Shown here: positions 1-64,000 of the stretch, piece by piece
How positions within the stretch are numbered: position 1 is the first letter of the stretch
Layout of the letters: the number at the start of each line of letters is the position of its first letter
NCBI GenBank assembly: GCA_964354405.1
Contig: CAYGZP010000002.1
Location: 71,671 to 135,670 of the forward strand
Direction: 5' to 3'
DNA: 64,000 bases
Source of the DNA: Candidatus Woesearchaeota archaeon
GTDB taxonomy: Archaea > Nanobdellota > Nanobdellia > Pacearchaeales > UBA284
Notes under the pieces: model-generated
The model's database searches: none
Seen by the model: the letters and a program-made list of their open reading frames with translations, nothing else
What the model was told of the DNA's origin: nothing
Translations under genes and position numbers: made by a program

Positions 1-17
1 ATAAGAAAAAGTGTAAA

Positions 18-278
18 ATGAAATATAAAGTAATAAAAGGCGAACATTATGAAAGCATTGAAAAGCCTTCAATGAAGGCTTTCTTAGAAACATTTGTTGG
101 AAAATCTCACGATTCACTTGATACACTTGTCAAAAATCTTAGTCCTAATTTTATTGTGAGATCTGAAGATAAAAAATTGATTGAAGAAGGATGCTTTGAA
201 AAAATTCCGGTTTATTATAAACCCACAGATTACATTGTTGTGTATATAACTAAAGAAAGAGAAGATTCTTTATTCTAA
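18..278 (+). CDS. hypothetical small protein (86 aa)
   Basis: Intact ORF with no recognisable motif; sits at the window edge upstream of the convergent ppsA. Confidence 0.3.
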   Translation: MKYKVIKGEHYESIEKPSMKAFLETFVGKSHDSLDTLVKNLSPNFIVRSEDKKLIEEGCFEKIPVYYKPTDYIVVYITKEREDSLF

Positions 279-282
279 TTGT

Positions 283-2712
283 TCAATTGCTGTTAATCGC
301 TTCCCTTATCAGTTTTACAGAATCTATATTCGCTGAGATGCTCGAGATTCCTTTCTTAGCGAGAAAGCGAGCCATCTCCGCTCTCGAGCCAGCTTGCCCG
401 CATATGCTTGTCTTGACACAATAGGTTTTGCAAACGCTTATCACCATCTCCAATAATCTCAAAACTCCAGGATGCATTTCATCATACAATCTTGCTAAGC
501 GTTCATTATTCCTGTCAATTCCAAGAGTAAGCTGAGTCAAATCATTTGTCCCGAAGCTTATGAAATCTATGCCTTCTGCGCACAAATCCTCTATAATCAT
601 GCAGCTCGCAGGAGTTTCAATCATAACGCCAAACTCAACATCCTTGCGAGGCTCTAATCCAATTTCTCTGCACAATGCTTTGGCTTTCTTCACTTCCTCT
701 GTTCTTATGACAAAAGGAAGCATGATTCCAACATTTTTGTAGCCTTTATCATGCAAAATCTTTATTGCTTTGAACTCTGCTTTGAGAATTTCTTTGTCAT
801 CTAATCCTCTTCTGATGCCATGCCAACCGAGCATAGGATTGTCTTCTTCTGGCTCTTCGCCCGCGCCATTCAAATTTCTGTATTCATCTGTCCTTATATC
901 GCTTGTTCTAACCCAAACGCTTTTTCCTTGGAAAGCGTGAGCAATTTTCTCAATTCCGTCTGCTAAAAGCTGCGAATATTTATCAGTCTCGTGTTTTCTT
1001 ACATATTCTGAAGGATGAACCCCGCCCTTCGCTATAATAAATTCAACTCTCACAAGTCCAACACCATCAGCCCCAGTTGCAGCTGCTCTCTCTGCAACAT
1101 CCGGCAAATCACAATTAACCTTGACAAGAGTTCCTTGCTGCTCTCCTGCTCTCTCTTTCCTTTGCTTTGCCATCTCAAAAGCCTCGCGGACTTCAGGAGG
1201 AATTAACATCTGTGCTAAAGCCGGCTTTGGGGGGATGGTTACAGGTTTTGCCTCTGTCTTAGTTTTTTTTATCTCGCTTGCTTTTACCTCACCCTCATAA
1301 ATCTTGCCATTAGTTCCGTCGACAGTTACAATTGAGCCTTCTCGCAATACACTTGTTGCATTTTTTGTTCCTACAACACAGGGCAATCCAATCTCTCTTG
1401 AGACTATGGCAGCATGAGCAGTCAATCCGCCCTCGTCTGTAACAATTGCCTTGGCTCTCTGCATCGTAACAACCATGTCAGGATTAGTCATCTTAGTCAC
1501 AAGTATATCCCCTGCCTTAATCTTGTTCAAATCTTTCAAATCTTTGATTATCTTGACACTGCCGAAAGCAACTCCGTTTGAAGCAGCCAATCCTTCCAAA
1601 AGAACGCGGCCCTGAACCTCAAATTTCTTAGATTCTTTTTCTACAGTTGTCACGGGCCTGGATTGCACAATATAAATCTTGTTTTTTTCAATTGCCCATT
1701 CAATATCCTGCGGCCACTTGTAATGCTCTTCAATGTCTAATCCATAATTAGCCAAGCTTTTCAATTCCGAGTTAGTCAGAACTTCTTTGCTCTGCTCTTT
1801 CTCAGGAACTTCTTCCTTGATTGTATGCCCTTCTTCATCCTTGACAAAGCGCAATTTTTTTAGCCCGAGCCTTCTTTTTAATATCGCCAAGTTCTTTTTG
1901 TCAAGAACATAGCTATCGGGCTCGACTGTTCCCGAGACAACCCCCTCACCCAATCCAAAAACACTTTCGATAACAATCTCGTTTTTGTTATTAGTCAATG
2001 GATTGATAGTGAACATGACTCCTGATTTTTCCGAGTCAATCATCTTTTGAATCACAACAGCGATATAACTTGTCTCGTGGCTGAATCCTTTCTTCGTCCT
2101 GTAATAAATCGCTCGTGCAGTGAATAATGATGCCCAGCATTTCTTCACAGCCTCAAGCAGTTCTTCATTTCCTTTTATATTCAAAAAAGTCTCTTGCTGC
2201 CCTGCAAAGCTCGCAGTTGACAAGTCTTCTGTTGTCGCTGAGCTTCTGACGGCAACAAAGCATTGCTCGCCTTCAATCTCAGTAATGCTTAAAATGTCTC
2301 CGTCCTCTACTTTTTCTTCAACTTTATCTTTGTCAAGATTAAGATTGGGATAAGATTCCACAATTTCATCAGCGAGTTCTTTAGGCATCTCAACTGCTAC
2401 AATCATATTTCTGATCTCTTTTGCCTTAGTCTCAAGCTGAGTCGTGTTTTCCAGATCAATTGCATTTACAGTCTCAAGTATCTTATCTTTTATGCCTGTT
2501 TCGCGCAAAAATGTCACGAAAGCCTGTGCAGTTATAATAAAAGCCGGAGGAACAGGAAATCCAGAATTGAACATTTCAGCCAAGTTTGCTCCTTTGCCTC
2601 CTGCTATAGGGATGTCTTTCTTGCCTATTTCAGAAAGCCATACAATATTTCTCGAACCATCAACGACTTTTTGTGAATCGGTCATCTTGCTTCCTCTTTT
2701 ATAACGATACAA
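283..2712 (-). CDS. ppsA: phosphoenolpyruvate synthase (pyruvate, water dikinase)
   Basis: 809 aa; N-terminal ATP-grasp-like region (GGKGANLAEM), central phospho-His swivel region (TDEGGLTAHAAIVSREIGLPCVVG) and C-terminal PEP-utilising TIM-barrel motifs (GTNDLTQ). Confidence 0.9.
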   Translation of the reverse strand: MYRYKRGSKMTDSQKVVDGSRNIVWLSEIGKKDIPIAGGKGANLAEMFNSGFPVPPAFIITAQAFVTFLRETGIKDKILETVNAIDLENTTQLETKAKEIRNMIVAVEMPKELADEIVESYPNLNLDKDKVEEKVEDGDILSITEIEGEQCFVAVRSSATTEDLSTASFAGQQETFLNIKGNEELLEAVKKCWASLFTARAIYYRTKKGFSHETSYIAVVIQKMIDSEKSGVMFTINPLTNNKNEIVIESVFGLGEGVVSGTVEPDSYVLDKKNLAILKRRLGLKKLRFVKDEEGHTIKEEVPEKEQSKEVLTNSELKSLANYGLDIEEHYKWPQDIEWAIEKNKIYIVQSRPVTTVEKESKKFEVQGRVLLEGLAASNGVAFGSVKIIKDLKDLNKIKAGDILVTKMTNPDMVVTMQRAKAIVTDEGGLTAHAAIVSREIGLPCVVGTKNATSVLREGSIVTVDGTNGKIYEGEVKASEIKKTKTEAKPVTIPPKPALAQMLIPPEVREAFEMAKQRKERAGEQQGTLVKVNCDLPDVAERAAATGADGVGLVRVEFIIAKGGVHPSEYVRKHETDKYSQLLADGIEKIAHAFQGKSVWVRTSDIRTDEYRNLNGAGEEPEEDNPMLGWHGIRRGLDDKEILKAEFKAIKILHDKGYKNVGIMLPFVIRTEEVKKAKALCREIGLEPRKDVEFGVMIETPASCMIIEDLCAEGIDFISFGTNDLTQLTLGIDRNNERLARLYDEMHPGVLRLLEMVISVCKTYCVKTSICGQAGSRAEMARFLAKKGISSISANIDSVKLIREAINSN

Positions 2713-2757
2713 ATAAGAAAAAGAGATATTTAAATTTAACTCGCTTTTTATTTCTGC

Positions 2758-3309
2758 TCACTTCTTGATTTCTTCCACGACTACAGATTTGCTTCCGGGC
2801 AGCTTTGTCTTAATATCATTGAAAATTTCCCTGACAAAAACTATTGCTTCTTTATGACATGCCACTATAAAAATTGCCCTCCCTTTGCTTATCTGGGCCG
2901 CGACCCCTACAGGTTTCCCAAAGCTCAATTGCATGCCCGTCTGCATTCTGTCTGCTCCAGCTCCAGTCAACATCTTGTTCTCGCGCAAGATATGATGAGG
3001 ATAAACACTCACAGCAAAATAGAAATTGCCCTTGAATTTTTCTTCCAAAGCTCGATGACCCCATTGTCTTGCAGATTCTATTGCATTGTCCCTTAGCTGT
3101 ATGGCTTCATTCATAATCAAAGAAACTTTCCATTCATATTTCCCTTGCTCAAACCCAGAGACATCGCCCATGCTAAACTTGGCGATTTTCAAAGGAGGGA
3201 TGGTTTTGACATAGCTTTTGCTCCTTACTTTAGACTTTCGAGTATAACTTCTCTTCACAGTTGTATAACAATGTCCTTTTCTTAGTCCCATAAGAATTTT
3301 ATATAACAA
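2758..3309 (-). CDS. rpl10e: 50S ribosomal protein uL16 (L10e)
   Basis: 183 aa; N-terminal basic RK(G)HCYT...PPLKIAKFSMGD pattern typical of archaeal L10e. Confidence 0.8.
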   Translation of the reverse strand: MLYKILMGLRKGHCYTTVKRSYTRKSKVRSKSYVKTIPPLKIAKFSMGDVSGFEQGKYEWKVSLIMNEAIQLRDNAIESARQWGHRALEEKFKGNFYFAVSVYPHHILRENKMLTGAGADRMQTGMQLSFGKPVGVAAQISKGRAIFIVACHKEAIVFVREIFNDIKTKLPGSKSVVVEEIKK

Positions 3310-3335
3310 GTATTTTTAAAGCTTTCTCGAGAGCT

Positions 3336-5264
3336 TTATCCGAACAAATGCCACAGTTTAACAAAGAATTTTTCTACAGGATTGACATCCTTTACAACAA
3401 AAACAAGTTCTTGTGAAGTCTCATAACTCTTGTTATTCTTGTCTTCATAAGTCAGTTTAAGGGAGATGGGATTCTCGCCAAGGTTCATTTTCCAGGTTTT
3501 CATCTCTACAGGAAGCACATTTGGGCCCTTTTTCAAAAATATAATCTGCTGTTCCTGATATTTCCCATTGTCTATGAAAAGTCTTGCATTTAATGCCATG
3601 TTAGATTCCACGATAAGGTTCATCGGGCCTGTCGAGCCATATCTTGCCCCTATATTTTGCACAGAAGTTATATTTACTTGGGGCGATGACAATAATTTCA
3701 TGTCGATACATGAAACCGCCAAGACATCTCTGTATTCTCTTGTTATTATGCATAACACAAGACATTGCATTTGTAAGGAGTCATTGCCTCTGACAGCAGG
3801 CACTTCCAAGGCAATTTGTTCAATCTGATTCTTGTGTAAAGTCAAATTCTGGCATATCTTCTGATTGCACACGCTGACTCGGGTTTCTTTAGAGCTTCTT
3901 GCATTACAAATCACAGAGACATTTTCATATTCGTAATAAAATTCCTTGTCAGCCTTGCAGTAAAAATCTATCTCGCTTTCTGCCTTGCCGTAAATCTTGC
4001 TGTAAGCTCTCACAACTTCCTGAACTTCCTGCAGAGTCATTCTTGGTTTGTCTCTTCCAATCAATATTGTTGTCTCATCTTTGTTGCCAAATGCATCTTC
4101 AACAGCGATAGTAGCAATGCATTCCTTGCCACATTCTTCTAGATTTTCAGAATCAGGGATGCTTATAATGAAAAAAACTCTTGTCTCGCTGTTTGGTTTC
4201 AAGAAAACAATTTTTTCCTGCTCGCCGAAAACTCCTGGTGCCACAGAAACTCGCACAGGAACCGAGACATAATAATCTCCAAGATTCTCCACAGTAACTT
4301 CAAGAGGCACATAACCATTGAAATCCGATTTCTCACGATATGAAAAAGCCTCGAGCTCGATAGGCAAAGAGGTTTTTTCCTGAGTTTCAATAATGGATGT
4401 ATCAATCTTCAACGCGCTTACATCAATCTGGCCGCTGTAATAATATTCTACACTCGAGCCCACATCCAAGCTCTTTTTCATCACAACGTGGCTTGAATCA
4501 AGCCAACCATACTGCCCGAATGTGACATCATAAGGAATCCATCCATCGCCACCATCCCCAGGCAACCACACTTCAGCCCACGCATGTTCTCTAAGCATCT
4601 TGTCTTTGCCAGAATAAGCAACCCCCGAGACAAACCTCGCAGGCAATCCCAGCGAGCGCGCAAGGGCAATAAACAATATAGTAAAATGCGAGCAAACTCC
4701 TTGTTTATTCTGCATAATCCACGAAGAGTTCTGCATATCTTGTTGTTGTATACTATAATTCATGTTTCTTCGGACATACTCAGCAAGATTATAGAGAGTT
4801 TCAACAGCATCGCTCACCGCGAGTTGTTTCGCCTTATTTCTGATGTAAGGATCCATCACAACAAATCTTGATTCTTCTGTATAATCTTGAAACTCAGAAG
4901 GAATACTAATACCAGTCAAAGATAAATTCTCCTTTAGTTCTTTCAGGAAAAATTCTGTTTCAACAATCGAGTTTACCTTAAACACCAGCGAGCCTGTTTC
5001 ATTAAAATTAAAAATTATTGAATTGCCATCTATTTGAGCTTCAGGAATTGTCATCAAGCTGACTTTTTGATTTTCATCATCGCGGGGAAACAAAGTAAGA
5101 TTAGCAATAATCTTTGTCGCGCTGCTCTGGATTGTGCTTGAAACATTCATTGACAAGGTCAATTTCTTCGTGCTCAAATTAAATTCCTGGGCAAATACAG
5201 GAACTATCGCAAAGAGATAAGTGAATACAATGAACACCCCCATAATCAAAAATCGCTTTTCCAT
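3336..5264 (-). CDS. secreted transglutaminase-like (Cys-His-Asp papain-fold) protein
   Basis: N-terminal signal peptide (MEKRFLIMGVFIVFTYLFAIVPVFA). Core motifs GVCSHFTILFIALARSLGLPARFVSG (Cys), EHAWAEVWLP (His) and downstream Asp, as in the transglutaminase-like superfamily. Confidence 0.6.
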   Translation of the reverse strand: MEKRFLIMGVFIVFTYLFAIVPVFAQEFNLSTKKLTLSMNVSSTIQSSATKIIANLTLFPRDDENQKVSLMTIPEAQIDGNSIIFNFNETGSLVFKVNSIVETEFFLKELKENLSLTGISIPSEFQDYTEESRFVVMDPYIRNKAKQLAVSDAVETLYNLAEYVRRNMNYSIQQQDMQNSSWIMQNKQGVCSHFTILFIALARSLGLPARFVSGVAYSGKDKMLREHAWAEVWLPGDGGDGWIPYDVTFGQYGWLDSSHVVMKKSLDVGSSVEYYYSGQIDVSALKIDTSIIETQEKTSLPIELEAFSYREKSDFNGYVPLEVTVENLGDYYVSVPVRVSVAPGVFGEQEKIVFLKPNSETRVFFIISIPDSENLEECGKECIATIAVEDAFGNKDETTILIGRDKPRMTLQEVQEVVRAYSKIYGKAESEIDFYCKADKEFYYEYENVSVICNARSSKETRVSVCNQKICQNLTLHKNQIEQIALEVPAVRGNDSLQMQCLVLCIITREYRDVLAVSCIDMKLLSSPQVNITSVQNIGARYGSTGPMNLIVESNMALNARLFIDNGKYQEQQIIFLKKGPNVLPVEMKTWKMNLGENPISLKLTYEDKNNKSYETSQELVFVVKDVNPVEKFFVKLWHLFG

Positions 5265-5284
5265 TTTATTTTATCACTCTTTTT

Positions 5285-6229
5285 TTATTTTTTCAATTTA
5301 TCTAACAGCGAAGCATATAATAAAGGCAGCGCGATAGTTGCATCACAAAATACATCTACGAACTTAGCTTTGGAAGACATTTTGCCCCAACTAATCCCTT
5401 CTTTCAGGGGCGCTCCGCTCGAGCCTCCTGGCTCTGCCCTGTCCGTAGTAATTTGCACTCCGAAACTTGCAGGTTTAGTGAATTGCAGAGCCTGCTGAAT
5501 ATAATTTTTAGGCACTCCTCCGCCGACATATAAAATCGCAGTTTTCTTCGAGCCCCATGACAACTCGATAATCTCGGCCAAATCCTTGAAGAAATCTAAA
5601 GATATTTTTTTCTTTCTGATAAGTTGGCCCCAAACCATGAGTCCTATGCCAGAATCAGTCAATGCAGGACAGAATATAGGAATCTTGCGCTCGTAACATG
5701 TTTTTAAAATCGATTTGCCAGGAATAAGCTCGCCAAGTTTCCATAAAAATTCTCGAGGCGATTTTGTTTTACTCAATTCATCAAAATTCTGTGTGAAAAA
5801 ATCTTCTGTGGCATCATAAACTTCCTCTTTCATGAATACATTATAAATTCTATCAATTTTTTTCTTATTAAGCTCGACATCATCGATATTCGCCGAACCC
5901 TGATAATGATTAAATCCAAGAGCTTCAATCAAGTCATGAGTTAAATTCGCGCCTGTCGTGACAAACACATCCACTAACTTTTTGTCTAACATATCTATGA
6001 TTATCTCCCTCATTCCGCCAGGAACAAGAGCTCCTGCCATGCCGAAGAAAACTTTGCATTCTTTATCATTGACAGCAATCTCAAGTATCTCAGAAGCCTC
6101 TCCGAGAGCCTTTGCATTAAAGCCGATATCTTTCATTCCCGCTACAAGCTCGCTCGCCTTCATTCCCCTTGTAATCTTGAGATGCTTTATTGGCTTGAAT
6201 TCCGCCTTATCCTTCACCTTGTCTTTCAT
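5285..6229 (-). CDS. dys: deoxyhypusine synthase
   Basis: 314 aa; DHS-like N-terminus and NAD-binding segments (VFVTTGANLTHDLIEALG, GGGVPKNY); the length fits archaeal DHS. Confidence 0.65.
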   Translation of the reverse strand: MKDKVKDKAEFKPIKHLKITRGMKASELVAGMKDIGFNAKALGEASEILEIAVNDKECKVFFGMAGALVPGGMREIIIDMLDKKLVDVFVTTGANLTHDLIEALGFNHYQGSANIDDVELNKKKIDRIYNVFMKEEVYDATEDFFTQNFDELSKTKSPREFLWKLGELIPGKSILKTCYERKIPIFCPALTDSGIGLMVWGQLIRKKKISLDFFKDLAEIIELSWGSKKTAILYVGGGVPKNYIQQALQFTKPASFGVQITTDRAEPGGSSGAPLKEGISWGKMSSKAKFVDVFCDATIALPLLYASLLDKLKK

Positions 6230-6276
6230 AATATATTTTACAGTAAAATTAAATTTTTAAACGTTTGGCACATTGA

Positions 6277-6915
6277 ATGATGATGGAAAAGGGGAAAGAA
6301 AAGAAAGAAAAAGAAGGAGAGGAAGAAAAAGACAAACTCGAAAGAACTGTGTTATATATTGGCTTGGATGATTCAAACCATGCATGGAACAAGAAAATCG
6401 GAGAGGTTGTAGCCGCAGTTTTTTCTTTTAATTGTGAGGATAGTGTTATTAAGAGACACCCGCACACAAGAGACTCGAGTTTTGTCAATAAATGGTTCAA
6501 AAATCCTAACCGAGATTACTTATTTGCCATTCTTACAAGAGAGGAATTCAGGCACACGTCAACTAATCTTCCTTATGCTGCGCATTATGTAATCGAACAT
6601 TACTTAAAAAATAATACAGATTATGCTTCAAAAATAGAGATGTACCTCGATGGTTGGATTAGATCCTGGCAGAAAGAGCGCCTTAAAGAACATTTTAATT
6701 ATATTAAAGACTGTCCTCGGATAACCATCCGCAATTTCCCAAAAAAGAAAGGGGTTCATGAGTGTCCTACAGTTGTGTATGTCGCGGACATTCAGGCGCG
6801 AAGGCTTTTCCGGACTCCACTAGAAAAGTTGAATGAAAATCCAGGATTGATAACAGTCCCATTCAATGAAGAAATCTTCAACAAATATCGTTACAAGTAT
6901 TGTCGTTACAAGTAA
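6277..6915 (+). CDS. hypothetical protein with Lys/Glu-rich N-terminal tail; possible RNase H-like (RuvC/YqgF-like) fold
   Basis: VLYIGLDDSNHAW...EVVAAVFS resembles the first beta-strand and catalytic Asp of RuvC/YqgF-like nucleases. VVYVADIQARRLF resembles the C-terminal ADxxA motif. The match is weak. Confidence 0.3.
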   Translation: MMMEKGKEKKEKEGEEEKDKLERTVLYIGLDDSNHAWNKKIGEVVAAVFSFNCEDSVIKRHPHTRDSSFVNKWFKNPNRDYLFAILTREEFRHTSTNLPYAAHYVIEHYLKNNTDYASKIEMYLDGWIRSWQKERLKEHFNYIKDCPRITIRNFPKKKGVHECPTVVYVADIQARRLFRTPLEKLNENPGLITVPFNEEIFNKYRYKYCRYK

Positions 6916-6932
6916 AATTGTTACACGTAACC

Positions 6933-7976
6933 TCATCTCATCAGTCTAAGAAGATTCTCGCGGAATCTTGGCAAATCCTCAACTTGGGCTGTTGCTCCGC
7001 ATGCTTTTTCATGCCCGCCGCAAGTGCTTTCAATGTTCTCAAGCGCTTTTGTTGTCAAGTCTCGAATGTTAATATTGCCTCTTATAGAAATATTTGCCTT
7101 GGAGCCTCTGATATAAGCCACTACAATAATTCTATCAGGAAATCTATAGATGAGCTCGTTAGAAATCTCCGAGCTCAAGCTCAAATCCCCCCCATACTGG
7201 AAAAATAAAAGTTTTCTGTGAATCTTGGCAAGTTCCTTAGCTCGCTCGATGATTTTTTCATATCTCCTTCCTATTTGCTTGTATCTTCTGTGTATCGAGG
7301 CAGTTTTAGGAGTCACATCAAGAATCTCCCGAGGACTCTTGATTGTCAGCAAGTTCTTTAACATCTTGACAACATTACTCGTTCTGTCCTTGAGCGCAAA
7401 GTTCAACATTTTGATTATCTTGCCTAAATCTGTTTCGTACAATGCTCGCGCTGGATTCTGGGTAAAAGTGAACAAATCCGAGTATTCCTTGGCAAAATCT
7501 TCCGCGAACTCAGGGATAAACCAGTCTGACAAGCATCCCATAAGCGCAATCCACTCATCTTCTTTTTTCTTCACAACCTTATAACACAAGTAAGATGTAG
7601 GAAAATTGCTCTTGGCATCGTTGAGCAAAGGATTGAAATAATGGATTCCTTCTTCATTGTGATACTCGGGAACAGGATGATGGTCTATCCAGATTATAGG
7701 AATATTCCTCTGATGAGCTTCATCTCTGAACTCTTTGTCTATAAGCGGCTTGTCCAAAACAAAAATATAATCTGGCTTGAATTCTTCTAATTTTCTCGCA
7801 TATGCCACATTCAATTGAGGGAAGCTCTTGATGGCAATTCCCTTGCCCTTATCACAGAATCTTCTCAACAGCAAAAAACTTGCCAGTCCATCAACATCAT
7901 TGTCAAAAAAGAATACCGGGTTCTGGGCGCGCTCAAGATAATCTCTGATTTCTTCAAATTGTTTTTGGCTGAGCAT
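6933..7976 (-). CDS. DHH/DHHA1 family phosphoesterase (NrnA/Pde2-like nanoRNase / c-di-AMP phosphodiesterase candidate)
   Basis: 347 aa; motifs FFFDNDVDGLAS (DHH motif I/II), IWIDHHP (motif III, DHH) and C-terminal GGHEKACGA (DHHA1 GGGH motif). Confidence 0.7.
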   Translation of the reverse strand: MLSQKQFEEIRDYLERAQNPVFFFDNDVDGLASFLLLRRFCDKGKGIAIKSFPQLNVAYARKLEEFKPDYIFVLDKPLIDKEFRDEAHQRNIPIIWIDHHPVPEYHNEEGIHYFNPLLNDAKSNFPTSYLCYKVVKKKEDEWIALMGCLSDWFIPEFAEDFAKEYSDLFTFTQNPARALYETDLGKIIKMLNFALKDRTSNVVKMLKNLLTIKSPREILDVTPKTASIHRRYKQIGRRYEKIIERAKELAKIHRKLLFFQYGGDLSLSSEISNELIYRFPDRIIVVAYIRGSKANISIRGNINIRDLTTKALENIESTCGGHEKACGATAQVEDLPRFRENLLRLMR

Positions 7977-8023
7977 TTTTTATTTTAGTTTTTGCTTAAA
8001 GATTTTTTAAATCTTTACTTCAA

Positions 8024-9133
8024 TTAAATCTTTTTTCCTATCAACGCTTGCTCTTTCAAATTCTCAAGATCTTTGACAAGTTTTCTCGTGTCTTTTTCTC
8101 CAATAAGCCCTGTAAGTTTGCTCGACTGCACGCTTAAAGTATCAATCAAAGCTTGCAAGTTCCCAAAAGTTTCCATAAGTCTCTCGACAGACTCGTGGCT
8201 TATTGAAGTTTTGCTCAATAATCTATAACCTTTTGGTTTGACGGAGTCAGTTATACTTGAATAAAGCAGGATCTGCGCGATATTGCTGGGCTCGAGCAAT
8301 TCATCTAAAGATAATGATGGCAACGCGGTCTTAGAAAAATCCCAATTTCTGCTATAGTCTTTCAAAAGCAAATCTTTCTCTTTCTCCAAATCTTTTATAA
8401 CCTCTTTCAAGAGCATCTTGACAAGGTTTCCCTCGACTCCTAATTCAATGATATATTTTTTTATTGTCCTTGCGATTCTCGATATGATTTCCATTCGCTG
8501 TATGCACAAAGCAACTTCATTGAGGGTTATGAAATTTGTAAATTCAAGAATATTCAAGTTCACGAGCAACTCATTCAAGATTTCTCGATGTTTTTCCAAC
8601 ATTCTCAGAGTTTCAGTAGCCTTGCTCAATATCTCTTCAGAGCTTCTGAGGACATATCTTGTGTTTTTGTAATATAATGTTATAGTTTTTCTTCTTTCCG
8701 AGACTGCTATAACCGGCCTTGTTGTCTGTTTGGCTGTTCTTTCAGCTGCTCTGTGTCTTGTTCCTGTTTCATTAGTATCGATGTTCGCATCCGGCACAAG
8801 CTGGGTGTTGCAGCAAACAATTTTTTTCAAATCATCAGAGAGAATTATAGCACCATCCATCTTGCAAAGCTCAACAAGTTGCTGAGGAGTAAATTTAGAG
8901 CCAATTTTTATGCCGCCGTTAGTAATCTTAAGCACTTCAGGAGAATCTCCCAACACAATCAACGCACCCATCCCCGCACGGGCGATATCTTCTATGGCAG
9001 CGCGCAAATATGTTCCGGGAGTCATTGGCTTTAAAACACTCAAAAGCTCCTCGAACTCTCTCTCTTTCTTCTCATCTTCCAGGGCTTTAAGCTCAAGCTC
9101 TTCCTTAAACTCCTCTTCTTTTTTGTCAGTCAT
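8024..9133 (-). CDS. disA: DNA integrity scanning protein DisA (diadenylate cyclase, DAC domain + linker + HhH)
   Basis: 369 aa; it can be aligned along its whole length to bacterial DisA. Diagnostic motifs are GALIVLG, MDGAIILSDD (DGA) and ETGTRHRAAERTAKQT (RHR). A PKGYRLLSKT linker segment and a C-terminal helix-hairpin-helix region are also present. Confidence 0.85.
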   Translation of the reverse strand: MTDKKEEEFKEELELKALEDEKKEREFEELLSVLKPMTPGTYLRAAIEDIARAGMGALIVLGDSPEVLKITNGGIKIGSKFTPQQLVELCKMDGAIILSDDLKKIVCCNTQLVPDANIDTNETGTRHRAAERTAKQTTRPVIAVSERRKTITLYYKNTRYVLRSSEEILSKATETLRMLEKHREILNELLVNLNILEFTNFITLNEVALCIQRMEIISRIARTIKKYIIELGVEGNLVKMLLKEVIKDLEKEKDLLLKDYSRNWDFSKTALPSLSLDELLEPSNIAQILLYSSITDSVKPKGYRLLSKTSISHESVERLMETFGNLQALIDTLSVQSSKLTGLIGEKDTRKLVKDLENLKEQALIGKKI

Positions 9134-9284
9134 TTTTGTCAGTCATCCTACATCACATTTCAAAAATAAAAAATCCTTAAATATCTTTCTATTAATTTAC
9201 AAATTTACATTAAAGTTTAGAATGCCTATACTTCTACTAAATCTACTAAAATTTCCATCGAGAAAATCCCCGAGTTAGCTCAGC

Positions 9285-9479
9285 TTATTGCCCTCTTGCT
9301 TTTTCTAATCCTTCCCTATAGCTTCTTTTTTCTTCAGCATCACTATCCACCTCAACCATAACCTGCTCTGCGCTAGGAGTTGGATTTACAGTGCCTGTCT
9401 TGCCGCAAAATGGGCATCTCAAGGGCTGTTTCTGATTTTCAAACCTATAGTTGCAAGAGTCACATTGATATTCTGCCAT
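9285..9479 (-). CDS. zinc-ribbon protein (64 aa)
   Basis: CDSC...x16...CPFCG four-Cys ribbon with an acidic C-terminus; it is first in the apparent Zn-ribbon-disA-DHH unit. Confidence 0.45.
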   Translation of the reverse strand: MAEYQCDSCNYRFENQKQPLRCPFCGKTGTVNPTPSAEQVMVEVDSDAEEKRSYREGLEKARGQ

Positions 9480-9735
9480 TTTTTTCTTTTCTATCTATCC
9501 TCGTTTATTATTTTACTTATTTTTAACATCGCCAAACTATTTATAGTTTTCTTTAGTAAACTGCTATAATAAATTTTCAAGAAAACACCTAAAAGTCAGC
9601 AATAAGAACAATAGTGAGAGCAGTAATAGCTAAAATAAGGATAACCACAATCGCTTTTTCCACACCCTTTTTATTCATCTTAATATTAAACCAAGACAAT
9701 TTATAAATTTTCTCTATCTCTATTCTTATCTATTC

Positions 9736-10317
9736 TTATTTTCCTTGTCTATCATGAGCTCGTAAAGATGGCCTGACTTTTATCGCCCTTGCGCCTTTCT
9801 TTCTCAATCCGCGAGACTTGCGCGCCGCGCTCGTAAGTCCTCTGAAAACTCTCGCATTGTGCTTCTCGCTTAAAATCCAGTTGATATTTTTATCACTGGC
9901 AATTTCTGGGCGAGATGGATCAACTAAGATTATCTCAAAAAAGTAATTTATTCCATCTTGGCCTATCCAATATGAATTCAACACCTCCAAGTTTGGGAAC
10001 TTTCTAGCAACTCGCTGCTCAGCAATCCATCGATAATTCATCTTCAGAGTTTTGCGGATAGTCTGTCTTTTGCTTCTTCTTCCAGTACATCTTCGTGGTC
10101 TTGTTCTTCCTCCTCTTAAAATGCGCACTCGGACAACAACAAAACCTTGCTTGGCTTTATAACCCAAAGCTCTGGCTTTATCAAGTCGCAAAGGTTTCTC
10201 AACTCTTACAACTGTTTCGCCTTTCCTCCATTCAATTAACCTTGATCTCCATAAATCTCCAAGGTTTTCTTGGGGCTTTTTCCACAGCGCTTTCATATAA
10301 GAATAACTACTTCTCAT
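9736..10317 (-). CDS. rpl15e: 50S ribosomal protein eL15
   Basis: 193 aa; MRSSYSYMKALWKKPQ...LIEWRKGETVVRVEKPLRLDKARALGYKAKQGFVVVRVRILRGGR matches the eL15 signature. Confidence 0.9.
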   Translation of the reverse strand: MRSSYSYMKALWKKPQENLGDLWRSRLIEWRKGETVVRVEKPLRLDKARALGYKAKQGFVVVRVRILRGGRTRPRRCTGRRSKRQTIRKTLKMNYRWIAEQRVARKFPNLEVLNSYWIGQDGINYFFEIILVDPSRPEIASDKNINWILSEKHNARVFRGLTSAARKSRGLRKKGARAIKVRPSLRAHDRQGK

Positions 10318-10455
10318 TTTTCAATATCCAAATTAAGAAAATTTTGCTTTTAAAACTTTACTTTTGCTTATTTTTCAGTCTTCTTCTCATTTTTAATGTC
10401 ACTCTAAAATAGCAAAATAGATAAATTATTTAAACTCTTCAAGACTGATTTATTC

Positions 10456-11406
10456 ATGCCAGGGGAACCCCAAATTGACCATCTCAAAAATCTTGAAGAG
10501 ATAGTCCAATATTTAATGTGGGTGCTTCAGCCAGATACAATTCTTACTGAACTGCCTTATGATTTAGACTTCTTAAACAAGTCAGAGCTGGAGAAATATG
10601 CAGAATGGTGCCGGGGGTCAGTTTCAGAAAAAGAATTTGACGAAGGCGCCCTCAATATAAATGAGCCCATTACAAGATATTATGTCGAAAGGCTCTATCC
10701 CAAGCTCGATAAAATAAAGCAGACAGAGAAAGTAAAATATTGGTTAGGAGAGATGCGCAAGTTGCTTAAAATCCCCGAAGATTATAATATTAAGTTAAAT
10801 CCCGAGAATATAGACAAAATAAAAGAGAAAATCGCTGAAAGTCCGGGGGAGGGCCATTTTGCCAAGGCAAAAAGAAGAATAAAAATTGCGATAGTTTTGA
10901 GATGGCTGCATGACAAAGAATTGTCAAAAAAACTCTCCAACGCGACTAATGAATATATAAAAAGAATTGGGGATTTTTATGGCAAGTGCAAGAAAGGCGA
11001 GAATATTGACATCAAAGCAATCGGAGCTTACAAACCCCCTAAAGAGGATTTGGAGTGCATACAAGAGAATCGCGAAAAAATTGACATTGCTTTAATTGAA
11101 GCTTCCAAAGAGATCATAGGGATTAAAGAATCCCAAAAGAGAGAGGGGGCGAAAACAGGTATTTATGGGCATTTTGAGGTTGTAGTAAATGCTGTTAACA
11201 GAATAAATCTTTTTACAAAGGGCGGAGCAATGGAGGGATATGATTATATTGAACGTTTTAAGGACTCGCTGTTTATGGCTATAATTCTTAATTACGCTCA
11301 GGATCCTTACATCAGGCAAACCGCAGAGGTCGTTAAATTACTTGAATGGATTGTTCCTATATATAAGGCATATAAGGGAAAAGAATCAATTGAAGAACTG
11401 ATTTAA
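10456..11406 (+). CDS. hypothetical protein (316 aa)
   Basis: Long intact ORF with no recognisable catalytic motif; Lys/Glu-rich and predicted soluble. Confidence 0.4.
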   Translation: MPGEPQIDHLKNLEEIVQYLMWVLQPDTILTELPYDLDFLNKSELEKYAEWCRGSVSEKEFDEGALNINEPITRYYVERLYPKLDKIKQTEKVKYWLGEMRKLLKIPEDYNIKLNPENIDKIKEKIAESPGEGHFAKAKRRIKIAIVLRWLHDKELSKKLSNATNEYIKRIGDFYGKCKKGENIDIKAIGAYKPPKEDLECIQENREKIDIALIEASKEIIGIKESQKREGAKTGIYGHFEVVVNAVNRINLFTKGGAMEGYDYIERFKDSLFMAIILNYAQDPYIRQTAEVVKLLEWIVPIYKAYKGKESIEELI

Positions 11407-11456
11407 TAAAACACTTCTTTAAAAAAATTTAAAAACAGTACATTCTTAGAAGCATT

Positions 11457-11648
11457 ATGAATAAGTGGTTAGAAATTTTAATAGGTTTAATCTTGATAAT
11501 AGTTCCTATTTTGCTAGTGACTTCAGTGCCTGTGTTCTACAACTGGGGCCTCGCGGCCTTGGAGTTCTTGAAAGGTGGAGTAGTAATTGTTTTGGTTTTA
11601 ATAGGCGCGTTGTTTGTAATCTTAGGCATAAGTGATTTGAAAGGTTAA
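11457..11648 (+). CDS. small two-TM membrane protein (63 aa)
   Basis: Two hydrophobic helices (ILIGLILIIVPILLVTSV; VVIVLVLIGALFVILGI). Confidence 0.3.
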   Translation: MNKWLEILIGLILIIVPILLVTSVPVFYNWGLAALEFLKGGVVIVLVLIGALFVILGISDLKG

Positions 11649-11695
11649 ACAAGTTAAAGGAAAAGAGAACAGAAAGAAGGAGAAGTAACATTTAC

Positions 11696-12457
11696 TTAAT
11701 ACTCTCCTACATAGCCCGTGCTCATGCTTTTTATTGAACACAAAAATGGGCACAAGAAACTGATTATATCTTTCATGTTCTGTCCTGGAATTGTAAGTTC
11801 ATTCGGCAACAGAACAAAAGGATCAACTTTCTCTCTTTGCAGCAAATTAATTTCTCCCATTCTATAATTATAAGGAGCTTCTTTTTTCTTCAAATAAGCA
11901 TAAGCATTATCATTGTTTAATTGGCCAAGTAAATCAACAAATCTTCCAATATATGATTTACTTATTGTGGTATCTGAGAGTATCCTAGAACCTTTTATAA
12001 CATGTACTATAGGGAACCTTTCGCTGTTATAATGGGAATAGTTCCCTTCATATTCTTGCTCTACTAAATTATAATTAGTATAATTTTCTTTTCCAATGCT
12101 TTTACAAGGATCTCTATTTTCTATAAGATGTTCCAAGGCACCAAGATAAATTTTTACAAGGTCAAGATTGAAACATGCTCCATTACTTAAGTCCCAATCT
12201 TTTCCAAAACGCGCCTCTCCAATTTCTTGGGCATGTTCTTTTATGATTTTTATAGCTTTTGGATTTGCAACAGTCATCCTAAAATGATATTCAAAATTTC
12301 CCAGATTAATATCCAGGGGGTCATAAATTTTTTCTAATGCGTCTCTCACAGAATTTTTTAGGAATTCCAAATGATACTGGGGGTGATAATCTCTAGGCAC
12401 CTCTATATCAATCGGCTTGTTATTTTTGCATATTATTTTTATTTTTTCTTCTGACAT
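11696..12457 (-). CDS. hypothetical protein (253 aa)
   Basis: Intact ORF convergent with the 10456..11406 ORF; no known motif. Confidence 0.4.
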   Translation of the reverse strand: MSEEKIKIICKNNKPIDIEVPRDYHPQYHLEFLKNSVRDALEKIYDPLDINLGNFEYHFRMTVANPKAIKIIKEHAQEIGEARFGKDWDLSNGACFNLDLVKIYLGALEHLIENRDPCKSIGKENYTNYNLVEQEYEGNYSHYNSERFPIVHVIKGSRILSDTTISKSYIGRFVDLLGQLNNDNAYAYLKKKEAPYNYRMGEINLLQREKVDPFVLLPNELTIPGQNMKDIISFLCPFLCSIKSMSTGYVGEY

Positions 12458-12586
12458 CAGTGGATTAATATTTTTTGCCTTTTAATCCTTGTTGTCATAA
12501 AACATATATTTTTAATAATAATTTTATTTGTGGAAAAGTATTTTAATTCTTGATAGTTTGTCTTGCAGTGTTAAGGGGGCGAGAGA

Positions 12587-13831
12587 ATGACATCAGAATA
12601 TCAAGTATCTCAAGATTTATGCATTAGATGCAAAGGCCGCGGTTGGTGTGGTCAGGGCTGTAAGATTTTGCGCGAGTTAAGACAATTTCAGCCAAAAGTT
12701 GGGACAAGTTTCTCTGGCTCGAGCCCTCCCGAAATATTTGTGGGGCATTATGGTTATCCTAATGTATTCACAGGAATCCTCTCGCCTAACGAATATGGCG
12801 ACACAGAATATTTGAGCATGCCCGAGTCATGGCACTCAAGCCAAGCATCAATACAAGATATTTTGTCATATCGTTCAAGAATGATTTATTCAAGATTCAT
12901 CTCAGAAATAAAAAGCGCAAGATCTCAGCAAAAACAAAACAAATTCTTGGATTCAATGCAGCAAATCGCTCTTGCCAACAAAGCTGTCGATGCGAGTTTT
13001 GAATTAAAGAAAAAACCCCAAATCCGCATCCATCTGGATTCTCATATCGCGATGATAGGAAACCCCGCGCCCCTCAAGAAAGTTACAATAGATTCAAATC
13101 CAAAAATCGAAAAGAAAGTTGATTATCTTGCGAATGATACAGATGCAAAGGCAACAACTTCTATCCAAGAACTCTACAAAGCAAATATCGCTGTAAGCAA
13201 CATCATCAAGATTCTTAGCGCTGGCATGTTAGGCATGAGGACTCAAAGAAAACTTGTTCCGACAAGATGGGCAGTCACAGCAACTGATGACACACTGAGC
13301 AAAAATCTATTGAGAAACATAAGGCATTATCCTGAGTTATCAACATATCAGTTGTTCATCGCAGATTATCTCGGCAATCATTATAACATTTTGCTGATGC
13401 CCGGCTGCTGGGGCTTTGAAGTCATCGAAGCATCGAGCAAAGGATATTTTGGCATGGGCTCCAAAAAAGAAATTGCGATGTGGCACGATTACGAGTTCTT
13501 CCAGGCCCGCAAGAGATATGCATCAAGTGTGACAGGAGCATATTATGCAAATCGTCTCGGAATTTGTGAATATTTAGACAAGATAAAAAAACAGGCTTCT
13601 GTGCTAGTATTCAGAGAAGTCCGCGAAGAATACTGGGCGCCTTGCGGTGTGGGAATTTTGAGAGAAGTTACAAGAGAAGCAATGTCGAAGAAACCGCAAG
13701 AATTCGCAACAATAGAAGAAGCTTTGAGCGCAGCTCAGAACAATTCCAAGCTTCCCCTCTCGCTTTACACAGAAAAATCAAAACTCTTGGCAAATTTCAA
13801 GAAACAAACTAGACTTAGTAGATTTTTGTGA
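12587..13831 (+). CDS. Nre-family (COG1602-like) putative DNA repair protein
   Basis: 414 aa; the N-terminal CIRCKGRGWCGQGCKIL zinc knuckle and overall size recall archaeal NreA-type proteins. The call is from memory only. Confidence 0.4.
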   Translation: MTSEYQVSQDLCIRCKGRGWCGQGCKILRELRQFQPKVGTSFSGSSPPEIFVGHYGYPNVFTGILSPNEYGDTEYLSMPESWHSSQASIQDILSYRSRMIYSRFISEIKSARSQQKQNKFLDSMQQIALANKAVDASFELKKKPQIRIHLDSHIAMIGNPAPLKKVTIDSNPKIEKKVDYLANDTDAKATTSIQELYKANIAVSNIIKILSAGMLGMRTQRKLVPTRWAVTATDDTLSKNLLRNIRHYPELSTYQLFIADYLGNHYNILLMPGCWGFEVIEASSKGYFGMGSKKEIAMWHDYEFFQARKRYASSVTGAYYANRLGICEYLDKIKKQASVLVFREVREEYWAPCGVGILREVTREAMSKKPQEFATIEEALSAAQNNSKLPLSLYTEKSKLLANFKKQTRLSRFL

Positions 13832-13835
13832 ATTC

Positions 13836-14555
13836 TTACAAAGTTTTTAACACTAGCATCAGGGCCAAACCAATTATTATGAAAATGAACTGCAAAAGGG
13901 ATTCTGAAACCCTGGTTTTTTTATGCAATTCTGGAATCAAATCAGTTGCAGCAATATAGATAAAGCCTCCTGCTGCAAATGGCAAAAGAAATGCTACGTT
14001 AATTGCAGAACCAATGAAATAGCCAGTTAATGCCCCAAAGAATGCTGTCAAAGCAATTAAGAAATTATAAAATAGGGCCTTACTTTTCTTGAAACCGCCA
14101 TAAACTAAAACCCCAAATTCTCCTATTTCCTGGGGAATTTCGTGCATGATCACTGCAATCGTAGTTGTAATCCCGAGGTTTAAGTTTATTAAATAAGCAG
14201 CTGCAATGATTAAACCATCAATAAAGTTATGCAAGGCATCGCCGAAAAGAATTGCGTAGTTAAAGGGGTGAATAGAACAATGTTTTTTATGACAGTGCCT
14301 CCAATGCAAAAATTTTTCAAGAATAAAGAAGCTTAGAATCCCAAAAATTACGAATAAAGAAGCTTTTTCTATCCCCAATTCAAGTGATTCTGGCAAAAGA
14401 TGGAAAAAAGCTCCTCCAAGCAATGCACCTGAAGCTAAAGCTATCAATAAGGTAAGGATTTTGTTAAGAAATTTTTCTTTTATTGCTAAAAAGACTATTC
14501 CTACAAGAGATATTAAGCTTACTACAGCTACAGAAATTAAAATCCACAGCAACAT
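13836..14555 (-). CDS. zupT: ZIP family divalent metal transporter (ZupT-like)
   Basis: 239 aa; multi-TM protein with HNFIDGL and HEIPQEIGEFGVL signature motifs. Confidence 0.8.
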   Translation of the reverse strand: MLLWILISVAVVSLISLVGIVFLAIKEKFLNKILTLLIALASGALLGGAFFHLLPESLELGIEKASLFVIFGILSFFILEKFLHWRHCHKKHCSIHPFNYAILFGDALHNFIDGLIIAAAYLINLNLGITTTIAVIMHEIPQEIGEFGVLVYGGFKKSKALFYNFLIALTAFFGALTGYFIGSAINVAFLLPFAAGGFIYIAATDLIPELHKKTRVSESLLQFIFIIIGLALMLVLKTL

Positions 14556-14593
14556 ATGTTATCTTTGTAAATCTATTTTAAATATTTTTGTAA

Positions 14594-15565
14594 CTATAAA
14601 AGTTCCATCGCTTTCTCAAGCATAATCATCTCTTCATTAGCCTTGACAACAGCTGTCCCAAACTTCAAAGGCAGATAGCCGCAGATTTTATTTCTTATGA
14701 ACTCGCTCTCCTCGCCGATTCCCCCAGAGAAAACAACAAAATCAATGTAACCCAATGCAGCTTTGTATGCGCAGACTTGTTTCGCTATATTATAACAGAA
14801 AATATCTAAAGCCTGGGCATTTTTAACATCCCCCCTCCTGTCAACAATCTTTTTTACATCTCTCGAGCCAGTCAAACCATATAATCCACATTCATTATTC
14901 AAAATATCTTTAGCTTTCTTCAATCCAAATTGTTCTACAAGAAACAAAACAATTCCAGGATCTATGCTCCCCGCTCTTGTCACCATCATGATTCCTTCTA
15001 AAGGTGTCAGCCCCATGCTTACATCAAGTGCTTTTCCCTTTGATATAGCTGCAACACTGCATCCCGCTCCGAGATGGCATGAAACAATATTCTTGTCAGG
15101 GAAATGTTTCGCGATATACTCGTGATTCAACCCATGGAACCCATAACGCTTAATTCCATATTTCTTCGAGATTGCCGTCGGCAAAGCATAAGTTTTTGCT
15201 TTGTCAGGAAGCTCAGTAAAGAAAGAAGTGTCAAAGACAGCGATTTGTTTAGCATGTTTCGCGCATTTCTGGGATAACTTGATTACTTCAAGCTCGCGGG
15301 GATTGTGCAAAGGAGCGAACTTAGAGTATTTCACAATCTCCTTAATAATTTTTGCAGTTATGAAACAAGGCTTGCTCAACTCGCCGCCATGAACCACTCT
15401 GTGGGCAATACAAGAAGGATTACATTTCTTCACAGCCTCGCGGACAATCTTCTGATAATCCTTGGATTTGTTTGTACAGAAGGTTTTTTTCTCCTTCAAG
15501 TTCTTGTTATCATAAAAACTGTATTTCACTGTCTCTGAACCAACATTAAATATCAAAAATCTCAT
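14594..15565 (-). CDS. ackA: acetate (acyl) kinase, compact form
   Basis: 323 aa; motifs NVGSETVKY, HRVVHGG, PLHNP, FDTSFF, YGFHGLNH, HLGAGCSV, GLTPLEG...GSIDPG. It overlaps the CooS-like stop by 4 nt. Confidence 0.8.
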   Translation of the reverse strand: MRFLIFNVGSETVKYSFYDNKNLKEKKTFCTNKSKDYQKIVREAVKKCNPSCIAHRVVHGGELSKPCFITAKIIKEIVKYSKFAPLHNPRELEVIKLSQKCAKHAKQIAVFDTSFFTELPDKAKTYALPTAISKKYGIKRYGFHGLNHEYIAKHFPDKNIVSCHLGAGCSVAAISKGKALDVSMGLTPLEGIMMVTRAGSIDPGIVLFLVEQFGLKKAKDILNNECGLYGLTGSRDVKKIVDRRGDVKNAQALDIFCYNIAKQVCAYKAALGYIDFVVFSGGIGEESEFIRNKICGYLPLKFGTAVVKANEEMIMLEKAMELL

Positions 15566-17148
15566 TTTTTAGTTTTTGCCCTCGTTTTTCTTAAGTTTTC
15601 TTTCTTTATTATTCTTTTGAACAAGTGCTCGGGAGAGGTTTCAAGGAAAACTCTGCTTTCAAACTTGTCTCGCAATACATTTTCCAAGAACTGGGCGATG
15701 GTTGTGTCGCTTGATATCATGAAAGGATAGCCAAAATGAACATCGACTCCCAAGGAAGCAAAAAACATTCCAATTGCGATGGCTTTTTCAGTTATCGGCA
15801 TCGGACATGATATCAAGAAAGGCATGTCAGTTATTCTCTTGCCACTCAATTCCGAAATTCTTTTAAAAACTTCCGCGATTCTCGAGTTGTTAACACAAGA
15901 ACCCATGTGATAAACTCGCTTGCCATCCAACAATCCATTCTGTCCGAACTTGAAAGCCATGCATCCTGTAGTAAGAATAATATAATCTTTGCTTAATTTC
16001 TTATATATTGGAATCCAATCTTCTTTAACTCGGGGGTTTGCACATCCAACCACTCCGATAATCCCTTTGACCTTTCCTTTCTCAAGTTGCTCTTGCCATT
16101 TTTGCAGAGGCAAATTGTCCTCGGAAAAACCCACAACAACTTCTCTCCTTACTTTCTTGAGTGAGATTTCCTTTCTCTTTCTTCTGTTCGCTCTTGCAAG
16201 CTGGATAATTTTCTTCGCGTTTTCCTCAGCTTCTTTAGGATTTCTGAAAGGCATATGCATTGCATTAGGGATTCTGCATAATTTGTTAGTTGTTATAAGA
16301 ACAGTATGATAACACTCGCACAAATCAGCCAAGGAGGGCATAATGCATTGAACATCTACAACCATTGCCTCGACAGCTCCTGAAGCAATCACATCCTCCT
16401 GCAGAATAAAATGTGCAGCCATCGGGATTCCATATCTCGCCAGAACACTCGCGCCAGTGCAGCAGACTCCAATCAGATTGATATCTTTATTTTCGGGCTT
16501 TTTCATCTCTTTCGCAAGAGCAATCGCCAACATGGGCTCGTGTCCATGAACCGCGATATTCACTTTATCCTCGCGAATAACCCCCATATCCAAAATTCCC
16601 TTTCTAACTTCAGGCTTGCCATAATATCTGTCCTCAAGTTCTGTAGCGAGATACAATCCATAATAACCGTCAACAATCCCCATCCTCATTGTTCTTTTTA
16701 ATATGCTCGTGTAGTCTGCATCAACACCCATTGATGAGGCATGCAAGGCTTCGCTGATGTCTTTGAAATGCTCAAAATGAATCACAGGCACAATTCCCAA
16801 CTCTTGCCATAACTTGTAAAGATAGCTCGGAGCCTTTTTTTCAATATAAAGTTGAGGATAATCTAATTCCAAAAAGTTTTTGAGATGATAAGCATGTCCG
16901 ACATGGCAAGCTGCTCCTGCAGCTGCAAATCTCAATAAATTGCGAGCCACAACCAAATCTTGATTTGCTCCGCACACTCCTCGTTGTTCTTTTGCCACAA
17001 CTCTGCAAGGCCCCATCAAGCAGTTCCTGCAGCACTTGCCCTGCAATCCTATAGGACAAGGAGCCATTAGTTTCTCCCTTTCGCAAACTAATGGGATATT
17101 GCATTTCTTTTTTTTCTCTATCTTCTTTTTTTTCTTCTCTTTTTTCAT
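15562..17148 (-). CDS. cooS: CooS-family protein (Ni,Fe-CO dehydrogenase catalytic subunit-like), compact
   Basis: N-terminal CPIGLQGKCCRNCLMGPCR...GVCGANQDLVVARNLLRFAAAGAACHVGHAYH matches the CooS B/D-cluster region. Downstream VHGHEPMLAIAL, IGVCCTGAS, TTGCMAF, HMGSCVNNSR and VGCANP match the C-cluster ligand segments. The true start may be the internal MAPCPIG near 17067, because the Lys-rich N-terminus derives from a homopolymer tract. Confidence 0.7.
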   Translation of the reverse strand: MKKEKKKKKIEKKKKCNIPLVCEREKLMAPCPIGLQGKCCRNCLMGPCRVVAKEQRGVCGANQDLVVARNLLRFAAAGAACHVGHAYHLKNFLELDYPQLYIEKKAPSYLYKLWQELGIVPVIHFEHFKDISEALHASSMGVDADYTSILKRTMRMGIVDGYYGLYLATELEDRYYGKPEVRKGILDMGVIREDKVNIAVHGHEPMLAIALAKEMKKPENKDINLIGVCCTGASVLARYGIPMAAHFILQEDVIASGAVEAMVVDVQCIMPSLADLCECYHTVLITTNKLCRIPNAMHMPFRNPKEAEENAKKIIQLARANRRKRKEISLKKVRREVVVGFSEDNLPLQKWQEQLEKGKVKGIIGVVGCANPRVKEDWIPIYKKLSKDYIILTTGCMAFKFGQNGLLDGKRVYHMGSCVNNSRIAEVFKRISELSGKRITDMPFLISCPMPITEKAIAIGMFFASLGVDVHFGYPFMISSDTTIAQFLENVLRDKFESRVFLETSPEHLFKRIIKKENLRKTRAKTKK

Positions 17149-17975
17149 TTTTTCTTTTTTCTCAGTTCATCAACTTGTAGAACAGTTATCGCAGCCAAGT
17201 TTACAATATCTTGTATTGAGCATCCTCTTGACAAATCATTTACTGGCTTGTTCAAGCCCTGTAATATCGGGCCGATAGCATGCCATCCTGCAAATCTTTC
17301 AACAAGCTTGTAGCCAATGTTACCTGCATCGAGGCAAGGGAAAATCAAAACATTATAAGCTAAAGCTTTCGCGCCCTTCATTCTGGCTACATTCAAGTTC
17401 AGCGCCGCGTCAGCTTGAATCTCACCTTCAACATTCAAATCTGTTTGTTTTAAAATTTTTACAGCCTCGCGCACATTATCAACACTCAAGCCCTTGCCCG
17501 AGTCCTTGGTAGAATAAGACAACATCGCTACTACAGGCTCAGTTTTTGTGATAAGTTTGAAAGTTTTCGCGCTCAGCTCTGCAATTTCAGCGAGCTGTTC
17601 TGGATTCGGCTCAGGCTGCGCAGCGCAGTCAGCGAAGAGCATCGCGCTTTTCTTGTCAGGCGATATCATGAGAAAAGCACCGCTGGTTCTCTTGACTTCT
17701 GGCGCCATAAACTTAAAAGCAAGATATAATGTCATCGAGCTTGAATGAGAAGCTCCAGTTATTATCGCATCTGCCTCGTTGTTGTGCAGCATTAACTCTG
17801 CTTTCTCAAGATTTTTCTCAATTCTCCTGTCTTTCAATGTAATCACTTTAGCTATATTTTCATCTTCTATAATTTGTATCGCTTTGTTCACTCTAGAATC
17901 CTGCTCGGGAAAAACAATCCTCACAACTCGATGTTTGTTAATCCCTCTAGCTCTTTTTCTTATATTCTCAATCAT
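17145..17975 (-). CDS. pta: phosphate acetyl/butyryl-transferase (Pta/Ptb family)
   Basis: 276 aa; it has the fold signature of Pta/Ptb phosphotransacylases and its stop overlaps the CooS-like start (ATGA). Confidence 0.75.
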   Translation of the reverse strand: MIENIRKRARGINKHRVVRIVFPEQDSRVNKAIQIIEDENIAKVITLKDRRIEKNLEKAELMLHNNEADAIITGASHSSSMTLYLAFKFMAPEVKRTSGAFLMISPDKKSAMLFADCAAQPEPNPEQLAEIAELSAKTFKLITKTEPVVAMLSYSTKDSGKGLSVDNVREAVKILKQTDLNVEGEIQADAALNLNVARMKGAKALAYNVLIFPCLDAGNIGYKLVERFAGWHAIGPILQGLNKPVNDLSRGCSIQDIVNLAAITVLQVDELRKKKK

Positions 17976-17993
17976 CTCGACCTCTTTTTATTA

Positions 17994-18581
17994 CTATCTC
18001 AAAGCTTTTCCAAAAACTTTTTTATTTTCTTCCAAGAACTGCGGCCTTATCCTTTCCTTGATTGCTTCCCATAGTTTTTCTTTTTTGAACGGCAGTGCTT
18101 TCTTTTTCAAGGCATAACCCACCATAAAAATATTAGTTCCTGTTACATTGCCTGTCTCTTTCCTCACAATCGCATCAGCATCCACAACATAAACTTTTTT
18201 TGAAATCTTTTTTAATTTTTTCACAATATCCTGCAAACTCAATGACGAGCGGAAGGCTTTTGCATTTACAATGAATACAGTTTCCTTGTTCGCCCAATAG
18301 CTCGCGCGCAAAGCCTCCAAAGCCTCGAGAGCAATAATCAAGTCAGCATCGCCTTTCATCACAACTGGCGAATAAACTTTTGAGCCAAATCTGACATGAC
18401 AATCCAAAGCGCCTCCGCGCTGAGCCAACCCATGCAACTCAGATTGTTTCACATCATATTTGTGTTTCAGGGCAGCTTGGGCAATAATCTCAGCAATAGT
18501 CAATATTCCTTGTCCTCCATATCCTCCGACAATCAAATTAAAATTTTTATTTTTCTCTTTTTTATTAATTTTCTTTTCCAT
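17994..18581 (-). CDS. iorB: indolepyruvate:ferredoxin oxidoreductase subunit beta (IorB; 2-oxoacid OR gamma-type domain)
   Basis: 195 aa; IVGGYGGQGILT motif of the pyruvate/2-oxoacid:ferredoxin oxidoreductase gamma domain; lies directly downstream of the IorA-like gene. Confidence 0.7.
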   Translation of the reverse strand: MEKKINKKEKNKNFNLIVGGYGGQGILTIAEIIAQAALKHKYDVKQSELHGLAQRGGALDCHVRFGSKVYSPVVMKGDADLIIALEALEALRASYWANKETVFIVNAKAFRSSLSLQDIVKKLKKISKKVYVVDADAIVRKETGNVTGTNIFMVGYALKKKALPFKKEKLWEAIKERIRPQFLEENKKVFGKALR

Positions 18582-18591
18582 TTTATTTTTC

Positions 18592-20412
18592 CTATTTCTC
18601 CTCTTTGACTTCTTCTTTTACAATCTCAATGCAATCAGGATAAAGTTGTTTACACACAGAGCAGCTCCAGCACAAGTTCTTATCAATAAACCATTTGCTT
18701 TTCTTTCCTTTTTCTTTCTGAATTGCAGGACAATCAAATTTTGCTAACTCATTCAATTCAGGTTTTTGTTTGATAATCTGATATTTTGGAAGTTTCACTC
18801 CCTTTCGCGAAGCTTGTCTCACGAAAGCCAAGCGACATTCTCCCTTTGCTACTATAACAGAAACTCCTTGAGACTCATAAGCATCCTTGATATCGCTGCA
18901 CAATTTGTCAAAATTGTAAACCTGAGATGTCTTTACAAAATCAACTTTGCATGCTTTAGCAATTTGCTCTATATCGATGACTTTTGTCTCATCTCCCATC
19001 GCTGTGATTCCTGTGACCGGATTTGGCTGATGTCCTGTCATCGCAGTCCATCTATTATCAAGAACGATGACAAGAGCATTTGCTTTATTATAAACCAAAT
19101 TTAACAGAGCAGGAATGCCTCCATGCAAGAAAGTCGAATCTCCGACAAAAGCAACAGTTTTCTTGCCGGTTGTTTTAGAAATTCCATGCGATATTCCAAT
19201 TCCAGCACCCATGCTGACAATATAATCAGGAAGTTTGAATGGCTCGGTTGCTGCTAAAAGATAACATCCTATGTCTCCACCAAAAATCTTATCTTTGCCC
19301 AGGACTTTGGAAACAGCATAAAATGTCGCGCGATGAGGACATCCAGGACAAAAGAAAGGCAATCTTCTCTCAACTTCAACAGAAGCTCGTAAAATTTCTT
19401 CTGAAACTGGCTTGTTTAATATTTTTGCCAATCCCATAAGAACAATTTCGGGTTTCAGTTCTCCTGTTTCAGAGAAAAATTGTTTTCCATAAACCTTCAA
19501 CGAGCATAATTTCTTGATTTCTTCCTCGATAATCGGATCAAGCTCTTCGATAATCACAACTTCTTGCAGATTTTTCATAAATCCCTTGATTTTTTCAGCG
19601 GGGAACGGATAACTGAAGCCAAGCTTGGACAAAGGCAATTTAATATTTAATTTGTCAAAAGCCTCTCGAACATAATCATAACTAACTCCAGAAGTGATAA
19701 TTCCTATCTTGCCCTCTCCTTTCTCAATCGAGTTGAAAACTGATTTTTCAGAAAGCTCTTTTATCTTAACAATTTTTTCAAGAATTTTTTTATGCAAGCC
19801 TACAGTTACTGCACAGCCAATATTAAACTCCTTTTTCTTAAAGCTCGCTTGAGTTCTTGTCTTGACAATTCGCCCAAAGTTAACAATCGACTTGGCATAG
19901 GAAACTCGCGTTGTGAGTCTGATAATCACAGGAGTCTTGTAAAGCCACGCCAAAGAGAACGCAGCTTTAGTCATATCCAAAGCCTCTTGCGCGTTACTTG
20001 GCTCGAACATCGGAATTTTGCTCAACTTTGCAAAGTGCCTCGAATCTTGCTCTGTCTGTATAGAGCTGAAACATCCAGGATCATCTGCAACTACAACAAC
20101 TATTGGACAAGAAAAATAAGCCAGAGGCATCAATGAGTCAAGAGCAACATTCAATCCATAATGTTTCATTGCTACGAGAGATTTTGCTCCAGAGAACGCA
20201 GCTCCAGCAGCAGCTTCCAAAGCAACTTTTTCATTAACGCTCCACTCAAAATAAATTCCTGTCTCTTGGGCAATGCTCGCGAATGTGTTGCCTATTTCAC
20301 TCGCAGGAGTGCCAGCATAGCTAGAAGCAAAGCTCATGCCTGATTCCAAAGCACCGCGAACAATGGCCTCATTGCCAAATATTAAACCTCTTTTATCTTT
20401 CAACACTTCCAT
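18592..20412 (-). CDS. iorA: indolepyruvate:ferredoxin oxidoreductase subunit alpha (IorA)
   Basis: 606 aa; TPP-binding domains (GDIGCY, GDSTFLHGG) and a C-terminal CPGCPH...ferredoxin-like CWSCSVC cluster; the size and layout fit IorA. Confidence 0.75.
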   Translation of the reverse strand: MEVLKDKRGLIFGNEAIVRGALESGMSFASSYAGTPASEIGNTFASIAQETGIYFEWSVNEKVALEAAAGAAFSGAKSLVAMKHYGLNVALDSLMPLAYFSCPIVVVVADDPGCFSSIQTEQDSRHFAKLSKIPMFEPSNAQEALDMTKAAFSLAWLYKTPVIIRLTTRVSYAKSIVNFGRIVKTRTQASFKKKEFNIGCAVTVGLHKKILEKIVKIKELSEKSVFNSIEKGEGKIGIITSGVSYDYVREAFDKLNIKLPLSKLGFSYPFPAEKIKGFMKNLQEVVIIEELDPIIEEEIKKLCSLKVYGKQFFSETGELKPEIVLMGLAKILNKPVSEEILRASVEVERRLPFFCPGCPHRATFYAVSKVLGKDKIFGGDIGCYLLAATEPFKLPDYIVSMGAGIGISHGISKTTGKKTVAFVGDSTFLHGGIPALLNLVYNKANALVIVLDNRWTAMTGHQPNPVTGITAMGDETKVIDIEQIAKACKVDFVKTSQVYNFDKLCSDIKDAYESQGVSVIVAKGECRLAFVRQASRKGVKLPKYQIIKQKPELNELAKFDCPAIQKEKGKKSKWFIDKNLCWSCSVCKQLYPDCIEIVKEEVKEEK

Positions 20413-20468
20413 CTTACTTCTGTTTCAATGTTTTTTGAATTTAAAAAGTTTTATTAAAAAGCTGATGA

Positions 20469-20738
20469 TTAACAGTTGATTTTCAGCTCCTTTGCGTTTA
20501 CTATGGCATCTGACACCTTTTTTCTTGCTTTTAGCAAAACCCTATGAAATGTGGGTTGGGAGATTCCCATGGCTTTTGCAGCCTTTTTCTGCTCCATCCC
20601 TATAACATCTTTGAGCCTTAAGGCTTCCAGCTCCTCTCTCGCCAAGTACAAAGTATCGAGGACGAGTGGTACAATTGGTACAAAATCCTCGCACTTTATT
20701 TCACAGCTTGTTTTTTTCAGTTTTTTTGGGCGCGCCAT
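20469..20738 (-). CDS. DUF134 (UPF0251) family predicted DNA-binding regulator
   Basis: MARPKKLKK...LYLAREELEALRLKDVIGMEQKKAAKAMGISQPTFHRVLLKARKKVSDAIVNAKELKI matches the DUF134 pattern, a sigma-70 region-4-like HTH. The track ORF (to 20936) probably over-extends the N-terminus. Confidence 0.6.
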   Translation of the reverse strand: MARPKKLKKTSCEIKCEDFVPIVPLVLDTLYLAREELEALRLKDVIGMEQKKAAKAMGISQPTFHRVLLKARKKVSDAIVNAKELKINC

Positions 20739-20909
20739 TTTCAGTGACAGCATTAGCCAGAGCCAGTGACACCTCCTCTTACTCAGTAGATATATTATGA
20801 ATATATATTCATAACCATATTTAAATATTTCTATCTTGTCACTATTCTGTTTTTGATATAACTTTCTGAGCACAATAATCTTTTTTAGGGGTAGAAAAAT
20901 AATAGGGCC

Positions 20910-21635
20910 ATGGTTGAGGGATTTAGCGAAGCACATTTAGAATTTATTCAACATTTAAAACCACAATTAGTTGAGCACGACTACATTGTTCCACTAAAAA
21001 ATTTTGATGAGTTGCATAGAATACTTTCTCATTTATCTTGCGGTGCGCGCAAATTATCAAATGAAGAATATGGTTATTTTGGTGCTCGTAATTTATACAG
21101 TACTCTACGATTTTGTAAATTTTGTCCAGTTGAAGATTTACCAACGCTCTATGCTGGAACAAGCAGCGAGGGTCTCGGGGCTTTTATAGGTTTCCCAAAA
21201 GAAATTTATCAAATAACTACTTCTATTGGTGTAGAATTCGGCAAGGCAGAAGAAATGCTTCGCGCCTATTTAAATACATGGCATAAAATTTTAGAAAATA
21301 AATCTCTTGAATTATTGTCAGATTCAGAAAATGAACATTTTCCAACTCGTAGCATTGCTAATAACAGCCCGATTAATGAGATGTTCTTTTCATTCTGGGA
21401 TCTTTTGTTTGATTTAGAAGAAGTTGTAAAAAAGAAAGAAGAACATCCACATGGTGATAAGTATAAGTATAAATTTAAGATTTGTTCAGATCATAACAAT
21501 GAAGATTCTTTGTCGCAATTAAGACCTATATACATAGAAATGACAAGAGGGCGCTTTAAGAAGTATGATTTAGCTCTTCAAGAGGGGGATATAGAAATTA
21601 TTTTTAGTAAAAAGAAAATTTTTAGTTTAGATTAA
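20910..21635 (+). CDS. hypothetical protein (241 aa)
   Basis: Intact ORF divergent from the DUF134 gene; no recognisable motif. Confidence 0.4.
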   Translation: MVEGFSEAHLEFIQHLKPQLVEHDYIVPLKNFDELHRILSHLSCGARKLSNEEYGYFGARNLYSTLRFCKFCPVEDLPTLYAGTSSEGLGAFIGFPKEIYQITTSIGVEFGKAEEMLRAYLNTWHKILENKSLELLSDSENEHFPTRSIANNSPINEMFFSFWDLLFDLEEVVKKKEEHPHGDKYKYKFKICSDHNNEDSLSQLRPIYIEMTRGRFKKYDLALQEGDIEIIFSKKKIFSLD

Positions 21636-21669
21636 TAAGAATTCTTAAAATCAGGACTAACAGAACTAT

Positions 21670-22827
21670 CTAAAGAACAATTTCTATGTCAATCTCATCT
21701 TCGACAGTGTTGCTGTCTTCGTCATATGCTCTTGCCATGATTGTGTGCTCGCCTTCATCAAAATCCTCAGGGTTGTTAAAATCCCATTTCCAAGGATAAT
21801 CTTCATCAGTAAATTGATGATCACCATCAATATAAAATCTTACTTCAGTTATCGCGCTTTCATTGCCTGTAACAGTTGCCTTGACATCAACTCCATCTTC
21901 CCCTATCTCCTCGCCATCATCAGGATCTGTTATCTCAATGCTAAAGTCACTAGGCTCTTCCTCTTCTGCCTCGCATACACAATCGCTGCTGCATGTTTCA
22001 TCTGATGCACAGGTGTTGTTAGTAGACATGTAATCGCATTCTTCCTCTCCGTTGACTTTCCCGTCTCCGCACACAGGAGGGGATATCATAAAACACTTGC
22101 ATGAAACACATATTGCCCCCTCTTCACAGCCGCAAGGCTCTAACTTATGATCGCATTCCTCACCTTCGTCAATTTTAGCATTTCCGCAGCAGCACTTGGG
22201 TTTTGGACAGGCATTGCTCCCACAGATTTTTGTGGCAATAGCATTTATCTGGGCTTGTGTGGGTTTTGCTTTATCACTCCATGTCCTTCCCATAATGTTT
22301 TCGCCGTAAGTTCCGCTGCTCGCGTTATATTCGTCTCCTAACCCCATCATATGGCCTGCTTCATGAGCCGCATCATGGATAGTTCCTTGGACTCCAGGCA
22401 GCGCTTCATTCATATGATTAGACCACCATCCAGAGATATCACCAACTCCGCTCGCTGCAATTCCTCTCATGTATCCTCTATAAATCTTGCCCGAGGCATC
22501 TTTGGCATAATCTGCAGTAACATCAATGCAATGATATCCTGGCGTTGGATTGTTTTCACATAAGCCAGAGATGCTCTTCCACTCAACCTCGACTTTCAAA
22601 GGACATTTACAGTCGCCTAAAGTGTAGCCATTCCATACAGTTTCAATATCATTAACCCAATTATTAATTGTGGTATTATCGCCTCCAGAGAAAGCAATCT
22701 TGATAGTTATCTTTATCTCACAACCAGCTGTCGAACAAGTGGTTTCAGCCATAGCCAGATTCGATAAACTGATAAGAACTACAAATATTCCGATTAACAT
22801 CAATAATTTATATCGTGAATTTTCCAT
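21670..22827 (-). CDS. secreted zinc metalloprotease (HExxH) with Cys-rich disintegrin/Myxococcus-type repeats and acidic C-terminal domain
   Basis: Signal peptide; HEAGHMMGLGDEY zincin motif; repeated CGNAKIDEGEECD / CGDGKVNGEEECD units resemble CGxGxxExGEECD repeats; Asp/Glu-rich C-terminus. Confidence 0.55.
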   Translation of the reverse strand: MENSRYKLLMLIGIFVVLISLSNLAMAETTCSTAGCEIKITIKIAFSGGDNTTINNWVNDIETVWNGYTLGDCKCPLKVEVEWKSISGLCENNPTPGYHCIDVTADYAKDASGKIYRGYMRGIAASGVGDISGWWSNHMNEALPGVQGTIHDAAHEAGHMMGLGDEYNASSGTYGENIMGRTWSDKAKPTQAQINAIATKICGSNACPKPKCCCGNAKIDEGEECDHKLEPCGCEEGAICVSCKCFMISPPVCGDGKVNGEEECDYMSTNNTCASDETCSSDCVCEAEEEEPSDFSIEITDPDDGEEIGEDGVDVKATVTGNESAITEVRFYIDGDHQFTDEDYPWKWDFNNPEDFDEGEHTIMARAYDEDSNTVEDEIDIEIVL

Positions 22828-23524
22828 TTGTTTTATTCCATTTTAAATTATTTTTATTATTATCCCACCATGCGTTCCACTGAGCTTTGTCAACTCCGAA
22901 AGTTTGATTAGTGTATGCTTGCAAAACCATTGCACAATGCGAGTTGATTTGCATGACAGGTTCGCTTGGTTTTAATATCGCTGTATTCTCCAATTCTGCT
23001 ATCAACACAGGAATCCCATCTTTAGAGCCAAAAGACATAGCTAACTCAGCTGCTGTAACTCGAACATTTACATCAGTGTCAGTCATCGCGTCTTTCAGAT
23101 AGCTTAGAACAGACACAGAACTGTTGTGCCCCACTGCAGATAATCCGACAACAGCTGCATATCTTTCATTGCTGTTGTTGCTGTCGAGCATTTTCACAAG
23201 CGTCGGGACAGCAAACTTCCCAACAGCTGTAAGCGCATCTAAGTTAAGGGTATTGATATTAACTCCGTCATAACCAGAAACAATTGTCACAACAGCAGCC
23301 TTGCTCTCATTAGTCTCTGCTGTTGGAACAAATCTCATAAATATGTTAAATAAAGAACTCATGTCAAAAGATTTTATTGAAGGTATTAAAAAGTATACCC
23401 CTACGCCAAGGCCGATCACAACAATAACTCCTATAATGATAAACAAAAGTTTCTTGCTAAAATGAAACCCCCCCTTATACTTGCCGCTTACCTCCTTGTC
23501 TTTGTGATGATTAATATCTCTCAT
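22808..23524 (-). CDS. membrane-anchored HEAT/PBS-lyase-like repeat protein
   Basis: N-terminal TM helix followed by repeated ...ERYAAVVGLSAVGH... / ...NVRVTAAELAMSFG... HEAT-like units. Confidence 0.4.
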   Translation of the reverse strand: MRDINHHKDKEVSGKYKGGFHFSKKLLFIIIGVIVVIGLGVGVYFLIPSIKSFDMSSLFNIFMRFVPTAETNESKAAVVTIVSGYDGVNINTLNLDALTAVGKFAVPTLVKMLDSNNSNERYAAVVGLSAVGHNSSVSVLSYLKDAMTDTDVNVRVTAAELAMSFGSKDGIPVLIAELENTAILKPSEPVMQINSHCAMVLQAYTNQTFGVDKAQWNAWWDNNKNNLKWNKTNGKFTI

Positions 23525-23598
23525 GCTTGTTATGCCTCGTTTTTCTTACTACTTTTTGTTTTCGGTGCTTTTTATATTTTATTATTTTTCCTTTCTAC

Positions 23599-24180
23599 TC
23601 ACTTTTTGATTAATTTCAGTATCTTGTCAACTTGTTTCTGAGTTTCTTGAAGCGAGCTGCCATTATCTATCTTGAAATCAGCCATCTTGAAAGTTTTGTG
23701 GAAGTTAAATGTCGCTGATTCTATCGCCTCCTGATGCAAAAATTGCTCATAAGTTTCGCTGTCTCCTTTCCTTCCTCGCTTCCTCGCGCGCATGAATCTC
23801 ACAAATGGCTCTGCATCAACCATAATAATCTTGGCCCCGAGCTTTTTCTTGGCAAGTTCAATATCTATGGTTGTTCTCAAGCCGTCGACAACAACATTTT
23901 TCATTGACATGTGATCCTTGGTTTTTATCTCAGCAATTGCTTTATTTACAAGATAATCCTCGCCATATCGAGCTCGAAGCTCATGCTGTAATTTTCTTAA
24001 GTTATCTCGAGTAGGTTTGATTTCCCTTTTTCTTGCTTCCGCGCGTAGAAAGTTGCTCATGACAATTTTCTTGAAATGATATTTCTTTACAAGATGATTA
24101 GAAACAGAATCTTTTCCAGAAGCGATAGTTCCGATAACTCCTATGACAAACGGCTTGAATCCTAACTTTTGTAACACCAT
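23599..24180 (-). CDS. P-loop kinase, dephospho-CoA kinase (CoaE)-like
   Basis: VIGVIGTIASGKDSV P-loop; the spacing of downstream segments (VVVDGLRT..., IIMVDAEPFVRFMRARKRG) parallels bacterial-type CoaE. Confidence 0.5.
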   Translation of the reverse strand: MVLQKLGFKPFVIGVIGTIASGKDSVSNHLVKKYHFKKIVMSNFLRAEARKREIKPTRDNLRKLQHELRARYGEDYLVNKAIAEIKTKDHMSMKNVVVDGLRTTIDIELAKKKLGAKIIMVDAEPFVRFMRARKRGRKGDSETYEQFLHQEAIESATFNFHKTFKMADFKIDNGSSLQETQKQVDKILKLIKK

Positions 24181-24308
24181 CTTACCTCTTTTACTGATTA
24201 TCTACGAGAAAGAGATTTAAAAGGTTTTTGAATATATCCTTTAAAAAAATAGTTTTGCATGATATAAATGTTTAAAATAATAAACAACAATGAACTAAAG
24301 GAGTTAAG

Positions 24309-24590
24309 ATGAGCGAAGAATTTGAAAAAAAACTAAATGAGTTGTATGGAGAAACTTTCAGAGATACTGGAGAGAGGTTTACAGTATATTGCAACAACGC
24401 AGACAAACACGGGCATCCATTAGGTGGAACTGAAATGAGAAGAGTTGATTCTACATTGACTAGCAGAGGAGGTTTAGACGAGCCTATTTTTATATATAAT
24501 TATCACTGTGATTGTGGTGCTAAAGCGACAGTGATTTATCGATGCGATGGTGCTAAAGCGACAGTGATTATAGAAAGTTACAAGAAATAA
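24309..24590 (+). CDS. hypothetical small protein with internal tandem repeat
   Basis: 93 aa; the DNA carries a direct duplication (ggtgctaaagcgacagtgatt twice) that yields CDCGAKATVIYRCDGAKATVII. Confidence 0.35.
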   Translation: MSEEFEKKLNELYGETFRDTGERFTVYCNNADKHGHPLGGTEMRRVDSTLTSRGGLDEPIFIYNYHCDCGAKATVIYRCDGAKATVIIESYKK

Positions 24591-24651
24591 AAAAATTAAA
24601 GTTGCAAGGCGGCGCGAAAAGATTAAATAATAGTTTTTTTCTATTAGAATT

Positions 24652-25056
24652 ATGGAATCTGAAGAAGAGTTTAATAAAAGGTTTTTCAAAGAAGGTGTTG
24701 CAGTTCGTTCCATTGATGAATGGGGCACTCATTTTTTTGTAAGAGTCACCAAAGATAGTATAGAGCTTTATGAACCAACTGAAATACATATTCAGAGAAA
24801 GGACCTTAAATCACAAAGATTGGAATATCTTGCTTTTGATTTAGAATATGATCACAATTCGATTAAAAATACTATTAATTCTTCATTTTTTTATTCTTCA
24901 CGTGAAAAATATCGGAATTATCTAAAAGAAAAAATTCAACATACTAGAAACGCTGCCACAAAACTAGCTCATGAAATATTAAACTTATATGGTGATGGTT
25001 GTGGTGGGGAAGACTGCGGAAGTTGTGGGGAGTATAGTTTTTGTAGCACGATTTAA
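24652..25056 (+). CDS. hypothetical protein with Cys/Gly-rich C-terminus
   Basis: 134 aa; the EEEF-K N-terminus resembles the neighbouring 93-aa ORF; C-terminal GDGCGGEDCGSCGEYSFCSTI. Confidence 0.35.
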   Translation: MESEEEFNKRFFKEGVAVRSIDEWGTHFFVRVTKDSIELYEPTEIHIQRKDLKSQRLEYLAFDLEYDHNSIKNTINSSFFYSSREKYRNYLKEKIQHTRNAATKLAHEILNLYGDGCGGEDCGSCGEYSFCSTI

Positions 25057-25091
25057 ACGCCATCGAGCAATTAATCTAAATTGAGATTATC

Positions 25092-27278
25092 TTATTGTCC
25101 AGCTGCCAATCCTTTTCTTTCTCTTATTTGTCTGATGATTTTTTCCTGGAGTTCTTTTGGCACAGGCTCGAAGCTCTGGTCAATTAAAAAGAATGTGGCT
25201 CGGCCTTCTGTCGCGCCTCTCAAATCATTGCTCAATCCAAACATCTCGCTGACTGGCATCTTTGCCTCTATCTTCACATGGTCTTCTTCCTGCTCGACAT
25301 TAAACAATTGTCCTCGCTTGCTCTGGATTATTCCATTTATGTCAGCCATAAAATTAAGCGGGCCTTCGAATCTCAAAATCTGCAATGGCTCAAATAGAAT
25401 AGGTCTCGCGTCAAACATGCACGCTTTTACAGCGTCGCGGACAGCAGGGAGGACCTGAGCAGGCCCCCTATGAATAGCATCTTCATGAAGCTTACAGTCC
25501 ATTAATGAGACTTTGAGCTTAGTACAAGGCTCTCGCGCTAATGGCCCTTGATCAACGACTTGCTCAAAACCATCCATGATAAGTTCGATGACTTCTCCTA
25601 TGGCAACAATTCCTCTTGTCTTGTCCAAGAGAACGCAGTCTTTGTAAATCTCTCTGTACTGCTTGGCCTCGTCATTGCTAATCCCAAATGAAACCAGAGT
25701 TTTGACAAGTGTATCATCTTTTTTCTTGATTCTTTTTTCTGCAAGATTGCCTGAGCGCAAAGCATTGTAAACCGCGTCTTCAAGAGGCTCGACAATTAGA
25801 TAAAAAACATTGTGCTTGTTCGGACTTCTTCCCTCTAGTTCTCTAGAAGCCTTGGTGATTGTCTCTCGATAAACAACAATTGGTTCAGATGTATTAATCT
25901 CCACGTTTTTTTCAGTCTTGATTCTGTTAGCAATAATCTCCAAATGCAGCTCGCCCATGCCAGAAAGCAAATGCTGTCCTGTTTCCTCATTAATCTGAAC
26001 TTTAATTGAGGGATCTTCCTTGCCGACTTGTTTCAAGACACTAATTAACTTCGGCAAATCCTGAGGTTTCTTAGCCTCGATAGCCTGGGTGACAACAGGC
26101 TCGAACAAATGAGTTATCTCTTCAAAAGCCTGCTCGGGTTCAGTAGTCAAAGTCTCGCTGGCATTGCTCTCAATTCCTCCGACAGCCAAAACATTTCCAG
26201 CAGGAATCTCTTCCATCTGTTCTGTCTTGATTCCGTCGTAGATGAAAACCTGCTGGACCTTTTGTCTTGCCTTTGCATTATTCAGATAAACCTCCATGCC
26301 CGCGCGTATCGTTCCTGAGAATAATCTTCCGATCGAGAGTTCCTTGCCTGTTCTCTGATCAACAATAATTCTTGTGATAATAAAAGCAACTTTTCCTTGG
26401 GCATTGCAATTCAAAAGATCCTTGCCCAGCTCGCTCTCAAGTTCGCCATGCCATATCTTAGGGATTCTGTATTTTTGCGCCTCGAGCGGCGAGGGATGAT
26501 GCTTAATAACCATATCAAGAATTACTTCGTATAAAGGAGCATTTTTCCAAACCCAGTCATTCCTTTCTTTCTCACCCATTTCATAAATTTTGCTGATATC
26601 CTTGAACGAGACGCTTTTCTTCTGCATAAAAGGCAATGACAAAGCCCAATTATCTCGCGCACTTCCAAAAGCAACCGACCCATCAGCAATATTGACTTGC
26701 CATTTTTGTTTATACTCGGGCTCGGCGATTCTTTCAATAAGGCTGTTAAAATTCGCGATGATTTTAACAATTCTTTGCTGCATCTGTTCAGGCGATAGTT
26801 TTAACTCTTTGATGAGCCTATCAAACTTATTGATGAACAGTGTTGGCTTGACTCGTTCTTTCAAAGCTTGTTTTATAACAGTCTCTGTCTGCGGCATTAT
26901 TCCTTCGCTCGCGCACACAAGGACAATTGTCCCATCAACAGCTCTCATAGCTCTTGTTACATTTCCAGAAAAATCAATATGCCCCGGAGTGTCAATCAGA
27001 TTAATCAGATACTCTTGACCTTGGAACTCGTGAGCCATTGAAACATTTGCAGCATCGACAGTCAATAATCTTGTTTGCTCATCTTCATGCTGCCATGTCA
27101 TCATTCCCTTGTCCAAATCTCCTGCGCTCATCTCTGACATCAATCCTGCTGCCGCGAGAAGGTTATCAGTCATCGCTGTCTTGCCATGATGTATATGGGC
27201 AGAAGTGCAGACATTTCTAATATTAGCCGGCTTAGTAATAATCCTCTTAAATTTGTCAATCCTTGATTCCTTTGCCAT
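25092..27278 (-). CDS. fusA: translation elongation factor 2 (aEF-2)
   Basis: 728 aa; G1 AHIHHGKT, DTPGHIDF, NKFD motifs and EF-2 domain order; it follows rps12-rps7 on the same strand. Confidence 0.9.
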   Translation of the reverse strand: MAKESRIDKFKRIITKPANIRNVCTSAHIHHGKTAMTDNLLAAAGLMSEMSAGDLDKGMMTWQHEDEQTRLLTVDAANVSMAHEFQGQEYLINLIDTPGHIDFSGNVTRAMRAVDGTIVLVCASEGIMPQTETVIKQALKERVKPTLFINKFDRLIKELKLSPEQMQQRIVKIIANFNSLIERIAEPEYKQKWQVNIADGSVAFGSARDNWALSLPFMQKKSVSFKDISKIYEMGEKERNDWVWKNAPLYEVILDMVIKHHPSPLEAQKYRIPKIWHGELESELGKDLLNCNAQGKVAFIITRIIVDQRTGKELSIGRLFSGTIRAGMEVYLNNAKARQKVQQVFIYDGIKTEQMEEIPAGNVLAVGGIESNASETLTTEPEQAFEEITHLFEPVVTQAIEAKKPQDLPKLISVLKQVGKEDPSIKVQINEETGQHLLSGMGELHLEIIANRIKTEKNVEINTSEPIVVYRETITKASRELEGRSPNKHNVFYLIVEPLEDAVYNALRSGNLAEKRIKKKDDTLVKTLVSFGISNDEAKQYREIYKDCVLLDKTRGIVAIGEVIELIMDGFEQVVDQGPLAREPCTKLKVSLMDCKLHEDAIHRGPAQVLPAVRDAVKACMFDARPILFEPLQILRFEGPLNFMADINGIIQSKRGQLFNVEQEEDHVKIEAKMPVSEMFGLSNDLRGATEGRATFFLIDQSFEPVPKELQEKIIRQIRERKGLAAGQ

Positions 27279-27296
27279 TTTTTTATTTCCTTCTTT

Positions 27297-27623
27297 TTAT
27301 CGTTTCCTGAAAACCATTTTTTTAGGACTGCAAATCATCACAAAAATATCCTTCTTTTTTGTCAAATAAGTCATAACTGACCTTAATCTCTCATATCCCT
27401 CGGCAATCAAGTTTGATTTATCTATAGATTTGTCCTCAGCTGAAACTCCTTCTTCATATAAGTGTTTATTGATGGAATATTTAGTCCAAACCAAATTTCC
27501 CTTTCCCTCATATCTTACATCCTTGACTTCTACTTCAACATATTCCTCTTTTTCCAAGAGTTTTAAGATAGTTTGGTCTAAAAAATCGATGGTTTTTGTT
27601 TCTTCTTTCTTCATTTTCGCCAT
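27297..27623 (-). CDS. hypothetical protein (108 aa)
   Basis: Intact ORF inserted between rps7 and the EF-2 gene. Confidence 0.35.
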   Translation of the reverse strand: MAKMKKEETKTIDFLDQTILKLLEKEEYVEVEVKDVRYEGKGNLVWTKYSINKHLYEEGVSAEDKSIDKSNLIAEGYERLRSVMTYLTKKKDIFVMICSPKKMVFRKR

Positions 27624-27710
27624 TTAACATCTATCAAAGGAGCATTTTTAAAAGTTTTCTTTATCTAACGCTACAATAATATTTTTAAAGGCATATCGAT
27701 AAGATAAAAA

Positions 27711-28358
27711 ATGGAAAAATTAAAGAATATTATCTTGGCAGGTTGCTTTTTGTGCTCCAGTCTTTTTTCTAAAGAATTAGTCGACAGTTTATCATATAAG
27801 TTTAACATCTTGTGTTTTGATGGCAAATGTACTCTAAAAATCTATGATTTAGGCAATAACATCCTTGAGCTGTATAGCAAGATAGAGCCGCGAGGACTGC
27901 TAAGCACAATTATTCCAGTAATAACCAAATTTGAGTGCAGGACAGAAATGCAGAAAGAGCAGAGCATTTATACTGAAAGTGGCAGTAAGAATATCTATTA
28001 TTTTAATGCAGGCAGTAAAAGGAAAGACATCCTGTCCGCGGTTCATGGTTTCTTAGAATACTGCCGGGGCGACAGCCTTGAAAAGCATCCCATTTTCAGT
28101 GAGAATTCTTTGGAAGTGTTTGTTAAAAATAAGAATAGTATAGTCAAAAACGCAATCTTAGAAGATTATCTATTGTATTACAATAATGAGGTTGTCCAAA
28201 CCAAAAAAGTCACGATAAAAAACTGTCCGGATAACAAGACAGATATTTATCTCTATATTTTTGAGGGCAAAGTCATCCGTGCAGACATGACTGTAAGCAC
28301 CATTTTTGGGACTCCAACTCTAACAGCAATACCCATAGAACCCGAAGAGAAAAAATAG
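27711..28358 (+). CDS. hypothetical secreted/lipoprotein-like protein
   Basis: 215 aa; N-terminal hydrophobic segment ending in LAGCFLCSS. Confidence 0.4.
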   Translation: MEKLKNIILAGCFLCSSLFSKELVDSLSYKFNILCFDGKCTLKIYDLGNNILELYSKIEPRGLLSTIIPVITKFECRTEMQKEQSIYTESGSKNIYYFNAGSKRKDILSAVHGFLEYCRGDSLEKHPIFSENSLEVFVKNKNSIVKNAILEDYLLYYNNEVVQTKKVTIKNCPDNKTDIYLYIFEGKVIRADMTVSTIFGTPTLTAIPIEPEEKK

Positions 28359-28367
28359 CTAACGCGC

Positions 28368-28964
28368 TTACCTCGCCGAGTCTGCTTGCTTTTCTGTCTC
28401 GATTTTCTTTGTAACTGCAAAACTTTCATTGCTTCTCTGGCTGGCGAGTATAATCTCGTTAGCAAGAGTCTCTTGAATTTTCTTTTTCTTGCCGAATGAC
28501 TTGTCATGCGCGCCATGAATCATATTTCTTAATGCAAGATTAACCCGTCGCAAAGGAGAAATATCAACAGCCTGGGGATATCTCGCTCCACCATATTCGA
28601 TAGTTGTGATTTCGTCGCGAGGCGAAGCATTCTCAATCGCCCTCACAAGAATCTGCACAGGATTTTCTTTAGTTTTCTCGCCGATAAGTTTGAGTGTGTC
28701 AAGAACAATATTCGCGCCTTGCGTATACTTGCCCGAGACTTTTGTCATAATCTTGTGTTTCTTTCCCCTATGCCCAGGAACTGCCAATTCATTGATGAGC
28801 CTTTCAACAATGTTGACTTTTGCCTTGCCAAATTTTTCAACATGTCTCCCTTTTGACTTTAACAGCAATCTCGCATCCAAATTGATATATTTCCTCAATG
28901 CAGGATCTTCCACTCGAATTTCAGAAACATCATAAACATCAAACAGTTTCATATTATCCCCCAT
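28368..28964 (-). CDS. rps7: 30S ribosomal protein uS7
   Basis: 198 aa; archaeal S7 N-terminus KLFDVYDVSEIRVEDPALRKYINLD and conserved core. Confidence 0.9.
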   Translation of the reverse strand: MGDNMKLFDVYDVSEIRVEDPALRKYINLDARLLLKSKGRHVEKFGKAKVNIVERLINELAVPGHRGKKHKIMTKVSGKYTQGANIVLDTLKLIGEKTKENPVQILVRAIENASPRDEITTIEYGGARYPQAVDISPLRRVNLALRNMIHGAHDKSFGKKKKIQETLANEIILASQRSNESFAVTKKIETEKQADSAR

Positions 28965-29386
28965 TATCTCCTACCCTTCTCTATCTTTCCATGAACAAGC
29001 ATCGAAAGGGGCTGGTCATTTACTTTTATTACCTGATAACGAACACAAGGAATATCGCCTTTGGCTCTTCCCTGTTTTCCGCCGATACTTTCAATCAGGA
29101 CTTCATCGTGCTCGTCGATAAACTTCTGTGCCAAATTGCCGGGAAGAAAGGCAGTAACCTGCCTGTTATTCTTGATAAGCTGAACTCTAACGCACTTTCT
29201 CATTGCTGAATTTGGCTGCTTAGCCTCCATTTGAACTTTTTCAAGGACAATTCCCTTGGCTTGAGCAGCTCCCTCAAGAGGATCTGATTTTTCCTTTAAG
29301 TGTAAAAGTCTTTTCTTGTAATTCCAAATACTCCAACGCGCGCTTTGGCGCTTTTTCTTCAATTTTCTTCCACTCATTAATCCCAT
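28964..29386 (-). CDS. rps12: 30S ribosomal protein uS12
   Basis: 140 aa; [26 protein letters not shown]...CVRYQVIKV signature. Confidence 0.9.
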
Positions 29387-29454
29387 TTTCCAAGTTCCTT
29401 AGCAAAGTAAATGTCCATAACTAACTTTATAAATGTTTTTCTCCTATTAGCGAT

Positions 29455-29874
29455 ATGACAACAATTCATTATGAAAATGCCGAGGACATCAAGAGAAAAA
29501 TTGAATTAATTGTCCGAATTCTCGATATGAAACATGTCAATCCATCTCGAGTCTATTGTATCAGGAGCCATGGCTCGAGTTCTCGAGGAATAATCGCGAG
29601 ATGTCATTCGCTGCCAAAAATCATGCAGCAAGTTCTCGCGATAGAGCCCGCATACATAATTGAGGTTATCAGCGAGAGTTTTGACAAGCAAAAGGAAGAA
29701 GAACAAGTCAAAACTTTAATTCATGAACTCATGCACATCCCAAAAACATTCGGCGGAGGATTCTTGCATCACAATGTTGTGACTCGAACAAAAATAGACA
29801 GACTTTACAACAAATTCCGCCAGTTCCAAAGTTCGTCGCTGTCAAGTAAAAATATCGTCGAGCAAAAGATTTAA
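29455..29874 (+). CDS. putative HExxH zinc metallopeptidase (SprT/WLM-like minimal zincin)
   Basis: 139 aa; single LIHELMHIP HExxH motif followed by a Gly-rich segment (KTFGGGFLHHN). Confidence 0.4.
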   Translation: MTTIHYENAEDIKRKIELIVRILDMKHVNPSRVYCIRSHGSSSRGIIARCHSLPKIMQQVLAIEPAYIIEVISESFDKQKEEEQVKTLIHELMHIPKTFGGGFLHHNVVTRTKIDRLYNKFRQFQSSSLSSKNIVEQKI

Positions 29875-29960
29875 ATATTCGAGAGCATTTGAAATTGCAT
29901 AATAAATGGCTAAGGCTTTATTACATTCACATTAAAGCTATGAAAAGGAGGTAAATCAAA

Positions 29961-30086
29961 ATGGGAAAAGTTCTCGTAAGAGGCGTAGTTAAAAGAAAGA
30001 AAGGTTATCTTTACTATGTTGACGGAAAAGGAAACGTCTGCGAAGCAAAGATGGCACGCGGCGGACGAAAGAAGAAAAAGAGATAA
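29961..30086 (+). CDS. conserved-looking small basic protein (41 aa), not in ORF track
   Basis: ATG preceded by the strong SD AAAGGAGGT; translation MGKVLVRGVVKRKKGYLYYVDGKGNVCEAKMARGGRKKKKR. Confidence 0.4.
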   Translation: MGKVLVRGVVKRKKGYLYYVDGKGNVCEAKMARGGRKKKKR

Positions 30087-30140
30087 AACTCTTTTTTATT
30101 TTTTTATTTTAATTTTCTTTTTTTTTGTTTTTTATTAGTT

Positions 30141-31073
30141 CTATGTTTGTGTTGTAATGTTAAAGCAGATTTCTTTCATATTATATGCTGTGCTTTTTAT
30201 TTCATTACAAAGACTTGCGTTTCCGTTTTCAATGGCATACCACTGAATGCATAAATCCTTTTGAGTATCAAGATTTTCCATTGTGCATGAGAAATCACAT
30301 GAAATGTTTCTACACTCTGTCCAGTCTTTAGTCGCCTTTGCCTTGCAGAATCCCCTGGCTTTGGGCATACTGCACTTGTCGCATACAGAAATATCCCCTG
30401 TAATAATAACATACTCTTGAATACATCCATCATAATCTGTCACATTGAATAACTTGAACAATAAGTCACAGGCATAGTCACTCCTAGATTCAAGTGCAAT
30501 GTTTGCCACGCATCTGCTAATTTTACCATCACGCGACCATCCGTTTGCATCAACAAGGGGTTCGGACATCAAGGAGCTGCAATTATCAATGATTATTTTC
30601 TCAAGCGCAGCGCGCTGCGCTTCTAAGTCAATTATAGAAAAATTAGTTCTTGCGACTATAATCCCGCTATCGTTTTTAATTGTCAGAAGCTCAATAATGT
30701 ATTCGCCCACTACAAGCCCATGATAATATTTATTTTGTTCTACCCAAGTGGAGGTTTTTGCAACGAATGTTTCATACACCGGCTTTATTACATTCCCTCC
30801 CTCATCAAGGATTCTAAACCCATAGATTGTTCCTTTAACAAGTCCTCGCTGCTGGAGAAAAAACCATAAGTCTATTCCAAGAGAGCTTATCACATTTTTA
30901 TCATTATCCAGAACAACCACTTGGACATCAGGAGAAATATTTTCAGAAATGCTTAAATTTAATCCCGGAGGCGTTTCAGTTTGTTGAAAACACCCACTTC
31001 CGCTCACTAAAACTATCACAATTAACAATATTGCAAATAAAATATAAGATGTTACACCCCATTTTTTATTCAT
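30141..31073 (-). CDS. secreted hypothetical protein (310 aa), Cys-rich
   Basis: N-terminal TM/signal (YILFAILLIVIVLVSGSGC) and many Cys residues in the C-terminal half. Confidence 0.4.
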   Translation of the reverse strand: MNKKWGVTSYILFAILLIVIVLVSGSGCFQQTETPPGLNLSISENISPDVQVVVLDNDKNVISSLGIDLWFFLQQRGLVKGTIYGFRILDEGGNVIKPVYETFVAKTSTWVEQNKYYHGLVVGEYIIELLTIKNDSGIIVARTNFSIIDLEAQRAALEKIIIDNCSSLMSEPLVDANGWSRDGKISRCVANIALESRSDYACDLLFKLFNVTDYDGCIQEYVIITGDISVCDKCSMPKARGFCKAKATKDWTECRNISCDFSCTMENLDTQKDLCIQWYAIENGNASLCNEIKSTAYNMKEICFNITTQT

Positions 31074-31117
31074 ATTAAATATAGAATCTGTTTGTTTATA
31101 GGTTTTTCGGAGGAGTA

Positions 31118-31143
31118 AATTGCAACTAATCGCTGTTGAGTGA
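31118..31143. repeat. 27-bp direct repeat copy A flanking TA cassette
   Basis: attgcaactaatcgc-tgttgagtgag, a 25/27 match to the copy at 31726..31752. Confidence 0.6.
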
Positions 31144-31166
31144 GGTCAAGCGTAGCAAGAAAATTT

Positions 31167-31418
31167 TTAATCTTCGTAAATATTCTTTCTGTGTCCAGCT
31201 TTCACAACTATAAGAGTCTTTGTCGAATTATCTATATCAATAATTAATCTATAATCTCCAACTCTCAACTTAAAACCTCTAATTTCTTCAAGATGCTCGA
31301 GAAAGTGAAATGGGTCTTCTTTACATTGTTGGAGTTTATTCCAAATTCTTTCTTTAAGTTCTTTTTCAAGATTATTAAGAAAGTCTAGGGCTTTCTTTTC
31401 AAAAATAAGATTATACAT
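31167..31418 (-). CDS. relE: RelE/ParE-family toxin
   Basis: 83 aa; C-terminal GDYRLIIDIDNSTKTLIVVKAGHRKNIY matches the RelE/ParE fold signature. Confidence 0.7.
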   Translation of the reverse strand: MYNLIFEKKALDFLNNLEKELKERIWNKLQQCKEDPFHFLEHLEEIRGFKLRVGDYRLIIDIDNSTKTLIVVKAGHRKNIYED

Positions 31419-31424
31419 CTCTTT

Positions 31425-31667
31425 TTACAAGCCAAGAATTTTCTTAGCTTCTTCTTCAGTATAGAACTCGCCTTTTTTAATTCTTTCTCTAGCTTCTTTT
31501 ATTTCAAGAATAGTTTTTTGACTTAATTTTGGTTCTTTTTCGCACATTTTTGCTAAATAAATAAGTTTTCTAACTAGTTCATCATAGCTTTCGCTTTTGT
31601 ATTGTTTGAAAGCATCTAATTCTGTCTTTGTTGTTTGATTAAGTCTTATTGTTGTTTCCATATACAA
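31425..31667 (-). CDS. putative antitoxin (80 aa) of RelE-type pair
   Basis: Small ORF immediately upstream of the toxin, separated by 6 nt; helical and Lys/Glu-rich. Confidence 0.5.
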   Translation of the reverse strand: MYMETTIRLNQTTKTELDAFKQYKSESYDELVRKLIYLAKMCEKEPKLSQKTILEIKEARERIKKGEFYTEEEAKKILGL

Positions 31668-31725
31668 TTGTATACCTATGTATATTTAAATCTTTCGATT
31701 GCTACCTTTTCAGCCCTAATTTTGA

Positions 31726-31752
31726 ATTGCAACTAATCGCCTGTTAAGTGAG
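31726..31752. repeat. 27-bp direct repeat copy B flanking TA cassette
   Basis: attgcaactaatcgcctgttaagtgag, followed by a GC-rich segment (gcgaaagtgcaacgtcccgagcaaccgaggggcgg). Confidence 0.6.
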
Positions 31753-31814
31753 CTGAAGGCGAAAGTGCAACGTCCCGAGCAACCGAGGGGCGGAGAGTAA
31801 ATTTTAGCACGCGT

Positions 31815-32525
31815 CTATTCATTACTCTTATTATCCTTTATTTTTCTATAATACCATACAAACCAAATTCCCCCGATTAAGGTTATCAGAGAAAGAATTA
31901 TGAACATTGGTTCATTGATTGATTGAATCCCATTCCCGATATAAGCTAAACTTAAACTCCCGCTAATATGCCCAATTGCCATCAATGGTAAGAATATTCT
32001 TGGACCCATAGCCGAAAATCCTGCAAAGTATGAAAGCTCATCGTCAGGGAATAATGGCAAGAAATATGCTAAGAACAGCAACAGCTTACCCTTTTCAAAA
32101 TAATGATCATATTTTTTTATGGTTTCTTCTTTTACAACATGCTTTATTATTTTTCTTCCTAAATATCTTCCTAAATAAAATGCTATTGCTGTTCCGATAA
32201 CTCTACCAATCCAATTATAGATAAATCCCCACCATGTTCCAAAAATAAATCCTCCTGCGATAGATACGGCATAATGGCTAAAAGGAGTAATTACGACTTG
32301 TAGGATTTGAAGAACAATAAAAACAAGCGGAGCGAATATTCCAAATTGATTAACAAAATTTCTTATCGTCTCTTGACTTCCAAAAAATGAAGATGGAAAA
32401 ATGTAACCAAGAATCAATAAGGCGATTGGAATAAATATTAATAGATACCATATAAGTTTAGCTTTTTTCATATAATAATAGTTAGGGAGGATTTGTTTAT
32501 TAAACTTTTTCTTTTGGCGCACCAA
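31815..32525 (-). CDS. DedA/TVP38 (SNARE-associated) family membrane protein
   Basis: 236 aa; multi-TM protein with the GxxxG...FLPLFPDDEL pattern of DedA/TVP38. Confidence 0.55.
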   Translation of the reverse strand: MVRQKKKFNKQILPNYYYMKKAKLIWYLLIFIPIALLILGYIFPSSFFGSQETIRNFVNQFGIFAPLVFIVLQILQVVITPFSHYAVSIAGGFIFGTWWGFIYNWIGRVIGTAIAFYLGRYLGRKIIKHVVKEETIKKYDHYFEKGKLLLFLAYFLPLFPDDELSYFAGFSAMGPRIFLPLMAIGHISGSLSLAYIGNGIQSINEPMFIILSLITLIGGIWFVWYYRKIKDNKSNE

Positions 32526-32585
32526 AATTTATTTCACATAATCGCTGTTCTAAAAATATAAAAATCCTGCTTAAGTGAATAATAT

Positions 32586-33578
32586 ATGAAAAAGAGATTG
32601 TTGTGTCTAGGCATCGAAGCCACAGCTCACACTTTCGGGGTAGGTGTTATGGATTCGACAGGCAAGATTCTTAGCAATGTCAAAGACACTTACACAACAG
32701 AGAAAGGTGGCATTGTTCCAGTTGAAGCTGCGAAGCACCATGATAATGTTAAAGATAAGGTTTTGAATCAGGCCTTGGATGAATCAGGTTTATCTCTTAA
32801 TGATATGGACATTATAGCTTACTCTCAAGGCCCTGGTTTAGCTCCATGCTTGTTGAGAGGCTTGCATCTTGCTAAAGAGCTGGCAAAGAAATACAAAAAG
32901 CCATTAGTTCCTGTTAACCATTGCATTGCGCATATTGAGATCGGCCGAATTCTTTGTAAATGCAAAGATCCTGTGTTGCTTTATTGTTCAGGCGCTAATA
33001 CTCAAATCATTAGTTATGTCGCTGGGAAATATCGCATTTTTGGCGAAACTCTAGATATAGGCATAGGCAATTTTATTGACACTTTTGCAAGGCATGCTGG
33101 AATAGGATTTCCAGGCGGCCCAAGAATCGCAGAACTCGCGAGCAAAAGCAACAATCTGATTGAACTGCCTTACACTGTGAAAGGCATGGATGTCGCTTTC
33201 TCAGGATTATTAACAAACTTGAAACAGAAATATGATAAAGGCTTGAAACTTGAAGATTTGTCTTTTTCTTTACAAGAACATGCTTTTGCAATGCTAGTTG
33301 AAGTGGCTGAGCGAGCCATGGCACATCTCAAGAAGAAAGAACTCTTGCTTGGGGGTGGGGTAGCCTGTAACACTAGACTTCAAGAGATGTGTAATGTGAT
33401 GTGCAAGGAAAGGGGGGCGAAATCTCACTGCCCGCCCAATCAGGTTCTTGTGGATAACGCAGCAATGATAGCCTGGACAGGCATTTTGATGTTCAAAGCC
33501 AAGCAAGTTATCGCGCCAGACAAGGCAGAGATCAAGCCTTATGAAAGAACAGATGATGTTGATGTCAAGTGGCTCTAG
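32586..33578 (+). CDS. kae1: tRNA N6-threonylcarbamoyladenosine synthase Kae1
   Basis: 330 aa; LGIEATAHTFGVGV start and the HCIAH metal-binding motif, as in the Kae1/TsaD family. Confidence 0.9.
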   Translation: MKKRLLCLGIEATAHTFGVGVMDSTGKILSNVKDTYTTEKGGIVPVEAAKHHDNVKDKVLNQALDESGLSLNDMDIIAYSQGPGLAPCLLRGLHLAKELAKKYKKPLVPVNHCIAHIEIGRILCKCKDPVLLYCSGANTQIISYVAGKYRIFGETLDIGIGNFIDTFARHAGIGFPGGPRIAELASKSNNLIELPYTVKGMDVAFSGLLTNLKQKYDKGLKLEDLSFSLQEHAFAMLVEVAERAMAHLKKKELLLGGGVACNTRLQEMCNVMCKERGAKSHCPPNQVLVDNAAMIAWTGILMFKAKQVIAPDKAEIKPYERTDDVDVKWL

Positions 33579-33825
33579 AAAAGCTATTAAAATTTGTCAC
33601 CACCATCTTATCCTCACGAGTTTTACCGACGATATTCTATAATTCATTAAAACCCCTTTCTCGTCATGCCGAATTATGTTACTAATAGACAGTCGTAACA
33701 GAAAACCGAATATCGAAAGGTTTATATAGGTGTTTTAACTGTAGAATAGTAATAATATGGCGGGTCAATTTACTTTGAATCGCCTAATAGATAAATTAAA
33801 TTTTTTAAAAAAAACGAAAAATAAA

Positions 33826-35187
33826 ATGAAAGGCAAACTATTTGGTTTGTTTTTTTTAGCTTTAGTAGCAAGTGTTCTAGCATTAACAGCTGTTTCTGCT
33901 GAGAGCTGGAAAGAGTATTCCACACCAGACGTCAAAGAATTGACAGTATATGTCAATGGCAATGCGGTTTGGTATGGTTACTGTTACGGCCCAACACACT
34001 ATGATCCTTCAGAGGATCCAGCTGGTGTGAGACCTTGGCCTCCTTACTGGAACTGTAATACATATCAGTATGCAACTCCGGCCTTAGAGAGAGGCGAGCA
34101 GCTTGTCGTAAAAGCTGTCTTCAAGGCAAACAAAGACATAGGCAACATGAAAGTTCATGTTTGGCTCAACGGCTACAGAGAAGAGTTAGAAGCAAGAACT
34201 GGCGAGTTCGATGTTTTCAAGGACAATCTATATTCAAAGACTTTGTTCATAGATGTTCCTACAGACATTGATGCCAGAGATGTTTACACTCTTTATGTAA
34301 AACTTGAGAAAAACGCAGAGCTTACAGGTGTCGACGAAGCTAAAGTAGACATGAATGTCCAAAGAATAGCTAATATCTTGGATATTTTAAGCATCGATTT
34401 ATATGACCACAACAGAGATAACATATTCAACGTAGGTTCAAACCTTTACGCTGATGTTGTTGTTAAAAATCGTGGTAACCATATAGCAGATGATGTCTAT
34501 GTCAAGGTTAGCATCAAAGAACTTGGCATAAGCAGAAATGTTTACTTAGGCGATCTCGAAGCTTATGACAACCACTTCCCTAACGACAACGAAGATGCAA
34601 AAAAGGTTACTGTTGCATTGGCTCTTCCACAGAGCACTGTTCCAGGAACTTATACAGTAGAAGTCGAGACATACAATTCAGAGCTTAGTGAGAAAGCAAC
34701 AAGAACCATCACTGTTGAAAAACAGTTGAACAAACAGGTTCAGGTTACTCCACAGGTTTCAGAAGCTGATGTCAAAGCAGGAAGCAAGGCTCAGTACAGC
34801 TTGTTTATAGTTAACACTGGCGACACTCAAGAGAATTTCATCGTTGAAGTATTAGGGGCAAACGGTTGGTCAACAACTGTAATCACTCCTGCTGCATTCA
34901 GCCTTGAATCTGGCGAAAGCAAGATTGTTGCTCTTGACTTAACTGTCGCAAAAGACGCTGAAGCAAAACAATATCCTTTCACAGTCCGAGTGAAATACGG
35001 AAATGAAGCTAAGCAATTTAACTTCATGGCTAACGTTTCAAAAGGCGCTGTATTTGATTGGAAAGTTGTTTTGATGATAATCGGCATCGCTTTAGCAGTA
35101 GCAATAATTGTTTTGCTTGTCATCACATTGATAAAGCAGGGCAAATCTGGAATCGAAGAGAAACCAGAACTCGAAAGCTACTACTAA
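33826..35187 (+). CDS. cell-surface (S-layer-like) protein with Sec signal and C-terminal TM anchor
   Basis: Signal peptide MKGKLFGLFFLALVASVLALTAVSA (the track ORF starts earlier, at 33757); beta-rich body; C-terminal VVLMIIGIALAVAIIVLLVITLIK anchor plus a charged tail. Confidence 0.5.
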   Translation: MKGKLFGLFFLALVASVLALTAVSAESWKEYSTPDVKELTVYVNGNAVWYGYCYGPTHYDPSEDPAGVRPWPPYWNCNTYQYATPALERGEQLVVKAVFKANKDIGNMKVHVWLNGYREELEARTGEFDVFKDNLYSKTLFIDVPTDIDARDVYTLYVKLEKNAELTGVDEAKVDMNVQRIANILDILSIDLYDHNRDNIFNVGSNLYADVVVKNRGNHIADDVYVKVSIKELGISRNVYLGDLEAYDNHFPNDNEDAKKVTVALALPQSTVPGTYTVEVETYNSELSEKATRTITVEKQLNKQVQVTPQVSEADVKAGSKAQYSLFIVNTGDTQENFIVEVLGANGWSTTVITPAAFSLESGESKIVALDLTVAKDAEAKQYPFTVRVKYGNEAKQFNFMANVSKGAVFDWKVVLMIIGIALAVAIIVLLVITLIKQGKSGIEEKPELESYY

Positions 35188-35447
35188 AATAGCTGAGAAC
35201 TCAAAAAGCTAAAAAAGCTAATACAAACAAGCTAAAAACAAACAAGTCAAGGTTGATATTTTATTTTTATTTTTTCAACCTTTTCTTTTTTTTCTTTTTC
35301 TTTTTTATTTTTTTATTTTTTCTTCCTTTTTTATTTTTAATATCTTCATTTAGTAACATTTTTAAATTAAAATCCTTTAAATCAATTAAGAGGTGGTGGT
35401 GCCTCGGAGCCTTATTCTGAGTGAGTTAAATTTGATGGGAGATTAAA

Positions 35448-36428
35448 ATGGGAAAGAGCACTTTAGCTTCAGCATTGGCATTGATGACTTTATTTTCACT
35501 CAGATGCTCATATTTCCTAAGAAATGAGTACGTATATAAACCTAAAGAGAATATCGTTGCTCCAAGAGGCTACAATATAACTTACCCAAATGAAATGGAT
35601 AGTTTTCTTTTAAATTTTCCCACAGAAATTCCAAGAGCAAGCAAAGTAGACAGGTATCTTACACCAGGAGCAAAATATTGTTTAGTCCACATTCGCCAAG
35701 CGCATTTAGTTGAAGACACTCCTGATAAATTTAAAAAACAAGTTGAAGATGTGCAAGAAGACATCTATCAAATTCTGGCTTATCTTATTCAACATAATGA
35801 TTTAAACCAAGTATATTTGGAGGGGGGAACTCGCCAAGTATGGACAGACAGTTTAAATATGCTGATAGATATGACTAGAGAATTCAATACAGATTATAGA
35901 GAAGAAAAAAGGAAAGTTAGTGAACTTGAAACTAAAATTAAAGATATCCAAGGAGGAAAATTAATTCCTCAAGAGCTATCTGATAGATGGCCAAACATCA
36001 TGAACAGATACCTATGCGACTTAAGGGAAGAGTTAAACCAGAGAAAATATTATTTAAAATTTTTGAAAGAGGTTAAAGAAAATGGTGAAGAACAATTTAA
36101 AGATGTATGTAAGTATGATGCTGCTATTAAAGCCGCTATCGAACATGGAATTAAAATAATGGCTGCAGAGGATGGCTTAACTGACAATCGGGATAACCTA
36201 GAACAAAGAGAGGAGGTTCTTTTGCAAATTATTGCAAGACAAAACAATCCTTTAGCTGTATGCATCTATGGGGGTGCCCATGCATGGGGAGGGAATCGAT
36301 CCTTTGGCAAACCTTATTCCTTAGTGGGTAGATCATCTCTAAAAGATAATATTGCTGAATGGAATATAAAATATCCTGAAAAGAAGTTTTCGCTGATAGA
36401 AATAATACCAATGTCTTATAGTAGATAA
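35448..36428 (+). CDS. hypothetical secreted protein (326 aa)
   Basis: N-terminal hydrophobic signal-like segment; no identifiable motif. Confidence 0.4.
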   Translation: MGKSTLASALALMTLFSLRCSYFLRNEYVYKPKENIVAPRGYNITYPNEMDSFLLNFPTEIPRASKVDRYLTPGAKYCLVHIRQAHLVEDTPDKFKKQVEDVQEDIYQILAYLIQHNDLNQVYLEGGTRQVWTDSLNMLIDMTREFNTDYREEKRKVSELETKIKDIQGGKLIPQELSDRWPNIMNRYLCDLREELNQRKYYLKFLKEVKENGEEQFKDVCKYDAAIKAAIEHGIKIMAAEDGLTDNRDNLEQREEVLLQIIARQNNPLAVCIYGGAHAWGGNRSFGKPYSLVGRSSLKDNIAEWNIKYPEKKFSLIEIIPMSYSR

Positions 36429-36518
36429 ATTTTTAAATCTCCTTTTTCTCTAACAACTATAAACCATATGACCAAAGCCAAGGCTGAAAAAGCTGAAGCT
36501 AATGAGGGAGGTTAAAAA

Positions 36519-36875
36519 ATGGTTTCTGCATATGAAATAGTAGAAGTTGCTAGAAAGACAGGAAAAATTGAGAAAGGCGTTAATGAAGTTACCAAGGCTG
36601 TTGAGCGAGCCACTGCAAAACTTGTTGTCATAGCTGAAGATGTTAATCCAAAGGAAATAACACAACATCTTCCAATGTTATGCCAAGAGAAGGGGATTGC
36701 TTATACTGTAGTTGACTCAAGAAAGAAGTTAGGGGTTGCTGCAGGCATCAATGTTAGCGCAGCAACAATCGCTGTCATCGAAGCCGGAGATGCTGCCAGA
36801 GACATCGCTGTTTTCAGCAAGGGCAAGGCATCAAAAGCCCACGAAAAAGCAACTGAAGAAAAAGCTACTGATTAA
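36519..36875 (+). CDS. rpl7ae: 50S ribosomal protein L7Ae (eL8 family; also C/D and H/ACA sRNP component)
   Basis: 118 aa; [29 protein letters not shown]...[15 protein letters not shown] core; SD GAGGGAGGT lies upstream. Confidence 0.85.
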
Positions 36876-36901
36876 ATAAAACACAAAACACACACGCGAA
36901 C

Positions 36902-37198
36902 ATGGGAAGCAATAAACAGCAAAACATCAAAGAAGGCAAAGCCGGCGAAACGAGGGGCATGGAAAAATTCTTAGGAGAGGCTGTGCCCGCCGTAGTTGAA
37001 GAAATATCAGGACGAACAGGATTTAGAGGAGAGCTAACACAAGTTCGTGTAAGAATTATCCAAGGAAATGACAAGGGCAAAGTCATAAGAAGAAATGTAA
37101 AAGGTCCTGTAAGATTGAAAGATATTTTAATGTTAAGAGAGACTCAAATCGAATCCCGAAGAATAAGAACAAAAGTGATGAAAGGAGCGTTCACTTAA
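36902..37198 (+). CDS. rps28e: 30S ribosomal protein eS28
   Basis: [49 protein letters not shown] matches the eS28 signature; the true start may be the internal Met at 36959. Confidence 0.85.
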
Positions 37199-37214
37199 AA
37201 AAACAAATCGAAAA

Positions 37215-37397
37215 ATGCCAAAATGTTTTTTCTGTTCGAGAGATGTTGAACCTGGCCGCGGGATAATGTTTGTTACTCTTGAAGGCAAAATATTATATTT
37301 CTGCTCGCACAAATGTCGCAAGGCTTTCAAGCACAACAGAAGCAGAAAGCAGAAATGGATTACGAAGCAAAGGAAATCTGAGAAAACTGCCAAATAA
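37215..37397 (+). CDS. rpl24e: 50S ribosomal protein eL24
   Basis: 60 aa; [34 protein letters not shown] zinc-binding eL24 signature. Confidence 0.85.
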
Positions 37398-37515
37398 AGC
37401 AAAGTTTAAATAACAATTCTTCTATTTTAATCTATATATTGCAATATACTAAATATTGTACTATACTAAAAGAGGTAAATCAGTTAAACAGAAATATAAA
37501 CTGTAAAATAAAAAA

Positions 37516-39081
37516 ATGGCTCTGCCACCACCATCATTCAAAGCTTCCGCGCTTCCCAAACCCGCCCATCCTGTAATAAATCTTAACCCGGAGATTCCTC
37601 GGCTGCGAAGGGTTGAAGACAAGACAAAAATTAATGTAAGATATGCATTGATTGTTCCTCATGCAACTGTGCATATATACTGGAATCCGAACATCGGCGA
37701 GGTTATCTATGAGATTGAAGAGCCCCTTCTGAACGAAACCGAAGTCAAGATTCTTGGCGAGTTGGAGACAGGGATGTATGAATTGATTAATCTTGGAGCT
37801 GTAGTTGAAAAAACCCAAGAAGCATTGCTAAGTTATCTCGAGAAGATGGCAAGATTGCTGTTGAAAGAGCTTGGAAGAAGCATCAATGAGGAGAGTTATG
37901 GCAGAATTTTCTACTATCTATATCGCGACTTCATAGGATTGAATGAAATCGAACCAATGTTGCGCGATTTTTTCATTGAAGATATTGAGTGCAACGGAGT
38001 CGGAACTCCAGTATATGTTGTTCACCGAGTCTATCGAAACCTAAGGACAAATTTAATCTACAAAGATATGAACAGGGCCGCGAGTTTCGTAGAAAAGTTA
38101 GCACAAAGATGCGGGCGCTATGTTTCATATGCCTCCCCACTCTTGGATGGAACTCTTCCAGATGGCTCAAGAGTCAATGCAACTTACACAACAGAAGTCT
38201 CAAGCAGGGGGCCAACATTCACAATAAGAAAATTCACAAAAGTCCCTTGGACGCCTGTTCAACTTATCTCAATGAATACTCTCTCGCCAGAAATGTTAGC
38301 TTATTTCTGGATATTGATGCAATATAAGTGTAACATTCTTGTGGCAGGAGGCACTGGCTCGGGCAAGACATCCTTGCTAAATGCATTTGCGTTTTTCATT
38401 CCTCCAGAAGCGCGAGTTGTTTCAGTTGAAGACACTCGTGAGATTAATTTGCCAAGAGAAAACTGGCTGCCAAGTGTCGCGAGAACAGGACTTCCAGGAG
38501 GAGTTGGAGAGGTAGATATGTTCGCCCTGCTCAAAGAAAGCTTCAGGCAAAATCCAGATTATGTTATTGTTGGAGAAGTCAGAGGAAAAGAAGCCTTTGT
38601 ATTATTCCAGGCAATGGCATCTGGCCACCCAAGCTTGAGCACAATGCACGCAGAATCAGTTGAAACAGTGATTCGAAGATTAGAAACCCCGCCGATTAAC
38701 TTGAGCCCAACACTAGTCAATAGCTTGGACGCAGTTGCTATAATGACTCATGCACTCGTGGGCAAGCAGGAAACAAGACGATTGAAAGAAATAGTTGAAG
38801 TTATCGATGTCACAGCAGAAGGTGTCGCAGTAACCAACACTCCATTTGCATGGAATCCTGCAGAGGATAAATTTTATTTCAAGACAGAGAGCAAAGTTTT
38901 CGAGAAGATAATAAAACGATATGGCTTGAAGAAAGAACAACTCGCAGAGGAATTCAAATTAAGAACAAAGTTGCTTTACACATTATTCAAGAAAAAAATA
39001 TTTGATTTTGAAACAGTACAGAAAATAATCAATGAGTATTACAAGAACCCTTCAGGTGTATTGAAAAGATACTCCATATAA
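37516..39081 (+). CDS. type IV pilus/archaellum-family secretion ATPase (TadA/FlaI/PilB-like)
   Basis: 521 aa; Walker A VAGGTGSGKTSLLNA, Asp/His boxes (VVSVEDTREI, GEVRGKEA) and a GHPSLSTMHA motif, as in the VirB11/FlaI superfamily. Confidence 0.8.
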   Translation: MALPPPSFKASALPKPAHPVINLNPEIPRLRRVEDKTKINVRYALIVPHATVHIYWNPNIGEVIYEIEEPLLNETEVKILGELETGMYELINLGAVVEKTQEALLSYLEKMARLLLKELGRSINEESYGRIFYYLYRDFIGLNEIEPMLRDFFIEDIECNGVGTPVYVVHRVYRNLRTNLIYKDMNRAASFVEKLAQRCGRYVSYASPLLDGTLPDGSRVNATYTTEVSSRGPTFTIRKFTKVPWTPVQLISMNTLSPEMLAYFWILMQYKCNILVAGGTGSGKTSLLNAFAFFIPPEARVVSVEDTREINLPRENWLPSVARTGLPGGVGEVDMFALLKESFRQNPDYVIVGEVRGKEAFVLFQAMASGHPSLSTMHAESVETVIRRLETPPINLSPTLVNSLDAVAIMTHALVGKQETRRLKEIVEVIDVTAEGVAVTNTPFAWNPAEDKFYFKTESKVFEKIIKRYGLKKEQLAEEFKLRTKLLYTLFKKKIFDFETVQKIINEYYKNPSGVLKRYSI

Positions 39082-39113
39082 ATCGATATAATCACCCAAA
39101 AAAATAAGTAAAA

Positions 39114-39290
39114 ATGATAACACAGCAAAAGATAACTTTTATTCTGCAGCTCGTGAATTCAACACAAGAAGTTCTAGCAGCTTTGGAAAAAGCCGCAAGA
39201 CAGGGCTTCAAGCCCGAGTTCGAGTCAGTAAAGCAAGAGTTGTTGAATATGCTTAATGAAGTAAAAGGAGAAATCAAGAATTTGAGATAA
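39114..39290 (+). CDS. possible small helical ORF (58 aa), not in track
   Basis: ATG-to-TAA ORF between the ATPase and platform genes (MITQQKITFILQLVNSTQEVLAALEKAARQGF...); no upstream SD is evident. Confidence 0.25.
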   Translation: MITQQKITFILQLVNSTQEVLAALEKAARQGFKPEFESVKQELLNMLNEVKGEIKNLR

Positions 39291-39324
39291 GATAAAAAAT
39301 AAAGCAAAGTAAAATGATAAAAAA

Positions 39325-40623
39325 ATGCAAGAGATAGTTAAGATAAAAGCAAATTTGGAACAGGCAAAGAAAATATTGCAGGAGTTGAACTCTGTTGCTC
39401 TAGCTAACACAAGAGCAAAGATAGATGAGCGAACACTTTTAGAAAAAACTTCCAAATCTCTTGTAGACCAATTATCCATGCTCTATGAACCTCTGCCAAG
39501 TCTCGCACAAAATATAATTTATGAAGGCAAGCGAGCTCCTGAGAAGCCCACAGCAAAAAAAGAAACAACAATTGTTGAAGTCGAGAGAATTCCAACAGCA
39601 GGCGGCTCAGTATATGTCACAACAGAAGGAAAAGAAAAGTTTCTTGAAGAATTAAATCTAAGCTCAAAGCAACTTAAAGAGGCGAAAGCAAAAATATTCA
39701 AGAAAAAAGGGAAAGAGAAAGAGCAAGAAGATATAACATTTGGTATAAAACCCTCGAGTCTTGGAGCATTTTCAAGCAAGCTTTTCGGCGAGTTTTCATC
39801 AGGCCTGACTAAAGCCTCGTTATTCAAAAGCGTCGAGAGAGACTTGAGAAAAGCGAACATGCCATTCATGCTCTCTACTTATATCTCCATAATATTTTTC
39901 TGGACTTTCCTCGCATTCTTTGTTTCATTGATTGTCGCGCTGGCAGTAAGCTTTGCGATGAACGAAGCCATTCTTGGAATAGTGAGAAATATTGGTTTAG
40001 GGGTGCTCGCCACTGTTGTTGTGTTTCTTGTAGCGCTGACATATCCTGCTAACATCGCAGGGGGCAACAGAAGAAAGATTAACTCTGAGCTTCCTTTCGC
40101 AGCAGCGCACATGGCAGCGATAGCCTCAAGTAAAGTTGAGCCTTCAAAAATTTTCGCGATAATGGCTCTGACAAAAGAATATAAAGCATTTGGCGCCGAG
40201 ATTCGCAAAATTGTGAATCAGATAAATGTCTATGGCTATGATTTAACAACAGCTTTGAGAAACGCAGCTAAAACCAGCCCAAGCAAAAGACTCGCGGACT
40301 TGTTCGGCGGCATGGTCACAACAATCACAACCGGAGGCAACTTGACAACATATCTCCAGGAAAAATCCAAATCTCTTTTAATTGATTACAGGCTCAGCCA
40401 CGAGCGTTACACAAATGTTATAGGGATGTATTCTGACATCTACACCGCGCTGCTTATTGCCGCTCCTCTAATCTTCATGCTTCTCTTGGCAATAATCTCA
40501 ATCATGGGCTCGACTTTCTTGGCAATGGATATCACAACTCTCGCTAATCTTGGGATAATTATCATTGCCGCACTCAACATATTATTTCTGGTATTCCTTA
40601 AATTCACCCAACCCGAAGTTTAA
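39325..40623 (+). CDS. T2SS-F domain membrane platform protein (TadC/FlaJ-like)
   Basis: 432 aa; soluble N-terminal region then TM helices flanking a cytoplasmic T2SSF-type domain (LPFAAAHMAAIASSKVEP...YLQEKSKSLL). Confidence 0.65.
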   Translation: MQEIVKIKANLEQAKKILQELNSVALANTRAKIDERTLLEKTSKSLVDQLSMLYEPLPSLAQNIIYEGKRAPEKPTAKKETTIVEVERIPTAGGSVYVTTEGKEKFLEELNLSSKQLKEAKAKIFKKKGKEKEQEDITFGIKPSSLGAFSSKLFGEFSSGLTKASLFKSVERDLRKANMPFMLSTYISIIFFWTFLAFFVSLIVALAVSFAMNEAILGIVRNIGLGVLATVVVFLVALTYPANIAGGNRRKINSELPFAAAHMAAIASSKVEPSKIFAIMALTKEYKAFGAEIRKIVNQINVYGYDLTTALRNAAKTSPSKRLADLFGGMVTTITTGGNLTTYLQEKSKSLLIDYRLSHERYTNVIGMYSDIYTALLIAAPLIFMLLLAIISIMGSTFLAMDITTLANLGIIIIAALNILFLVFLKFTQPEV

Positions 40624-40655
40624 AAAATTTCAAAAAAAAGAAAATAAAAAATAAA

Positions 40656-41510
40656 ATGATAAGCAAACCACAAATCACAGGCATTATAATAGGATTAGTC
40701 ATGGCTATCCTTAGCTATATTATTTTTCCCCAGTCAAAAATATTCTGGTTTTTGCTAGGCATTTCAATACTTGTCGCCGGCATCCCATTCCTCGCATCAA
40801 TGATAGTTGAGAGGGGCAGAGAGAAAGAAAAAGAAGAATTGTTCCTTGCTTTTGCTCTTGATTTAGTAGAAAGTGTCAAGGCTGGCGCCCCAATTTCAAA
40901 GAGCATTGTTCAAATAGCTCAGAAAGATTATGGCTCGCTAACCCCGCATGTAAAGAAACTCGCGAATCAGGTTGCTCTTGCCATTCCAGTAAGACAAGCT
41001 CTAAGAACTTTTGCTTCTGACATAAACAATAAAGTCATCTCGCGCAGTATCGAGCTCATAATTGAAGCCGAGGCTTCTGGAGGAGAGATAGGCAAGATAA
41101 TTGATGCAGTTGTCAAGAGCGTTACAGAAATAGAGGATTTGAAAAAAGAACGAGCCTCAAGAATCTTTGGCATGGTTGTCCAAGGATATATCATCTTTTT
41201 CATATTCGTTGCTATAATGTTGTTTGTTGAAATCAAGTTCATGCCTTTAATCACTGGCGCGCTATCAGGAACACAGATGCCTACAGGCACAGTCGGAGTA
41301 GGAAGCACAAGTTTCACTTTAGGAGGAAGCGTTTCACAAGCCATAATCGAACGTTCATTTTTCATCCTATTGCTCATGCAAGCATTGTTCGCAGGCTTAG
41401 TTATAGGAAAGTTAAGCGAGGGCTCAATCAAGTATGGAATCAAACACAGCGCCATTCTCTTGGCAGTCGCTTATCTTACTGTGACAGCTGCTCGAGCGCT
41501 CGTGGCATAA
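40656..41510 (+). CDS. T2SS-F domain membrane platform protein (TadB/FlaJ-like)
   Basis: 284 aa; TM helices flanking a T2SSF-like helical domain (ALDLVESVKAGAPISKSIVQIA...). Confidence 0.6.
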   Translation: MISKPQITGIIIGLVMAILSYIIFPQSKIFWFLLGISILVAGIPFLASMIVERGREKEKEELFLAFALDLVESVKAGAPISKSIVQIAQKDYGSLTPHVKKLANQVALAIPVRQALRTFASDINNKVISRSIELIIEAEASGGEIGKIIDAVVKSVTEIEDLKKERASRIFGMVVQGYIIFFIFVAIMLFVEIKFMPLITGALSGTQMPTGTVGVGSTSFTLGGSVSQAIIERSFFILLLMQALFAGLVIGKLSEGSIKYGIKHSAILLAVAYLTVTAARALVA

Positions 41511-41541
41511 AGTGCATAATTCTTTTACTTTTCAATAAATT

Positions 41542-42816
41542 TCAATACACTTGTTTTCCCCATCTGACTTTTTTTCTTAGAATCCATTTGTATGCGATTG
41601 TGTAAAGCCACCAACCAGGGAATATCAGCCAGTAAGTCAGGAAGAAATACAAATAAGCCAAGCCCAAGTTTCCTTTATCTTTTGATTGGCTCTTCCCTAT
41701 ATACAAAACAATCATCGACAAGACAATACCAACAAGCATAAACACAATAAAAGGATTGGTAATATAGCTATACAAGAACTCCATAACATCGCGCCATTTA
41801 AAATTGTATAAAAATGGGCTTATATCAAAATTCGTGACAAAAAATCTTACAACCATGTCTTTCGCACTGATGAAAGCCTGATAAAACAGGACAAAAAGCA
41901 TTGCAAATGCTATGAGCACAGCCGCGAATGCAGAAGGCAATATCAATACAGCAAGATTATCCCATCTCTTTGGAGGAAATAATTCTGGATAATTAAAAGC
42001 GTTCTTAGTAAATCCATAATACCATCTCAATCTCTGTTTGAAAACACTCGCAAAACTGTGCGGCTGCTTTACATACACGCATGCACTCATGCTGTTCTTG
42101 ATTTTGTAGCCTTTGGCCTGGATTCTCAATGCAATTTCAGTGTCTTCAGTTGGATTATGCTCGTCAAAATATCCATGTTTCTCGAAAAAGCTTCTCCTAT
42201 ATACAGAGAATGGCCCTGGGATAATATGGATTGCCTCATTCAAGTCAAAGACTTTTCTCAAATAAATCCCCAGCATAAATTCCGCGAGCTGCAGATGAAG
42301 CCAGAAACCTTTTGGCTTGTGAAGGCTCATTGCCGGGGTGACTGAAGCAACTTTCTTGTCTTCATCAAAATATCCAAGCATTTTTTTCAACGAGTCTGGA
42401 GCGACAAAAGAATCAGCATCCATGCTAACGACAAATTCTCCATGAGCTCTTTTCAGTCCATGATTCATTGCGCTGCCCTTGCCCCCGTTCTCCTTGCTAT
42501 AAAGTTTGATGTCTCGATTTCTATACTTTACAATAATCTGTTTCACAATAGAAGCTGTGCGGTCAGTGCTGCCGTCATTCACAACAATTATCTCTATTTT
42601 TTCTTTGGGATAATCCAAGTCAAGCAAAGTTTGAATTGTTCTCGCGATTGTCTTCTCCTCATTCCAAACCGGAACTACAACAGAGACTTTAGGAAATCGC
42701 TTTAATGGAGGATCTTCCAATTTTGATAAATTCTCCAGATAACTCAGTAAAAAGAATACAGAAGTAAACAGTCCAACATAAACTCCTATGTACAAGATGA
42801 TATGTGTCCACAACAT
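41542..42816 (-). CDS. processive family-2 glycosyltransferase (cellulose/chitin/PNAG-synthase-like, membrane-integrated)
   Basis: 424 aa; VVVPVWNEE...VVNDGSTDRT, DADS (DxD), QRLRW (QxxRW) motifs plus multiple C-terminal TM helices. Confidence 0.75.
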   Translation of the reverse strand: MLWTHIILYIGVYVGLFTSVFFLLSYLENLSKLEDPPLKRFPKVSVVVPVWNEEKTIARTIQTLLDLDYPKEKIEIIVVNDGSTDRTASIVKQIIVKYRNRDIKLYSKENGGKGSAMNHGLKRAHGEFVVSMDADSFVAPDSLKKMLGYFDEDKKVASVTPAMSLHKPKGFWLHLQLAEFMLGIYLRKVFDLNEAIHIIPGPFSVYRRSFFEKHGYFDEHNPTEDTEIALRIQAKGYKIKNSMSACVYVKQPHSFASVFKQRLRWYYGFTKNAFNYPELFPPKRWDNLAVLILPSAFAAVLIAFAMLFVLFYQAFISAKDMVVRFFVTNFDISPFLYNFKWRDVMEFLYSYITNPFIVFMLVGIVLSMIVLYIGKSQSKDKGNLGLAYLYFFLTYWLIFPGWWLYTIAYKWILRKKVRWGKQVY

Positions 42817-42964
42817 TTTTGATAAACCACAGATATAAGTCCAACTTTTATTTTTATAGATTTATGTACAATAATATATAACATTAATAATAACAAAAAT
42901 ATATAATTTAATTCTTATATCGCAGTTTAATTATATTTAAATACAATCCAGCACATTAATAAAC

Positions 42965-43639
42965 ATGGCTAAGGAAAAGGGTAAGAAAAGCAAGGGAGAC
43001 AGAAAAGGCACTACAAGCAGATATATAGTTACATTTTCTTTCGCAACTTTACTTTTCATAATAGGAATTCTCATAGGCTCGGCAATAACAGCCACTAAAG
43101 TAGAAAATATGATAAACACCCGCGAGGAATTAAGATTGGAGATGCTTGATTTAGAGCTCCAAGGTGCATTAGCAGAACAAAATCCTTGCGGCAATTATGT
43201 TGTATATGGCTTGGGCGAGAAACTTGATGATTTGGGCACAAGATTAACAATGTTGGAAGATCAATTGGGCAAGAGCGATTCAAGAGTCATTGAACTGAAA
43301 CAGCCCTACACTTTATTGATGATACAGCACTATATCTTAATAAAGAAGCGAGTTGAGAAATGCAATGAAAACTATCATATAGCTTTATTTTTCTATTCAA
43401 ACAAGCCCGAGTTTGTTGAAGACAGCAAGAAACAGGGTTTTGTTCTCAGCTATTTGGCCAAAAAATATGGTTATGAGCAAGTGAAGGTTTATTCATTAGA
43501 TGTTGATTTGAACATGGGAGTTGTCAATACATTAAAGGAGATGTATAATGTCTCAACAGTGCCAACAACAGTGTTCAATGACAAAGTTTATTCGGGTTAT
43601 CATGAGTCAGAAGAATTCGAAAAAGAATTCATTGCGTAG
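42965..43639 (+). CDS. hypothetical single-TM protein within glycosylation cluster
   Basis: 224 aa; N-terminal TM (IVTFSFATLLFIIGILIGSAI), coiled region and a C-terminal alpha/beta region with a VPTTVF cis-Pro-like loop but no CxxC. Confidence 0.3.
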   Translation: MAKEKGKKSKGDRKGTTSRYIVTFSFATLLFIIGILIGSAITATKVENMINTREELRLEMLDLELQGALAEQNPCGNYVVYGLGEKLDDLGTRLTMLEDQLGKSDSRVIELKQPYTLLMIQHYILIKKRVEKCNENYHIALFFYSNKPEFVEDSKKQGFVLSYLAKKYGYEQVKVYSLDVDLNMGVVNTLKEMYNVSTVPTTVFNDKVYSGYHESEEFEKEFIA

Positions 43640-45119
43640 ATGGCATAAGATAATTTGTAGAATAAAGATATATTCTTCTACCGCACTTGTCAAAAAATTC
43701 TTTTTCTAATTTTAAGATATTACTCTTGTCTAATATTTCTTTATCAAATTTAGTTCCTATACTGTCGCTATAGATAACATATGGCGCTTTATATTGGTCT
43801 ACCAGCGCAATTATATTATCACTCCAAAAAGTAAACGCTTTGACATTTAAAGAATAACCGAACCATGGCCAAGCATTGCTTAGGATAGTATCATTCTCAT
43901 TTAACCTGTAATCTGCATCGTTTTTCAAATAGTCTATTGCTTGAGAAATTGAACTATTCTTCCCGCAAACATATTTTTCTTTAAGTAAAGCATAGGCGAT
44001 TAAAAGATTGAAAAATAAAGATAAAACAATTAATCCTATCACAATCATAAAAATTATTTTTCTGAAATTTATTTTTTTCTTGTTAAACCACCCAAACAGG
44101 GAAGTAAAACCCCTGAACGCAATCAAGTAGACGAAAGGCAAGAATGCAAAATAATAGCGCTCGTCCTTGAGCTTTACAAAAAACAGATAGTAAACTAAGG
44201 ACAACAAAACATAAATTAAAATCAGAAGGTTTAATCTTTCATCTTTTCTGTTTTTCCTTGCAAGAGAATATAGACTCGCGTATAACCCTATAATCAAGAA
44301 GACAGGCACTAAAAAATTAGTAAAAAAGAAAAGATTCCAGACTTGTTTCATAATTGGCTCAGGAGAGGTGTAAGTCTGTACAACTGAGTACAATGCTCTT
44401 AAATCCCAAATAGGATTATTATAATTAACCTGATTGTAGATGAGCCAGGGCGATAGTGCTATTAAAAAAGCGAGAGCAAAAATCAAAAGATGCTTGATTC
44501 TTTTTTTGATTATAAGATAGATTGAAAGAGAAATCGCAAAAAGAAAAAGAGGGAATCTTGTTAAGAAGGCTAATGCCGAGAAAACCCCGGCTAAAGCAAC
44601 AAATACCAAGCAGCTTTTTTTGTTCTGTTTTTCCTCACTCTTCATGATAAAATAAAAAGCGAGAGTAACAAAAAACATCGCAGGGATGTCTGCATAGACA
44701 TGCAGGCCCCAGACCAAGAGCAACGGTGACAGAGCAAAAAGACTGCAAAGCAGAAGCGAAAGTTGCCACGAGAAATATTTTTTTCCTATCACATAAACCA
44801 AAAAAACTGTTGCGAGGGTCATTAAGATAATAACCATTCTTGCAATGAACACGTTTTCGCCAGTAAAAACCCATGCCAGAGCTATAATCCATTCAAGAAG
44901 GGGGAATCTAAAATCTTCAGTGAAGTTGCTCTGGGTAATATGGCTTCTCGCATTTCCCAAATAAACATTTTCATCCCATAAAAGTCCCAAGTTGCTTAAA
45001 TTTAAAAACAGAAAAAAAGCAAAAAAAATCAAAAGAACAATCCAGATAATCCATTTCTTTTCTTTATTTGTTTTTTCCCTGAATTTTTTGATATTTCTTT
45101 TCATTTCCATACCCACCAT
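43629..45119 (-). CDS. GT-C fold glycosyltransferase (ArnT/PMT, GT39/GT83-like)
   Basis: 496 aa polytopic membrane protein; first-loop WDENVYL (DE motif) typical of ArnT/PMT-family GT-C enzymes that use polyprenyl-phosphate sugar donors. Confidence 0.6.
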   Translation of the reverse strand: MVGMEMKRNIKKFREKTNKEKKWIIWIVLLIFFAFFLFLNLSNLGLLWDENVYLGNARSHITQSNFTEDFRFPLLEWIIALAWVFTGENVFIARMVIILMTLATVFLVYVIGKKYFSWQLSLLLCSLFALSPLLLVWGLHVYADIPAMFFVTLAFYFIMKSEEKQNKKSCLVFVALAGVFSALAFLTRFPLFLFAISLSIYLIIKKRIKHLLIFALAFLIALSPWLIYNQVNYNNPIWDLRALYSVVQTYTSPEPIMKQVWNLFFFTNFLVPVFLIIGLYASLYSLARKNRKDERLNLLILIYVLLSLVYYLFFVKLKDERYYFAFLPFVYLIAFRGFTSLFGWFNKKKINFRKIIFMIVIGLIVLSLFFNLLIAYALLKEKYVCGKNSSISQAIDYLKNDADYRLNENDTILSNAWPWFGYSLNVKAFTFWSDNIIALVDQYKAPYVIYSDSIGTKFDKEILDKSNILKLEKEFFDKCGRRIYLYSTNYLMPSTQ

Positions 45120-46192
45120 AAACTTATAAGATATGCAAAAATTGTTGCTAAAGCTATCCCTATAAGATTAGAAACAAGATAATGCAAACCAAGTGAAGTT
45201 AATATCCATAAAGCTCCAAAATTAATTATTAATGTAAATATCCTAGCTAAATTGAACTTCCCAAGTCTCATAAGAAATTTTCCTTTTCTTTCTCTCTTAA
45301 AAGTCCATATATCATTTAAAATAAAATTGGATAATATAGAAATTTCTATAGCAATAATGCTCGAGAACAAATAAAATAATCCTGCAAACTCTGTCAGGAG
45401 CCAAAGCAACCCTTCGTTCACAAAAATGCCACTTAATCCTACAGCACCAAACTTTAGAAAACGCTTATGTTCCTTAGAATATATAGCAAGTTTCAATAAA
45501 TGTCTTACTGCCAAGATAGTCTGCTTCAAGCTAAACTTACTTTTACCCCTTTCTCTATTTTTAAAATTAAAGGGGATTTCTACTACCTTATTGTAATCTC
45601 CTTTTGCTAATATCTCTAATAATATTTTAAAACCTTGGGGTTTAAGTTTAGTTTTTTTGATTACACTTCTCCTGAAAGCAAAAAATCCGGTTGAAGGATC
45701 TTTGATATGGCTTGTTTTAGGTACTGCAATATGTGCAAGAAAACAAAAAACCCTGGATACAAAAGTTCTCCAAAGGCCAAAATTAACTTTTGAGCCCTTC
45801 ATTAATCTCGACGCTATAACAATGTCATTTCCTTTTTCCAAATTTTTGATTAATTTTGGAATCAACTCAGGGAGATGCTGCAAATCCGCATCCATCACTA
45901 CAACAATCTCGCCTTTTGTTTTAGGTAAAACATTAACTATAGCATTGCTCAAGTCAGTATTGCCGGTTTGTATCGCTCTAATGGGCCACCCATATCTTGA
46001 AGCCAAACGTTTAGCCATGTTTACTGTGTCATCTTTGCTATTGCTATCTGCTACAATAATTTCATAATTTTTTAAGTGCAATTTTGCGATTCTTTTAAAT
46101 AGAATTTCGAGATTTTGGGATTCGTTCAATGTAGGCACTATAATAGATATCATAAAACATCGAAAAATATTAAAAGTTATAAATCTTGCCAT
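45101..46192 (-). CDS. polyprenyl-phosphate hexose synthase (Dpm1/GT2-like) fused to GtrA-like TM domain
   Basis: 363 aa; ISIIVPTLNE...VADSNSKDDT, DADLQH motifs, and a C-terminal four-TM GtrA-like domain (KFGAVGLSGIFVNEGLLWLL...). Confidence 0.7.
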   Translation of the reverse strand: MARFITFNIFRCFMISIIVPTLNESQNLEILFKRIAKLHLKNYEIIVADSNSKDDTVNMAKRLASRYGWPIRAIQTGNTDLSNAIVNVLPKTKGEIVVVMDADLQHLPELIPKLIKNLEKGNDIVIASRLMKGSKVNFGLWRTFVSRVFCFLAHIAVPKTSHIKDPSTGFFAFRRSVIKKTKLKPQGFKILLEILAKGDYNKVVEIPFNFKNRERGKSKFSLKQTILAVRHLLKLAIYSKEHKRFLKFGAVGLSGIFVNEGLLWLLTEFAGLFYLFSSIIAIEISILSNFILNDIWTFKRERKGKFLMRLGKFNLARIFTLIINFGALWILTSLGLHYLVSNLIGIALATIFAYLISLWWVWK

Positions 46193-46208
46193 CTCTTGCT
46201 TTTAAAAA

Positions 46209-46949
46209 ATGTTCGAATCAATAAAACTGTCTAATGAAAAAGAAGAAGGGTGCGAAGAGTGCTTGGCAAGGGCTTACTTGATTGAGGCGATAATTGACGG
46301 CCAGCAAAAGCGGCTTTGCAATAAATGTATTGTGGCTAATAATGCGATTGTTCTGAAAGGGCCGAAGCATATAGAGATGGACATAATCAACAGACCATCT
46401 GTCCGCGATGCAATCTTCAGAGCATCAGGGATGCATCCCCATCCTATTCAACCAACATATCGCGAAGCCAAGCTCGAGGACTTGCGCGAGCGTTATGAGG
46501 AAGTGAAGAAAAAGAAAGCAGAGGAGCAGGCAAAGCTAATGAGTATAGTGCTCCCAAAAAGAGAGAACCCCAAAGTCTTGGATGAAAAAGATTTCATTAA
46601 CTATATGAAATCTCTGCCTCCAGAGCAAACTAAATCTCAAACAACTTCACAAACTTCTCAAACCCCTTCTTCACAAATATCTCCCTCAATCCAACCTCCA
46701 CAGCCAATTCAACCAACCCCTCCCATTCAGCCCATTCAACCTTTATCTCCTTCCTCTCCTTCTCCTCAGCCAATTTCCCCTAAGCCAGTTCAACCAGAAA
46801 AAGGCGGCGGGAAAAAAATTCTTGATTTTAGCATAGAGGGCGCGAGAAGAACAAGAATCCGCGATCTTTTGGAAAGCATGCAGAAAAAAGACGATGATGC
46901 AGATGCCCAAAATTTAGAGAAAGAGAAAAAGCGAGAGGAAAAAGTTTAA
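46209..46949 (+). CDS. zinc-ribbon protein with Pro/Gln/Ser-rich disordered region
   Basis: 246 aa; CEEC...x20...CNKC ribbon at the N-terminus; PQPIQPTPPIQPIQPLSPSSPSPQPISPKPVQP low-complexity tract; acidic/basic C-terminus. Confidence 0.4.
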   Translation: MFESIKLSNEKEEGCEECLARAYLIEAIIDGQQKRLCNKCIVANNAIVLKGPKHIEMDIINRPSVRDAIFRASGMHPHPIQPTYREAKLEDLRERYEEVKKKKAEEQAKLMSIVLPKRENPKVLDEKDFINYMKSLPPEQTKSQTTSQTSQTPSSQISPSIQPPQPIQPTPPIQPIQPLSPSSPSPQPISPKPVQPEKGGGKKILDFSIEGARRTRIRDLLESMQKKDDDADAQNLEKEKKREEKV

Positions 46950-46985
46950 ATATCAAGTTTAAGACATTCTATTGTAACCATTAAG

Positions 46986-47258
46986 ATGGACATTAAAATA
47001 ATCAAAAAGGAAAAGAATTATATTGAAATCGAGTTGAATGATTTGACAGTTGCCGAGTTGCTCAGAGATACTTTATGGCAGGACAAAGCCACTGAACTTG
47101 CGGCATGGAAGCGCGAGCATCCAAGTAAAAACCCGCATCTAATTCTTAGAACCCAAGGCAAAGAAGCCAAGAAAGTTCTTTTAGACACAATAGAACGAGT
47201 TCAAAAATTGAACACTGAGATGCTCTCAGAATTCAAAAAAGCCATGAAAGGCAAATAA
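46986..47258 (+). CDS. rpoL: DNA-directed RNA polymerase subunit L (Rpo11)-like
   Basis: 90 aa; IEIELNDLTVAELLRDTL...AAWKREHPSKNPHLILRTQGKEAKKVLLDTIERV parallels the RpoL/Rpb11 pattern. Confidence 0.5.
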   Translation: MDIKIIKKEKNYIEIELNDLTVAELLRDTLWQDKATELAAWKREHPSKNPHLILRTQGKEAKKVLLDTIERVQKLNTEMLSEFKKAMKGK

Positions 47259-47273
47259 AGAAAGAGGAAAAAA

Positions 47274-47390
47274 ATGAAGCGCTCATCCCGAAGATGGAAA
47301 AAGAAAGGACAGATGAGATGGAAATGGCAGCGCAAGCGCATGAATCGCGAAAAGCGCAAGAGAAAACAGCGCCGAATGGCTGCTGTTTAA
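47274..47390 (+). CDS. rpl41e: 50S ribosomal protein eL41 (38 aa), not in ORF track
   Basis: Translation MKRSSRRWKKKGQMRWKWQRKRMNREKRKRKQRRMAAV, the Arg/Lys-rich eL41 pattern (RWKKK..MRWKW); AAAGAGGAAA SD-like sequence upstream. Confidence 0.65.
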   Translation: MKRSSRRWKKKGQMRWKWQRKRMNREKRKRKQRRMAAV

Positions 47391-47439
47391 AGATAATTAA
47401 TTTCAGATAATTTTAATTCTTAGAAATAAGAAATAAACT

Positions 47440-48840
47440 TTAATCAAAGGCTAATCTTGCTCCGGCTTCCAATCCGCCTTGTGTGGTGCTATACTTATTA
47501 TCACTATCCCATTTGCCTTTTGAAGTTCCTTTCAAGTATAATTTAGTAGATGGGTTTAATTCCCATTCCCCGCCGATATTATACTTTAACTCAGTTCCTT
47601 GCAAGAAACTCTTGAAAGTTTGATCGCCAATATCCTTGGCGCCGACACCATTTGCCCCGCCAAAGCCAAGCAATAATCTTGCTTTGTTTCCGAATCCAAG
47701 ATTCATTTCAGCTGAATTTGTATGAGCCATTCTTAAAATATCATTGCCGCTTCTTCCCTTGAGTTCCAAAGCAAAATTCTTTGAGCGAGTTTGATAATTC
47801 AAGGCAGCTTCGACATAATGTCTAAAAGTCTCATCATTAGTATTGAAATCCACCCCTAGTTTGCCACTTATGACAGGGCCATAATTTCCTAAACTCATCG
47901 CGCCATTTACATAAGGCCCGACCTGCCCAACACCACTTGAATCAATCAAAGCATGCAAACCTCCGCCAATGTTTCTGTTGTAAACCCCAGCATTGCAATC
48001 AATTATTCCTCGGGCGCCATTATGTCCTCTATTTGGCAAAATAAGTCCATAAGCATCAACTGCAAAATTGCCTCTGACATTCTCGCCAATAGTTCTTAAA
48101 TCAAAACCAATATTTCCCGCAACCATGTTTTCATTCTCGTTTCTGTAGAATCCGCCGAAATGTATGTTATCTCCTTTAATATCATTCAACCTGAATAATC
48201 CTTCTTCGCTCGGAGGATATTGAATATGAATAGTGTCTTGGACAATTACAGGCACAGGCCATTTTATCTTCTGGCTGTCTGGCACTGGAACCGGCACTGG
48301 AATTGATACTGGCAACCAGGTTGTGTCTGGTTTGTCAACATAAACTGGCTTTTTGACATATTGAGTGTCCGGAACAACGACTACCGGTGGTTTTGGCCCA
48401 GGAATTGTTCCGCCATGTCCAGTTCTTTTTCCTCTTTTTGGAGGTGCAGGAGTCGCAACAGGAGTTTTGGGTTTTTTGCCGTTGCAGTAATTGAACCAGT
48501 AGCTTCCGTCGTTGCGTTTCATTATGTTTCCATTCGCGATGAAATTTGCAATGCTGTAGCTAGTGTCTATGCCTGTTTTGTTCATAGAATAAATATAATT
48601 GTAAAGATATCTCAAATCATTCTTGACAGATTCTGTATAATTAGCCTCGCCAGCATCGAGCTTTCCATGAATCTTAAGCTGATTTCCTTGAGCATCCACT
48701 TTCTCAACATAACAGGTGTTTTGTACTTGTGCAGGAACTTTTTCAGGAGTTTTAGCTGCTAGAACTGCTGGGAATAAAATTGACCCCACTACAAATGTGC
48801 CTACAGAAATTTTTTCTAAAAGTCCATTATCCTTAGCCAT
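47440..48840 (-). CDS. secreted protein with Pro-rich linker and Gly/Asn-rich beta-rich C-terminal domain
   Basis: 466 aa; signal/TM ISVGTFVVGSILFPAVLAA; PVPVPVPD linker; C-terminal half has alternating amphipathic beta-like segments rich in G/N/Y. Confidence 0.45.
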   Translation of the reverse strand: MAKDNGLLEKISVGTFVVGSILFPAVLAAKTPEKVPAQVQNTCYVEKVDAQGNQLKIHGKLDAGEANYTESVKNDLRYLYNYIYSMNKTGIDTSYSIANFIANGNIMKRNDGSYWFNYCNGKKPKTPVATPAPPKRGKRTGHGGTIPGPKPPVVVVPDTQYVKKPVYVDKPDTTWLPVSIPVPVPVPDSQKIKWPVPVIVQDTIHIQYPPSEEGLFRLNDIKGDNIHFGGFYRNENENMVAGNIGFDLRTIGENVRGNFAVDAYGLILPNRGHNGARGIIDCNAGVYNRNIGGGLHALIDSSGVGQVGPYVNGAMSLGNYGPVISGKLGVDFNTNDETFRHYVEAALNYQTRSKNFALELKGRSGNDILRMAHTNSAEMNLGFGNKARLLLGFGGANGVGAKDIGDQTFKSFLQGTELKYNIGGEWELNPSTKLYLKGTSKGKWDSDNKYSTTQGGLEAGARLAFD

Positions 48841-48972
48841 ATCGATTTCAAGAGGAGCGTATTTATAAATCTTTCGTTATTTATCTACTTAAAAATGACA
48901 AATAAACCCGAGAAACTTTAGAAAGTTATTTATACAGATTTCAATTTTTATTGATGGAGGTTAAGGTTTCAA

Positions 48973-49485
48973 ATGGCAGAAGCTAATTTATTGGTTACTT
49001 TCGATCCAGTGCATCAAGAGAGCGCGAAAAAAGAGATAGATACTTTGATGAAGGAAGTGAAGCAGGAAGGCAAGATAGTCAAGGTTAACGAAGGCATGGC
49101 TCAACTAACAGCCAAAGACGCGAGAAAAGTTGTTGGCGAGCTGTTAAAACTTGCAAAGAAGCAGATAAACAAATTTGCATATACTTTTAATTGGTGGCCT
49201 GTTGACAAATGGTGCAAGGCCGAAGTTAAAGACATGCAGAAAGTTATTGCTGACTTGCAGAAAGGCATAGACAAGAAAGATAAATGGAAGCTTGACTTGG
49301 CAAAGAGAGATACAACAAAAGAATATCCGAAGAATTTGGTCATACAGCTTACAGAAGTGATAGACAAGCCCAATGTTGACTTGAGCAACCCGCACAAAAC
49401 AATCAAGGTTGAGATTATCGGAGACAAGGCCGCTATAGCATTGATAACAGAGGGCGAGGCTCTCAACATTCCTAAGTTAAAGTAA
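48973..49485 (+). CDS. hypothetical protein, possibly THUMP-like RNA-binding
   Basis: 170 aa; NLLVTFDPVHQESAKKEI N-terminus and C-terminal IKVEIIGDKAAIALI weakly resemble the THUMP ferredoxin-like and THUMP modules. Confidence 0.3.
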   Translation: MAEANLLVTFDPVHQESAKKEIDTLMKEVKQEGKIVKVNEGMAQLTAKDARKVVGELLKLAKKQINKFAYTFNWWPVDKWCKAEVKDMQKVIADLQKGIDKKDKWKLDLAKRDTTKEYPKNLVIQLTEVIDKPNVDLSNPHKTIKVEIIGDKAAIALITEGEALNIPKLK

Positions 49486-49675
49486 TTGCAGCCAAGTAGT
49501 CAAACAGATTTTCAGTTTTTCTTAAAATTATTTTTGTTTTCCTAGCTTGCGCTATAAAAAATTATAAAGAATAAAAAATCCTAAAACCGAAAAGCGCGAG
49601 AAACACAGCAAAGTTTATAAATAACTTATTTTTGTAAAAACTAATCATATTAATCTACTTTAATGGAGGTTAAAG

Positions 49676-49831
49676 ATGCCAAAGGAAAAAAAGATTGAAG
49701 AAGAGGAAGAAGATAAGGAAGCCAGTAAAGAGGACAGTGAAGACGAAGAGGACGAAGAATTCAGTGAGGGCGAGGAAGAGGGCAAAGAAGACAAGGAAGA
49801 AGAGGAAGACACTGGCAGCGAGGACTGGTGA
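49676..49831 (+). CDS. small poly-acidic protein (51 aa), not in ORF track
   Basis: ATG preceded by AATGGAGGTTAAAG; translation MPKEKKIEEEEEDKEASKEDSEDEEDEEFSEGEEEGKEDKEEEEDTGSEDW. Confidence 0.35.
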   Translation: MPKEKKIEEEEEDKEASKEDSEDEEDEEFSEGEEEGKEDKEEEEDTGSEDW

Positions 49832-49937
49832 GCGTTTTTTAATTTTTCTATTTCTTTTATTTTTTATTTTAACGATTTTAAAATCAATTGTATGATGTTT
49901 AAAAAAGGTTTAAAAAAGAGGGAGATTTAATCTAATT

Positions 49938-52727
49938 ATGTACGACTTCAAACTAATTGAGCAGGAAGCGAAGAAGATATTGAAAAAGGAAGAAATCAAG
50001 AAAGCTGTGTCTGACGACAAGTCAAGGAAAAAGACATTCAGCTTCCTGGAAGGCCCTCCGACTGCGAACGCGCCCCCTGGATTGCATCATCTCGAGGTTA
50101 GGACATACAAAGACATCATCAACAAGTTCCGATATATGCAGGGGTTCAATGTACCGAGAAAAGCAGGATGGGATTGTCATGGGCTCCCTGTAGAAGTGCA
50201 GATTGAAAAAAAACTGAAGCTCAACAGCAAGAAAGATATCCTGAAACATGGCGAAGCAAAGTTCATCAAAGAATGCCGCGAAAGTGTCTTCTCATATATC
50301 AAGGAATGGAACGCGTCAACAGAAAAACTAGCTTATTGGATTGATTTGGATAATCCTTACATAACTCTGACAAATGAATATATCGAAAGCGTTTGGTGGA
50401 GTCTGAAAGAACTTTACAATAAAAAATTACTTTATGAGGATTTCAAGGTTGTGCCTTTCTGCCCAAGATGCGAGACTCCTCTCTCAAGCCATGAAGTCGC
50501 CCAAGGCTACGAGAAAATCAAGGAAGACTCGGTAGTTTTGAAATTCAAGATTAAAAACAAGGAGGAATATTTCCTTGTATGGACAACAACTCCATGGACC
50601 CTGCTTTCAAATCTCGCAATTGCAGTAAATCCTACAATAGATTATGTTTACGCAGAAGAAGACGGAGTTACATATGTCATCGCTAAAGATCTTGCAAATA
50701 AATTCTTGGAAAATCCCAAGATAAAGAAAAAAGTCAAAGGAAAAGAGCTCCTTGGCATGCGCTACGAGCCCTTGTTCCCTTATTACAAAAACTTGGATGC
50801 TTTCAAAGTCATAGGTGGTGATTTTGTAGCAGTTGACGAGGGAACAGGGTTAGTTCATATGGCTCCTGCATTCGGCGAAGTTGATTATGATGCCTGCAAG
50901 GCTGAGAAACTTCCGTTTGTCCAGCCGATAGATGAAACCGGCCATTTCACTGATGAAGTGGCAGAATATTCAGGCAAATTCATCAAAGATGCAGACAAAG
51001 AGATTATGACAAGGCTCGAGGAAGAACACAAGTTATTCAAAGTCATAAAGTATGAGCACGATTACCCTTTCTGCTGGCGCTGCGATTCACCTTTGATGTA
51101 TTACGCTATCAAGTCATGGTTTGTAAAAGTAACTGCTTACAAAGATAAGTTAGTCAAGCTTAATGAAAAAATAAACTGGGTTCCAAAACACATCAAAGAA
51201 GGAAGATTTGGCGAGTGGCTGAGAAATGTCAAGGACTGGGCATTGTCTCGCAAGAAATTTTGGGGCACACCTCTTCCGATATGGAGATGCAGCTGCGGCA
51301 ACGAAGAAATCATCGGTTCGATAGAAGAACTGAAAAAAAATTCTGTGAAAAAACTTAATGATAAAGAAATCGATCTGCACAAGCCATGGATTGATTCAGT
51401 AAAAATAAAATGCAAGAAGTGCGGCGAAGAAATGTCAAGAGTCTCGGATGTGATAGATTGCTGGTATGACTCAGGCTCGTCAGCTTTCGCACAGTTCCAT
51501 TATCCTTTTGAAAATAAAGCCGAGTTCAAGAAAAGATTTCCTTATGACTTTATCGCAGAAGCAATTGACCAAACGCGCGGATGGTTCTACACATTACATG
51601 TCTTAGGAACTTTGCTCTTCGATGATATCGCATACAAGAATGTCATATGTGCCGGCCATATAGTTGATGAAAAAGGTGAGAAGATGAGCAAGAGCAAGGG
51701 AAACATCTTAGATTCCAACAAAGTTCTCGAGACCATAGGGGTTGATGCCACGCGATTACAATTCTGTATTGTTGATATAGGAAGTTCAAAGAGATTTGGG
51801 ATAAACATGGTTAAAGAAACTGTGCTGCCTTTCTTGAACATTCTATGGAACACTTATCAGTATTACAAACAGCTCAATGTTACTGAGAAAGCCCAAGTAA
51901 AGGCAGAAGACAAGTGGATTTTATCAAGGTTGAACTCAGTAATAAAGGAATCCACAGAAGCTTTGGAGAAATATTACATTGAGAAGGGTTTGTTGCCGGT
52001 GATGGATTTTGTATCAAATGATTTTTCAAGAACCTATATCAAGATGGTAAGAGAAAGAAACGATGAGAATGTTAAACATGTTATAATCGAAATTCTTGAC
52101 AAAGTCTCAAGATTATTGGCTCCTTACGCTCCAGACATATCAGAAGTCATCCACAAGGACTTTGGCAAAGGCTCTGTTCACATGAGCGAGTGGCCGAAAG
52201 TCAATGAAAAAGCAATTGACACAAAACTTGAACAAGAATTCTCGGCAGCGCTTCAGATAATCGAGAAAGCTCTCGCGCTACGCTCAGCAGCAGGCATAGG
52301 AGTGCGCTGGCCTTTAGCATCAGTCACAGTAAAAGCAGAGCAAAAGTTGAGCAAAGAGCTCGAGGAGATAATTTTAAGGCAAGTAAATGTCAAGAAACTT
52401 GTGTTCAAGCAGGAGAAAGGCAAGTTAGATGTTGCTTTGGACACTAAACTTACAAGTGAACTTGAAACAGAAGGCTATGCGCGCGAGTTGACAAGAGCAA
52501 TCCAAGAGACAAGGAAGAAAGCTGGCTTGAAAAAAGAGCAAATCATCTCTCTTTCGTTGGAATTGGATAAAATTTTGGAAAATTCTGTGAAAAAATTTGA
52601 AAAAGCAATAAAAGAAAAAGTAAATGCTAAAGAAATTTTAATAAATTCAAAAAAAGGTAAATATCATCACGTTTACGACGACAAAATCAAAGATAAAAAG
52701 ATAAGAATATCTTTTGATGTGGTGTGA
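49938..52727 (+). CDS. ileS: isoleucyl-tRNA synthetase
   Basis: 929 aa; PPTANAPPGLHH (HIGH-like), GWDCHGLPVE, zinc knuckles CPRCETP/CWRCDSP, KMSKSKGN. Confidence 0.85.
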   Translation: MYDFKLIEQEAKKILKKEEIKKAVSDDKSRKKTFSFLEGPPTANAPPGLHHLEVRTYKDIINKFRYMQGFNVPRKAGWDCHGLPVEVQIEKKLKLNSKKDILKHGEAKFIKECRESVFSYIKEWNASTEKLAYWIDLDNPYITLTNEYIESVWWSLKELYNKKLLYEDFKVVPFCPRCETPLSSHEVAQGYEKIKEDSVVLKFKIKNKEEYFLVWTTTPWTLLSNLAIAVNPTIDYVYAEEDGVTYVIAKDLANKFLENPKIKKKVKGKELLGMRYEPLFPYYKNLDAFKVIGGDFVAVDEGTGLVHMAPAFGEVDYDACKAEKLPFVQPIDETGHFTDEVAEYSGKFIKDADKEIMTRLEEEHKLFKVIKYEHDYPFCWRCDSPLMYYAIKSWFVKVTAYKDKLVKLNEKINWVPKHIKEGRFGEWLRNVKDWALSRKKFWGTPLPIWRCSCGNEEIIGSIEELKKNSVKKLNDKEIDLHKPWIDSVKIKCKKCGEEMSRVSDVIDCWYDSGSSAFAQFHYPFENKAEFKKRFPYDFIAEAIDQTRGWFYTLHVLGTLLFDDIAYKNVICAGHIVDEKGEKMSKSKGNILDSNKVLETIGVDATRLQFCIVDIGSSKRFGINMVKETVLPFLNILWNTYQYYKQLNVTEKAQVKAEDKWILSRLNSVIKESTEALEKYYIEKGLLPVMDFVSNDFSRTYIKMVRERNDENVKHVIIEILDKVSRLLAPYAPDISEVIHKDFGKGSVHMSEWPKVNEKAIDTKLEQEFSAALQIIEKALALRSAAGIGVRWPLASVTVKAEQKLSKELEEIILRQVNVKKLVFKQEKGKLDVALDTKLTSELETEGYARELTRAIQETRKKAGLKKEQIISLSLELDKILENSVKKFEKAIKEKVNAKEILINSKKGKYHHVYDDKIKDKKIRISFDVV

Positions 52728-52850
52728 TTGGAATATCTACAATTTTAATATAATATCGGTAAAGATATGGATAAATTATAGAAAGCTTTATATACCACTT
52801 CGGGCTAAATACAATAAAGCATACATAATTGCTATGCTAAAGTAAATAAA

Positions 52851-53666
52851 ATGATTGTTAAAGAAGAGTTTTTGGGCAGATTAAGAAAGATTTTTGGTTT
52901 GAATCTGTACGAAGTGAAGGTGTGGACAGCTCTACTTTCTCGAGGTGTTTCTACAGCAGGCGAACTAAGCGACATTTCTTCAGTCCCAAGATCAAGAACA
53001 TATGATATCTTGGAGAGTTTGGAGAAGAAAGGTTTTGTCATCATGAAACTCGGCAAGCCGATAAAGTTCGTGGCATTGAAACCAGAGGAAGTTGTAGAGC
53101 GAGTGAAAAGAAATGTAGTGAGAGATGCTCAAGACATGTCTAAGAGACTCGAAGAATTGAAGGGCAGTGATGTCTTGGAAGAATTGACAACATTGCACAC
53201 AACCGGAATCAAATACATCGAGCCAACAGATTTGTCAGGGGCAGTCAGAGGCAGAAACAACATCTACAACCACATGGACATGATGATAAGAGGCGCAAAC
53301 AAACATGTAACAATAGCGACGACAGCAGAAGGGCTCGGCAGAAAATTCGAATCATTGAAATCAGCAATTGAAAAAGCCAAGAAAAAAGGTGTAAGCGTGA
53401 GAATTGCAGCTCCGGTGACTCCAAAGAATTACAGTGTCGCGAAAGAATTGAACAAAATCGCAGAAGTGAGAAGCGGCAAGATAAAATCAAGGTTCACAAT
53501 GATTGACGGAAAAGAGCTGATGTTCTTGTTGCTCGACGATGAGGATGTCCATCCCAACTATGATGTTGGTGTATGGGTCAACAGCCCATTTTTCGCGAGC
53601 GCATTAGGACAGATATTCGAGCACAGCTGGGACAAGATGACACCTTTGAACAAAGTCAAAGTATAA
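52851..53666 (+). CDS. TrmB-family transcriptional regulator
   Basis: 271 aa; N-terminal winged HTH LNLYEVKVWTALLSRGVSTAGELSDISSVPRSRTYDILESLEKKGFV, as in the TrmB family. Confidence 0.7.
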   Translation: MIVKEEFLGRLRKIFGLNLYEVKVWTALLSRGVSTAGELSDISSVPRSRTYDILESLEKKGFVIMKLGKPIKFVALKPEEVVERVKRNVVRDAQDMSKRLEELKGSDVLEELTTLHTTGIKYIEPTDLSGAVRGRNNIYNHMDMMIRGANKHVTIATTAEGLGRKFESLKSAIEKAKKKGVSVRIAAPVTPKNYSVAKELNKIAEVRSGKIKSRFTMIDGKELMFLLLDDEDVHPNYDVGVWVNSPFFASALGQIFEHSWDKMTPLNKVKV

Positions 53667-53818
53667 ACTCAAATTTGTTATAATTTGTTAGCTGCTCAGA
53701 ACAAAAAAAGAGGCAAAAGGTAATTTTCTTATTTTTTCCTATCTTTCATAGCTTTCTCTATCTCGTTTATTCTTAACTTTTACGTAAAATATATAAATAT
53801 TAAATCTATCTCTCTGTT

Positions 53819-54775
53819 ATGAAATTCAAAAAAATTGTTTTGCTTGATTTTGAGAAATCTATTCTTGAAAGAGAATATTTAGATAAACTTTCTAAATTGG
53901 CAGAGACGGTTAATATAGTTGAAGAAAAAGAGGAAAATAAGTTAAATAAAATCAAAGATGCTGATGTTTTGCTTATAAGACTTACTACAGTTATAAACAA
54001 GAATATTATTGATAATTGTCCCAATTTAAAGTATATAGGAGTATTTGCTACAGATTTTTCAAACACAGACATACAGTATGCAAAACAAAAAGGGATTGTG
54101 GTTACAAACTTAGCAGGCTATAGCACAGAAGCTGTTGCAGAATTTGTTTTCGCTGCTTTATTGGAATATGTCAGAGAGCTCGAAAGAGCAAAGAATAATG
54201 CACGTAGAGGGGATTTTTCTTTCAAAGATTTTCTTAGTTGGGAGCTTAAAGGAAAAAAATTTGGTGTACTTGGGTTGGGAAACATTGGAAAAAGAGTTTC
54301 TGAAATAGCTCATGGTTTCGGCTTGGATGTTAGATACTGGTCAAGAAACAGAAAACCTGAATACGAAGCTAAAGGTATAAAATACGACGAGCTAGATAAA
54401 ATTTTAGACAGTGATATTATTGCGATTCACTTAGCAAAAAATAAAGAAACAGAAGGCATATTAGACAAAGAAAGATTAGATAAAATAAAGGAAGGCGCAA
54501 TTATTATTTGTCTAACTTCTCTATTACTCACAGATATTGATTATTTGATTGAATTATTAAAGAAAAATAAATTTGTTCTTATAACTGATTACATTGATGA
54601 TTACTTAGAATTGTTGCCCGAAGATGAGAAAAAAGAAATTCAAAATCTTTCTAATTTAGTAATATATCCCCCAGTAGCTTTCAGAACAAAAGAAGCATTA
54701 AAAAGGCAAAGAGAGCTGCTAATTGACAACTTAACAAAATTTTCAGATGGAATTCTACAAAACAAGGTAAATTAA
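53819..54775 (+). CDS. D-isomer-specific 2-hydroxyacid dehydrogenase (NAD-binding)
   Basis: 318 aa; Rossmann GVLGLGNIGKRVSEIAHGFG and the catalytic-domain arrangement of the D-2-hydroxyacid DH family. Confidence 0.7.
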   Translation: MKFKKIVLLDFEKSILEREYLDKLSKLAETVNIVEEKEENKLNKIKDADVLLIRLTTVINKNIIDNCPNLKYIGVFATDFSNTDIQYAKQKGIVVTNLAGYSTEAVAEFVFAALLEYVRELERAKNNARRGDFSFKDFLSWELKGKKFGVLGLGNIGKRVSEIAHGFGLDVRYWSRNRKPEYEAKGIKYDELDKILDSDIIAIHLAKNKETEGILDKERLDKIKEGAIIICLTSLLLTDIDYLIELLKKNKFVLITDYIDDYLELLPEDEKKEIQNLSNLVIYPPVAFRTKEALKRQRELLIDNLTKFSDGILQNKVN

Positions 54776-54798
54776 CTAAATCTTATTTTTATTTATTT

Positions 54799-56103
54799 TT
54801 AATAGCCTTTCTCTATGCAAACTCGAGCAATCAGATAATGGAAAGCAGCTTTCTCAACAACAACATCAAGAGTTTTGCCAAGTAAATTTTCCTTGCTTTT
54901 GACAACAACAAGTTTATAATTTTCATCTCTTGCCAACCAAGAATCTGCGAAGCTGCGGGAGTCCACAAGAACTTTCATTCTCTTTCCGATATATTTTTTG
55001 TTCTTCTCAATGCAAATCCCGTTATGCAGTCTTATAATCTCAATTGCTCTTTTCTTTTTTTCAGCATCACTCACTTGATGAGGCATAGTCGCTGCTTTAG
55101 TCTCTGGCATGGGCCAAAACTTCGAGATATTAAAAATCTCAGGATTTATTTTCCCAATCAATGCTAAAGTTTTATTGAAATCTTCGCGAGTCTCGCCTGG
55201 AAAACCAACAATCACATCAGTGCTCAGTGTCCCTTGAGGGAATTTTTTCCTGAATTTATTGACAATGAGCAAGAAATCCCGAACTTTATACTTCCGATTC
55301 ATTAACTTTAACACTTTGTCCGAGCCGCTCTGAACAGGCAGATGCAAAAACTTGAACATCTTCTCGTTTTTGTAACACTCTAACATCTCATTCAAGATTG
55401 GAGCAAGAGACGAAGGATGCATCATGCCCACCCGCACAAAAAACTTTGATTTTTTTCCTTTTAATTTAAAAATATCTTTCAACAACACTGGCAGCTCATG
55501 TTTTTTCCTGTCCCATCCATAACAAGCATTATCCTGAGAAGTGAGCCAAATCTCCTTGCATCCCGAATCCAAAGCATGCTTGACATCTTTAATCACAAGT
55601 TCGCGTGGATACGAGAACAGAGAACCTTTAACAAGTCTAACAATGCAATAAGCGCAATTATGAACACAGCCATGAGCAACTTGAGTTATTCCAATTGCTT
55701 TTTGCTGAGGAACTCGCGGTAAATTTAATTTTATCTCTTGCGATTTGCCAATCAACTCAACCCTCTTTCCTTCAAGAACATCTTTCACAGCTCTCGCAAT
55801 CTCACGAATATGATGAACACTGACAAAAGAAGCCCGCGGTGCAAGCTTTTTGATGCGATTTGACAGAACCTCCGGCATGCAGCCCGCAACTATTAATTTT
55901 CTTGAAGAAAAATGTTTAATCCTCGTCTCGATTTTTTTTATAGTCGGCTCTTTCACAATACAGGTGTTGACAATCACAACATCCGCAATTTTTTCATTAG
56001 TCACAATATTAAACCCCCTATTGACAAGAATCCCTTTGATTATCTCAGCATTGCTAAGATTCGCCGAGCATCCATAGCTTTCAACATAAACATTGTATGG
56101 CAT
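54799..56103 (-). CDS. MiaB/MtaB-family radical SAM methylthiotransferase
   Basis: 434 aa; N-terminal MTTase domain cysteines (YGCSANL, VNTCIV, VAGCM), radical SAM CVHNCAYC, C-terminal TRAM-like region. Confidence 0.8.
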   Translation of the reverse strand: MPYNVYVESYGCSANLSNAEIIKGILVNRGFNIVTNEKIADVVIVNTCIVKEPTIKKIETRIKHFSSRKLIVAGCMPEVLSNRIKKLAPRASFVSVHHIREIARAVKDVLEGKRVELIGKSQEIKLNLPRVPQQKAIGITQVAHGCVHNCAYCIVRLVKGSLFSYPRELVIKDVKHALDSGCKEIWLTSQDNACYGWDRKKHELPVLLKDIFKLKGKKSKFFVRVGMMHPSSLAPILNEMLECYKNEKMFKFLHLPVQSGSDKVLKLMNRKYKVRDFLLIVNKFRKKFPQGTLSTDVIVGFPGETREDFNKTLALIGKINPEIFNISKFWPMPETKAATMPHQVSDAEKKKRAIEIIRLHNGICIEKNKKYIGKRMKVLVDSRSFADSWLARDENYKLVVVKSKENLLGKTLDVVVEKAAFHYLIARVCIEKGY

Positions 56104-56154
56104 AAAACAACAAGAAAACGGTTATTTTTTAATCTATCTTTTTTAAGTTTTAAA

Positions 56155-56535
56155 TTAAATCTCTTTTTCAAACTTTATTATTTGCTTTTTAACATAATAT
56201 TTTGTGCCTTCATAAATAATTCCCCCATATTTTTCCTTGAAAGAGCCAAAATTCTTATCGAGTCGTTCTTTCGCCCCTGCCTCACTGAAAAGCCCAAAAA
56301 ACTCATCGTTTATTAAAAAATCTAAAGTTCTTTTATCAAAATTTCTTACCCTGGTGGGGATTTTTTCTTTATATTTGGGATTAGTTCTTACCCAGTTAGT
56401 TAAGCATTGGGGGTGGTATCCTAAGATAGCCATATATCTCTTTCTAGAGATGCCATGTAAAATAACAATATAATTTCCATCAGCAATATCATAGTGATTT
56501 TTAATCCTCAACAAACGCAATTCTTCCTCTGTCAT
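56155..56535 (-). CDS. hypothetical protein (126 aa)
   Basis: Intact ORF divergent from the 56602..57741 ORF. Confidence 0.35.
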   Translation of the reverse strand: MTEEELRLLRIKNHYDIADGNYIVILHGISRKRYMAILGYHPQCLTNWVRTNPKYKEKIPTRVRNFDKRTLDFLINDEFFGLFSEAGAKERLDKNFGSFKEKYGGIIYEGTKYYVKKQIIKFEKEI

Positions 56536-56601
56536 TTTTAATTTAAGCGCAACTTATATTTTTAAATTTTAAAGTGCTAAAAACATCATATTAAAGAATA
56601 T

Positions 56602-57741
56602 ATGTCTTTTATGACAAGAAAGGTTATAAATGTTTATTTATTAATATTTTATTCAAAAATGGGCGGCGGAACTGGCGAAGGAAAAATAGATTTGAAAGGA
56701 ATAGAAAAAATTCTTGAACAAAAAAGAACTTGCCAAACTAAAGATAATGCGCTAAGTGATAACGTATCAAAGAAAATAGAAAAATTACAAGAAAGGATAA
56801 AAAAAGGCGAGACGACAGGAGACTATGTTACAGATTTATGCATTTTACAGTTTGGTGGGTTATACAGCCATTATATAAAAGAGCTCAGTCAGACCTATTC
56901 TGAATTAAAAAAACATGATGGGGAATTAGTCTTATATGAAGAAACCATTGAAAGAGCTCTAAAAGAAGATAGAGGACACTATACCCCCAAACCAGATGAG
57001 ATAGTTACTCTTGAGACTGGACTCATTACTCCACCTTATTTACAAAGAAGAAAAGAAGATATAGTAAATTTTATAGGAATTACAGTTAAAGATAAACTTT
57101 ACGGTAAAGTGGATGAAGTTTTTATAGAATATCTTCGTTGGGAACGATTGCCAGGAGATATAATAAGAATTGCGCCAACAAAAATACCAGAAAAATCTCT
57201 TGAGAATATCTTAGGCATTTCTAAAATTGATTTTCATAGTGATGGGGATTATAAGCTATCTTTATTATCAACCAACCAATTAATAGGAGACAAAAAAGTA
57301 GAAAAATACCTTAGGTCTTTAGGTGTCAAAGAAATGCCCATTCATGACAGAATATTGAAGAGAGATAATAAGATAGCACTTAATGAACAGACAAATCTCA
57401 TAACTAGATTGGTAGAAAAAACTGAAACAGGACAAAAATTAAAAGAAAAAATTAAAGAACTTGAACCAGAATATAAAAAAATAACATATCGTAGAGGGAG
57501 AGATCAAGACGGGTCGTCTTATGAAGTAAGTAGTAATCCGGAATTAAAGATGAGATATAGTGATCTAATAAGATCTTATGACAAAATAAAAACAGAAATT
57601 AATGAAATTTTATCAAATATAAGGACAAACATTCTTCCTCCAAAAGTGGATTTATCAAAAGTTGAAGGGATGAAAAAAGAAATTAATGTTGGGGATTTTT
57701 TAGAATTCGTTTCTTCTGAATATAAGACAAAAAAGAAATAA
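56602..57741 (+). CDS. hypothetical protein (379 aa)
   Basis: Long intact Lys/Glu-rich ORF with no recognisable motif; the real start may be the internal MGGGTGEGK near 56659. Confidence 0.4.
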   Translation: MSFMTRKVINVYLLIFYSKMGGGTGEGKIDLKGIEKILEQKRTCQTKDNALSDNVSKKIEKLQERIKKGETTGDYVTDLCILQFGGLYSHYIKELSQTYSELKKHDGELVLYEETIERALKEDRGHYTPKPDEIVTLETGLITPPYLQRRKEDIVNFIGITVKDKLYGKVDEVFIEYLRWERLPGDIIRIAPTKIPEKSLENILGISKIDFHSDGDYKLSLLSTNQLIGDKKVEKYLRSLGVKEMPIHDRILKRDNKIALNEQTNLITRLVEKTETGQKLKEKIKELEPEYKKITYRRGRDQDGSSYEVSSNPELKMRYSDLIRSYDKIKTEINEILSNIRTNILPPKVDLSKVEGMKKEINVGDFLEFVSSEYKTKKK

Positions 57742-57743
57742 TT

Positions 57744-59435
57744 TTACATCGCCTCGATAACTGGAATTCCAATCAAATTCAAGCAATTAGCCAAGACTTG
57801 TCTTGTAGCACTGACTAAAGCCACTCTGCGTTCTTTGATGCCTTGCTCTGCATTGAGCACATTGCAATTTTCATAGAAATCATTGAAAGCCTGTGAGAGT
57901 TCATGACAATAGTTGCATAACAAGTTAGGCTTGAGCTGTTCTAAGGTAGCGCGGACAATCTCTGGAAAGAATCCAAGTTCTTTTGCAAGTGAGTATTCTT
58001 TATCGTCGATATTTTCATAGTTTTCCTTGCCAAGAGCGCCTTTGCCTAATTTTTTCAGGATGTTTGAAGCTCTCGCATAACTATATTGCAAATAAGGAGC
58101 AGAATTTCCTTCAAAACTCAAGGCTTCTTGCCAGTCAAACAAAATTTCCTTGTTAAGCTCGAACTTAGCGATTCCATAACGAACCGCGCCGACACCTATT
58201 GCCTCAGAAACCTTATCCAAGACAACTTGTTTATCGCGCTTTCTTTTTTTAATTTCTTGCTTTGCCTTGCTTATCGCTTCCTTGATAAAATTGCTTACAA
58301 GAATAACCTCTCCTTTCCTCGTTGACATCTTTTTCGCGCTGGCGCTGTCTTTCTCTTTAAGCAAAGTGAATGAATAATGCACAACTCTAGGAGCATTGTA
58401 TCCAAGCAACTCTAAAGCTGCGCTAAGCTGTTTGAAATAAAGTTTTTGGTCCTCTCCCAAAACTATAATATTATTCTGGGCAGTATCAATTTTGGCCATG
58501 GTGTAGGCGATATCTCTCAGAGGATAAAGTCCAGTTCCATTGCTTCTTGTCAGCACAAGAACAGGAGATTTCATCTCCCTTTCAAAATTCCATTCCATGT
58601 TGCTTTGATCAAGAATAAATCGCCCCTCAACATCTTTTTTTAGTCTTTTGCTTTTCTCCAGTTTTTTCAGGATTTTTTGTAATTCCCCTTTCTGCAGATA
58701 AACTGACTCGTAATCAAAATAATCATAAGTAATCCCGAGCTTAGCAAGAATCTTTTTCTGACCTTCCACTGCAGTATTGACAAGCTTGTTTAAATTTTTC
58801 ACAGTTTCCTTGTCCTCATTCTCAATTTTCTCCAGAATATCAAAAACCTGTTTCTCAATCTCAGAATCCTGTTCCATTGCCTTGGACATTCTCACATATA
58901 AATCAAGCAAATCATCAAATGTCTCATCTCCTTTTGTTCCAAGCAATAACAAAGCCATTTGTTTTGAAACATCGTTCACATAATAATGCACTTCAGTCTG
59001 ATAACCATTGAATTTCAAAACTCTGGCAAGAATATCGCCAATGATAGCATTTCTAACTCTGCCGACATGTGGTGATGAGTTTGGATTTAAGCTTGTATGT
59101 TCAATGAGCGCATTGCCTTTCAAATTCAGCGAGCCATATTTTTCTTTCTCGCTCAGAACTTTTTTAACACTCTCCTCAAAGAAAGCGCTTTTATCGACGA
59201 AGAAATTGACATAACCTCCAACAGCCTCAACTTTTTCAATATCTTTTGTCACGAGTTTCTTTAGCTTAACCACAAGCTCCTTTGCAATCACTAAAGGGTT
59301 TTTCTTCTCTTTCTTTGCAAGTTCGAAGCAAGGGAAAGCATAATCGCCGAATCCCTGCTTAGGAATTTCAAGCGAGATATGTTTCAAACCAGTTGCTTTT
59401 CCAACAATCCCTTTTATCTTCGCCTCAATTTTCAT
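57744..59435 (-). CDS. argS: arginyl-tRNA synthetase
   Basis: 563 aa; PNSSPHVGRVRNAIIGD (HIGH region) and a C-terminal DALR anticodon-binding domain ending ...EAM. Confidence 0.9.
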   Translation of the reverse strand: MKIEAKIKGIVGKATGLKHISLEIPKQGFGDYAFPCFELAKKEKKNPLVIAKELVVKLKKLVTKDIEKVEAVGGYVNFFVDKSAFFEESVKKVLSEKEKYGSLNLKGNALIEHTSLNPNSSPHVGRVRNAIIGDILARVLKFNGYQTEVHYYVNDVSKQMALLLLGTKGDETFDDLLDLYVRMSKAMEQDSEIEKQVFDILEKIENEDKETVKNLNKLVNTAVEGQKKILAKLGITYDYFDYESVYLQKGELQKILKKLEKSKRLKKDVEGRFILDQSNMEWNFEREMKSPVLVLTRSNGTGLYPLRDIAYTMAKIDTAQNNIIVLGEDQKLYFKQLSAALELLGYNAPRVVHYSFTLLKEKDSASAKKMSTRKGEVILVSNFIKEAISKAKQEIKKRKRDKQVVLDKVSEAIGVGAVRYGIAKFELNKEILFDWQEALSFEGNSAPYLQYSYARASNILKKLGKGALGKENYENIDDKEYSLAKELGFFPEIVRATLEQLKPNLLCNYCHELSQAFNDFYENCNVLNAEQGIKERRVALVSATRQVLANCLNLIGIPVIEAM

Positions 59436-59510
59436 TTTTATTACAGTTATAAAAAAAGCAAAAAGCTTTATAAACCTTATTGGCTTTTTAACACTGAAAA
59501 AGGTGAGAGT

Positions 59511-60221
59511 ATGAGAATAGAATTAGATGAGAGGCCGCAAAAACCAATAATCATCGAAGGTTTTCCAGGATTCGGTTTTGTTTCTACTATAGCAACTGAG
59601 TTTCTGATAAGACATCTAGGAGCTAAACCTATAGGCAGAATTGTAAGTGATAAAATCTCGCCTGTAGCCGCGATTCACAAATCCGCGCTCATCTATCCTT
59701 TAGAGATATTTTACGATAAAAAAACAAACATCTTGTTAGTTCAGGCTGTAACTCCAGTTGATGGCCTCGAGTGGGACATCGCCGATACTTTAGTAAGATT
59801 AGCCAAGGAACTCAAAGCAAAGGAGTTTATCGGACTCGAAGGAGTTTCATCAACAGCCCAGATAAAAGATCCTCAAGTTTTCTTTTATTCTGCCCAGCAA
59901 GGAAAAAACAAAGCAATGCAGGATATGAAAATCAAGCCCTTAGATGAAGGTATTATCATCGGAGTCACAGGAGCATTATTAATGAAAATGAAAGAGACTC
60001 CAATCTCATGTTTCTTTGTCGAGACACATTCAGACTTGCCTGATAACAAGGGGGCGGCAAAGTTAATCGAGACATTAGACAAATATCTTGGATTATCAAT
60101 CGACCCCAAGCCACTTTTAGTCAAGGCCAAGGAGTTCGAAGAAAAGCTCAAAGACTTGTTCACAAAACTCGCAGAAGTCAAGACAGAAAAAGAAAAGAAA
60201 CAATTAAGTTATATGGGTTAA
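59511..60221 (+). CDS. PAC2-family proteasome assembly chaperone-like protein
   Basis: The internal start MRIELDERPQKPIIIEGFPGFGFVSTIATEFLI, with SD AAAGGTGAG, matches the PAC2/DUF75 N-terminus; the track ORF from 59379 overlaps argS and is probably over-extended. Confidence 0.6.
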   Translation: MRIELDERPQKPIIIEGFPGFGFVSTIATEFLIRHLGAKPIGRIVSDKISPVAAIHKSALIYPLEIFYDKKTNILLVQAVTPVDGLEWDIADTLVRLAKELKAKEFIGLEGVSSTAQIKDPQVFFYSAQQGKNKAMQDMKIKPLDEGIIIGVTGALLMKMKETPISCFFVETHSDLPDNKGAAKLIETLDKYLGLSIDPKPLLVKAKEFEEKLKDLFTKLAEVKTEKEKKQLSYMG

Positions 60222-60255
60222 TCAATCACGATTTAATCAATCGCAATTATTATTC

Positions 60256-60627
60256 TCACTTATCTTTCTCAAAGAATTTGAATGTCGACGCAATATCAAT
60301 GATATACTTGCCTTCCTCAAGCTTGTAGATGACTGGTTTTTTCTTGAACAGCGATACAATATCAATCTCAAACTTGCCTGGTTTGGTTATTTTAATTGAT
60401 TCCAAGTCAAGAATCACTGGTTTATCAATCTCCGACCCTATAACCTCTTTGATATCCTCCATAATCTCCTCTCTCTCAACCTTTGTCAATTTCTCAGTCT
60501 CTTCTTTCATCAATATATCTTCATTCCTGAAAAAGAAAAAATAATGGCTCCCGCATTCACAGCCTTTCAAAATCTCAGGAGCTGTTGACTCATAAATATT
60601 GCCGCATTTAACACATCTGTGACTCAT
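60256..60627 (-). CDS. zinc-ribbon domain protein (123 aa)
   Basis: CVKCGN...x14...CECGS ribbon at the N-terminus followed by a Lys/Glu-rich domain. Confidence 0.4.
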   Translation of the reverse strand: MSHRCVKCGNIYESTAPEILKGCECGSHYFFFFRNEDILMKEETEKLTKVEREEIMEDIKEVIGSEIDKPVILDLESIKITKPGKFEIDIVSLFKKKPVIYKLEEGKYIIDIASTFKFFEKDK

Positions 60628-60674
60628 GATTAATTTAAAACTCGATAGTTTTTATTCTTTTCTATGATTCAGGA

Positions 60675-61058
60675 CTATTTTCTAAGAAGCAGTTGTAATT
60701 TTGTCGGGTCTTTTTTGATTTCCCGCACAACTGTTGCTGGCCCGATTATTGTGAAAACATCACGATTAGCACCAAGTAAAGCTTTGGCGAGATTTTCCTT
60801 GATTGACTGTCCGAAAGGCAAGTTTTTTGTTTTTGGTGCGAAACTTGCAAGCTCGATGCCCTTGAATCTCGAGCTCCCCCGAATCTTTTTCATTGTCTCT
60901 TGAATTAAATCAGCTTCCTCTTCCGAAGCGAGTTTACCCTGAACAAGAAGAATCTTGTCTTCTGTAACCAAATCTATAAGTCTTTTAACTCTCTGAAATG
61001 AAGTTAGATAAGCAATTTCACCATAAGGCACAAATTGTAATGTTACATTTTTTGCCAT
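60675..61058 (-). CDS. hypothetical protein (127 aa), weak SepF-like alpha/beta pattern
   Basis: KILLVQGKLASEEEADLIQETMKKIRG resembles the SepF core (vVvnL..l..e.a.RiiDFl.G); weak, inference only. Confidence 0.25.
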   Translation of the reverse strand: MAKNVTLQFVPYGEIAYLTSFQRVKRLIDLVTEDKILLVQGKLASEEEADLIQETMKKIRGSSRFKGIELASFAPKTKNLPFGQSIKENLAKALLGANRDVFTIIGPATVVREIKKDPTKLQLLLRK

Positions 61059-61244
61059 TTTTCTATACTCCAGCGCGAGTTTCTAATCCTCCTTTTTTAT
61101 TCTCTTCCATTATCTTTCGCAATCGTACAGAATCTTTTATAAGTAGTTTGGTGCCTTCTCTAAGTGCATCTATTTGTTTTTTTTTGATAGGATATTCTCT
61201 ATAATAACATACCCCATATTTTCTTTTGATTAATCTATACATTT

Positions 61245-61892
61245 TTACTTGCCCCTTCTCTTTTTTATCAGATCAAATAATTGCGAGTAAAATTCCGCAA
61301 TATTCCCTCCGCTCTTGGCGCTCATCCCGACAACCTTATATTCTGGAAAAGCAGCTTCAATTTTCTTGATGTTAGCACCCCTCAAATCTGTCTTGTTCGC
61401 CGCGATTAACACAGGAATCTTTCGTGCCACAAGATTTCCAATGATAGTTATGTTAACTTGCGTGTAAGGATTCTTGCTCGAGTCTAACACAACTATAACA
61501 GCATCCATGTCATCAAGCCATTTAATAGCCTCTATCACACCCTGTGTTGCTTCCTTGGCCCTCTTCTTGGCTTCCTTGACACTCATTCCATAAGGCAAGA
61601 AATCTTCATAATCAATCTTTGTCGCGATTCCAGGAGTGTCAATGATTTTGAATGTAGCTTTTTTGTTGTTGAACTTGATATCCACCTTCTCTTTTGATTG
61701 GATCTCGCGAGTCTCATGAGGAACTTTGCTCACTTTGCCTAATTCATCGCCTGTCCAATCCTTGCAGATATGATTAGCCAATGTAGTCTTGCCTCCGTTC
61801 GGCGGCCCGTAAAAGCCAAGCTTGACATTTCGCTTCACAGCGAACAAATCGCCGAAAAAATTCATGAAAAAATCTGTAATGAAATTTGCCAT
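61245..61892 (-). CDS. small TRAFAC-class GTPase (MMR_HSR1-like)
   Basis: 215 aa; G1 GPPNGGKTT, G2 Thr in PHETRE, G3 DTPGI, G4 NKTD, G5 SAK. Confidence 0.65.
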   Translation of the reverse strand: MANFITDFFMNFFGDLFAVKRNVKLGFYGPPNGGKTTLANHICKDWTGDELGKVSKVPHETREIQSKEKVDIKFNNKKATFKIIDTPGIATKIDYEDFLPYGMSVKEAKKRAKEATQGVIEAIKWLDDMDAVIVVLDSSKNPYTQVNITIIGNLVARKIPVLIAANKTDLRGANIKKIEAAFPEYKVVGMSAKSGGNIAEFYSQLFDLIKKRRGK

Positions 61893-62029
61893 CTTTTTCT
61901 TTTCTCCCTTTTGCTCTTTATCGCTTGGGTATTTAATTAAATCAACGCGCTACTATTTAAACATTACGCTACTAAAATAGATAAATTATAGAATTTACCG
62001 ACGATAAATTTAAATAAGCACTAAGAAAT

Positions 62030-62284
62030 TTATTTCTCATAAACTTTACTACGATGCTCAAATCTCAAGAAATAGATTGTATTGCTATCGAATGCATAGA
62101 TTAATCTGAAATGTCCTATTCTAACACTTCTTTCCCCTTTTAGATTATATCTTAGAGGTTTGCCAGTTTCGGGTTTTCCTAGTATCTTAGCAATCTGTTT
62201 TTTTATTCTTTCTTTTGTCAAAGAATCTTTTATTTTTTCAGTCTGTTTTATAAAGTCGGGCGACCTCCAAACATTTCTTACCAT
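62030..62284 (-). CDS. RelE/ParE-family toxin
   Basis: 84 aa; KPLRYNLKGERSVRIGHFRLIYAFDSNTIYFLRFEHRSKVY matches the RelE/ParE core; it overlaps the upstream antitoxin by 7 nt. Confidence 0.65.
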   Translation of the reverse strand: MVRNVWRSPDFIKQTEKIKDSLTKERIKKQIAKILGKPETGKPLRYNLKGERSVRIGHFRLIYAFDSNTIYFLRFEHRSKVYEK

Positions 62285-62529
62285 TTTTCTAAATCTTTTA
62301 GAAATTCGGCAGTATTTTGTTTTTTACCTTTTCCTGCTGCAAGATCGTCCCATGCTTTCTTAATACTCTTTAGAGTCTCAAGCTCTTCTCTTGTTATATT
62401 GGGAATACTTTTCAAAATAACCATACCATCAACTTCTGTCACTAAAAAAGGTGTGCCTGGCTTAAAGTCTTTTCTGATTTTTTCAGGTATGACAACTTGT
62501 CCTTTTGAACTCAACTTTGTTATTTCCAT
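62278..62529 (-). CDS. AbrB/MazE (SpoVT-AbrB swapped-hairpin) family antitoxin
   Basis: 83 aa; N-terminal LSSKGQVVIPEKIRKDF swapped-hairpin motif. Confidence 0.65.
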   Translation of the reverse strand: MEITKLSSKGQVVIPEKIRKDFKPGTPFLVTEVDGMVILKSIPNITREELETLKSIKKAWDDLAAGKGKKQNTAEFLKDLEKW

Positions 62530-62602
62530 ATAAAAGTAAGAATTTCTTACTTTATAAATATTCCGCTTAGCTCCCTTACAAAGTAAAATTTATCTTAACT
62601 CA

Positions 62603-63901
62603 TCACTCAACATCCGAAGGCCAGATGATTGTGCAAGGCTCACTGACTCCATTCATGCACTCATCATAGCATTTCACAAACCAAGGGGCGCCGTCCCATA
62701 TCGTTCTATGTTCACTATCGCCAGTTGGTTCAAATTTCTTAGCATTTAAAGTATTGTTTGCCATAAAGTTACAGTTATCTATCTTATTGCCAAAAGCATA
62801 ATGATATGTACATGTAGCTCTCTCGTCAGTTCTCAAGACTAAACTTCCTGAATCTTTGTATAATCGTGTGACTAAAGGCACGACATTATCAACCTTAACT
62901 TCAAAAGTAGTTGAATTCTGAACAATGTTCGCGACATCCTTGCAGGAGATTTCTATAGTATTCATACCCATGCTAACTCCTGCTTTAGTTTCATGACTCG
63001 TGTCTCCTGTCTCGCTGAATACAGTCCATATCGTTTCAGTAGGTTTTTTCCAATAGCATGTCGCAACGCCATTATTAGTTCCTTCAGCTGTTGTAACTTT
63101 CAAATCCACTCGAGGAGTGAACCCGCAGCCACTTACAACAGCGCCATCAGCAGGTTCAATGCTTGTAACAAGTAAAGGAGGCGCAGGGAAAAGTTCAAGC
63201 ACATAACTTTGAGGCATTGTATTGTTCTGAGGACTCATATCTTTGCATCTCAAATAGAAGAAATTAGTAACCTCAGGCTGCAATCCGGTTAATGTAGTTC
63301 TCCCAAAGAAATTTATTCCAGTAATCTCAGAAACATTAAATTCGTTGCTCATCTGTTCATAAATTACATCTTGTTTAGCCCATCTGCAAGTCGCGGGCTC
63401 ATTAGTGTAAACATATAATGTTAATTGCTCAACTCTTCCAATGCTTGAGCCAGTTGCCGGAGATGTCGCAACTATTTCAGGCGCGGTAGTATCCGGCTCT
63501 GTACAAACTTCAAATAAAACAGTGTCTGTATTCGCTCTATTATCATTTCTATCTCGGCATTTATAATAAATTGTATGCGAGCCGTTTTGTGTCGGAGTGA
63601 ACTTAGTTTCAAACATGTGCTCTTGCCAATATCCATTATCACCAAAATAAGCCATAGGATTATCAAAGTCAAGTGATTGATTATCTAAATCAAGGATACA
63701 TTGGGCCCTTTCATCTGTTGTTAAGTTAAAGCTTATTGGCATCCATGCTTTGACACAAGGTGAAGCGCTCTTACAACCATATTCATTGTTTTCAATCTTT
63801 TTCTTGCACGAGATATATCTTGGGGCGGTTGTGTCATTTTGATTCTCCCATACACATCTTCCAGTGTTGCTATTAAACACGCATGCTTGTCCTAAGCTCA
63901 A
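62603..63901 (-). CDS. secreted Cys-rich hypothetical protein, possibly N-terminally truncated by window edge
   Basis: 432 aa with many Cys and N-glycosylation-like NxT/S sites; the reading frame may continue upstream beyond 63901 to the window end. Confidence 0.35.
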   Translation of the reverse strand: MSLGQACVFNSNTGRCVWENQNDTTAPRYISCKKKIENNEYGCKSASPCVKAWMPISFNLTTDERAQCILDLDNQSLDFDNPMAYFGDNGYWQEHMFETKFTPTQNGSHTIYYKCRDRNDNRANTDTVLFEVCTEPDTTAPEIVATSPATGSSIGRVEQLTLYVYTNEPATCRWAKQDVIYEQMSNEFNVSEITGINFFGRTTLTGLQPEVTNFFYLRCKDMSPQNNTMPQSYVLELFPAPPLLVTSIEPADGAVVSGCGFTPRVDLKVTTAEGTNNGVATCYWKKPTETIWTVFSETGDTSHETKAGVSMGMNTIEISCKDVANIVQNSTTFEVKVDNVVPLVTRLYKDSGSLVLRTDERATCTYHYAFGNKIDNCNFMANNTLNAKKFEPTGDSEHRTIWDGAPWFVKCYDECMNGVSEPCTIIWPSDVE

Positions 63902-64000
63902 GCATCTATCGTCATTGCAAGGCTTCAGAGGATCCTCATTGCAAACATGACAGTCCTTACCTCCTGGAGGTGCTTGCCACTCTAGGCAGTTGAAATCATA

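Follow-up and report, generated by a model that had tools for sequence, protein, structure and literature searches.

For Desulfovibrio vulgaris, CO cycling was reportedly proposed by Voordouw in 2002, with CO stemming from pyruvate metabolism and being handled by a monofunctional CooS, the catalytic subunit of Ni,Fe-CO dehydrogenase (CODH). The D. vulgaris CooS works with the Coo membrane hydrogenase and CooC and re-oxidizes CO in the same cell. In DPANN genomes, genes for 2-oxoacid:ferredoxin oxidoreductases often adjoin a ferredoxin-reoxidizing minimal [FeFe] hydrogenase, in systems that yield acetate and ATP via Ack or Acd (Greening et al., 2024; PMC11216029). The bacterial mini-CooS of Thermosinus carboxydivorans (clade G) comprises 482 aa with many internal deletions, retains all cluster-binding Cys and His residues, adjoins cooF and reportedly diverges between clade A and the remaining clades (Techtmann, 2012, PMC3328121; Inoue, 2022, PMC8776680). 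An FtrB-like-CooS fusion (PIU75765.1) of 732 aa is on record from Candidatus Pacearchaeota CG06_land_8_20_14_3_00_35_12; it carries an N-terminal ferredoxin:thioredoxin-reductase-like domain, is placed in clade F 'others', and has a complete ligand set and a COG0822 (NifU/IscU) gene among its neighbors (Inoue, 2019, supplement).

Here, we analyzed a 64-kb stretch of DNA (the window) from a Pacearchaeota-type DPANN archaeon. Positions 13836-20738 on its minus strand hold, in this order, genes for a DUF134 protein, IorA, IorB, Pta, CooS, Ack and a ZIP transporter (Table 1). All six identities from DUF134 to Ack that a sequence-only reading had assigned were borne out by profile searches. The tight head-to-tail packing holds in the sequence: 4-nt ATGA overlaps join the pta stop to the cooS start (17145-17148) and the cooS stop to the ack start (15562-15565), and the remaining spacings amount to 10 nt (iorA/iorB), 18 nt (iorB/pta) and 56 nt (DUF134/iorA). 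While order and packing stand, the limits of the operon need revision at both ends. The previously overlooked ZIP gene (PF02535, 7e-43) follows ack after 38 nt on the same strand, and an orthologue (66% identical) follows ack after 7 nt in the related locus L084; the transcription unit therefore probably extends as far as 13836, with ZIP as its last gene. A ZIP gene is also close to cooS in locus L087. At the other end, the long DUF134 ORF spans 20469-20936, of which PF02001 (4.5e-18) matches only residues 67-151, and the gene most likely begins with ATG 20738 (MARPKKLKK...) or the in-frame ATG at 20753. DUF134 may be on a transcript of its own, since the AT-rich spacer before iorA contains TATA-like elements (TTTTTAATAAAA/TTTTTAAATT) and a T-run; judged from these letters, it is a candidate archaeal promoter for iorA-to-ack and a possible DUF134 terminator.

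Table 1. Features of the cooS-containing operon and its surroundings (positions within the window).
Feature	Position	Strand	Details
DUF134 helix-turn-helix protein, possible regulator	20469..20738	-	89 aa from ATG 20738; PF02001
AT-rich DUF134/iorA spacer	20413..20468	-	TATA-like elements and T-run, read from sequence
IorA, TPP-binding alpha subunit of indolepyruvate-type 2-oxoacid:ferredoxin oxidoreductase	18592..20412	-	606 aa; TIGR03336, PF01855, PF02775
IorB, beta subunit	17994..18581	-	195 aa; PF01558
Compact phosphate acetyltransferase Pta	17145..17975	-	276 aa; PF01515
Compact Ni,Fe-CODH catalytic subunit CooS	15562..17148	-	528 aa; PF03063
Compact acetate kinase Ack	14594..15565	-	323 aa; PF00871
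ZIP-family metal transporter	13836..14555	-	239 aa; PF02535

CooS (PF03063, 9e-109; TIGR01702 score 341 vs. a cutoff of 478) finds its best sequence match in the PDB in the monofunctional CODH-IV from Carboxydothermus hydrogenoformans (6elq, 1.3e-99), which is also the best Foldseek match (TMq 0.79) of its AF2 model (pLDDT 80.7, pTM 0.82), with CODH-II and the D. vulgaris CODH matching as well. The B/D-cluster residues C31, C39, C40, C43, C48 and C59 together with H82/H85, D160, H201/H203, C229/C230, C268, C369, C396, C418 and K455, i.e., the complete set of ligands to clusters B, C and D plus the catalytic His, Lys and Asp residues, are invariant in the compact family (42/42 DPANN members); in canonical CooS the ligand columns are conserved in 52-53 of 53 sequences, except for C39, which is Cys in 46 of the 53. 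Family members have about 500 aa, some 100 fewer than canonical CooS, and the window protein belongs to this DPANN-specific compact clade. Two observations support 17148 as the cooS start: residues 15-27 can be aligned with the N-termini of canonical CooS proteins, and no further ATG, GTG or TTG occurs before M28 (17067), use of which would turn the pta/cooS overlap into a 78-nt gap. With CODH-IV the window protein shares all B-, C- and D-cluster ligands, but it is only about 32% identical and about 100 residues shorter (51 of them missing from the N-terminal helical domain as one deletion), is flanked by pta and ack instead of oxidative-stress genes and has no cooF-like partner. Like mini-CooS it is naturally shortened with its cluster ligands retained; DPANN CooS proteins, unlike mini-CooS, match clade E/F enzymes best (and CdhA very poorly), and the two forms were likely miniaturized independently, mini-CooS being compared by description only.

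A short protein might be a decaying fragment, or its gene order an assembly artefact, and frameshifts could hide in the poly-A tracts at both junctions; moreover, a protein collection that includes four neighbors encoded on the same 191,966-bp NCBI contig lacks exact matches to the 528-aa and 501-aa products. This explanation is effectively refuted by 528 uninterrupted codons, by more than 100 homologue clusters sharing the length of about 500 aa, by the same order in independent assemblies (NCBI, ENA, JGI, Logan) and by an independent Logan contig that is 100% identical over cooS-ack-ZIP. CooS thus is encoded by an intact ORF lying between pta and ack, as originally described. An HCP-like or non-CODH role, also considered originally, is not supported: HCP models score 40-47 bits with cutoffs above 360, and the CODH ligands are all invariant. 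Decidedly improbable, too, is a CODH scaffold that is not a working CO dehydrogenase, which, lacking CooC, might hold an Fe-S cluster free of Ni and function as a redox protein, a sensor or a different kind of reductase, a role proposed for clades B, C and D and for CODH-V. For it speak the absence of cooC from the window and from 25 related loci, compared with its adjacency in roughly 24 of 68 non-DPANN CooS loci, as well as the score under the TIGR01702 equivalog cutoff, the deletion of about 100 residues and the labeling of relatives as hypothetical proteins by NCBI. Against it, none of the ligands, D160 or the acid-base His and Lys residues varies, the match to CODH-V (clade D) reaches 135 bits, far under the 270-337 bits for active clade E/F enzymes, and CODH-II and CODH-IV have been produced in active form in Escherichia coli without CooC. 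Non-canonical CODH clades typically have altered residues at the C-cluster or in acid-base catalysis (Inoue, 2019). For the CODHs of D. vulgaris and Thermococcus AM4, the forms crystallized after production without CooC have separate PDB entries, and the AM4 entry is titled Ni-free.

IorA exceeds the cutoff of the IOR equivalog TIGR03336 by only 9 bits (660 vs. 650.9) and is 71% identical to its orthologues in L081 and L084, while IorB (PF01558, 1.6e-35) finds exclusively IOR beta models as best NCBIfam matches, yet stays below cutoff (158.9 vs. 237). Pta (PF01515, 7e-74) covers only profile positions 101-319 of 319 and scores 244 with TIGR00651 (cutoff 311); in the PDB it matches phosphate acetyltransferases best, with identical residues throughout the ...NKPVNDLSRGCSIQD... 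motif. Ack (PF00871, 8.6e-81; TIGR00016 270.8 vs. a cutoff of 293.4) is most similar in the PDB to Thermotoga maritima acetate kinase (2iir, 1.4e-62), with N7, G9, S10, R56, D112, F143, H144, P188 and E311 as family invariants. Judged by their best PDB matches, both are of the acetate type and not of the butyrate or branched-chain types. Pta, CooS and Ack are all markedly shorter than their canonical counterparts, score below the NCBIfam equivalog cutoffs and are compact DPANN forms, a point not recognized before. A ferredoxin-linked substrate-level-phosphorylation unit is well supported; aromatic substrates, which had been part of the original claim, are doubtful, as IorA barely passes the IOR cutoff, IorB fails it, Pta and Ack are acetate-type enzymes, and iorAB is not always part of the conserved core.

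The gene trio pta-cooS-ack is present in seven lineages (the window, L001/L082, L081, L084, L085, L086 and L089) that form a single subclade in the tree, it occupies at least four different chromosomal neighborhoods, and the cooS/ack ATGA overlap recurs in L081, L084 and L086. This gene-order comparison shows that the embedding of cooS, noted as unexpected, is conserved and not accidental. The core kept in relatives is the trio, with or without iorAB: these genes lie upstream of it in the window, L081 and L084 and downstream of ack in L086, and are thus joined to it in two independent arrangements, while L082, L085 and L089 have the trio without iorAB within the flanking DNA examined. Since pta and ack overlap by 4 nt and a compact cooS lies elsewhere in the complete related genome CP070794.1, insertion of cooS into an ancestral, translationally coupled pta-ack pair and subsequent inheritance of the trio as a unit is well supported. 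Around the window operon lie the same genes that neighbor pta-ack in CP070794.1 (EF-2, S7, S12, L15e, DHH, deoxyhypusine synthase, transglutaminase). In L084, too, a DUF134 gene precedes iorA at the head of the operon; its proposed role as dedicated regulator is questionable given its absence in L081, L082, L085 and L086. In the distant genome L091 it is located 3.3 kb from cooS with no ior, pta or ack nearby, and if DUF134 is linked to any gene, it is linked to cooS rather than to ior.

Genes for cooC, cooF, acsB, hydrogenase and CxxCxxCxxxC ferredoxins are absent from the 64-kb window, and the operon is therefore neither a Wood-Ljungdahl nor a CODH-hydrogenase cluster; the window thus offers the CODH no alternative partner. 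It also lacks corrinoid-protein, methyl-branch and AcsB/CdhC genes. As in acetogenesis and aceticlastic methanogenesis, CODH, Pta and Ack share an acetyl-CoA-centered pathway, but unlike CODH/ACS systems, the CODH is of the CooS and not the AcsA or CdhA type, acetyl-CoA synthase is missing and acetyl-CoA would come from a 2-oxoacid oxidoreductase.

In 10 of 15 loci outside the pta-ack subclade, more distant CooS family members (57-70% identical) adjoin genes for thioredoxin, glutaredoxin, thioredoxin-reductase-like flavoproteins (Pyr_redox_2), rubrerythrin, SfLAP, NifU and cysteine desulfurase. The combination of rubrerythrin and a flavoprotein oxidoreductase recalls CODH-IV, the C. hydrogenoformans cooS-IV cluster being similar in make-up. 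Thiol-redox/Fe-S genes still flank the ior-pta-cooS-ack block in L081, and L084 has kept the side with cysteine desulfurase, DUF1858 and NifU, while its operon itself includes an EncFtn/rubrerythrin-like gene. PIU75765.1, compared by its recorded description, belongs to the same phylum, has complete ligands and a NifU neighbor as in the family context, but is a fusion protein outside a pta-ack context; its electrons can only pass from CO to disulfide. These previously missed contexts bear on the catalytic direction and, with the fusion, suggest that CO is oxidized to supply electrons for thiol and peroxide reduction. Compact CooS could accordingly oxidize trace CO as a second ferredoxin-reducing enzyme beside IorAB, with reduced ferredoxin serving thioredoxin/glutaredoxin reduction, rubrerythrin-type peroxide removal and biosynthesis, and its co-transcription with ior, pta and ack would simply reflect joint control of genes for anaerobic energy and reductant supply rather than metabolic coupling. 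The best match to CODH-IV in structure and sequence agrees with this. We nevertheless consider it rather unlikely for the window operon: it leaves unexplained the precise, translationally coupled position of cooS, the spread of the trio over several neighborhoods and the twofold joining of iorAB, the window is devoid of any of the thiol-redox genes, and at ppm CO the CO2/CO couple reduces ferredoxin no further than an active oxidoreductase does.

Our preferred reading, to which we assign a probability of about 0.42, is a module converting 2-oxoacid via acyl-CoA to ATP, in which CODH equilibrates the ferredoxin pool with CO2/CO. In the well-supported part of this reading, IorAB forms acyl-CoA, CO2 and reduced ferredoxin from a 2-oxoacid, compact Pta turns acyl-CoA into acyl-phosphate, and compact Ack releases the acid and ATP. 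CODH would draw on the same ferredoxin pool and CO2 as the co-transcribed oxidoreductase and would be made only during ferredoxin reduction and CO2 release. As Ni-CODHs are near-reversible catalysts, this sharing suggests that net flux during 2-oxoacid oxidation most likely runs as CO2 + 2 Fd(red) -> CO + H2O, with CO2 as a one-gene electron sink replacing a hydrogenase and CO kept low by neighboring or host CO consumers. With CO available, the reaction would reverse and CO would become a ferredoxin reductant. The ZIP transporter may provide the metal and DUF134 may regulate the operon. While E0' values are about -520 mV (CO2/CO) and about -500 mV (acetyl-CoA+CO2/pyruvate), the CO2/CO couple was calculated to rise to about -390 mV at ppm CO and percent-level CO2, so that an oxidoreductase-driven ferredoxin pool can push CO2 to CO. 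Counting against CO formation, H2 evolution is thermodynamically easier than CO evolution, and CODH-IV, closest among solved structures, has been described as scavenging CO; the thiol-redox contexts, the fusion, the trios lacking iorAB and the missing cooC weigh in the same direction.

All four activities are also required, and every step is reversible, in an assimilatory direction: acyl-CoA would be made from scavenged acetate (or aryl acids) by Ack and Pta, CooS would oxidize CO to provide low-potential ferredoxin, and IorAB would act as 2-oxoacid synthase by reductive carboxylation, its pyruvate or arylpyruvate products entering gluconeogenesis and amino acid formation. In vitro, PFOR has been shown to make pyruvate with CO and CODH as the driving force in acetogens and Methanosarcina, Methanococcus maripaludis is known to assimilate aryl acids through IOR, a PEP synthase/PPDK-type gene is present at 283-2712 of the window, and salvage would be valuable to DPANN archaea, which lack most biosynthesis. 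We regard this direction as improbable: it demands CO well above usual environmental levels or very low product pools and consumes ATP in presumably energy-limited organisms, no aminotransferase is encoded nearby, and iorAB is not beside the trio in three lineages.

For CODH as a ferredoxin-reoxidizing partner in fermentation, the adjacency of oxidoreductases and [FeFe] hydrogenases in DPANN archaea provides a precedent (PMC11216029): in both cases a ferredoxin-reducing decarboxylase is encoded beside a miniaturized ferredoxin-reoxidizing enzyme, although the proposed sink is CO2/CO instead of H+/H2 and the CODH resides inside pta-ack and not beside the oxidoreductase. With D. vulgaris CO cycling the operon would share CO as a fermentation-linked redox intermediate, whereas the Coo hydrogenase and CooC partners are not seen here. 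A shrunken, apparently complete CODH between acetate/ATP genes and next to an oxidoreductase suggests that in a tiny, symbiotic-type archaeon (Pacearchaeota, DPANN) the CO2/CO couple may be tied directly to fermentative ATP formation.

On the minus strand of the window, all six reading frames that a sequence-only reading had described as an operon for fermentation of aromatic 2-oxoacids with an embedded CooS-like gene were found and identified by Pfam and NCBIfam. The two 4-nt ATGA overlaps by which cooS appeared to be coupled to pta and ack are present in the sequence, and the remaining gaps within the set amount to 10 nt (iorA/iorB), 18 nt (iorB/pta) and 56 nt (DUF134/iorA). The unit probably extends further than originally delimited and includes a ZIP metal transporter gene; a convergent Nre gene closes the region. 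The upstream end originally set for DUF134, position 20738, is sensible, as the Pfam match covers the longest frame only from residue 67 onward and the ATG at 20738 yields MARPKKLKK; an alternative in-frame start is the ATG at 20753. Between DUF134 and iorA, direct reading of the sequence shows an AT-rich spacer containing TATA-like runs and a T-tract, so that DUF134 may be transcribed alone. The spacer that separates DUF134 from a divergent plus-strand ORF contains, about 57 nt ahead of the DUF134 start, a perfect palindrome (TTATGAATAT/ATATTCATAA) that could represent an operator or promoter element. The closest relatives of the window genes stem from Pacearchaeota-type DPANN MAGs, marker genes (ribosomal L15e and L10e, aEF-2, deoxyhypusine synthase, Nre) identify the organism as an archaeon, and one independent Logan contig, L092, is identical to the window across cooS-ack-ZIP.

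Features of the window and of related loci (positions refer to the window unless a locus is named)
Feature	Position	Strand	Match or remark
DUF134 protein (ORF)	20469-20936	minus	PF02001, 66.1 bits (cutoff 27)
IorA	18592-20412	minus	TIGR03336, 660 bits (cutoff 650.9)
IorB	17994-18581	minus	PF01558; best NCBIfam score 158.9 (cutoff 237)
Pta	17145-17975	minus	PF01515, 249.5 bits
CooS (Prismane/CODH family)	15562-17148	minus	PF03063, 364.9 bits (cutoff 27)
Ack (acetokinase)	14594-15565	minus	PF00871, 272 bits
ZIP metal transporter	13836-14555	minus	PF02535; 38 nt after ack
ATGA overlap pta/cooS	17145-17148
ATGA overlap cooS/ack	15562-15565
Palindrome	20795-20814		20 bp, perfect
Divergent ORF	20910-21635	plus
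Poly-A tracts at cooS junctions	15565-15610; 17100-17175
Ack motif SRDVKK	14852-14869		residues 233-238
DHH/DHHA1 phosphoesterase	6933-7976
DisA-type diadenylate cyclase	8024-9133
Small ORF	29455-29874		"putative phage metallopeptidase", PF18894, 1.4e-22
Type IV pilus/archaellum-like set	37516-41510		T2SSE ATPase, two T2SSF membrane proteins
OapC and OapB	60256-61058		PF09845 and PF09846
432-aa ORF	62603-63901		no Pfam match
Shorter DAC-domain gene	L081 11903-12547; L084 8726-9358; L090 2454-3056
cooS cassette of distant DPANN	L004 2999-9566; L005 2967-9614; L011 2118-7279; L091 2093-10972

Outside the operon, the window encodes several further features. The adjacent genes for the origin-associated proteins OapC and OapB, next to which the 432-aa ORF is situated, indicate that a replication origin may lie near 61-62.6 kb. 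The DisA-type cyclase adjoins the DHH/DHHA1 phosphoesterase, and the pair likely serves synthesis and breakdown of c-di-AMP; a shorter DAC-domain gene occurs in the Fe-S/cooS neighbourhood of three relatives. The small ORF matching a phage metallopeptidase adjoins the S12/S7/EF-2 ribosomal cluster, and the pilus/archaellum-like set may be relevant to host attachment. Neither tRNA genes nor Rfam families at gathering threshold were detected in the 64-kb window (1-64000).

With regard to substrate, the profile scores of the IorAB, Pta and Ack proteins require some comment. IorA exceeds its equivalog cutoff narrowly, and the top NCBIfam matches of IorB are all IOR beta models, yet below their cutoffs. 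Pta reaches 244 bits against the TIGR00651 cutoff of 311, because profile positions 1-100 are largely absent, and solved Pta structures show the identical C-terminal catalytic motif, DLSRG...D, when aligned with it. Ack scores 270.8 bits with TIGR00016 (cutoff 293.4) and carries N7, G9, S10, R56, D112, H144 and E311, which do not vary among 17 DPANN homologues; where the Thermotoga maritima enzyme has its second catalytic arginine (SSDMRD), the aligned residue is lysine, as it is in the consensus of the 17 compact DPANN proteins. An Ack of compact size (about 320-350 aa) is the general form in DPANN and is also found in some Patescibacteria. Assignment of Ack as a butyrate kinase was rejected (68-84 bits with the respective models vs. 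270 for AckA), as was assignment of Pta as Ptb (20-24 bits vs. 244-260 for Pta). The V, L, F and P residues of the Ack motifs HRVVHGG, PLHNP, GFHG and TPLEG, which we take to line the acetate pocket, are present in the window protein. Judged from these sequence features, Ack and Pta look acetate-type, so that the proposed fermentation of specifically aromatic substrates, while in line with the narrow IorA match, finds no specific support.

The CooS protein comprises 528 aa as compared to about 630 aa for canonical CooS. Its score of 341 bits with the equivalog model TIGR01702 lies under the cutoff of 478, with an aligned region that runs from 155 to 609 of the 621 model positions; the shortfall is due to the deletion of about 100 residues, in blocks of about 15 at the N-terminus, 51 after residue 94, 7 after 216, 6 after 346 and 19 after 410. 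In an alignment of 42 DPANN family members with 53 canonical CooS sequences, the D- and B-cluster cysteines (C-x7/8-CC-x2-C-x4-C ... C; C31, C39, C40, C43, C48, C59) are invariant in all 42 DPANN proteins, and the same holds true for H82, H85, D160, H201, H203, C229, C230, C268, C369, C396, C418 and K455. Among the canonical sequences these columns are kept in 52-53 of 53, except for the C39 column (Cys in 46 of 53). The residues align to the motifs HGH, CCTG, VQCIMPS, GC-N, TGC, GSCV-NSR and EKA of CODH-IV from Carboxydothermus hydrogenoformans, and presumably correspond to the C-cluster ligands (one His, five Cys) and the His93/Lys563 acid-base pair of CODH-II from the same organism. An AlphaFold (AF2) model of CooS (pLDDT 80.7, pTM 0.82) was matched by Foldseek with probability 1.00 and TMq 0.77-0.79 to structures of CODH-IV (6elq), the Thermococcus AM4 CODH (6t7j), the Desulfovibrio vulgaris CODH (6b6v) and CODH-II (1su6), and CooS is predicted accordingly to adopt the three-domain CODH fold.

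Matches of CooS to CODH-V (135 bits), CdhA (at most 56 bits) and HCP (at most 35 bits) are far weaker. An identity as HCP was rejected (TIGR01703, 47 bits vs. cutoff 360.8; NF003658, 40 bits vs. 367); HCP chains in the PDB match at E ~1e-7 over the C-terminal third only. The concern that the CooS-like ORF is a pseudogene fragment has been dispelled, since it belongs to a discrete family, has a complete ligand set and a matching fold, and differs from canonical CooS by discrete deletions and not by decay. A Ni-free role of the protein other than that of a CODH is improbable, because conservation of the ligands is perfect.

The two cooS junctions contain long poly-A tracts, which are translated into Lys-rich tails (ELRKKKK at the Pta C-terminus, MKKEKKKKKIEKKKK at the CooS N-terminus and KTRAKTKK at the CooS C-terminus), and the N-terminal extension of CooS is missing in its relatives, whose proteins are shorter by about 15 aa. 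A collection of 15 billion proteins that does contain IorA, Pta, Ack and ZIP of the source contig has no exact match to CooS, whether taken as 528 aa or, from M28, as 501 aa; the deposited annotation may have skipped cooS or marked it as a pseudogene.

The CooS family counts more than 100 clusters (at 90% identity), with proteins about 500 aa long and 49-79% identical, all of them from MAGs of Pacearchaeota, Woesearchaeota, Nanoarchaeota or Aenigmatarchaeota, and a scan of metagenome contigs with the CooS protein yielded at least one locus (L088). Among species-representative genomes, identity falls abruptly from 57% (DPANN) to at most 37% (all others), and upon clustering at 50% identity the entire compact family collapses into one representative. 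The next-nearest representative at this level, P0241, has 659 aa, is 43% identical and combines a compact CooS core (residues 26-513) with a C-terminal extension of about 145 aa that has no Pfam match. In a rough neighbor-joining tree of 95 sequences, built without outgroup and without references for clades A-D, G or H, the DPANN proteins are monophyletic on a long branch outside the groups containing sequences labeled F-1 (Azotobacter and locus L066) and E-1 (Desulfoluna) according to Inoue et al. A precedent for a compact CooS is the 482-aa mini-CooS of T. carboxydivorans (PMC3328121, PMC8776680), whose likeness, and that of clade G (WP_007288589.1, OGP75751.1), to the DPANN proteins was judged by published description only.

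Comparison with related loci from NCBI, ENA and Logan assemblies established that the embedding of cooS between pta and ack, unexpected at first sight, is conserved. It recurs in L001/L082/L083 (CooS identity to the window 74-76%), L081 and L084 (79% each), L085 (78%), L089 (75%) and L086 (71%). The CooS proteins of these loci form one subclade in the neighbor-joining tree, which implies a single origin of the arrangement. At least four distinct neighbourhoods on the chromosome harbour the trio: L44e/S3Ae genes surround it in L082 and L085, genes for Fe-S and thiol-redox functions do so in L081 and L084, a gene for a collagen-like protein adjoins it in L086 and, in the window, it is situated among genes for EF-2, S7, S12, L15e, DHH, deoxyhypusine synthase and transglutaminase. 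In the complete genome CP070794.1, pta and ack reside among this same latter set of genes and overlap each other directly by 4 nt, with the compact cooS about 120 kb away. This gives the ancestral state, from which it follows that a pta-ack pair already coupled received cooS, tight coupling on either side being kept or restored. CooS is probably co-translated with Pta and Ack.

The association with iorAB is repeated and exists in two independent arrangements: the genes lie upstream of the trio in the window, L081 and L084 and downstream of ack in L086; they are absent from the available DNA around the trio in L082, L085 and L089. Locus L084 is a near copy of the window (DUF134, EncFtn/rubrerythrin-like, iorA, iorB, pta, cooS, ack, ZIP). 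Besides L084, DUF134 occurs near cooS in L091 and is lacking at four other loci; as to the suggestion that it acts as a dedicated regulator, a regulatory link is possible, but by its distribution cooS is as good a candidate target as ior. The ZIP gene accompanies the unit in the window and L084 and lies near cooS in L087; that it supplies metal is speculation.

Below about 70% CooS identity, cooS is not located with pta or ack, and 10 of the 15 loci in this range carry at least one gene from a set related to thiol redox chemistry, rubrerythrin and Fe-S proteins. This set comprises thioredoxin or glutaredoxin, rubrerythrin, ThiI, a thioredoxin-reductase-like flavoprotein of about 300 aa directly downstream of cooS, membrane proteins of the SfLAP and CBU_0592 families, and NifU, cysteine desulfurase and DUF1858. 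In L081 the ior-pta-cooS-ack block is still bordered by such genes on either side, and in L084 genes for NifU, HAD, DUF1858, DAC and cysteine desulfurase follow ZIP; none of the thiol-redox, rubrerythrin or Fe-S context genes occurs in the 64-kb window. A cassette recurring in distant DPANN (ThiI, rubrerythrin, a 140-aa ORF, SfLAP, CBU_0592 family, cooS, thioredoxin-reductase-like flavoprotein) may constitute an electron route from CO to thiols or peroxide. The gene context of the distant cooS resembles the described make-up of the cooS-IV cluster and argues for a compact family that would ancestrally oxidize CO to feed thiol or peroxide reduction. For the window protein, scavenging of CO into the ferredoxin pool is the main rival explanation, backed by this wider family context, and we regard it as a serious though doubtful option.

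Genes for CooC, CooF, AcsB, a hydrogenase or a classical ferredoxin were not found in the 64-kb window. A CooC-like ORF was detected by motif search and tblastn neither in the window nor in 25 related DPANN loci; such an ORF adjoins cooS in about 24 of 68 non-DPANN loci.

In the proposed scheme, IorAB would act on a 2-oxoacid to give CO2, reduced ferredoxin and acyl-CoA, from which Pta and Ack would gain ATP, and CooS would exchange electrons between the ferredoxin pool of IorAB and the CO2/CO couple. The CO2/CO couple has a standard potential of about -520 mV and the acetyl-CoA+CO2/pyruvate couple one of about -500 mV; at 1 atm CO, the net conversion 2-oxoacid + ADP + Pi -> acid + CO + ATP thus lies close to equilibrium, and at ppm CO it is clearly exergonic. 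We favor, with a probability of roughly 0.4, net CO2 reduction by CooS as a one-gene electron sink that would be reversible when CO is present, because CooS shares a message with an enzyme that reduces ferredoxin and releases CO2. Operation of the same steps in reverse, as a CO-driven assimilatory pathway from acetate or an aryl acid to the 2-oxoacid, appears unlikely, though slightly less so than the Ni-free role. Extending net CO2 reduction to the community level, it is conceivable, if rather doubtful, that in some DPANN the fermentation of 2-oxoacids (from amino acids or pyruvate) yields acetate and ATP, with the ferredoxin electrons passing to the CO2 that has just been liberated. CO would then be a fermentation gas, made by a minimal Ni-CODH that is independent of CooC and coupled in translation to Pta and Ack. 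"Interspecies CO transfer" to CO-consuming methanogens, acetogens or sulfate reducers, whether host or neighbour, would be analogous to interspecies H2 transfer.

In a non-exhaustive literature search that included genomic-context surveys from 2019, 2022 and 2026, neither a DPANN-wide compact CooS clade nor a CODH gene lying within pta-ack or associated with IorAB was described. CODH genes of Pacearchaeota and Woesearchaeota have been noted in passing, the mentions found being confined to Woesearchaeota MAGs and a single Pacearchaeota entry, a CooS fused to an FtrB-like domain in the supplement of Inoue et al. (2019), and acetate kinase, Pta and DPANN are all missing from the 2026 eLife survey of CODH genomic contexts. 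The enzyme family and all parts of the pathway are known; the miniaturized clade, its CooC-less context and the operonic wiring are not.

To our knowledge, the physiological role of most monofunctional CooS proteins outside carboxydotrophs has not been established. Here the genomic wiring is unusually explicit: a CODH is translationally coupled to two ATP-forming acetate enzymes beside a ferredoxin-reducing decarboxylase, in an organism with almost no spare genes and at a locus without ACS, CooF, CooC or hydrogenase. This would surprise a specialist on CODHs or anaerobes and turns the role of an orphan CooS into a directly testable question. If CooS reduces CO2, CO would be a previously unrecognized fermentation end-product and syntrophic currency of DPANN; if it oxidizes CO, trace CO would be a source of reductant for ultra-small symbionts. 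In either direction, a CooS of about 500 aa with a full ligand set and apparent independence of CooC would be attractive as a minimal scaffold in CO2-reduction biocatalysis, and with it one could learn cleanly which parts of CooS are dispensable.

Follow-up and report, generated by a model that had tools for sequence, protein, structure and literature searches.

A predicted compact CooS-type CO dehydrogenase encoded between pta and ackA in a Pacearchaeota-like lineage

The cooS locus and the identity of its product

We analyzed a window of 64 kb, i.e., the whole stretch of DNA under study. On its minus strand, an open reading frame of 528 aa with an ATG start and an intact frame is predicted to encode a genuinely short, fully equipped CooS-type nickel-iron CO dehydrogenase (CODH), hereafter compact CooS (Table 1). 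The gene is flanked on both sides by 4-nt ATGA overlaps, with the TGA of pta and with the ATG of ackA. Genes for DUF134 proteins also occur near cooS in two related loci (L027 and L030). RNA genes were searched with Rfam and ARAGORN, and none was found in the window.

Table 1. Predicted features of the cooS locus, in positions of the 64 kb window
Feature	Position	Strand	Evidence and remarks
DUF134 HTH protein	20469..20936	-	PF02001 4.5e-18; possible regulator, directly upstream of iorA
iorA, indolepyruvate:ferredoxin oxidoreductase (IOR) alpha subunit (606 aa)	18592..20412	-	TIGR03336, 660 bits, above equivalog cutoff 650.9
iorB, IOR beta subunit (195 aa)	17994..18581	-	PF01558; best NCBIfam matches are IOR beta models
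pta, phosphate acyltransferase (276 aa)	17145..17975	-	PF01515 7e-74; NF007233 3e-77; stop overlaps cooS start
Compact cooS	15562..17148	-	ORF list; PF03063 8.8e-109; PDB 6elq 1.3e-99; AF2 and Foldseek
Lys/Glu-rich tail	17104..17148	-	Residues 1-15, 11 Lys; predicted disordered; A-runs of 6-8 bases
Residues 16-27	17068..17103	-	Cys pair C16, C22; conserved ERxxL helix, R24 at least 90% conserved; upstream of Met28
D- and B-cluster motif	16972..17058	-	C31, C39: D-cluster, CX7C type; C40, C43, C48, C59: B-cluster
H82, H85	16894..16905	-	Equivalents of CODH-II acid/base His93, His96; 115/115
Deletion 1 junction	16864..16869	-	Residues 94/95; ~51 aa helical N-domain missing (CODH-IV 105-158)
H201-G-H203	16540..16548	-	H203: Fe1 ligand (CODH-II His261, D. 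vulgaris His266)
GVC229C230TG	16453..16470	-	C230: Fe1 ligand (CODH-II Cys295); C229: conserved adjoining Cys
QC268IMPS	16333..16350	-	C268: C-cluster ligand (CODH-II Cys333)
VGC369ANP	16033..16050	-	C369: C-cluster ligand (CODH-II Cys446)
TGC396	15961..15969	-	C396: C-cluster ligand (CODH-II Cys476)
Deletion 2 junction	15916..15921	-	Residues 410/411; ~20-27 aa missing between Cys476 and Cys526 equivalents
GSC418VNNSR	15880..15903	-	C418: Ni ligand (CODH-II Cys526, D. vulgaris Cys519)
TEK455A	15781..15792	-	K455: catalytic Lys563 equivalent; I459: Ile567 equivalent
ackA-like acyl kinase (323 aa)	14594..15565	-	PF00871 9e-81; TIGR00016 271 bits; ATG overlaps cooS stop
ZIP-family metal permease	13836..14555	-	38 bp downstream of ackA; PF02535 7e-43; weak ZupT match

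The Prismane/CODH superfamily of Pfam (PF03063) matched compact CooS with 364.9 bits (cutoff 27; E = 8.8e-109). Among proteins of solved structure, the best sequence match was CODH-IV of C. hydrogenoformans (PDB 6elq, 1.3e-99). The clade E/F enzymes matched at about 1e-84 to 1e-99, including CODH-II at 3e-84, whereas the Ni-free CODH-V (7b7q, clade D) reached only 2.7e-38 and hybrid cluster proteins (HCP) 8e-8 or weaker. The AF2 model (pLDDT 90.3, pTM 0.91) has the three-domain CODH fold, and its top 50 Foldseek matches in the PDB were all Ni-CODHs (TMq 0.85-0.89). A reading made from the sequence alone had placed the protein in the CooS family, which the profiles, PDB matches, Foldseek and ligand alignment bear out; they do not group it with the hybrid-cluster proteins. 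The equivalog model TIGR01702 (CO_DH_cata) gave 341 bits, below its cutoff of 478; its match is broken in two because of the deletions in compact CooS, and NCBI names the relatives "hypothetical protein" because the score falls below this cutoff.

Two other identities were rejected. The HCP models scored 47 vs 361 bits (TIGR01703) and 40 vs 367 bits (NF003658), and they align to the C-terminal domain only. For CdhA, the alpha subunit of ACDS (clade A), TIGR00314 gave 74 bits against a cutoff of 781. Nor does compact CooS match the CODH-V type of clade D, since the similarity is far weaker than that to clade E/F enzymes and the ligands are canonical.

Metal ligands, deletions and start codon

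Compact CooS contains the motifs C31-x7-C39C40-x2-C43-x4-C48, GVC59GA, ARN, H201-G-H203-EP and C229C230TG, followed by QC268IMPS, GC369ANP, TGC396 and GSC418VNNSR; every motif quoted in the sequence-only reading was found in the translation of 15562-17148. The cysteines C31, C39, C40, C43, C48 and C59 align to C38, C46, C47, C50, C55 and C69 of CODH-IV and are invariant in 115/115 homologues, and the pair C31-x7-C39 has a [4Fe-4S]-type spacing. Residues C39, C47, C48, C51, C56, C70, H261, C295, C333, C446, C476, C526, H93 and K563 of CODH-II correspond one-to-one to residues of compact CooS. In the full-length members of the family, all 12 metal ligands and the equivalents of H93, H96 and K563 are invariant (115/115), and the equivalent of I567 (I459) is kept in 114 of the 115, against a mean column identity of only 55% across the 72-sequence alignment A1. 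The motifs for the cluster ligands had been called intact, and this holds for all D-, B- and C-cluster ligands, each mapped and kept in the 115 homologues; the alignment revealed no loss of a C-cluster His or Cys. In contrast, the non-canonical representatives in the ligand alignment substitute C-cluster and relay positions.

To map the deletions, we used as a reference the median of 38 canonical CooS representatives of 600-680 aa. Five gaps were found, after residues 14 (9 aa), 94 (51 aa), 219 (9 aa), 346 (9 aa) and 410 (20 aa), and compact CooS has neither the canonical length of about 600-680 aa nor a complete helical N-domain. The protein had been described as more than 100 aa shorter than canonical CooS, and it is indeed about 105 aa below CODH-IV (633 aa). 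One might see in it the product of a decaying, truncated and pseudogene-like cooS left over in a reduced genome, since it is below the canonical length and the NCBIfam cutoff, its relatives are named "hypothetical protein", and the adjoining pta and ackA are short too. We find this hardly credible: the reading frame is intact, the fold is predicted with confidence, and the ligands are unchanged throughout more than 115 homologues of equal length (49-80% identity). The deletions are common to every member of this compact family, in archaea and bacteria and from 29% to 63% GC, and the same architecture occurs in Elusimicrobia of 61-63% GC. A truly degenerate relative, P0121, looks different and has lost its ligands, unlike the members of the family. 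By these comparisons, the shortness is a family trait, not a truncation, and "minimal CODH", the term used in the sequence-only reading, is a fair label which nevertheless describes a whole family, not a single gene.

The family, with a median length of 508 aa, is found in Pacearchaeota, Woesearchaeota, Aenigmatarchaeota and a few bacteria. It is uncharacterised and occurs mainly in tiny DPANN archaea. The closest homologues of compact CooS are proteins of Pacearchaeota MAGs (79-80% identity). The family forms one 50%-identity cluster, beyond which the next matches fall to 2e-120 and then to 6e-88, and in a neighbor-joining tree it is monophyletic together with P0121 in 100/100 bootstraps. Its nearest canonical relatives are CODH-IV-like, i.e., clade F in the scheme of PMC13056359. 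On this evidence, the family is discrete and old. We rejected as a member PIU75765.1, the sole Pacearchaeota CODH in Inoue 2019, because this protein of 732 aa, with an FtrB-like fusion and classified as "clade F others", is far longer than the best 120 matches of compact CooS, the longest of which has 565 aa.

CODH-IV is also the best structural match (6ELQ, clade F; E 2.6e-41, TMq 0.87). Both proteins have the CX7C D-cluster motif, the B- and C-cluster ligands and the His/Lys relay, and some members of the compact family retain a CODH-IV-like FAD/NAD-oxidoreductase neighbour. However, identity is only 33-40%, and compact CooS, with 528 instead of 633 aa, has no counterpart of CODH-IV residues 105-158 and ~490-517, nor of three loops of ~9 aa each. 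Its gene lies within pta-cooS-ackA instead of the rubrerythrin/FNOR operon of CODH-IV. The fold is likewise common with C. hydrogenoformans CODH-II and R. rubrum CooS (clade F; TMq 0.87-0.88), which are ~105 aa longer and have CooF, hydrogenase or CooC/J/T as linked partners, whereas compact cooS has no such linkage. Two other groups of short enzymes are comparable by their published descriptions. The mini-CooS of Thermosinus carboxydivorans (482 aa, clade G; PMC3328121, PMC8776680), likewise uncharacterised, is like compact CooS well below 550 aa with many internal deletions, and is described there as keeping all 11 Cys and the His. According to the same descriptions it branches between clade A and the remaining clades and adjoins cooF, whereas the compact family lacks cooF and falls next to clade F sequences of the CODH-IV type. 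Clade H, mostly metagenomic, is described as having emerged only once the length filter fell from 550 to 400 aa (Inoue et al. 2022, PMC8776680), and on that description the compact family resembles it in its short length and metagenomic origin.

The sequence-only reading had left the N-terminus ambiguous. It described the first 27 codons as Lys-rich and encoded by a poly-T/poly-A tract, and proposed that the real start may be the internal Met28 or that tract length may modulate expression. The Lys-rich character is true of residues 1-15 and not of residues 16-27 (CNIPLVCEREKL). The tract is no single homopolymer, as the A-rich stretch at 17108-17160 consists of five A-runs, three of 6 bases and two of 8 (17126-17133 and 17108-17115), with G residues between them. 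Only ATG 17148 and ATG 17067 (Met28) are possible starts, with an in-frame stop six codons upstream of the former. A misannotated N-terminus, with a start at Met28 or slippage on the A-tract as an on/off switch of expression, would find arguments in a GGGAG motif 7-11 nt upstream of ATG 17067 and in the A-rich runs of the first 15 codons; we nonetheless regard it as very improbable. Conserved residues, namely R24 and its helix, lie upstream of Met28, which places the start of translation at 17148. In homologues with an intact N-terminus, sequence always precedes the first Cys (median 16 aa) and includes a conserved (I/L)x(E/D)RL element, whereas a start at Met28 would leave two residues before this Cys. 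Position 28 itself varies among relatives (M, L or Q). Shine-Dalgarno (SD)-like motifs were found in only about a quarter of 40 window genes, and SD analysis alone is not decisive for the start; most window genes have no SD motif and an A-rich context at -1 to -6, as does ATG 17148. The closest relatives begin with a homologous peptide, comparably long and rich in Lys and Glu, and their pta and cooS genes are separated by a spacer that is A-rich, or of mixed composition in one of them (L008). The A-runs, of at most 8 bases, are not conserved in these relatives (L001, L007, L008), which argues against slippage and against a modulation by tract length. In the AF2 model, residues 1-12 have a pLDDT below 50 and residues 21-27 form a helix. 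We assign the start to ATG 17148, not Met28.

Gene neighbourhoods and maturation

The order pta-cooS-ackA is conserved in the subclade of at least 70% identity (L001/L010, L007/L011, L008, L043), and iorAB adjoins it in three of the six loci of this subclade, where it shifts from upstream to downstream. The new part is this context, in which cooS lies between two genes that make ATP from acyl-CoA. Most members of the compact family are not beside pta or ackA. Elsewhere in the family, recurrent neighbours encode a Pyr_redox_2 thioredoxin-reductase-like flavoprotein (L012, L025, L027, L030, L031), thioredoxin (L013, L037, L044) or DUF1858 (L033, L020), and hint at other electron acceptors. In one bacterial member (L042), cooS comes after genes for HoxFUYH and for an H-NOX gas-sensor domain that stands alone, a context that fits gas or redox chemistry. 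Around bacterial and other "loner" members, Pfam searches of the adjoining genes revealed no partner that recurs.

Neither a CooC-like ATPase (an ORF with a deviant Walker A motif), nor CooF, nor a ferredoxin motif was found in the 64 kb window. When the search for a linked CooC was extended to 36 related loci, with flanks of up to 10 kb per side, a single locus had a distant deviant-Walker-A ORF, 7.4 kb off and on the opposite strand, whereas CooC, frequent but not universal, occurs in 59-68% of clade E/F operons (PMC13056359). Nickel insertion is therefore left without an explanation, though ChCODH-II matures without CooC (PMC13056359). The scarcity of CooC, in the window and in the related loci, might suit an enzyme on a CooS scaffold without CO/CO2 turnover, with a Ni-free or altered cluster like that of ChCODH-V or HCP, that reduces NO, hydroxylamine or peroxide or feeds a thiol/disulfide relay. 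The flavoprotein, thioredoxin, DUF1858 and H-NOX neighbours of other members speak for it as well, DUF1858 being an HCP-associated redox-disulfide domain. Clade D CODH-V is moreover a case of the CODH fold hosting non-CO chemistry (PMC13056359). A CODH-derived enzyme with altered function had also been raised in the sequence-only reading and is possible, but we consider such an enzyme rather unlikely. All canonical C-cluster ligands, including the equivalent of Cys526, and the H93/K563 relay are invariant, at the very positions that non-canonical representatives change, and CODH-V and HCP are far less similar to compact CooS than the active clade E/F enzymes. In addition, FAD/NAD oxidoreductase neighbours are typical also of active clade E/F CODHs, including CODH-IV (PMC13056359).

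Proposed function and significance

We think that compact CooS is probably a functional minimal CooS-type Ni,Fe CODH, redox-coupled to a 2-oxoacid:ferredoxin oxidoreductase and to substrate-level phosphorylation. It keeps the three-domain fold, the His/Lys proton relay and the ligands for three clusters, namely the [4Fe-4S] D-cluster of CX7C type that would bridge the dimer, the [4Fe-4S] B-cluster and the [Ni-4Fe-4S] C-cluster. The parts it has lost are peripheral: ~51 aa of the helical N-domain, ~20-27 aa ahead of the Cys that binds Ni, and three ~9-aa loops. The predicted reaction is the interconversion of CO and CO2, with two electrons travelling through clusters B and D to a partner of the ferredoxin type. 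In this Pacearchaeota-like lineage, cooS would be translationally coupled within iorA-iorB-pta-cooS-ackA; because of this position, the CO/CO2 couple would be tied to the ferredoxin pool of IOR and to the conversion between acyl-CoA, acyl-phosphate and ATP. Counting against this reading are the lack of a CooC-like ATPase, CooF or ferredoxin motif in the window, the scarcity of linked CooC in the related loci, the score below the TIGR01702 cutoff and the location of most members away from pta and ackA. We know of no assay of any short CooS.

The module might run in two directions. In the catabolic one, the oxidation of a 2-oxoacid by IOR would yield acyl-CoA and CO2 and reduce ferredoxin, ATP would come from Pta and AckA, and the CODH would re-oxidise ferredoxin by reducing CO2 to CO, which would serve as an electron sink. 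In the anabolic one, AckA and Pta would activate a scavenged acid, the CODH would oxidise CO to CO2 with the release of very low-potential electrons, and IOR would reductively carboxylate acyl-CoA to a 2-oxoacid. The E0' of CO2/CO is about -520 mV, and ferredoxin-driven CO2 reduction is uphill under standard conditions, which also speaks against the main reading. In the CO cycling of D. vulgaris and in the CODH-driven pyruvate synthase of acetogens, a 2-oxoacid:ferredoxin oxidoreductase and CooS share a ferredoxin pool and CO2. The logic of the compact operon, with its common ferredoxin pool and CO2, is similar, but there the genes do not share an operon, the oxidoreductase is PFOR instead of IOR, and a full-length CODH is accompanied by CooC.

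A more speculative proposal, which we hold to be quite unlikely, is that 2-oxoacids undergo a redox-neutral "decarbonylation" through the joint action of IOR and compact CODH, whereby the CO2 and two electrons from IOR become excreted CO and Pta/AckA gain one ATP. If true, this would be an autonomous, CO-evolving fermentative ATP source for hydrogenase-free Pacearchaeota, dependent on CO-scavenging neighbours. The mirror route, a CO-driven reductive carboxylation that salvages acids into amino-acid precursors, is possible. A 2026 survey of complete genomes described Pacearchaeales as being without self-sustained ATP generation, except for pyruvate kinase (10.64898/2026.05.13.725050). The set iorAB-pta-cooS-ackA is a candidate module for substrate-level phosphorylation that includes an enzyme of its own to balance ferredoxin, and it occurs in a close relative of the surveyed Pacearchaeales.

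Compact CooS would offer a natural minimal scaffold, of ~500 aa, with every catalytic element of Ni-CODHs, useful for learning which parts of these enzymes are dispensable and for engineering CO2-reduction catalysts. The family has been overlooked by the NCBI annotation, where it falls below the equivalog cutoff and carries the name "hypothetical protein". A large CODH survey filtered out sequences below 550 aa (PMC6344411), and clades G and H were excluded from the 2026 context study (PMC13056359). Given these missed annotations, the length filter and the exclusion of both clades, CO metabolism in DPANN archaea is likely under-counted.

Identity and cluster ligands of the cooS product

The sequence-only reading had described the cooS product as a compact CooS-family protein with intact ligand motifs, and profile, solved-structure, and predicted-fold matches all point to a CODH. 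The protein matches the Pfam family Prismane/CODH (8.8e-109), and its best NCBIfam model is TIGR01702, the anaerobic CODH catalytic subunit, with 341 bits, below the equivalog cutoff of 478 bits. The NCBIfam models of hybrid-cluster proteins (HCPs) and CdhA score far lower. Among solved structures, the best match is CODH-IV of Carboxydothermus hydrogenoformans (1.3e-99), followed by Thermococcus AM4 CODH, D. vulgaris CODH, CODH-II (3e-84), and R. rubrum CooS. Much further down come the Ni-free CODH-V (2.7e-38), ACDS alpha (1e-14), and the HCPs (1e-7). The AlphaFold2 model (72 family sequences) has a pLDDT of 90.3 and a pTM of 0.91, with disorder at residues 1-12 only, and its best 50 Foldseek matches are exclusively Ni-CODHs (query-normalised TM 0.85-0.89).

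To map the cluster ligands, we transferred the published numbering to the product through its HMMER alignments with CODH-IV and with D. vulgaris CODH. We take the CODH-II ligands to be C39/C47, C48/C51/C56/C70, and H261/C295/C333/C446/C476/C526, with H93 and K563, and those of D. vulgaris CODH to be H266/C302/C519. All the Cys and His motifs listed earlier were found in the product, and the mapped positions are given in the table. We then aligned the query by MAFFT with its 114 full-length relatives and with 66 other representatives: the mapped ligand and acid/base positions are invariant in 115/115 compact-family members (I459 in 114/115), while many non-family representatives have substitutions at the same positions. 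The product has thus neither lost C-cluster His or Cys ligands nor does it group with HCPs, the two outcomes that would have spoken against the sequence-only reading. The CODH fold is intact, and all catalytic and electron-transfer ligands are under strong purifying selection.

Features of the window and mapped residues of the cooS product
Feature	Position	Strand	Remarks
DUF134	20469-20936	-	
iorA	18592-20412	-	TIGR03336 passed, 660 vs cutoff 650.9
iorB	17994-18581	-	
pta	17145-17975	-	276 aa vs models of ~320 aa
cooS	15562..17148	-	ATG start, 528 aa
ackA	14594-15565	-	323 aa vs models of ~400 aa
ZIP permease	13836-14555	-	
Extra Cys pair, cooS product	17083-17103		C16 and C22; 11 homologues also carry one
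D-cluster, cooS product			C31 and C39; CX7C, a [4Fe-4S]-type spacing
B-cluster, cooS product			C40, C43, C48, C59
C-cluster, cooS product			H203, C230, C268, C369, C396, C418
Acid/base, cooS product			H82 and K455; also H85 (His96 equivalent), I459 (Ile567 equivalent)
PEP synthase / PPDK-type enzyme	283-2712		809 aa, ~12 kb from the operon
DisA-type diadenylate cyclase	8024-9133		DAC and DisA-linker
139-aa ORF	29455-29874		'Putative phage metallopeptidase' (PF18894, 1.4e-22)
OapC and OapB, side by side	60256-61058 and 62603-63901		

Start codon and compactness

The N-terminus of the product reads MKKEKKKKKIEKKKK CNIPLVCEREKL MAPCPIG. The sequence-only reading saw here 27 Lys-rich codons encoded by a homopolymer. 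The start is indeed Lys-rich and A-rich, but the Lys-rich part covers the first 15 residues only, and these are coded by five G-separated A-runs of 6, 6, 6, 8, and 8 bases. The only available starts are ATG 17148 and ATG 17067 (Met28); 6 codons before the former, the frame is closed by a stop. Where the N-terminus of a homologue is intact, sequence precedes the first Cys (median 16 aa) and includes a conserved (I/L)x(E/D)RL element; conservation of R24 is at least 90%, and the AlphaFold2 model has a helix at residues 21-27. The closest relatives carry homologous K/E-rich N-termini of similar length, e.g., MTKEVKENREKKVATINERLSLEPCP. Between pta and cooS these relatives have a short spacer, which is A-rich and ends in AAAAATG in two of the loci (L001 and L007) and differs in a third (L008). 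Most genes of the window lack an SD motif and have an A-rich context, as does ATG 17148; the GGGAG preceding the Met28 ATG is not decisive. From the conserved sequence upstream of Met28, the N-termini of relatives, and the usual SD-less, A-rich context of the genes, we concluded that cooS starts at ATG 17148. The proposed internal start at Met28 was discarded because R24 and the (I/L)x(E/D)RL element lie upstream of it, and nothing supports a control of expression by tract length. In 12 of the 115 family members, query included, the N-terminal extension carries two further Cys (CxxC or Cx5-6C) ahead of the D-cluster motif; this pair could be an additional metal or disulfide site.

A protein search retrieved at least 120 clusters (90% identity level) that are 49-80% identical to the cooS product and have a median length of 508 aa. 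Where a source is named, it is nearly always a MAG of Pacearchaeota, Woesearchaeota, or Nanoarchaeota; NCBI mostly labels the proteins 'hypothetical protein', and JGI 'CODH catalytic subunit'. When the 50%-identity representatives were searched exhaustively, the compact family came out as a single cluster (5e-176), followed by the public protein P0121 (2e-120) and then by canonical CooS (~630 aa) from 6e-88 downward, matched in 2-3 stretches each. Measured against 38 canonical representatives (median), the family is missing 51 aa after residue 94, 20 aa after residue 410, and three stretches of 9 aa each, after residues 14, 219, and 346. These five gaps are present in every compact-family member and, among the other representatives, the full set is found only in P0121. 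The family and P0121 are monophyletic (100/100 NJ bootstraps), and are placed beside canonical sequences that, among solved structures, best match CODH-IV, an enzyme of clade F (PMC13056359). Scanning one genome per GTDB species, we counted 36 species that have the compact form: 31 DPANN archaea (Pacearchaeota, Woesearchaeota, Aenigmatarchaeota, Diapherotrites, and 'Nanoarchaeota') and 5 bacteria (two Elusimicrobia with 61-63% GC, two Fibrobacteres, and one Bacteroidetes MAG). The shared gaps, the monophyly, and this spread, which includes GC-rich bacteria, indicate that compactness is an old, selected trait of the family.

Two other causes of shortness were rejected: truncation, since all family members have the same gaps, and AT-rich genome reduction, since the compact form also occurs in the Elusimicrobia. 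The compact CooS of Elusimicrobia and Fibrobacteres (L038-L041) are ~50% identical and of equal length, which implies that the compact form has passed between the domains. P0121 (659 aa, from a GC-rich organism) no longer has the two Cys of the D-cluster or the equivalents of Cys295, Cys333, and Lys563, and its C-terminus is extended by ~150 aa; it looks like an offshoot that is degenerate or has been neofunctionalised.

Short CooS are not without precedent: T. carboxydivorans has a mini-CooS of 482 aa (PMC3328121), which was later assigned to clade G, and clade H emerged once the length filter dropped to 400 aa (PMC8776680). A 2019 survey left out all sequences below 550 aa (PMC6344411), and a 2026 context study omitted clades G and H (PMC13056359). 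The compact CooS is a genuine, clearly delimited variant within a known enzyme class and already stands unremarked in databases.

Operon, neighbours, and possible function

The window is archaeal by gene content (L15e, L10e, deoxyhypusine synthase, Nre, OapB/OapC, EF-2). It holds a same-strand array of overlapping genes from DUF134 to the ZIP permease, in which the stop of the upstream gene overlaps the cooS ATG (ATGA, 17148-17145) and the ATG of the downstream gene overlaps the cooS stop (15565-15562); cooS is translationally coupled to pta and ackA. The order pta-cooS-ackA is kept in all examined relatives at least 70% identical, with iorAB upstream (L001/L010), downstream (L008), or not adjoining (L007/L011 and L043). 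Since the trio is constant and iorAB shifts, pta-cooS-ackA is the conserved unit and iorAB a mobile partner. The short AckA and Pta score below their equivalog cutoffs; the core motifs of AckA seem kept, by eye.

We found no description of DPANN compact CooS or of a pta-cooS-ackA operon in the literature searched. A preprint of 2026 that covers complete genomes of Nanobdellota gives pyruvate kinase as the sole route of substrate-level phosphorylation in Pacearchaeales; CODH, Pta, and AckA are not mentioned there (10.64898/2026.05.13.725050). The undescribed part is the operon context, which may be of physiological importance.

In distant members of the family, cooS is mostly a 'loner' or has neighbours other than pta and ackA. 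A thioredoxin-reductase-like Pyr_redox_2 flavoprotein lies directly 3' of it in 5 loci (L012, L025, L027, L030, L031), a conserved 121-aa unknown protein and a thioredoxin lie nearby in 3 (L013, L037, L044), an OFOR alpha-like gene in 3, and DUF1858 in 2-3 (L033, L020), overlapping the cooS start in L033/L005. In the Bacteroidetes MAG (contig_116342, L006/L042; ~1-7570 in L006), a HoxF-HoxU-HoxY-HoxH NAD-linked [NiFe] hydrogenase cluster precedes cooS, and a stand-alone gas-sensor domain of the H-NOX (HNOB) type lies 42 bp 5' of cooS. The 64 kb window contains neither CooF nor a deviant Walker A protein of the CooC type, and no classical ferredoxin motif; 36 loci with flanks of up to 10 kb each side gave a single distant ORF resembling CooC and three small ORFs with a ferredoxin motif. 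The missing CooC and the thiol-redox and H-NOX neighbours favour the main rival explanation, a Ni-free redox enzyme similar to HCP or CODH-V, which is nevertheless hard to square with the 100% conserved Ni ligand and proton relay. CooC is present in 59-68% of clade E and F operons, and ChCODH-II matures without it (PMC13056359). In an Aenigmatarchaeota MAG, a 442-aa ORF 10 bp 3' of cooS (L021:11537-12865) weakly matches a CobW/HypB/UreG GTPase domain (21.5 bits, E 1.9e-4) and is, as a single case, a possible alternative Ni chaperone.

On balance, we lean towards the cooS product being an active CO/CO2-converting enzyme. It would be a homodimeric Ni,Fe-CODH interconverting CO and CO2 and exchanging electrons with a ferredoxin-like partner common to IOR. 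As an electron sink, the CODH would take up exactly the one CO2 and two electrons that IOR gives, an attractive stoichiometry with the net reaction 2-oxoacid + ADP + Pi -> acid + CO + ATP. Because the E0' of CO2/CO is ~ -520 mV, we estimate that the CO partial pressure would have to be low for this to be feasible. As an electron source, CO oxidation would reduce ferredoxin far enough for reductive carboxylation, which few other ways achieve; IOR works in this direction in methanogens. The PEP synthase / PPDK-type enzyme could connect PEP with pyruvate that the operon makes or uses.

The 64 kb window gave no match to any Rfam family, and neither a tRNA nor an rRNA. A replication origin may lie near OapC and OapB, next to which is a 432-aa ORF without Pfam match. 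The DisA-type diadenylate cyclase is encoded in an archaeal genome, and DAC genes are also found near cooS, NifU, and DUF1858 in the relatives L001 and L003. The ORF matching a phage metallopeptidase lies beside the S12/S7/EF-2 ribosomal cluster.

What the first reader, a model, noticed from the sequence alone, without database searches (positions are those of the whole stretch)
31108..31805. RelE/antitoxin pair bracketed by 27-bp near-identical direct repeats (cassette-like insertion) with a GC-rich tail
attgcaactaatcgc-tgttgagtgag (31118-31143) and attgcaactaatcgcctgttaagtgag (31726-31752) match at 25/27 positions and flank exactly the two-gene TA module (about 580 bp between them). A third partial copy (taatcgctgtt, 32538-32549) lies in the dedA/kae1 intergenic region. 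Copy A is immediately preceded by ggagtaaatt, and the GC-rich segment after copy B (gcgaaagtgcaacgtcccgagcaaccgaggggcgg) ends in ggagagtaaatttt. The pattern resembles target or att-site duplication around a mobile TA cassette, or a disrupted small RNA gene.
Basis: seen in the sequence. Interest (0 to 1): 0.55.

Follow-up and report, generated by a model that had tools for sequence, protein, structure and literature searches.

The report
Toxin-antitoxin cassette with duplicated target
A small self-contained toxin-antitoxin gene pair was inserted between two housekeeping genes of a DPANN archaeon and about 45 bp of the target was duplicated on either side, a scar that recurs around this cassette in many other genomes and resembles the way restriction-modification genes are known to move in bacteria.

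Summary
AATTGCAACTAATCGC occurs exactly twice in the 64 kb, at 31118 and 31725. The similarity runs to about 46 aligned columns (37 identical): A 31118-31158, B 31725-70. The repeats bracket a DUF7557 antitoxin plus RelE/ParE toxin operon on the minus strand.

The organism is a low-GC DPANN archaeon. The neighbours are core genes (S7, S12, EF-2, Kae1, DedA), with no integrase, transposase or tRNA nearby.

The cassette is about 540 bp, from BRE/TATA to the toxin stop. It is 76-85% identical in DNA to copies in many other DPANN genomes, always in different contexts, and homology stops at -40 and at the stop codon.

The window's repeat never travels with the cassette. Yet 10 of 53 non-redundant cassette loci have their own locus-specific flanking direct repeats (15-105 nt), against 0 of 160 neighbouring control genes. 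In one locus the repeat is the first 16 codons of a GluRS-family gene, which shows true target duplication.

Best reading: insertion with long, variable target duplication, as described for bacterial restriction-modification units; the enzymology is unknown. It is not an attC, att, tRNA or MITE structure.

The third copy is at chance level. The GC-rich tail has no detectable RNA family. No empty site was found.

The parts
31118..31160 (+). Direct repeat copy A. It lies just downstream of the toxin stop in TA orientation and abuts the end of the conserved cassette. Its hairpin is degenerate (TTGC..CGCT/AGCG..GCAA).
   Evidence: Exact 16-mer plus extended alignment, 37 of 46 columns identical to B. 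The fold is weak, -6 to -6.8 kcal/mol with z about 0 to -0.6.
31725..31771 (+). Direct repeat copy B. It lies between the dedA stop and the cassette, 20 nt from the cassette's promoter edge. Its hairpin is intact (UUGCA-CU..UCGCCU / AGGCGA..AG-UGCAA).
   Evidence: The hairpin is -14 kcal/mol with z = -2.8 on the plus strand and -3.2 on the minus strand.
31162..31704 (-). Conserved mobile unit of about 540 bp: BRE/TATA, palindromic operator, antitoxin, toxin, stop. It is the only part with DNA homology to other genomes.
   Evidence: BLASTN against 90+ loci gives alignments that start at -25 to -47 from the antitoxin ATG and end between -10 and +10 from the toxin stop, at 76-85% identity. GC is 27.8% against 37.7% for the window.
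31167..31418 (-). RelE/ParE-superfamily toxin gene (83 aa).
   Evidence: PF05016 at E = 1.3e-8, 35.7 bits against a cut-off of 23. There are 456 homologues, many at 70-90% identity, named RelE/StbE or RelE/ParE by their sources.
31425..31661 (-). Antitoxin gene (78 aa, DUF7557), with its ATG at 31661. The ORF listing extends the ORF to a TTG at 31667.
   Evidence: PF24434 at 28 bits against a cut-off of 25. The gene is called as 78 aa in public contigs. It is up to 95% identical in amino acids in other loci.
31662..31704 (-). Cassette promoter and operator. The TATA box TTTAAATA lies at 31683-31690 and the palindrome TATACATAGGTATAC overlaps its downstream edge. The mRNA is inferred to be leaderless.
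   Evidence: The sequence is conserved across about 50 loci as AAAACATTTAAATATACATATGTATACAATTGTAT(ATG). The roles of promoter and operator are inferred.
31705..31724 (-). A 20-nt stretch between copy B and the conserved unit, neither repeated nor conserved. It is presumably donor flank carried in with the insert.
Evidence: It lies outside the BLAST homology and outside the repeat.
31771..31806 (+). GC-rich tail (about 67% GC) between copy B and the dedA stop, ending in CGGAGAGTAAATT (31791-31803). It is read as native dedA 3' flank and is not duplicated.
   Evidence: Composition. No Rfam or tRNA match, no significant fold, and no homologue in 1.2 Mb of related loci.
31108..31121 (+). CGGAGGAGTAAATT, an outer short repeat partner of 31791-31803 (13 of 14 with one indel). 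It overlaps the left end of copy A and abuts the BRE/TATA of the 310-aa gene.
   Evidence: Seen in the sequence. A pattern search shows such 13-mers are not rare (8 found against 5.5 expected at <= 2 mismatches). Significance is marginal.
31815..32471 (-). dedA (VTT-domain) gene, the upstream neighbour whose 3' flank holds copy B.
   Evidence: PF09335 at E = 1.7e-27. Called as 218 aa in public contigs.
30141..31073 (-). 310-aa lineage-specific gene, the downstream neighbour. Its BRE/TATA (CGAAAAACCTATAAAC) lies between copy A and its ATG.
   Evidence: ORF. Orthologues at 46-68% identity are not syntenic. The promoter is inferred from the sequence.

Best explanation
A self-contained type II toxin-antitoxin cassette of about 540 bp was inserted into the spacer between dedA and a 310-aa gene of a DPANN archaeon. 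The cassette carries its own BRE/TATA and palindromic operator, a DUF7557 antitoxin and a RelE/ParE-family toxin.

The insertion duplicated about 45 bp of the target, a hairpin-containing stretch downstream of dedA. One copy (B) stayed next to dedA and the other (A) ended up after the toxin gene. The copies have since diverged (37 of 46 identical). B keeps its hairpin and A is decaying.

The cassette carries no recombinase and no terminal repeats. It belongs to a cassette lineage that has entered many DPANN genomes at unrelated sites, often leaving locus-specific direct repeats of 15-105 bp. This is the pattern called 'insertion with long target duplication', known for restriction-modification units in bacteria.

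Shown: the repeat, the unit boundaries, the mobility, the recurrence of flanking repeats, and one unambiguous target duplication in a sister locus.

Inferred: that the window's repeat arose in the same way. Also inferred is how it happens. I favour illegitimate or microhomology-type integration of incoming DNA at a staggered break or stalled fork, with fill-in of the stagger. The addictive TA module would then make the insertion hard to lose.
For: The repeat is real, unique to these two places, and far above chance.

DNA homology to more than 45 other loci is confined to -40..stop(+5), which defines the unit. Copy A abuts its end and copy B lies 20 nt from its start.

The unit sits in unrelated contexts: next to eRF1/ScpB/RpoL, FtsZ, SMC and SSB-like genes, among others. 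This holds even for the closest toxin relative, at 90% amino-acid and 84% DNA identity. The unit's GC is 27.8% against 37.7% for the host.

The window's repeat is not found at any other TA locus, so it is host sequence and not part of the cassette.

Flank-against-flank alignment scores >= 35 in 10 of 53 non-redundant TA loci against 0 of 160 neighbouring control genes (Fisher p = 4.6e-7). At a score of >= 30 the counts are 15 of 53 against 4 of 160.

In L156 the repeat is the ATG plus the first ~16 codons of a GluRS-family gene. The upstream copy is a truncated pseudo-start (MNLKNLSQKTRAYALK-QKL*). The downstream copy is the intact gene, with an N-terminus like those of 24 homologues.

There is no integrase, transposase or tRNA within about +/- 8 kb, and the unit has no terminal inverted repeats.

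Precedent: RM units inserted with 46-bp and longer, variable target duplications and no mobility genes (PMC2853133; PMC3874152).
Against: No empty site was found, meaning a relative with dedA next to the 310-aa gene and a single copy of the 45-mer. Synteny is not conserved in the nearest available genomes, so the duplication in the window itself is inferred by analogy.

The two copies differ by about 20% including indels. That is more than in the published RM cases, so the second copy might have been imported rather than duplicated.

Twenty unexplained bases separate B from the unit.

Only about 20-30% of sister loci show a detectable repeat.

A subset of sister loci is flanked by a dispersed hairpin element. 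There the repeats could arise by recombination between pre-existing copies rather than by duplication.

Only 64 kb of this genome could be searched for further copies.
Confidence: 0.68

Rival explanations
1. Recombination into a pre-existing repeat. On this view the 45-mer is a member of a lineage-specific family of hairpin repeats. A circular or linear TA fragment that already carried one copy integrated by homologous or site-specific recombination into the copy downstream of dedA. Copy A would then be partly donor-derived, and the exact 16-bp core would mark the crossover.
For: The copies are only about 80% identical but share a perfect 16-bp core at one end. In 14 sister loci the TA is flanked by a conserved, dispersed hairpin element (GTTAATCCTTAGGATTAAG) that also follows unrelated genes. 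tRNA-Arg(GCG) lies next to the TA in three of those loci. A paired one-base indel (CGCT/AGCG in A, CGCCT/AGGCG in B) keeps the hairpin pairing in both copies.
Against: There are no other copies of the 45-mer in the 64 kb, nor in 1.2 Mb of related DPANN loci including about 95 TA loci. No recombinase gene is nearby. In loci such as L156 the repeats are unique host sequence, even coding sequence, which this model cannot explain. The dispersed element of the other genomes is absent from the window.
Confidence: 0.17
2. Functional cis-elements unrelated to insertion. On this view the two copies (and perhaps 32531-32549) are binding sites for a regulator, or 3'-end hairpins or terminators, or a small RNA. 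They would be placed 45-110 nt upstream of three consecutive minus-strand genes and kept similar by selection.
For: All three sites lie at a similar distance upstream of minus-strand start codons: 45-87 nt, 64-110 nt and about 60-105 nt. Copy B folds into a hairpin better than shuffles (z about -3). The region is GC-rich for this genome.
Against: The third site is at chance level. There is no Rfam or tRNA match. Copy A does not fold better than shuffles. The model does not explain why unrelated, locus-specific repeats flank the same cassette in other genomes but do not flank control genes. The highly conserved antitoxin already has a conserved operator inside the unit.
Confidence: 0.08
3. An integron-like gene cassette bounded by attC-type sites, or an integrase-mediated att duplication left by a degraded integrated element.
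For: Both copies contain a GTTRRRY-like heptamer (GTTGAGT and GTTAAGT) and an imperfect palindrome. TA cassettes are common in bacterial chromosomal integrons (my own knowledge).
Against: No integrase lies within about 8 kb and the context is core genome. The hairpin is about 45 nt, with no RYYYAAC partner placed to pair with the GTT heptamer. The site does not accompany the cassette in any of about 95 other loci. There is no tRNA target.
Confidence: 0.04

Closest known systems
Insertion with long target duplication of restriction-modification gene units (Nobusato et al. 2000, Gene 259:99; Furuta, Abe and Kobayashi 2010, PMC2853133)
   Same: A small selfish addiction-type gene unit sits in a core-genome spacer. 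It is flanked by direct repeats longer than 30 bp that are unique host sequence. The repeat length varies between events. The insert holds no integrase or transposase and has no terminal inverted repeats. The published 46-bp duplications in Haemophilus are the same size as here.
   Different: The cargo is a type II TA pair, whose toxin is related to mRNA interferases and is not a DNA-cutting enzyme. The authors' suggestion that DNA double-strand breakage is the shared property therefore cannot apply. The host is a DPANN archaeon, and no archaeal case passed their screen. The repeats here are more diverged (about 80%). No empty-site genome is available for the window.
IS1634/IS1549 group of the IS4 family, transposons that make long, variable target duplications
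   Same: They produce long target duplications of variable length (my recollection of IS1634/IS1549; PMC2266710 was listed but not read).
   Different: Those are insertion sequences with a transposase gene and terminal inverted repeats. The TA unit has neither, and no transposase is nearby. Mobilisation in trans is not excluded, but there are no ends for a transposase to recognise.
Integron gene cassettes with attC sites, including TA cassettes of chromosomal integrons
   Same: A promoter-proximal small gene unit is bracketed by similar imperfect-palindrome repeats, and the cargo is a TA module.
   Different: There is no IntI and no attC geometry or length. The repeat is host-specific and does not travel with the cassette. 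This cassette carries its own promoter.
Chromosomal type II RelBE/ParDE-like TA modules
   Same: The gene order is antitoxin then toxin with a short gap. The toxin has a RelE/ParE-fold Pfam match. A palindromic operator lies over the promoter. The distribution is patchy and consistent with horizontal transfer.
   Different: The antitoxin belongs to DUF7557, which is uncharacterised. Toxin activity and autoregulation were not tested.

Membership tests
Insertion with long target duplication (RM-type mobility, Kobayashi group) | The insert is flanked by direct repeats longer than 30 bp. | tested here: met
   A 31118-31158 against B 31725-31770, 46 columns with 37 identical, z = 5.4 against shuffles.
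Insertion with long target duplication (RM-type mobility, Kobayashi group) | The repeat corresponds to one copy of the sequence at the empty site in a related genome. | tested here: inconclusive
   No empty-site relative was found for the window. In sister locus L156 the duplication is shown internally, by a duplicated gene start with a truncated upstream copy.
Insertion with long target duplication (RM-type mobility, Kobayashi group) | No other mobile-element gene lies in or next to the insert, and the repeat is unique in the genome. | tested here: met
   Only the two TA genes lie between the repeats. The neighbours are S7, S12, EF-2, Kae1, DedA and L7Ae. The 16-mer occurs only twice in 64 kb. 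Only 64 kb of the genome was available.
Insertion with long target duplication (RM-type mobility, Kobayashi group) | The repeat length varies between independent insertions of the same kind of unit. | tested here: met
   Locus-specific repeats of 15-105 nt occur at 15 of 53 sister loci, and at 27 nt in L185.
Integron cassette / attC | An attC site: an imperfect palindrome of about 55-140 bp with RYYYAAC ... GTTRRRY cores that pair with each other. | tested here: not met
   A GTTRRRY-like heptamer is present, but no RYYYAAC partner is positioned to pair with it. The hairpin is about 45 nt.
Integron cassette / attC | An integron integrase and an array are nearby, and the site moves with its cassette. 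| tested here: not met
   No integrase lies within about 8 kb. The site is absent from about 95 homologous TA loci.
Integrase-mediated att duplication (often in a tRNA gene) | A core is shared by the element and the target, a recombinase gene is present, and the target is usually a tRNA 3' end. | tested here: not met
   No tRNA is found in the window and there is no tRNA model hit at E <= 10. There is no recombinase. The repeat is not carried by the cassette elsewhere.
IS / MITE transposon | Terminal inverted repeats and a short target duplication of fixed length. | tested here: not met
   No inverted repeat joins the unit ends (31162-31175 against 31690-31704). The duplications are long and variable.
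Type II RelE/ParE toxin-antitoxin system | A toxin of the RelE/ParE fold and an adjacent small antitoxin gene in one operon. | tested here: met
   PF05016 at 35.7 bits (cut-off 23) and PF24434 at 28 bits (cut-off 25). The genes are 6 nt apart on the same strand. The pair is conserved together in 81 of 93 loci.
Type II RelE/ParE toxin-antitoxin system | Toxicity is neutralised by the antitoxin, and the operator is autoregulated. | not testable with these tools
   A conserved palindrome over the TATA box is seen. Function needs experiments.
Known small RNA or tRNA gene disrupted by the insertion | A match to a curated RNA family or to a tRNA model. | tested here: not met
   ARAGORN finds 0 genes. 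Rfam finds nothing at gathering threshold and only three unrelated hits elsewhere in the searched stretch, none at A, B or the GC-rich tail, at E <= 10.

The most novel reading that the evidence does not exclude
DPANN archaea harbour a lineage of minimal TA cassettes of about 540 bp, running from promoter to stop codon. These spread between and within genomes without any recombinase or terminal repeats, and leave long, variable target duplications (15-105 bp).

The toxin is an mRNA-interferase relative and not a DNA cutter. So 'insertion with long target duplication' would not depend on the cargo's nuclease, as was proposed for RM systems. It would instead reflect a general, uncharacterised host pathway of DNA insertion that addiction modules make visible. 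It would be the first archaeal case and the first TA case of this mobility mode.
Probability: 0.45. Interest if true: 0.65.

Novelty: new variant of a known kind. Interest (0 to 1): 0.5.

Why it matters
How toxin-antitoxin modules move when they are not riding on plasmids, phages or transposons is poorly understood. Here a single cassette lineage gives dozens of independent insertion scars.

If the scars are target duplications, they point to an insertion route that needs no dedicated recombinase. That extends a phenomenon known only for bacterial restriction-modification genes to TA systems and to archaea.

It also argues against the idea that the cargo's own DNA cleavage drives that route.

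For DPANN genomes, which are small, rearranged and rich in horizontally acquired genes, it offers a concrete mechanism-level marker for recent gene gain. For annotation, it explains an otherwise puzzling repeat pair and a GC-rich spacer without invoking a new RNA gene.

Tried and rejected
tRNA or tmRNA gene or fragment: ARAGORN found none in the window.

Known RNA family: Rfam found nothing at gathering threshold and only three unrelated hits elsewhere in the stretch, none at the repeats, at E <= 10.

Structured RNA across 31690-31830: the fold is not better than shuffles on either strand (z = -0.16 and -0.63). Only the 45-50-nt hairpin of copy B stands out.

Common intergenic motif: there are no further copies in 64 kb by pattern search or short-word BLAST.

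Third copy at 32531-32549: rejected as chance.

Repeat carried by the cassette: it was searched for in about 180 loci with up to 6 mismatches and by BLAST, and is absent. It is also absent from viral contigs.

Viral carriers of the toxin: none in IMG/VR.

Empty site: Kae1-based loci gave a closest relative at 84% identity, which has a transposase next to kae1. Orthologues of the 310-aa gene are not syntenic. GluRS-based attempts for sister locus L156 also failed, because relatives are not syntenic or still carry the TA.

Terminal inverted repeats of the unit: none.

Homology between the window's repeat and the dispersed hairpin element of other DPANN genomes: none (and manual comparison).

NCBIfam and PDB sequence searches for the two proteins were uninformative.

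Sigma-70 promoter and terminator scan: not applicable to archaea, and it showed nothing at the repeats.
Full report
**1. Observation**

The exact 16-mer AATTGCAACTAATCGC starts at 31118 and at 31725. After a one-base indel the match continues through TGTTRAGTGAG, giving 25 of 27 as stated. The repeat finder reports the pair as D1 and D7.

A pattern search with up to 3 mismatches finds no further copy in the 64 kb, only one unrelated 3-mismatch hit at 285. Short-word BLAST of both flanks finds nothing else.

A gap-tolerant local alignment extends the repeat to A 31118-31158 and B 31725-31770, with 46 columns, 37 identical and 5 gap columns. The flank-against-flank score is 52, against 25.7 +/- 4.9 (maximum 51) in 2000 shuffles, z = 5.4.

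Copy B together with its 3' extension forms a hairpin: UUGCA-CU..UCGCCU / AGGCGA..AG-UGCAA, -14 kcal/mol, z = -2.8 and -3.2 on the two strands. Copy A keeps only remnants, TTGC..CGCT / AGCG..GCAA, with z about 0.

By a rough count it is only marginally non-random, and similar 13-mers are not rare.

The 'third copy' at 32539-32549 is an 11-mer whose best local score (23) is exceeded by unrelated places in the window (30). I treat it as chance.

Five public contigs from four sequencing runs carry the identical arrangement, so it is not an assembly artefact.

**2. What lies between and around the repeats**

Two minus-strand genes lie between the repeats.
- A 78-aa DUF7557 protein at 31425-31661 (PF24434, 28 bits, cut-off 25).
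- An 83-aa RelE/ParE-superfamily toxin at 31167-31418 (PF05016, E = 1.3e-8).

The neighbours are housekeeping genes. DedA and Kae1 lie on one side. A lineage-specific 310-aa gene, S12, S7 and EF-2 lie on the other. L7Ae and type IV pilus genes lie further out.

There is no integrase, transposase or tRNA, and no Rfam match even at E <= 10.

The organism is a low-GC (37.7%) DPANN archaeon. Its Kae1 is 84% identical to that of a Pacearchaeota MAG, and the next best matches are Woesearchaeota.

**3. The TA pair is a mobile unit with sharp boundaries**

The toxin has 456 homologues at E <= 1e-5, many at 70-90% identity, almost all in DPANN metagenome contigs. The antitoxin is up to 95% identical.

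The contexts differ from locus to locus.
- Between ScpB/glycosyltransferase and RpoL.
- After FtsZ.
- Against SMC.
- After an SSB-like gene.

The last case is the closest toxin relative, at 90% amino-acid and 84% DNA identity.

BLASTN of the window's TA +/- 400 nt against more than 90 loci gives alignments that begin 25-47 nt upstream of the antitoxin ATG. They end between -10 and +10 nt from the toxin stop, at 76-85% identity.

The conserved unit is therefore about 540 bp, roughly 31162-31704 in the window. It holds BRE/TATA (TTTAAATA at 31683-31690), a palindrome over and after the TATA box (TATACATAGGTATAC), the two genes and the stop. The promoter block is visibly conserved in about 50 loci.

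The unit has 27.8% GC against 37.7% for the window. It has no terminal inverted repeats.

Copy A abuts the unit's end. Copy B lies 20 nt beyond its start.

**4. The repeat is host sequence, not part of the cassette**

The 16-mer (<= 2 mismatches) and the 26- and 27-mers (<= 6 mismatches) occur in none of the other ~175 loci fetched, including about 95 TA loci. BLAST of both flanks against 1.23 Mb of these loci finds nothing. The pattern is also absent from viral contigs.

This rules out an att or attC-type site that travels with the cassette.

**5. Flanking direct repeats recur around this cassette**

For 53 non-redundant TA loci I aligned the 160 nt upstream of the unit with the 160 nt downstream of the stop.
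- Against a cross-locus null (99th percentile 28, maximum 39), 15 loci score >= 30 and 10 score >= 35. The window scores 45 under these stricter parameters.
- As a control, the same measurement on 160 neighbouring genes in the same loci gives 4 at >= 30 and none at >= 35. Fisher p is 2.8e-7 and 4.6e-7 respectively.

The repeats are 15-105 nt long and 80-100% identical. They differ in sequence from locus to locus, and sit 2-90 nt from the unit's left edge and 3-54 nt from the stop. The closest relative, L185, has its own 27-nt repeat (23 of 27).

**6. One sister locus proves target duplication**

In L156 the TA unit lies between a deaminase gene and a GluRS-family gene.

The downstream repeat copy starts 2 nt after the toxin stop. 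It is the ATG and first ~16 codons of the GluRS gene (MKNLKQKTRAYALKNAVAYKG...). This N-terminus matches those of 24 homologues.

The upstream copy overlaps the deaminase stop (ATGA). It encodes a truncated duplicate, MNLKNLSQKTRAYALK followed by QKL and a stop, running straight into the cassette promoter.

A piece of a neighbouring coding sequence cannot be a site brought in by the cassette or a generic intergenic element. It was duplicated when the cassette went in.

**7. Interpretation of the window**

By the same logic, the ancestral spacer was dedA stop, GC-rich stretch, 45-nt hairpin, TACTCCTCCG, BRE/TATA and the 310-aa gene, about 135 nt in all. The cassette, plus about 20 nt of foreign flank on one side and about 7 nt on the other, was inserted with duplication of the hairpin segment.

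Copy B, still behind dedA, has kept its hairpin. Copy A, now behind the toxin gene, has lost most of it. This fits selection on only one copy.

The GC-rich tail is simply the undisturbed dedA 3' flank. It has no detectable RNA family, no significant fold and no homologue elsewhere.

The divergence between the copies (about 20%) and of the unit from its nearest relatives (about 15%) indicates an old event.

**8. Mechanism**

The literature search found the matching precedent. [quoted passage not shown] They are flanked by repeats significantly more often than average genes. No archaeal case passed that screen (PMC2853133). A later review repeats this for RM systems but gives no TA example (PMC3874152). 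A search for the phrase together with 'toxin-antitoxin' returned only RM-centred papers.

Those authors suggested that DNA breakage, common to all RM types, underlies the process. A RelE/ParE-type toxin offers no such activity.

I therefore infer that the duplication reflects a host process, such as integration of incoming DNA at a staggered break or a template switch at a stalled fork, followed by fill-in. On this view, addiction modules are over-represented among such insertions because they resist loss. This step is inference and nothing here tests it.

**9. Rivals**

a) Recombination into a pre-existing repeat family.
- In favour: the perfect 16-bp core within otherwise diverged copies.
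- In favour: 14 sister loci where the TA is flanked by a dispersed hairpin element (GTTAATCCTTAGGATTAAG, often with a tRNA-Arg-like 3' end). That element also follows unrelated genes.
- Against: that element is absent from the window.
- Against: the window's 45-mer has no other copy in the data available.

b) Functional cis-elements or a small RNA. Copy B's hairpin and the similar spacing upstream of three genes are suggestive. But the third site is chance, copy A does not fold, and this model does not explain the cross-genome pattern.

c) Integron attC or integrase att. The defining features were tested and are not met.

**10. Verdict**

The 'mobile TA cassette with target duplication' reading is supported, and the att-site, small-RNA and third-copy readings are not.

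It is a new variant of a known kind: long-target-duplication insertion, here of a TA unit in archaea. Interest is moderate for the window itself and higher for the cross-genome pattern it exposes.

The main gap is the lack of an empty-site genome for this locus.

Noticed in passing
L111, L116, L117, L119, L125-L128, L131-L133, L138, L140, L145 (e.g. L128:1782, 2781, 3597(-), 4161; L132:1647, 2474, 3291; L127:303, 335, 1052): A conserved element of about 60 nt, (A)TCGTGAGGAAAAnGTTGGGGA-GTTAATCCTTAGGATTAAG-TAATCGTGGGGGC, follows the toxin stop in many other DPANN TA loci. It also follows unrelated genes and is sometimes in tandem. In several loci the upstream copy stops at the hairpin apex, as if the TA had been inserted into the element. 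Its nature is unknown: a dispersed hairpin repeat, or remnants derived from a tRNA 3' end. It is absent from the window.
   Followed up: partly
L128:1711-1782 (+), L113:2805-2876 (-), L125:122-195 (+): A tRNA-Arg(GCG) gene lies directly next to the TA cassette in three independent loci. The dispersed element above ends in a sequence like this tRNA's 3' end (..TCGTGGGGGCG). This hints at integrase-type targeting in that sub-lineage.
   Followed up: partly
window 31108-31121 and 31791-31803: An outer direct repeat, CGGAG(G)AGTAAATT (13 of 14), encloses copy A, the TA, copy B and the GC-rich tail. It could mark an older nested insertion of a ~67-nt GC-rich hairpin segment, or it could be chance.
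   Followed up: partly
L006:342-1001: In the closest available relative (Pacearchaeota MAG, Kae1 84% identical) a DDE-type transposase-like ORF sits directly upstream of kae1, where the window has dedA. This locus is therefore rearranged in relatives.
   Followed up: no
L126:401-602: A weak match to the Rfam RT-16 RNA (39.8 bits, gathering score 50, E = 0.009) lies about 1.8 kb upstream of a TA cassette.
   Followed up: no
L086:1-44 (gene runs off the locus): An eRF1 gene interrupted by an intein with a LAGLIDADG endonuclease domain, according to the precomputed Pfam hits, in a 648-kb Pacearchaeota contig.
   Followed up: no
L138:2-265 and 408-912; L115:228-331 and 891-1001: L138 carries two TA modules in tandem, each followed by the hairpin element. 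In L115 the flanking repeat is 92-111 nt and includes the first bases of the cassette promoter (..CATTTAAATA), followed by two small ORFs of unknown family.
   Followed up: partly
window 29961-30086: A 41-aa lysine- and arginine-rich ORF (MGKVLVRGVVKRKKGYLYYVDGKGNVCEAKMARGGRKKKKR) is called as a gene in the public contigs. It lies between the 'phage metallopeptidase'-like gene and the 310-aa gene and has no Pfam family.
   Followed up: no
window 31662-31704 and the same position in about 50 loci: The cassette promoter is strikingly conserved: AAAACATTTAAATATACATATGTATACAATTGTAT(ATG). A GTATAC-type palindrome lies between the TATA box and the start codon. It is probably the antitoxin operator of a leaderless operon.
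   Followed up: partly
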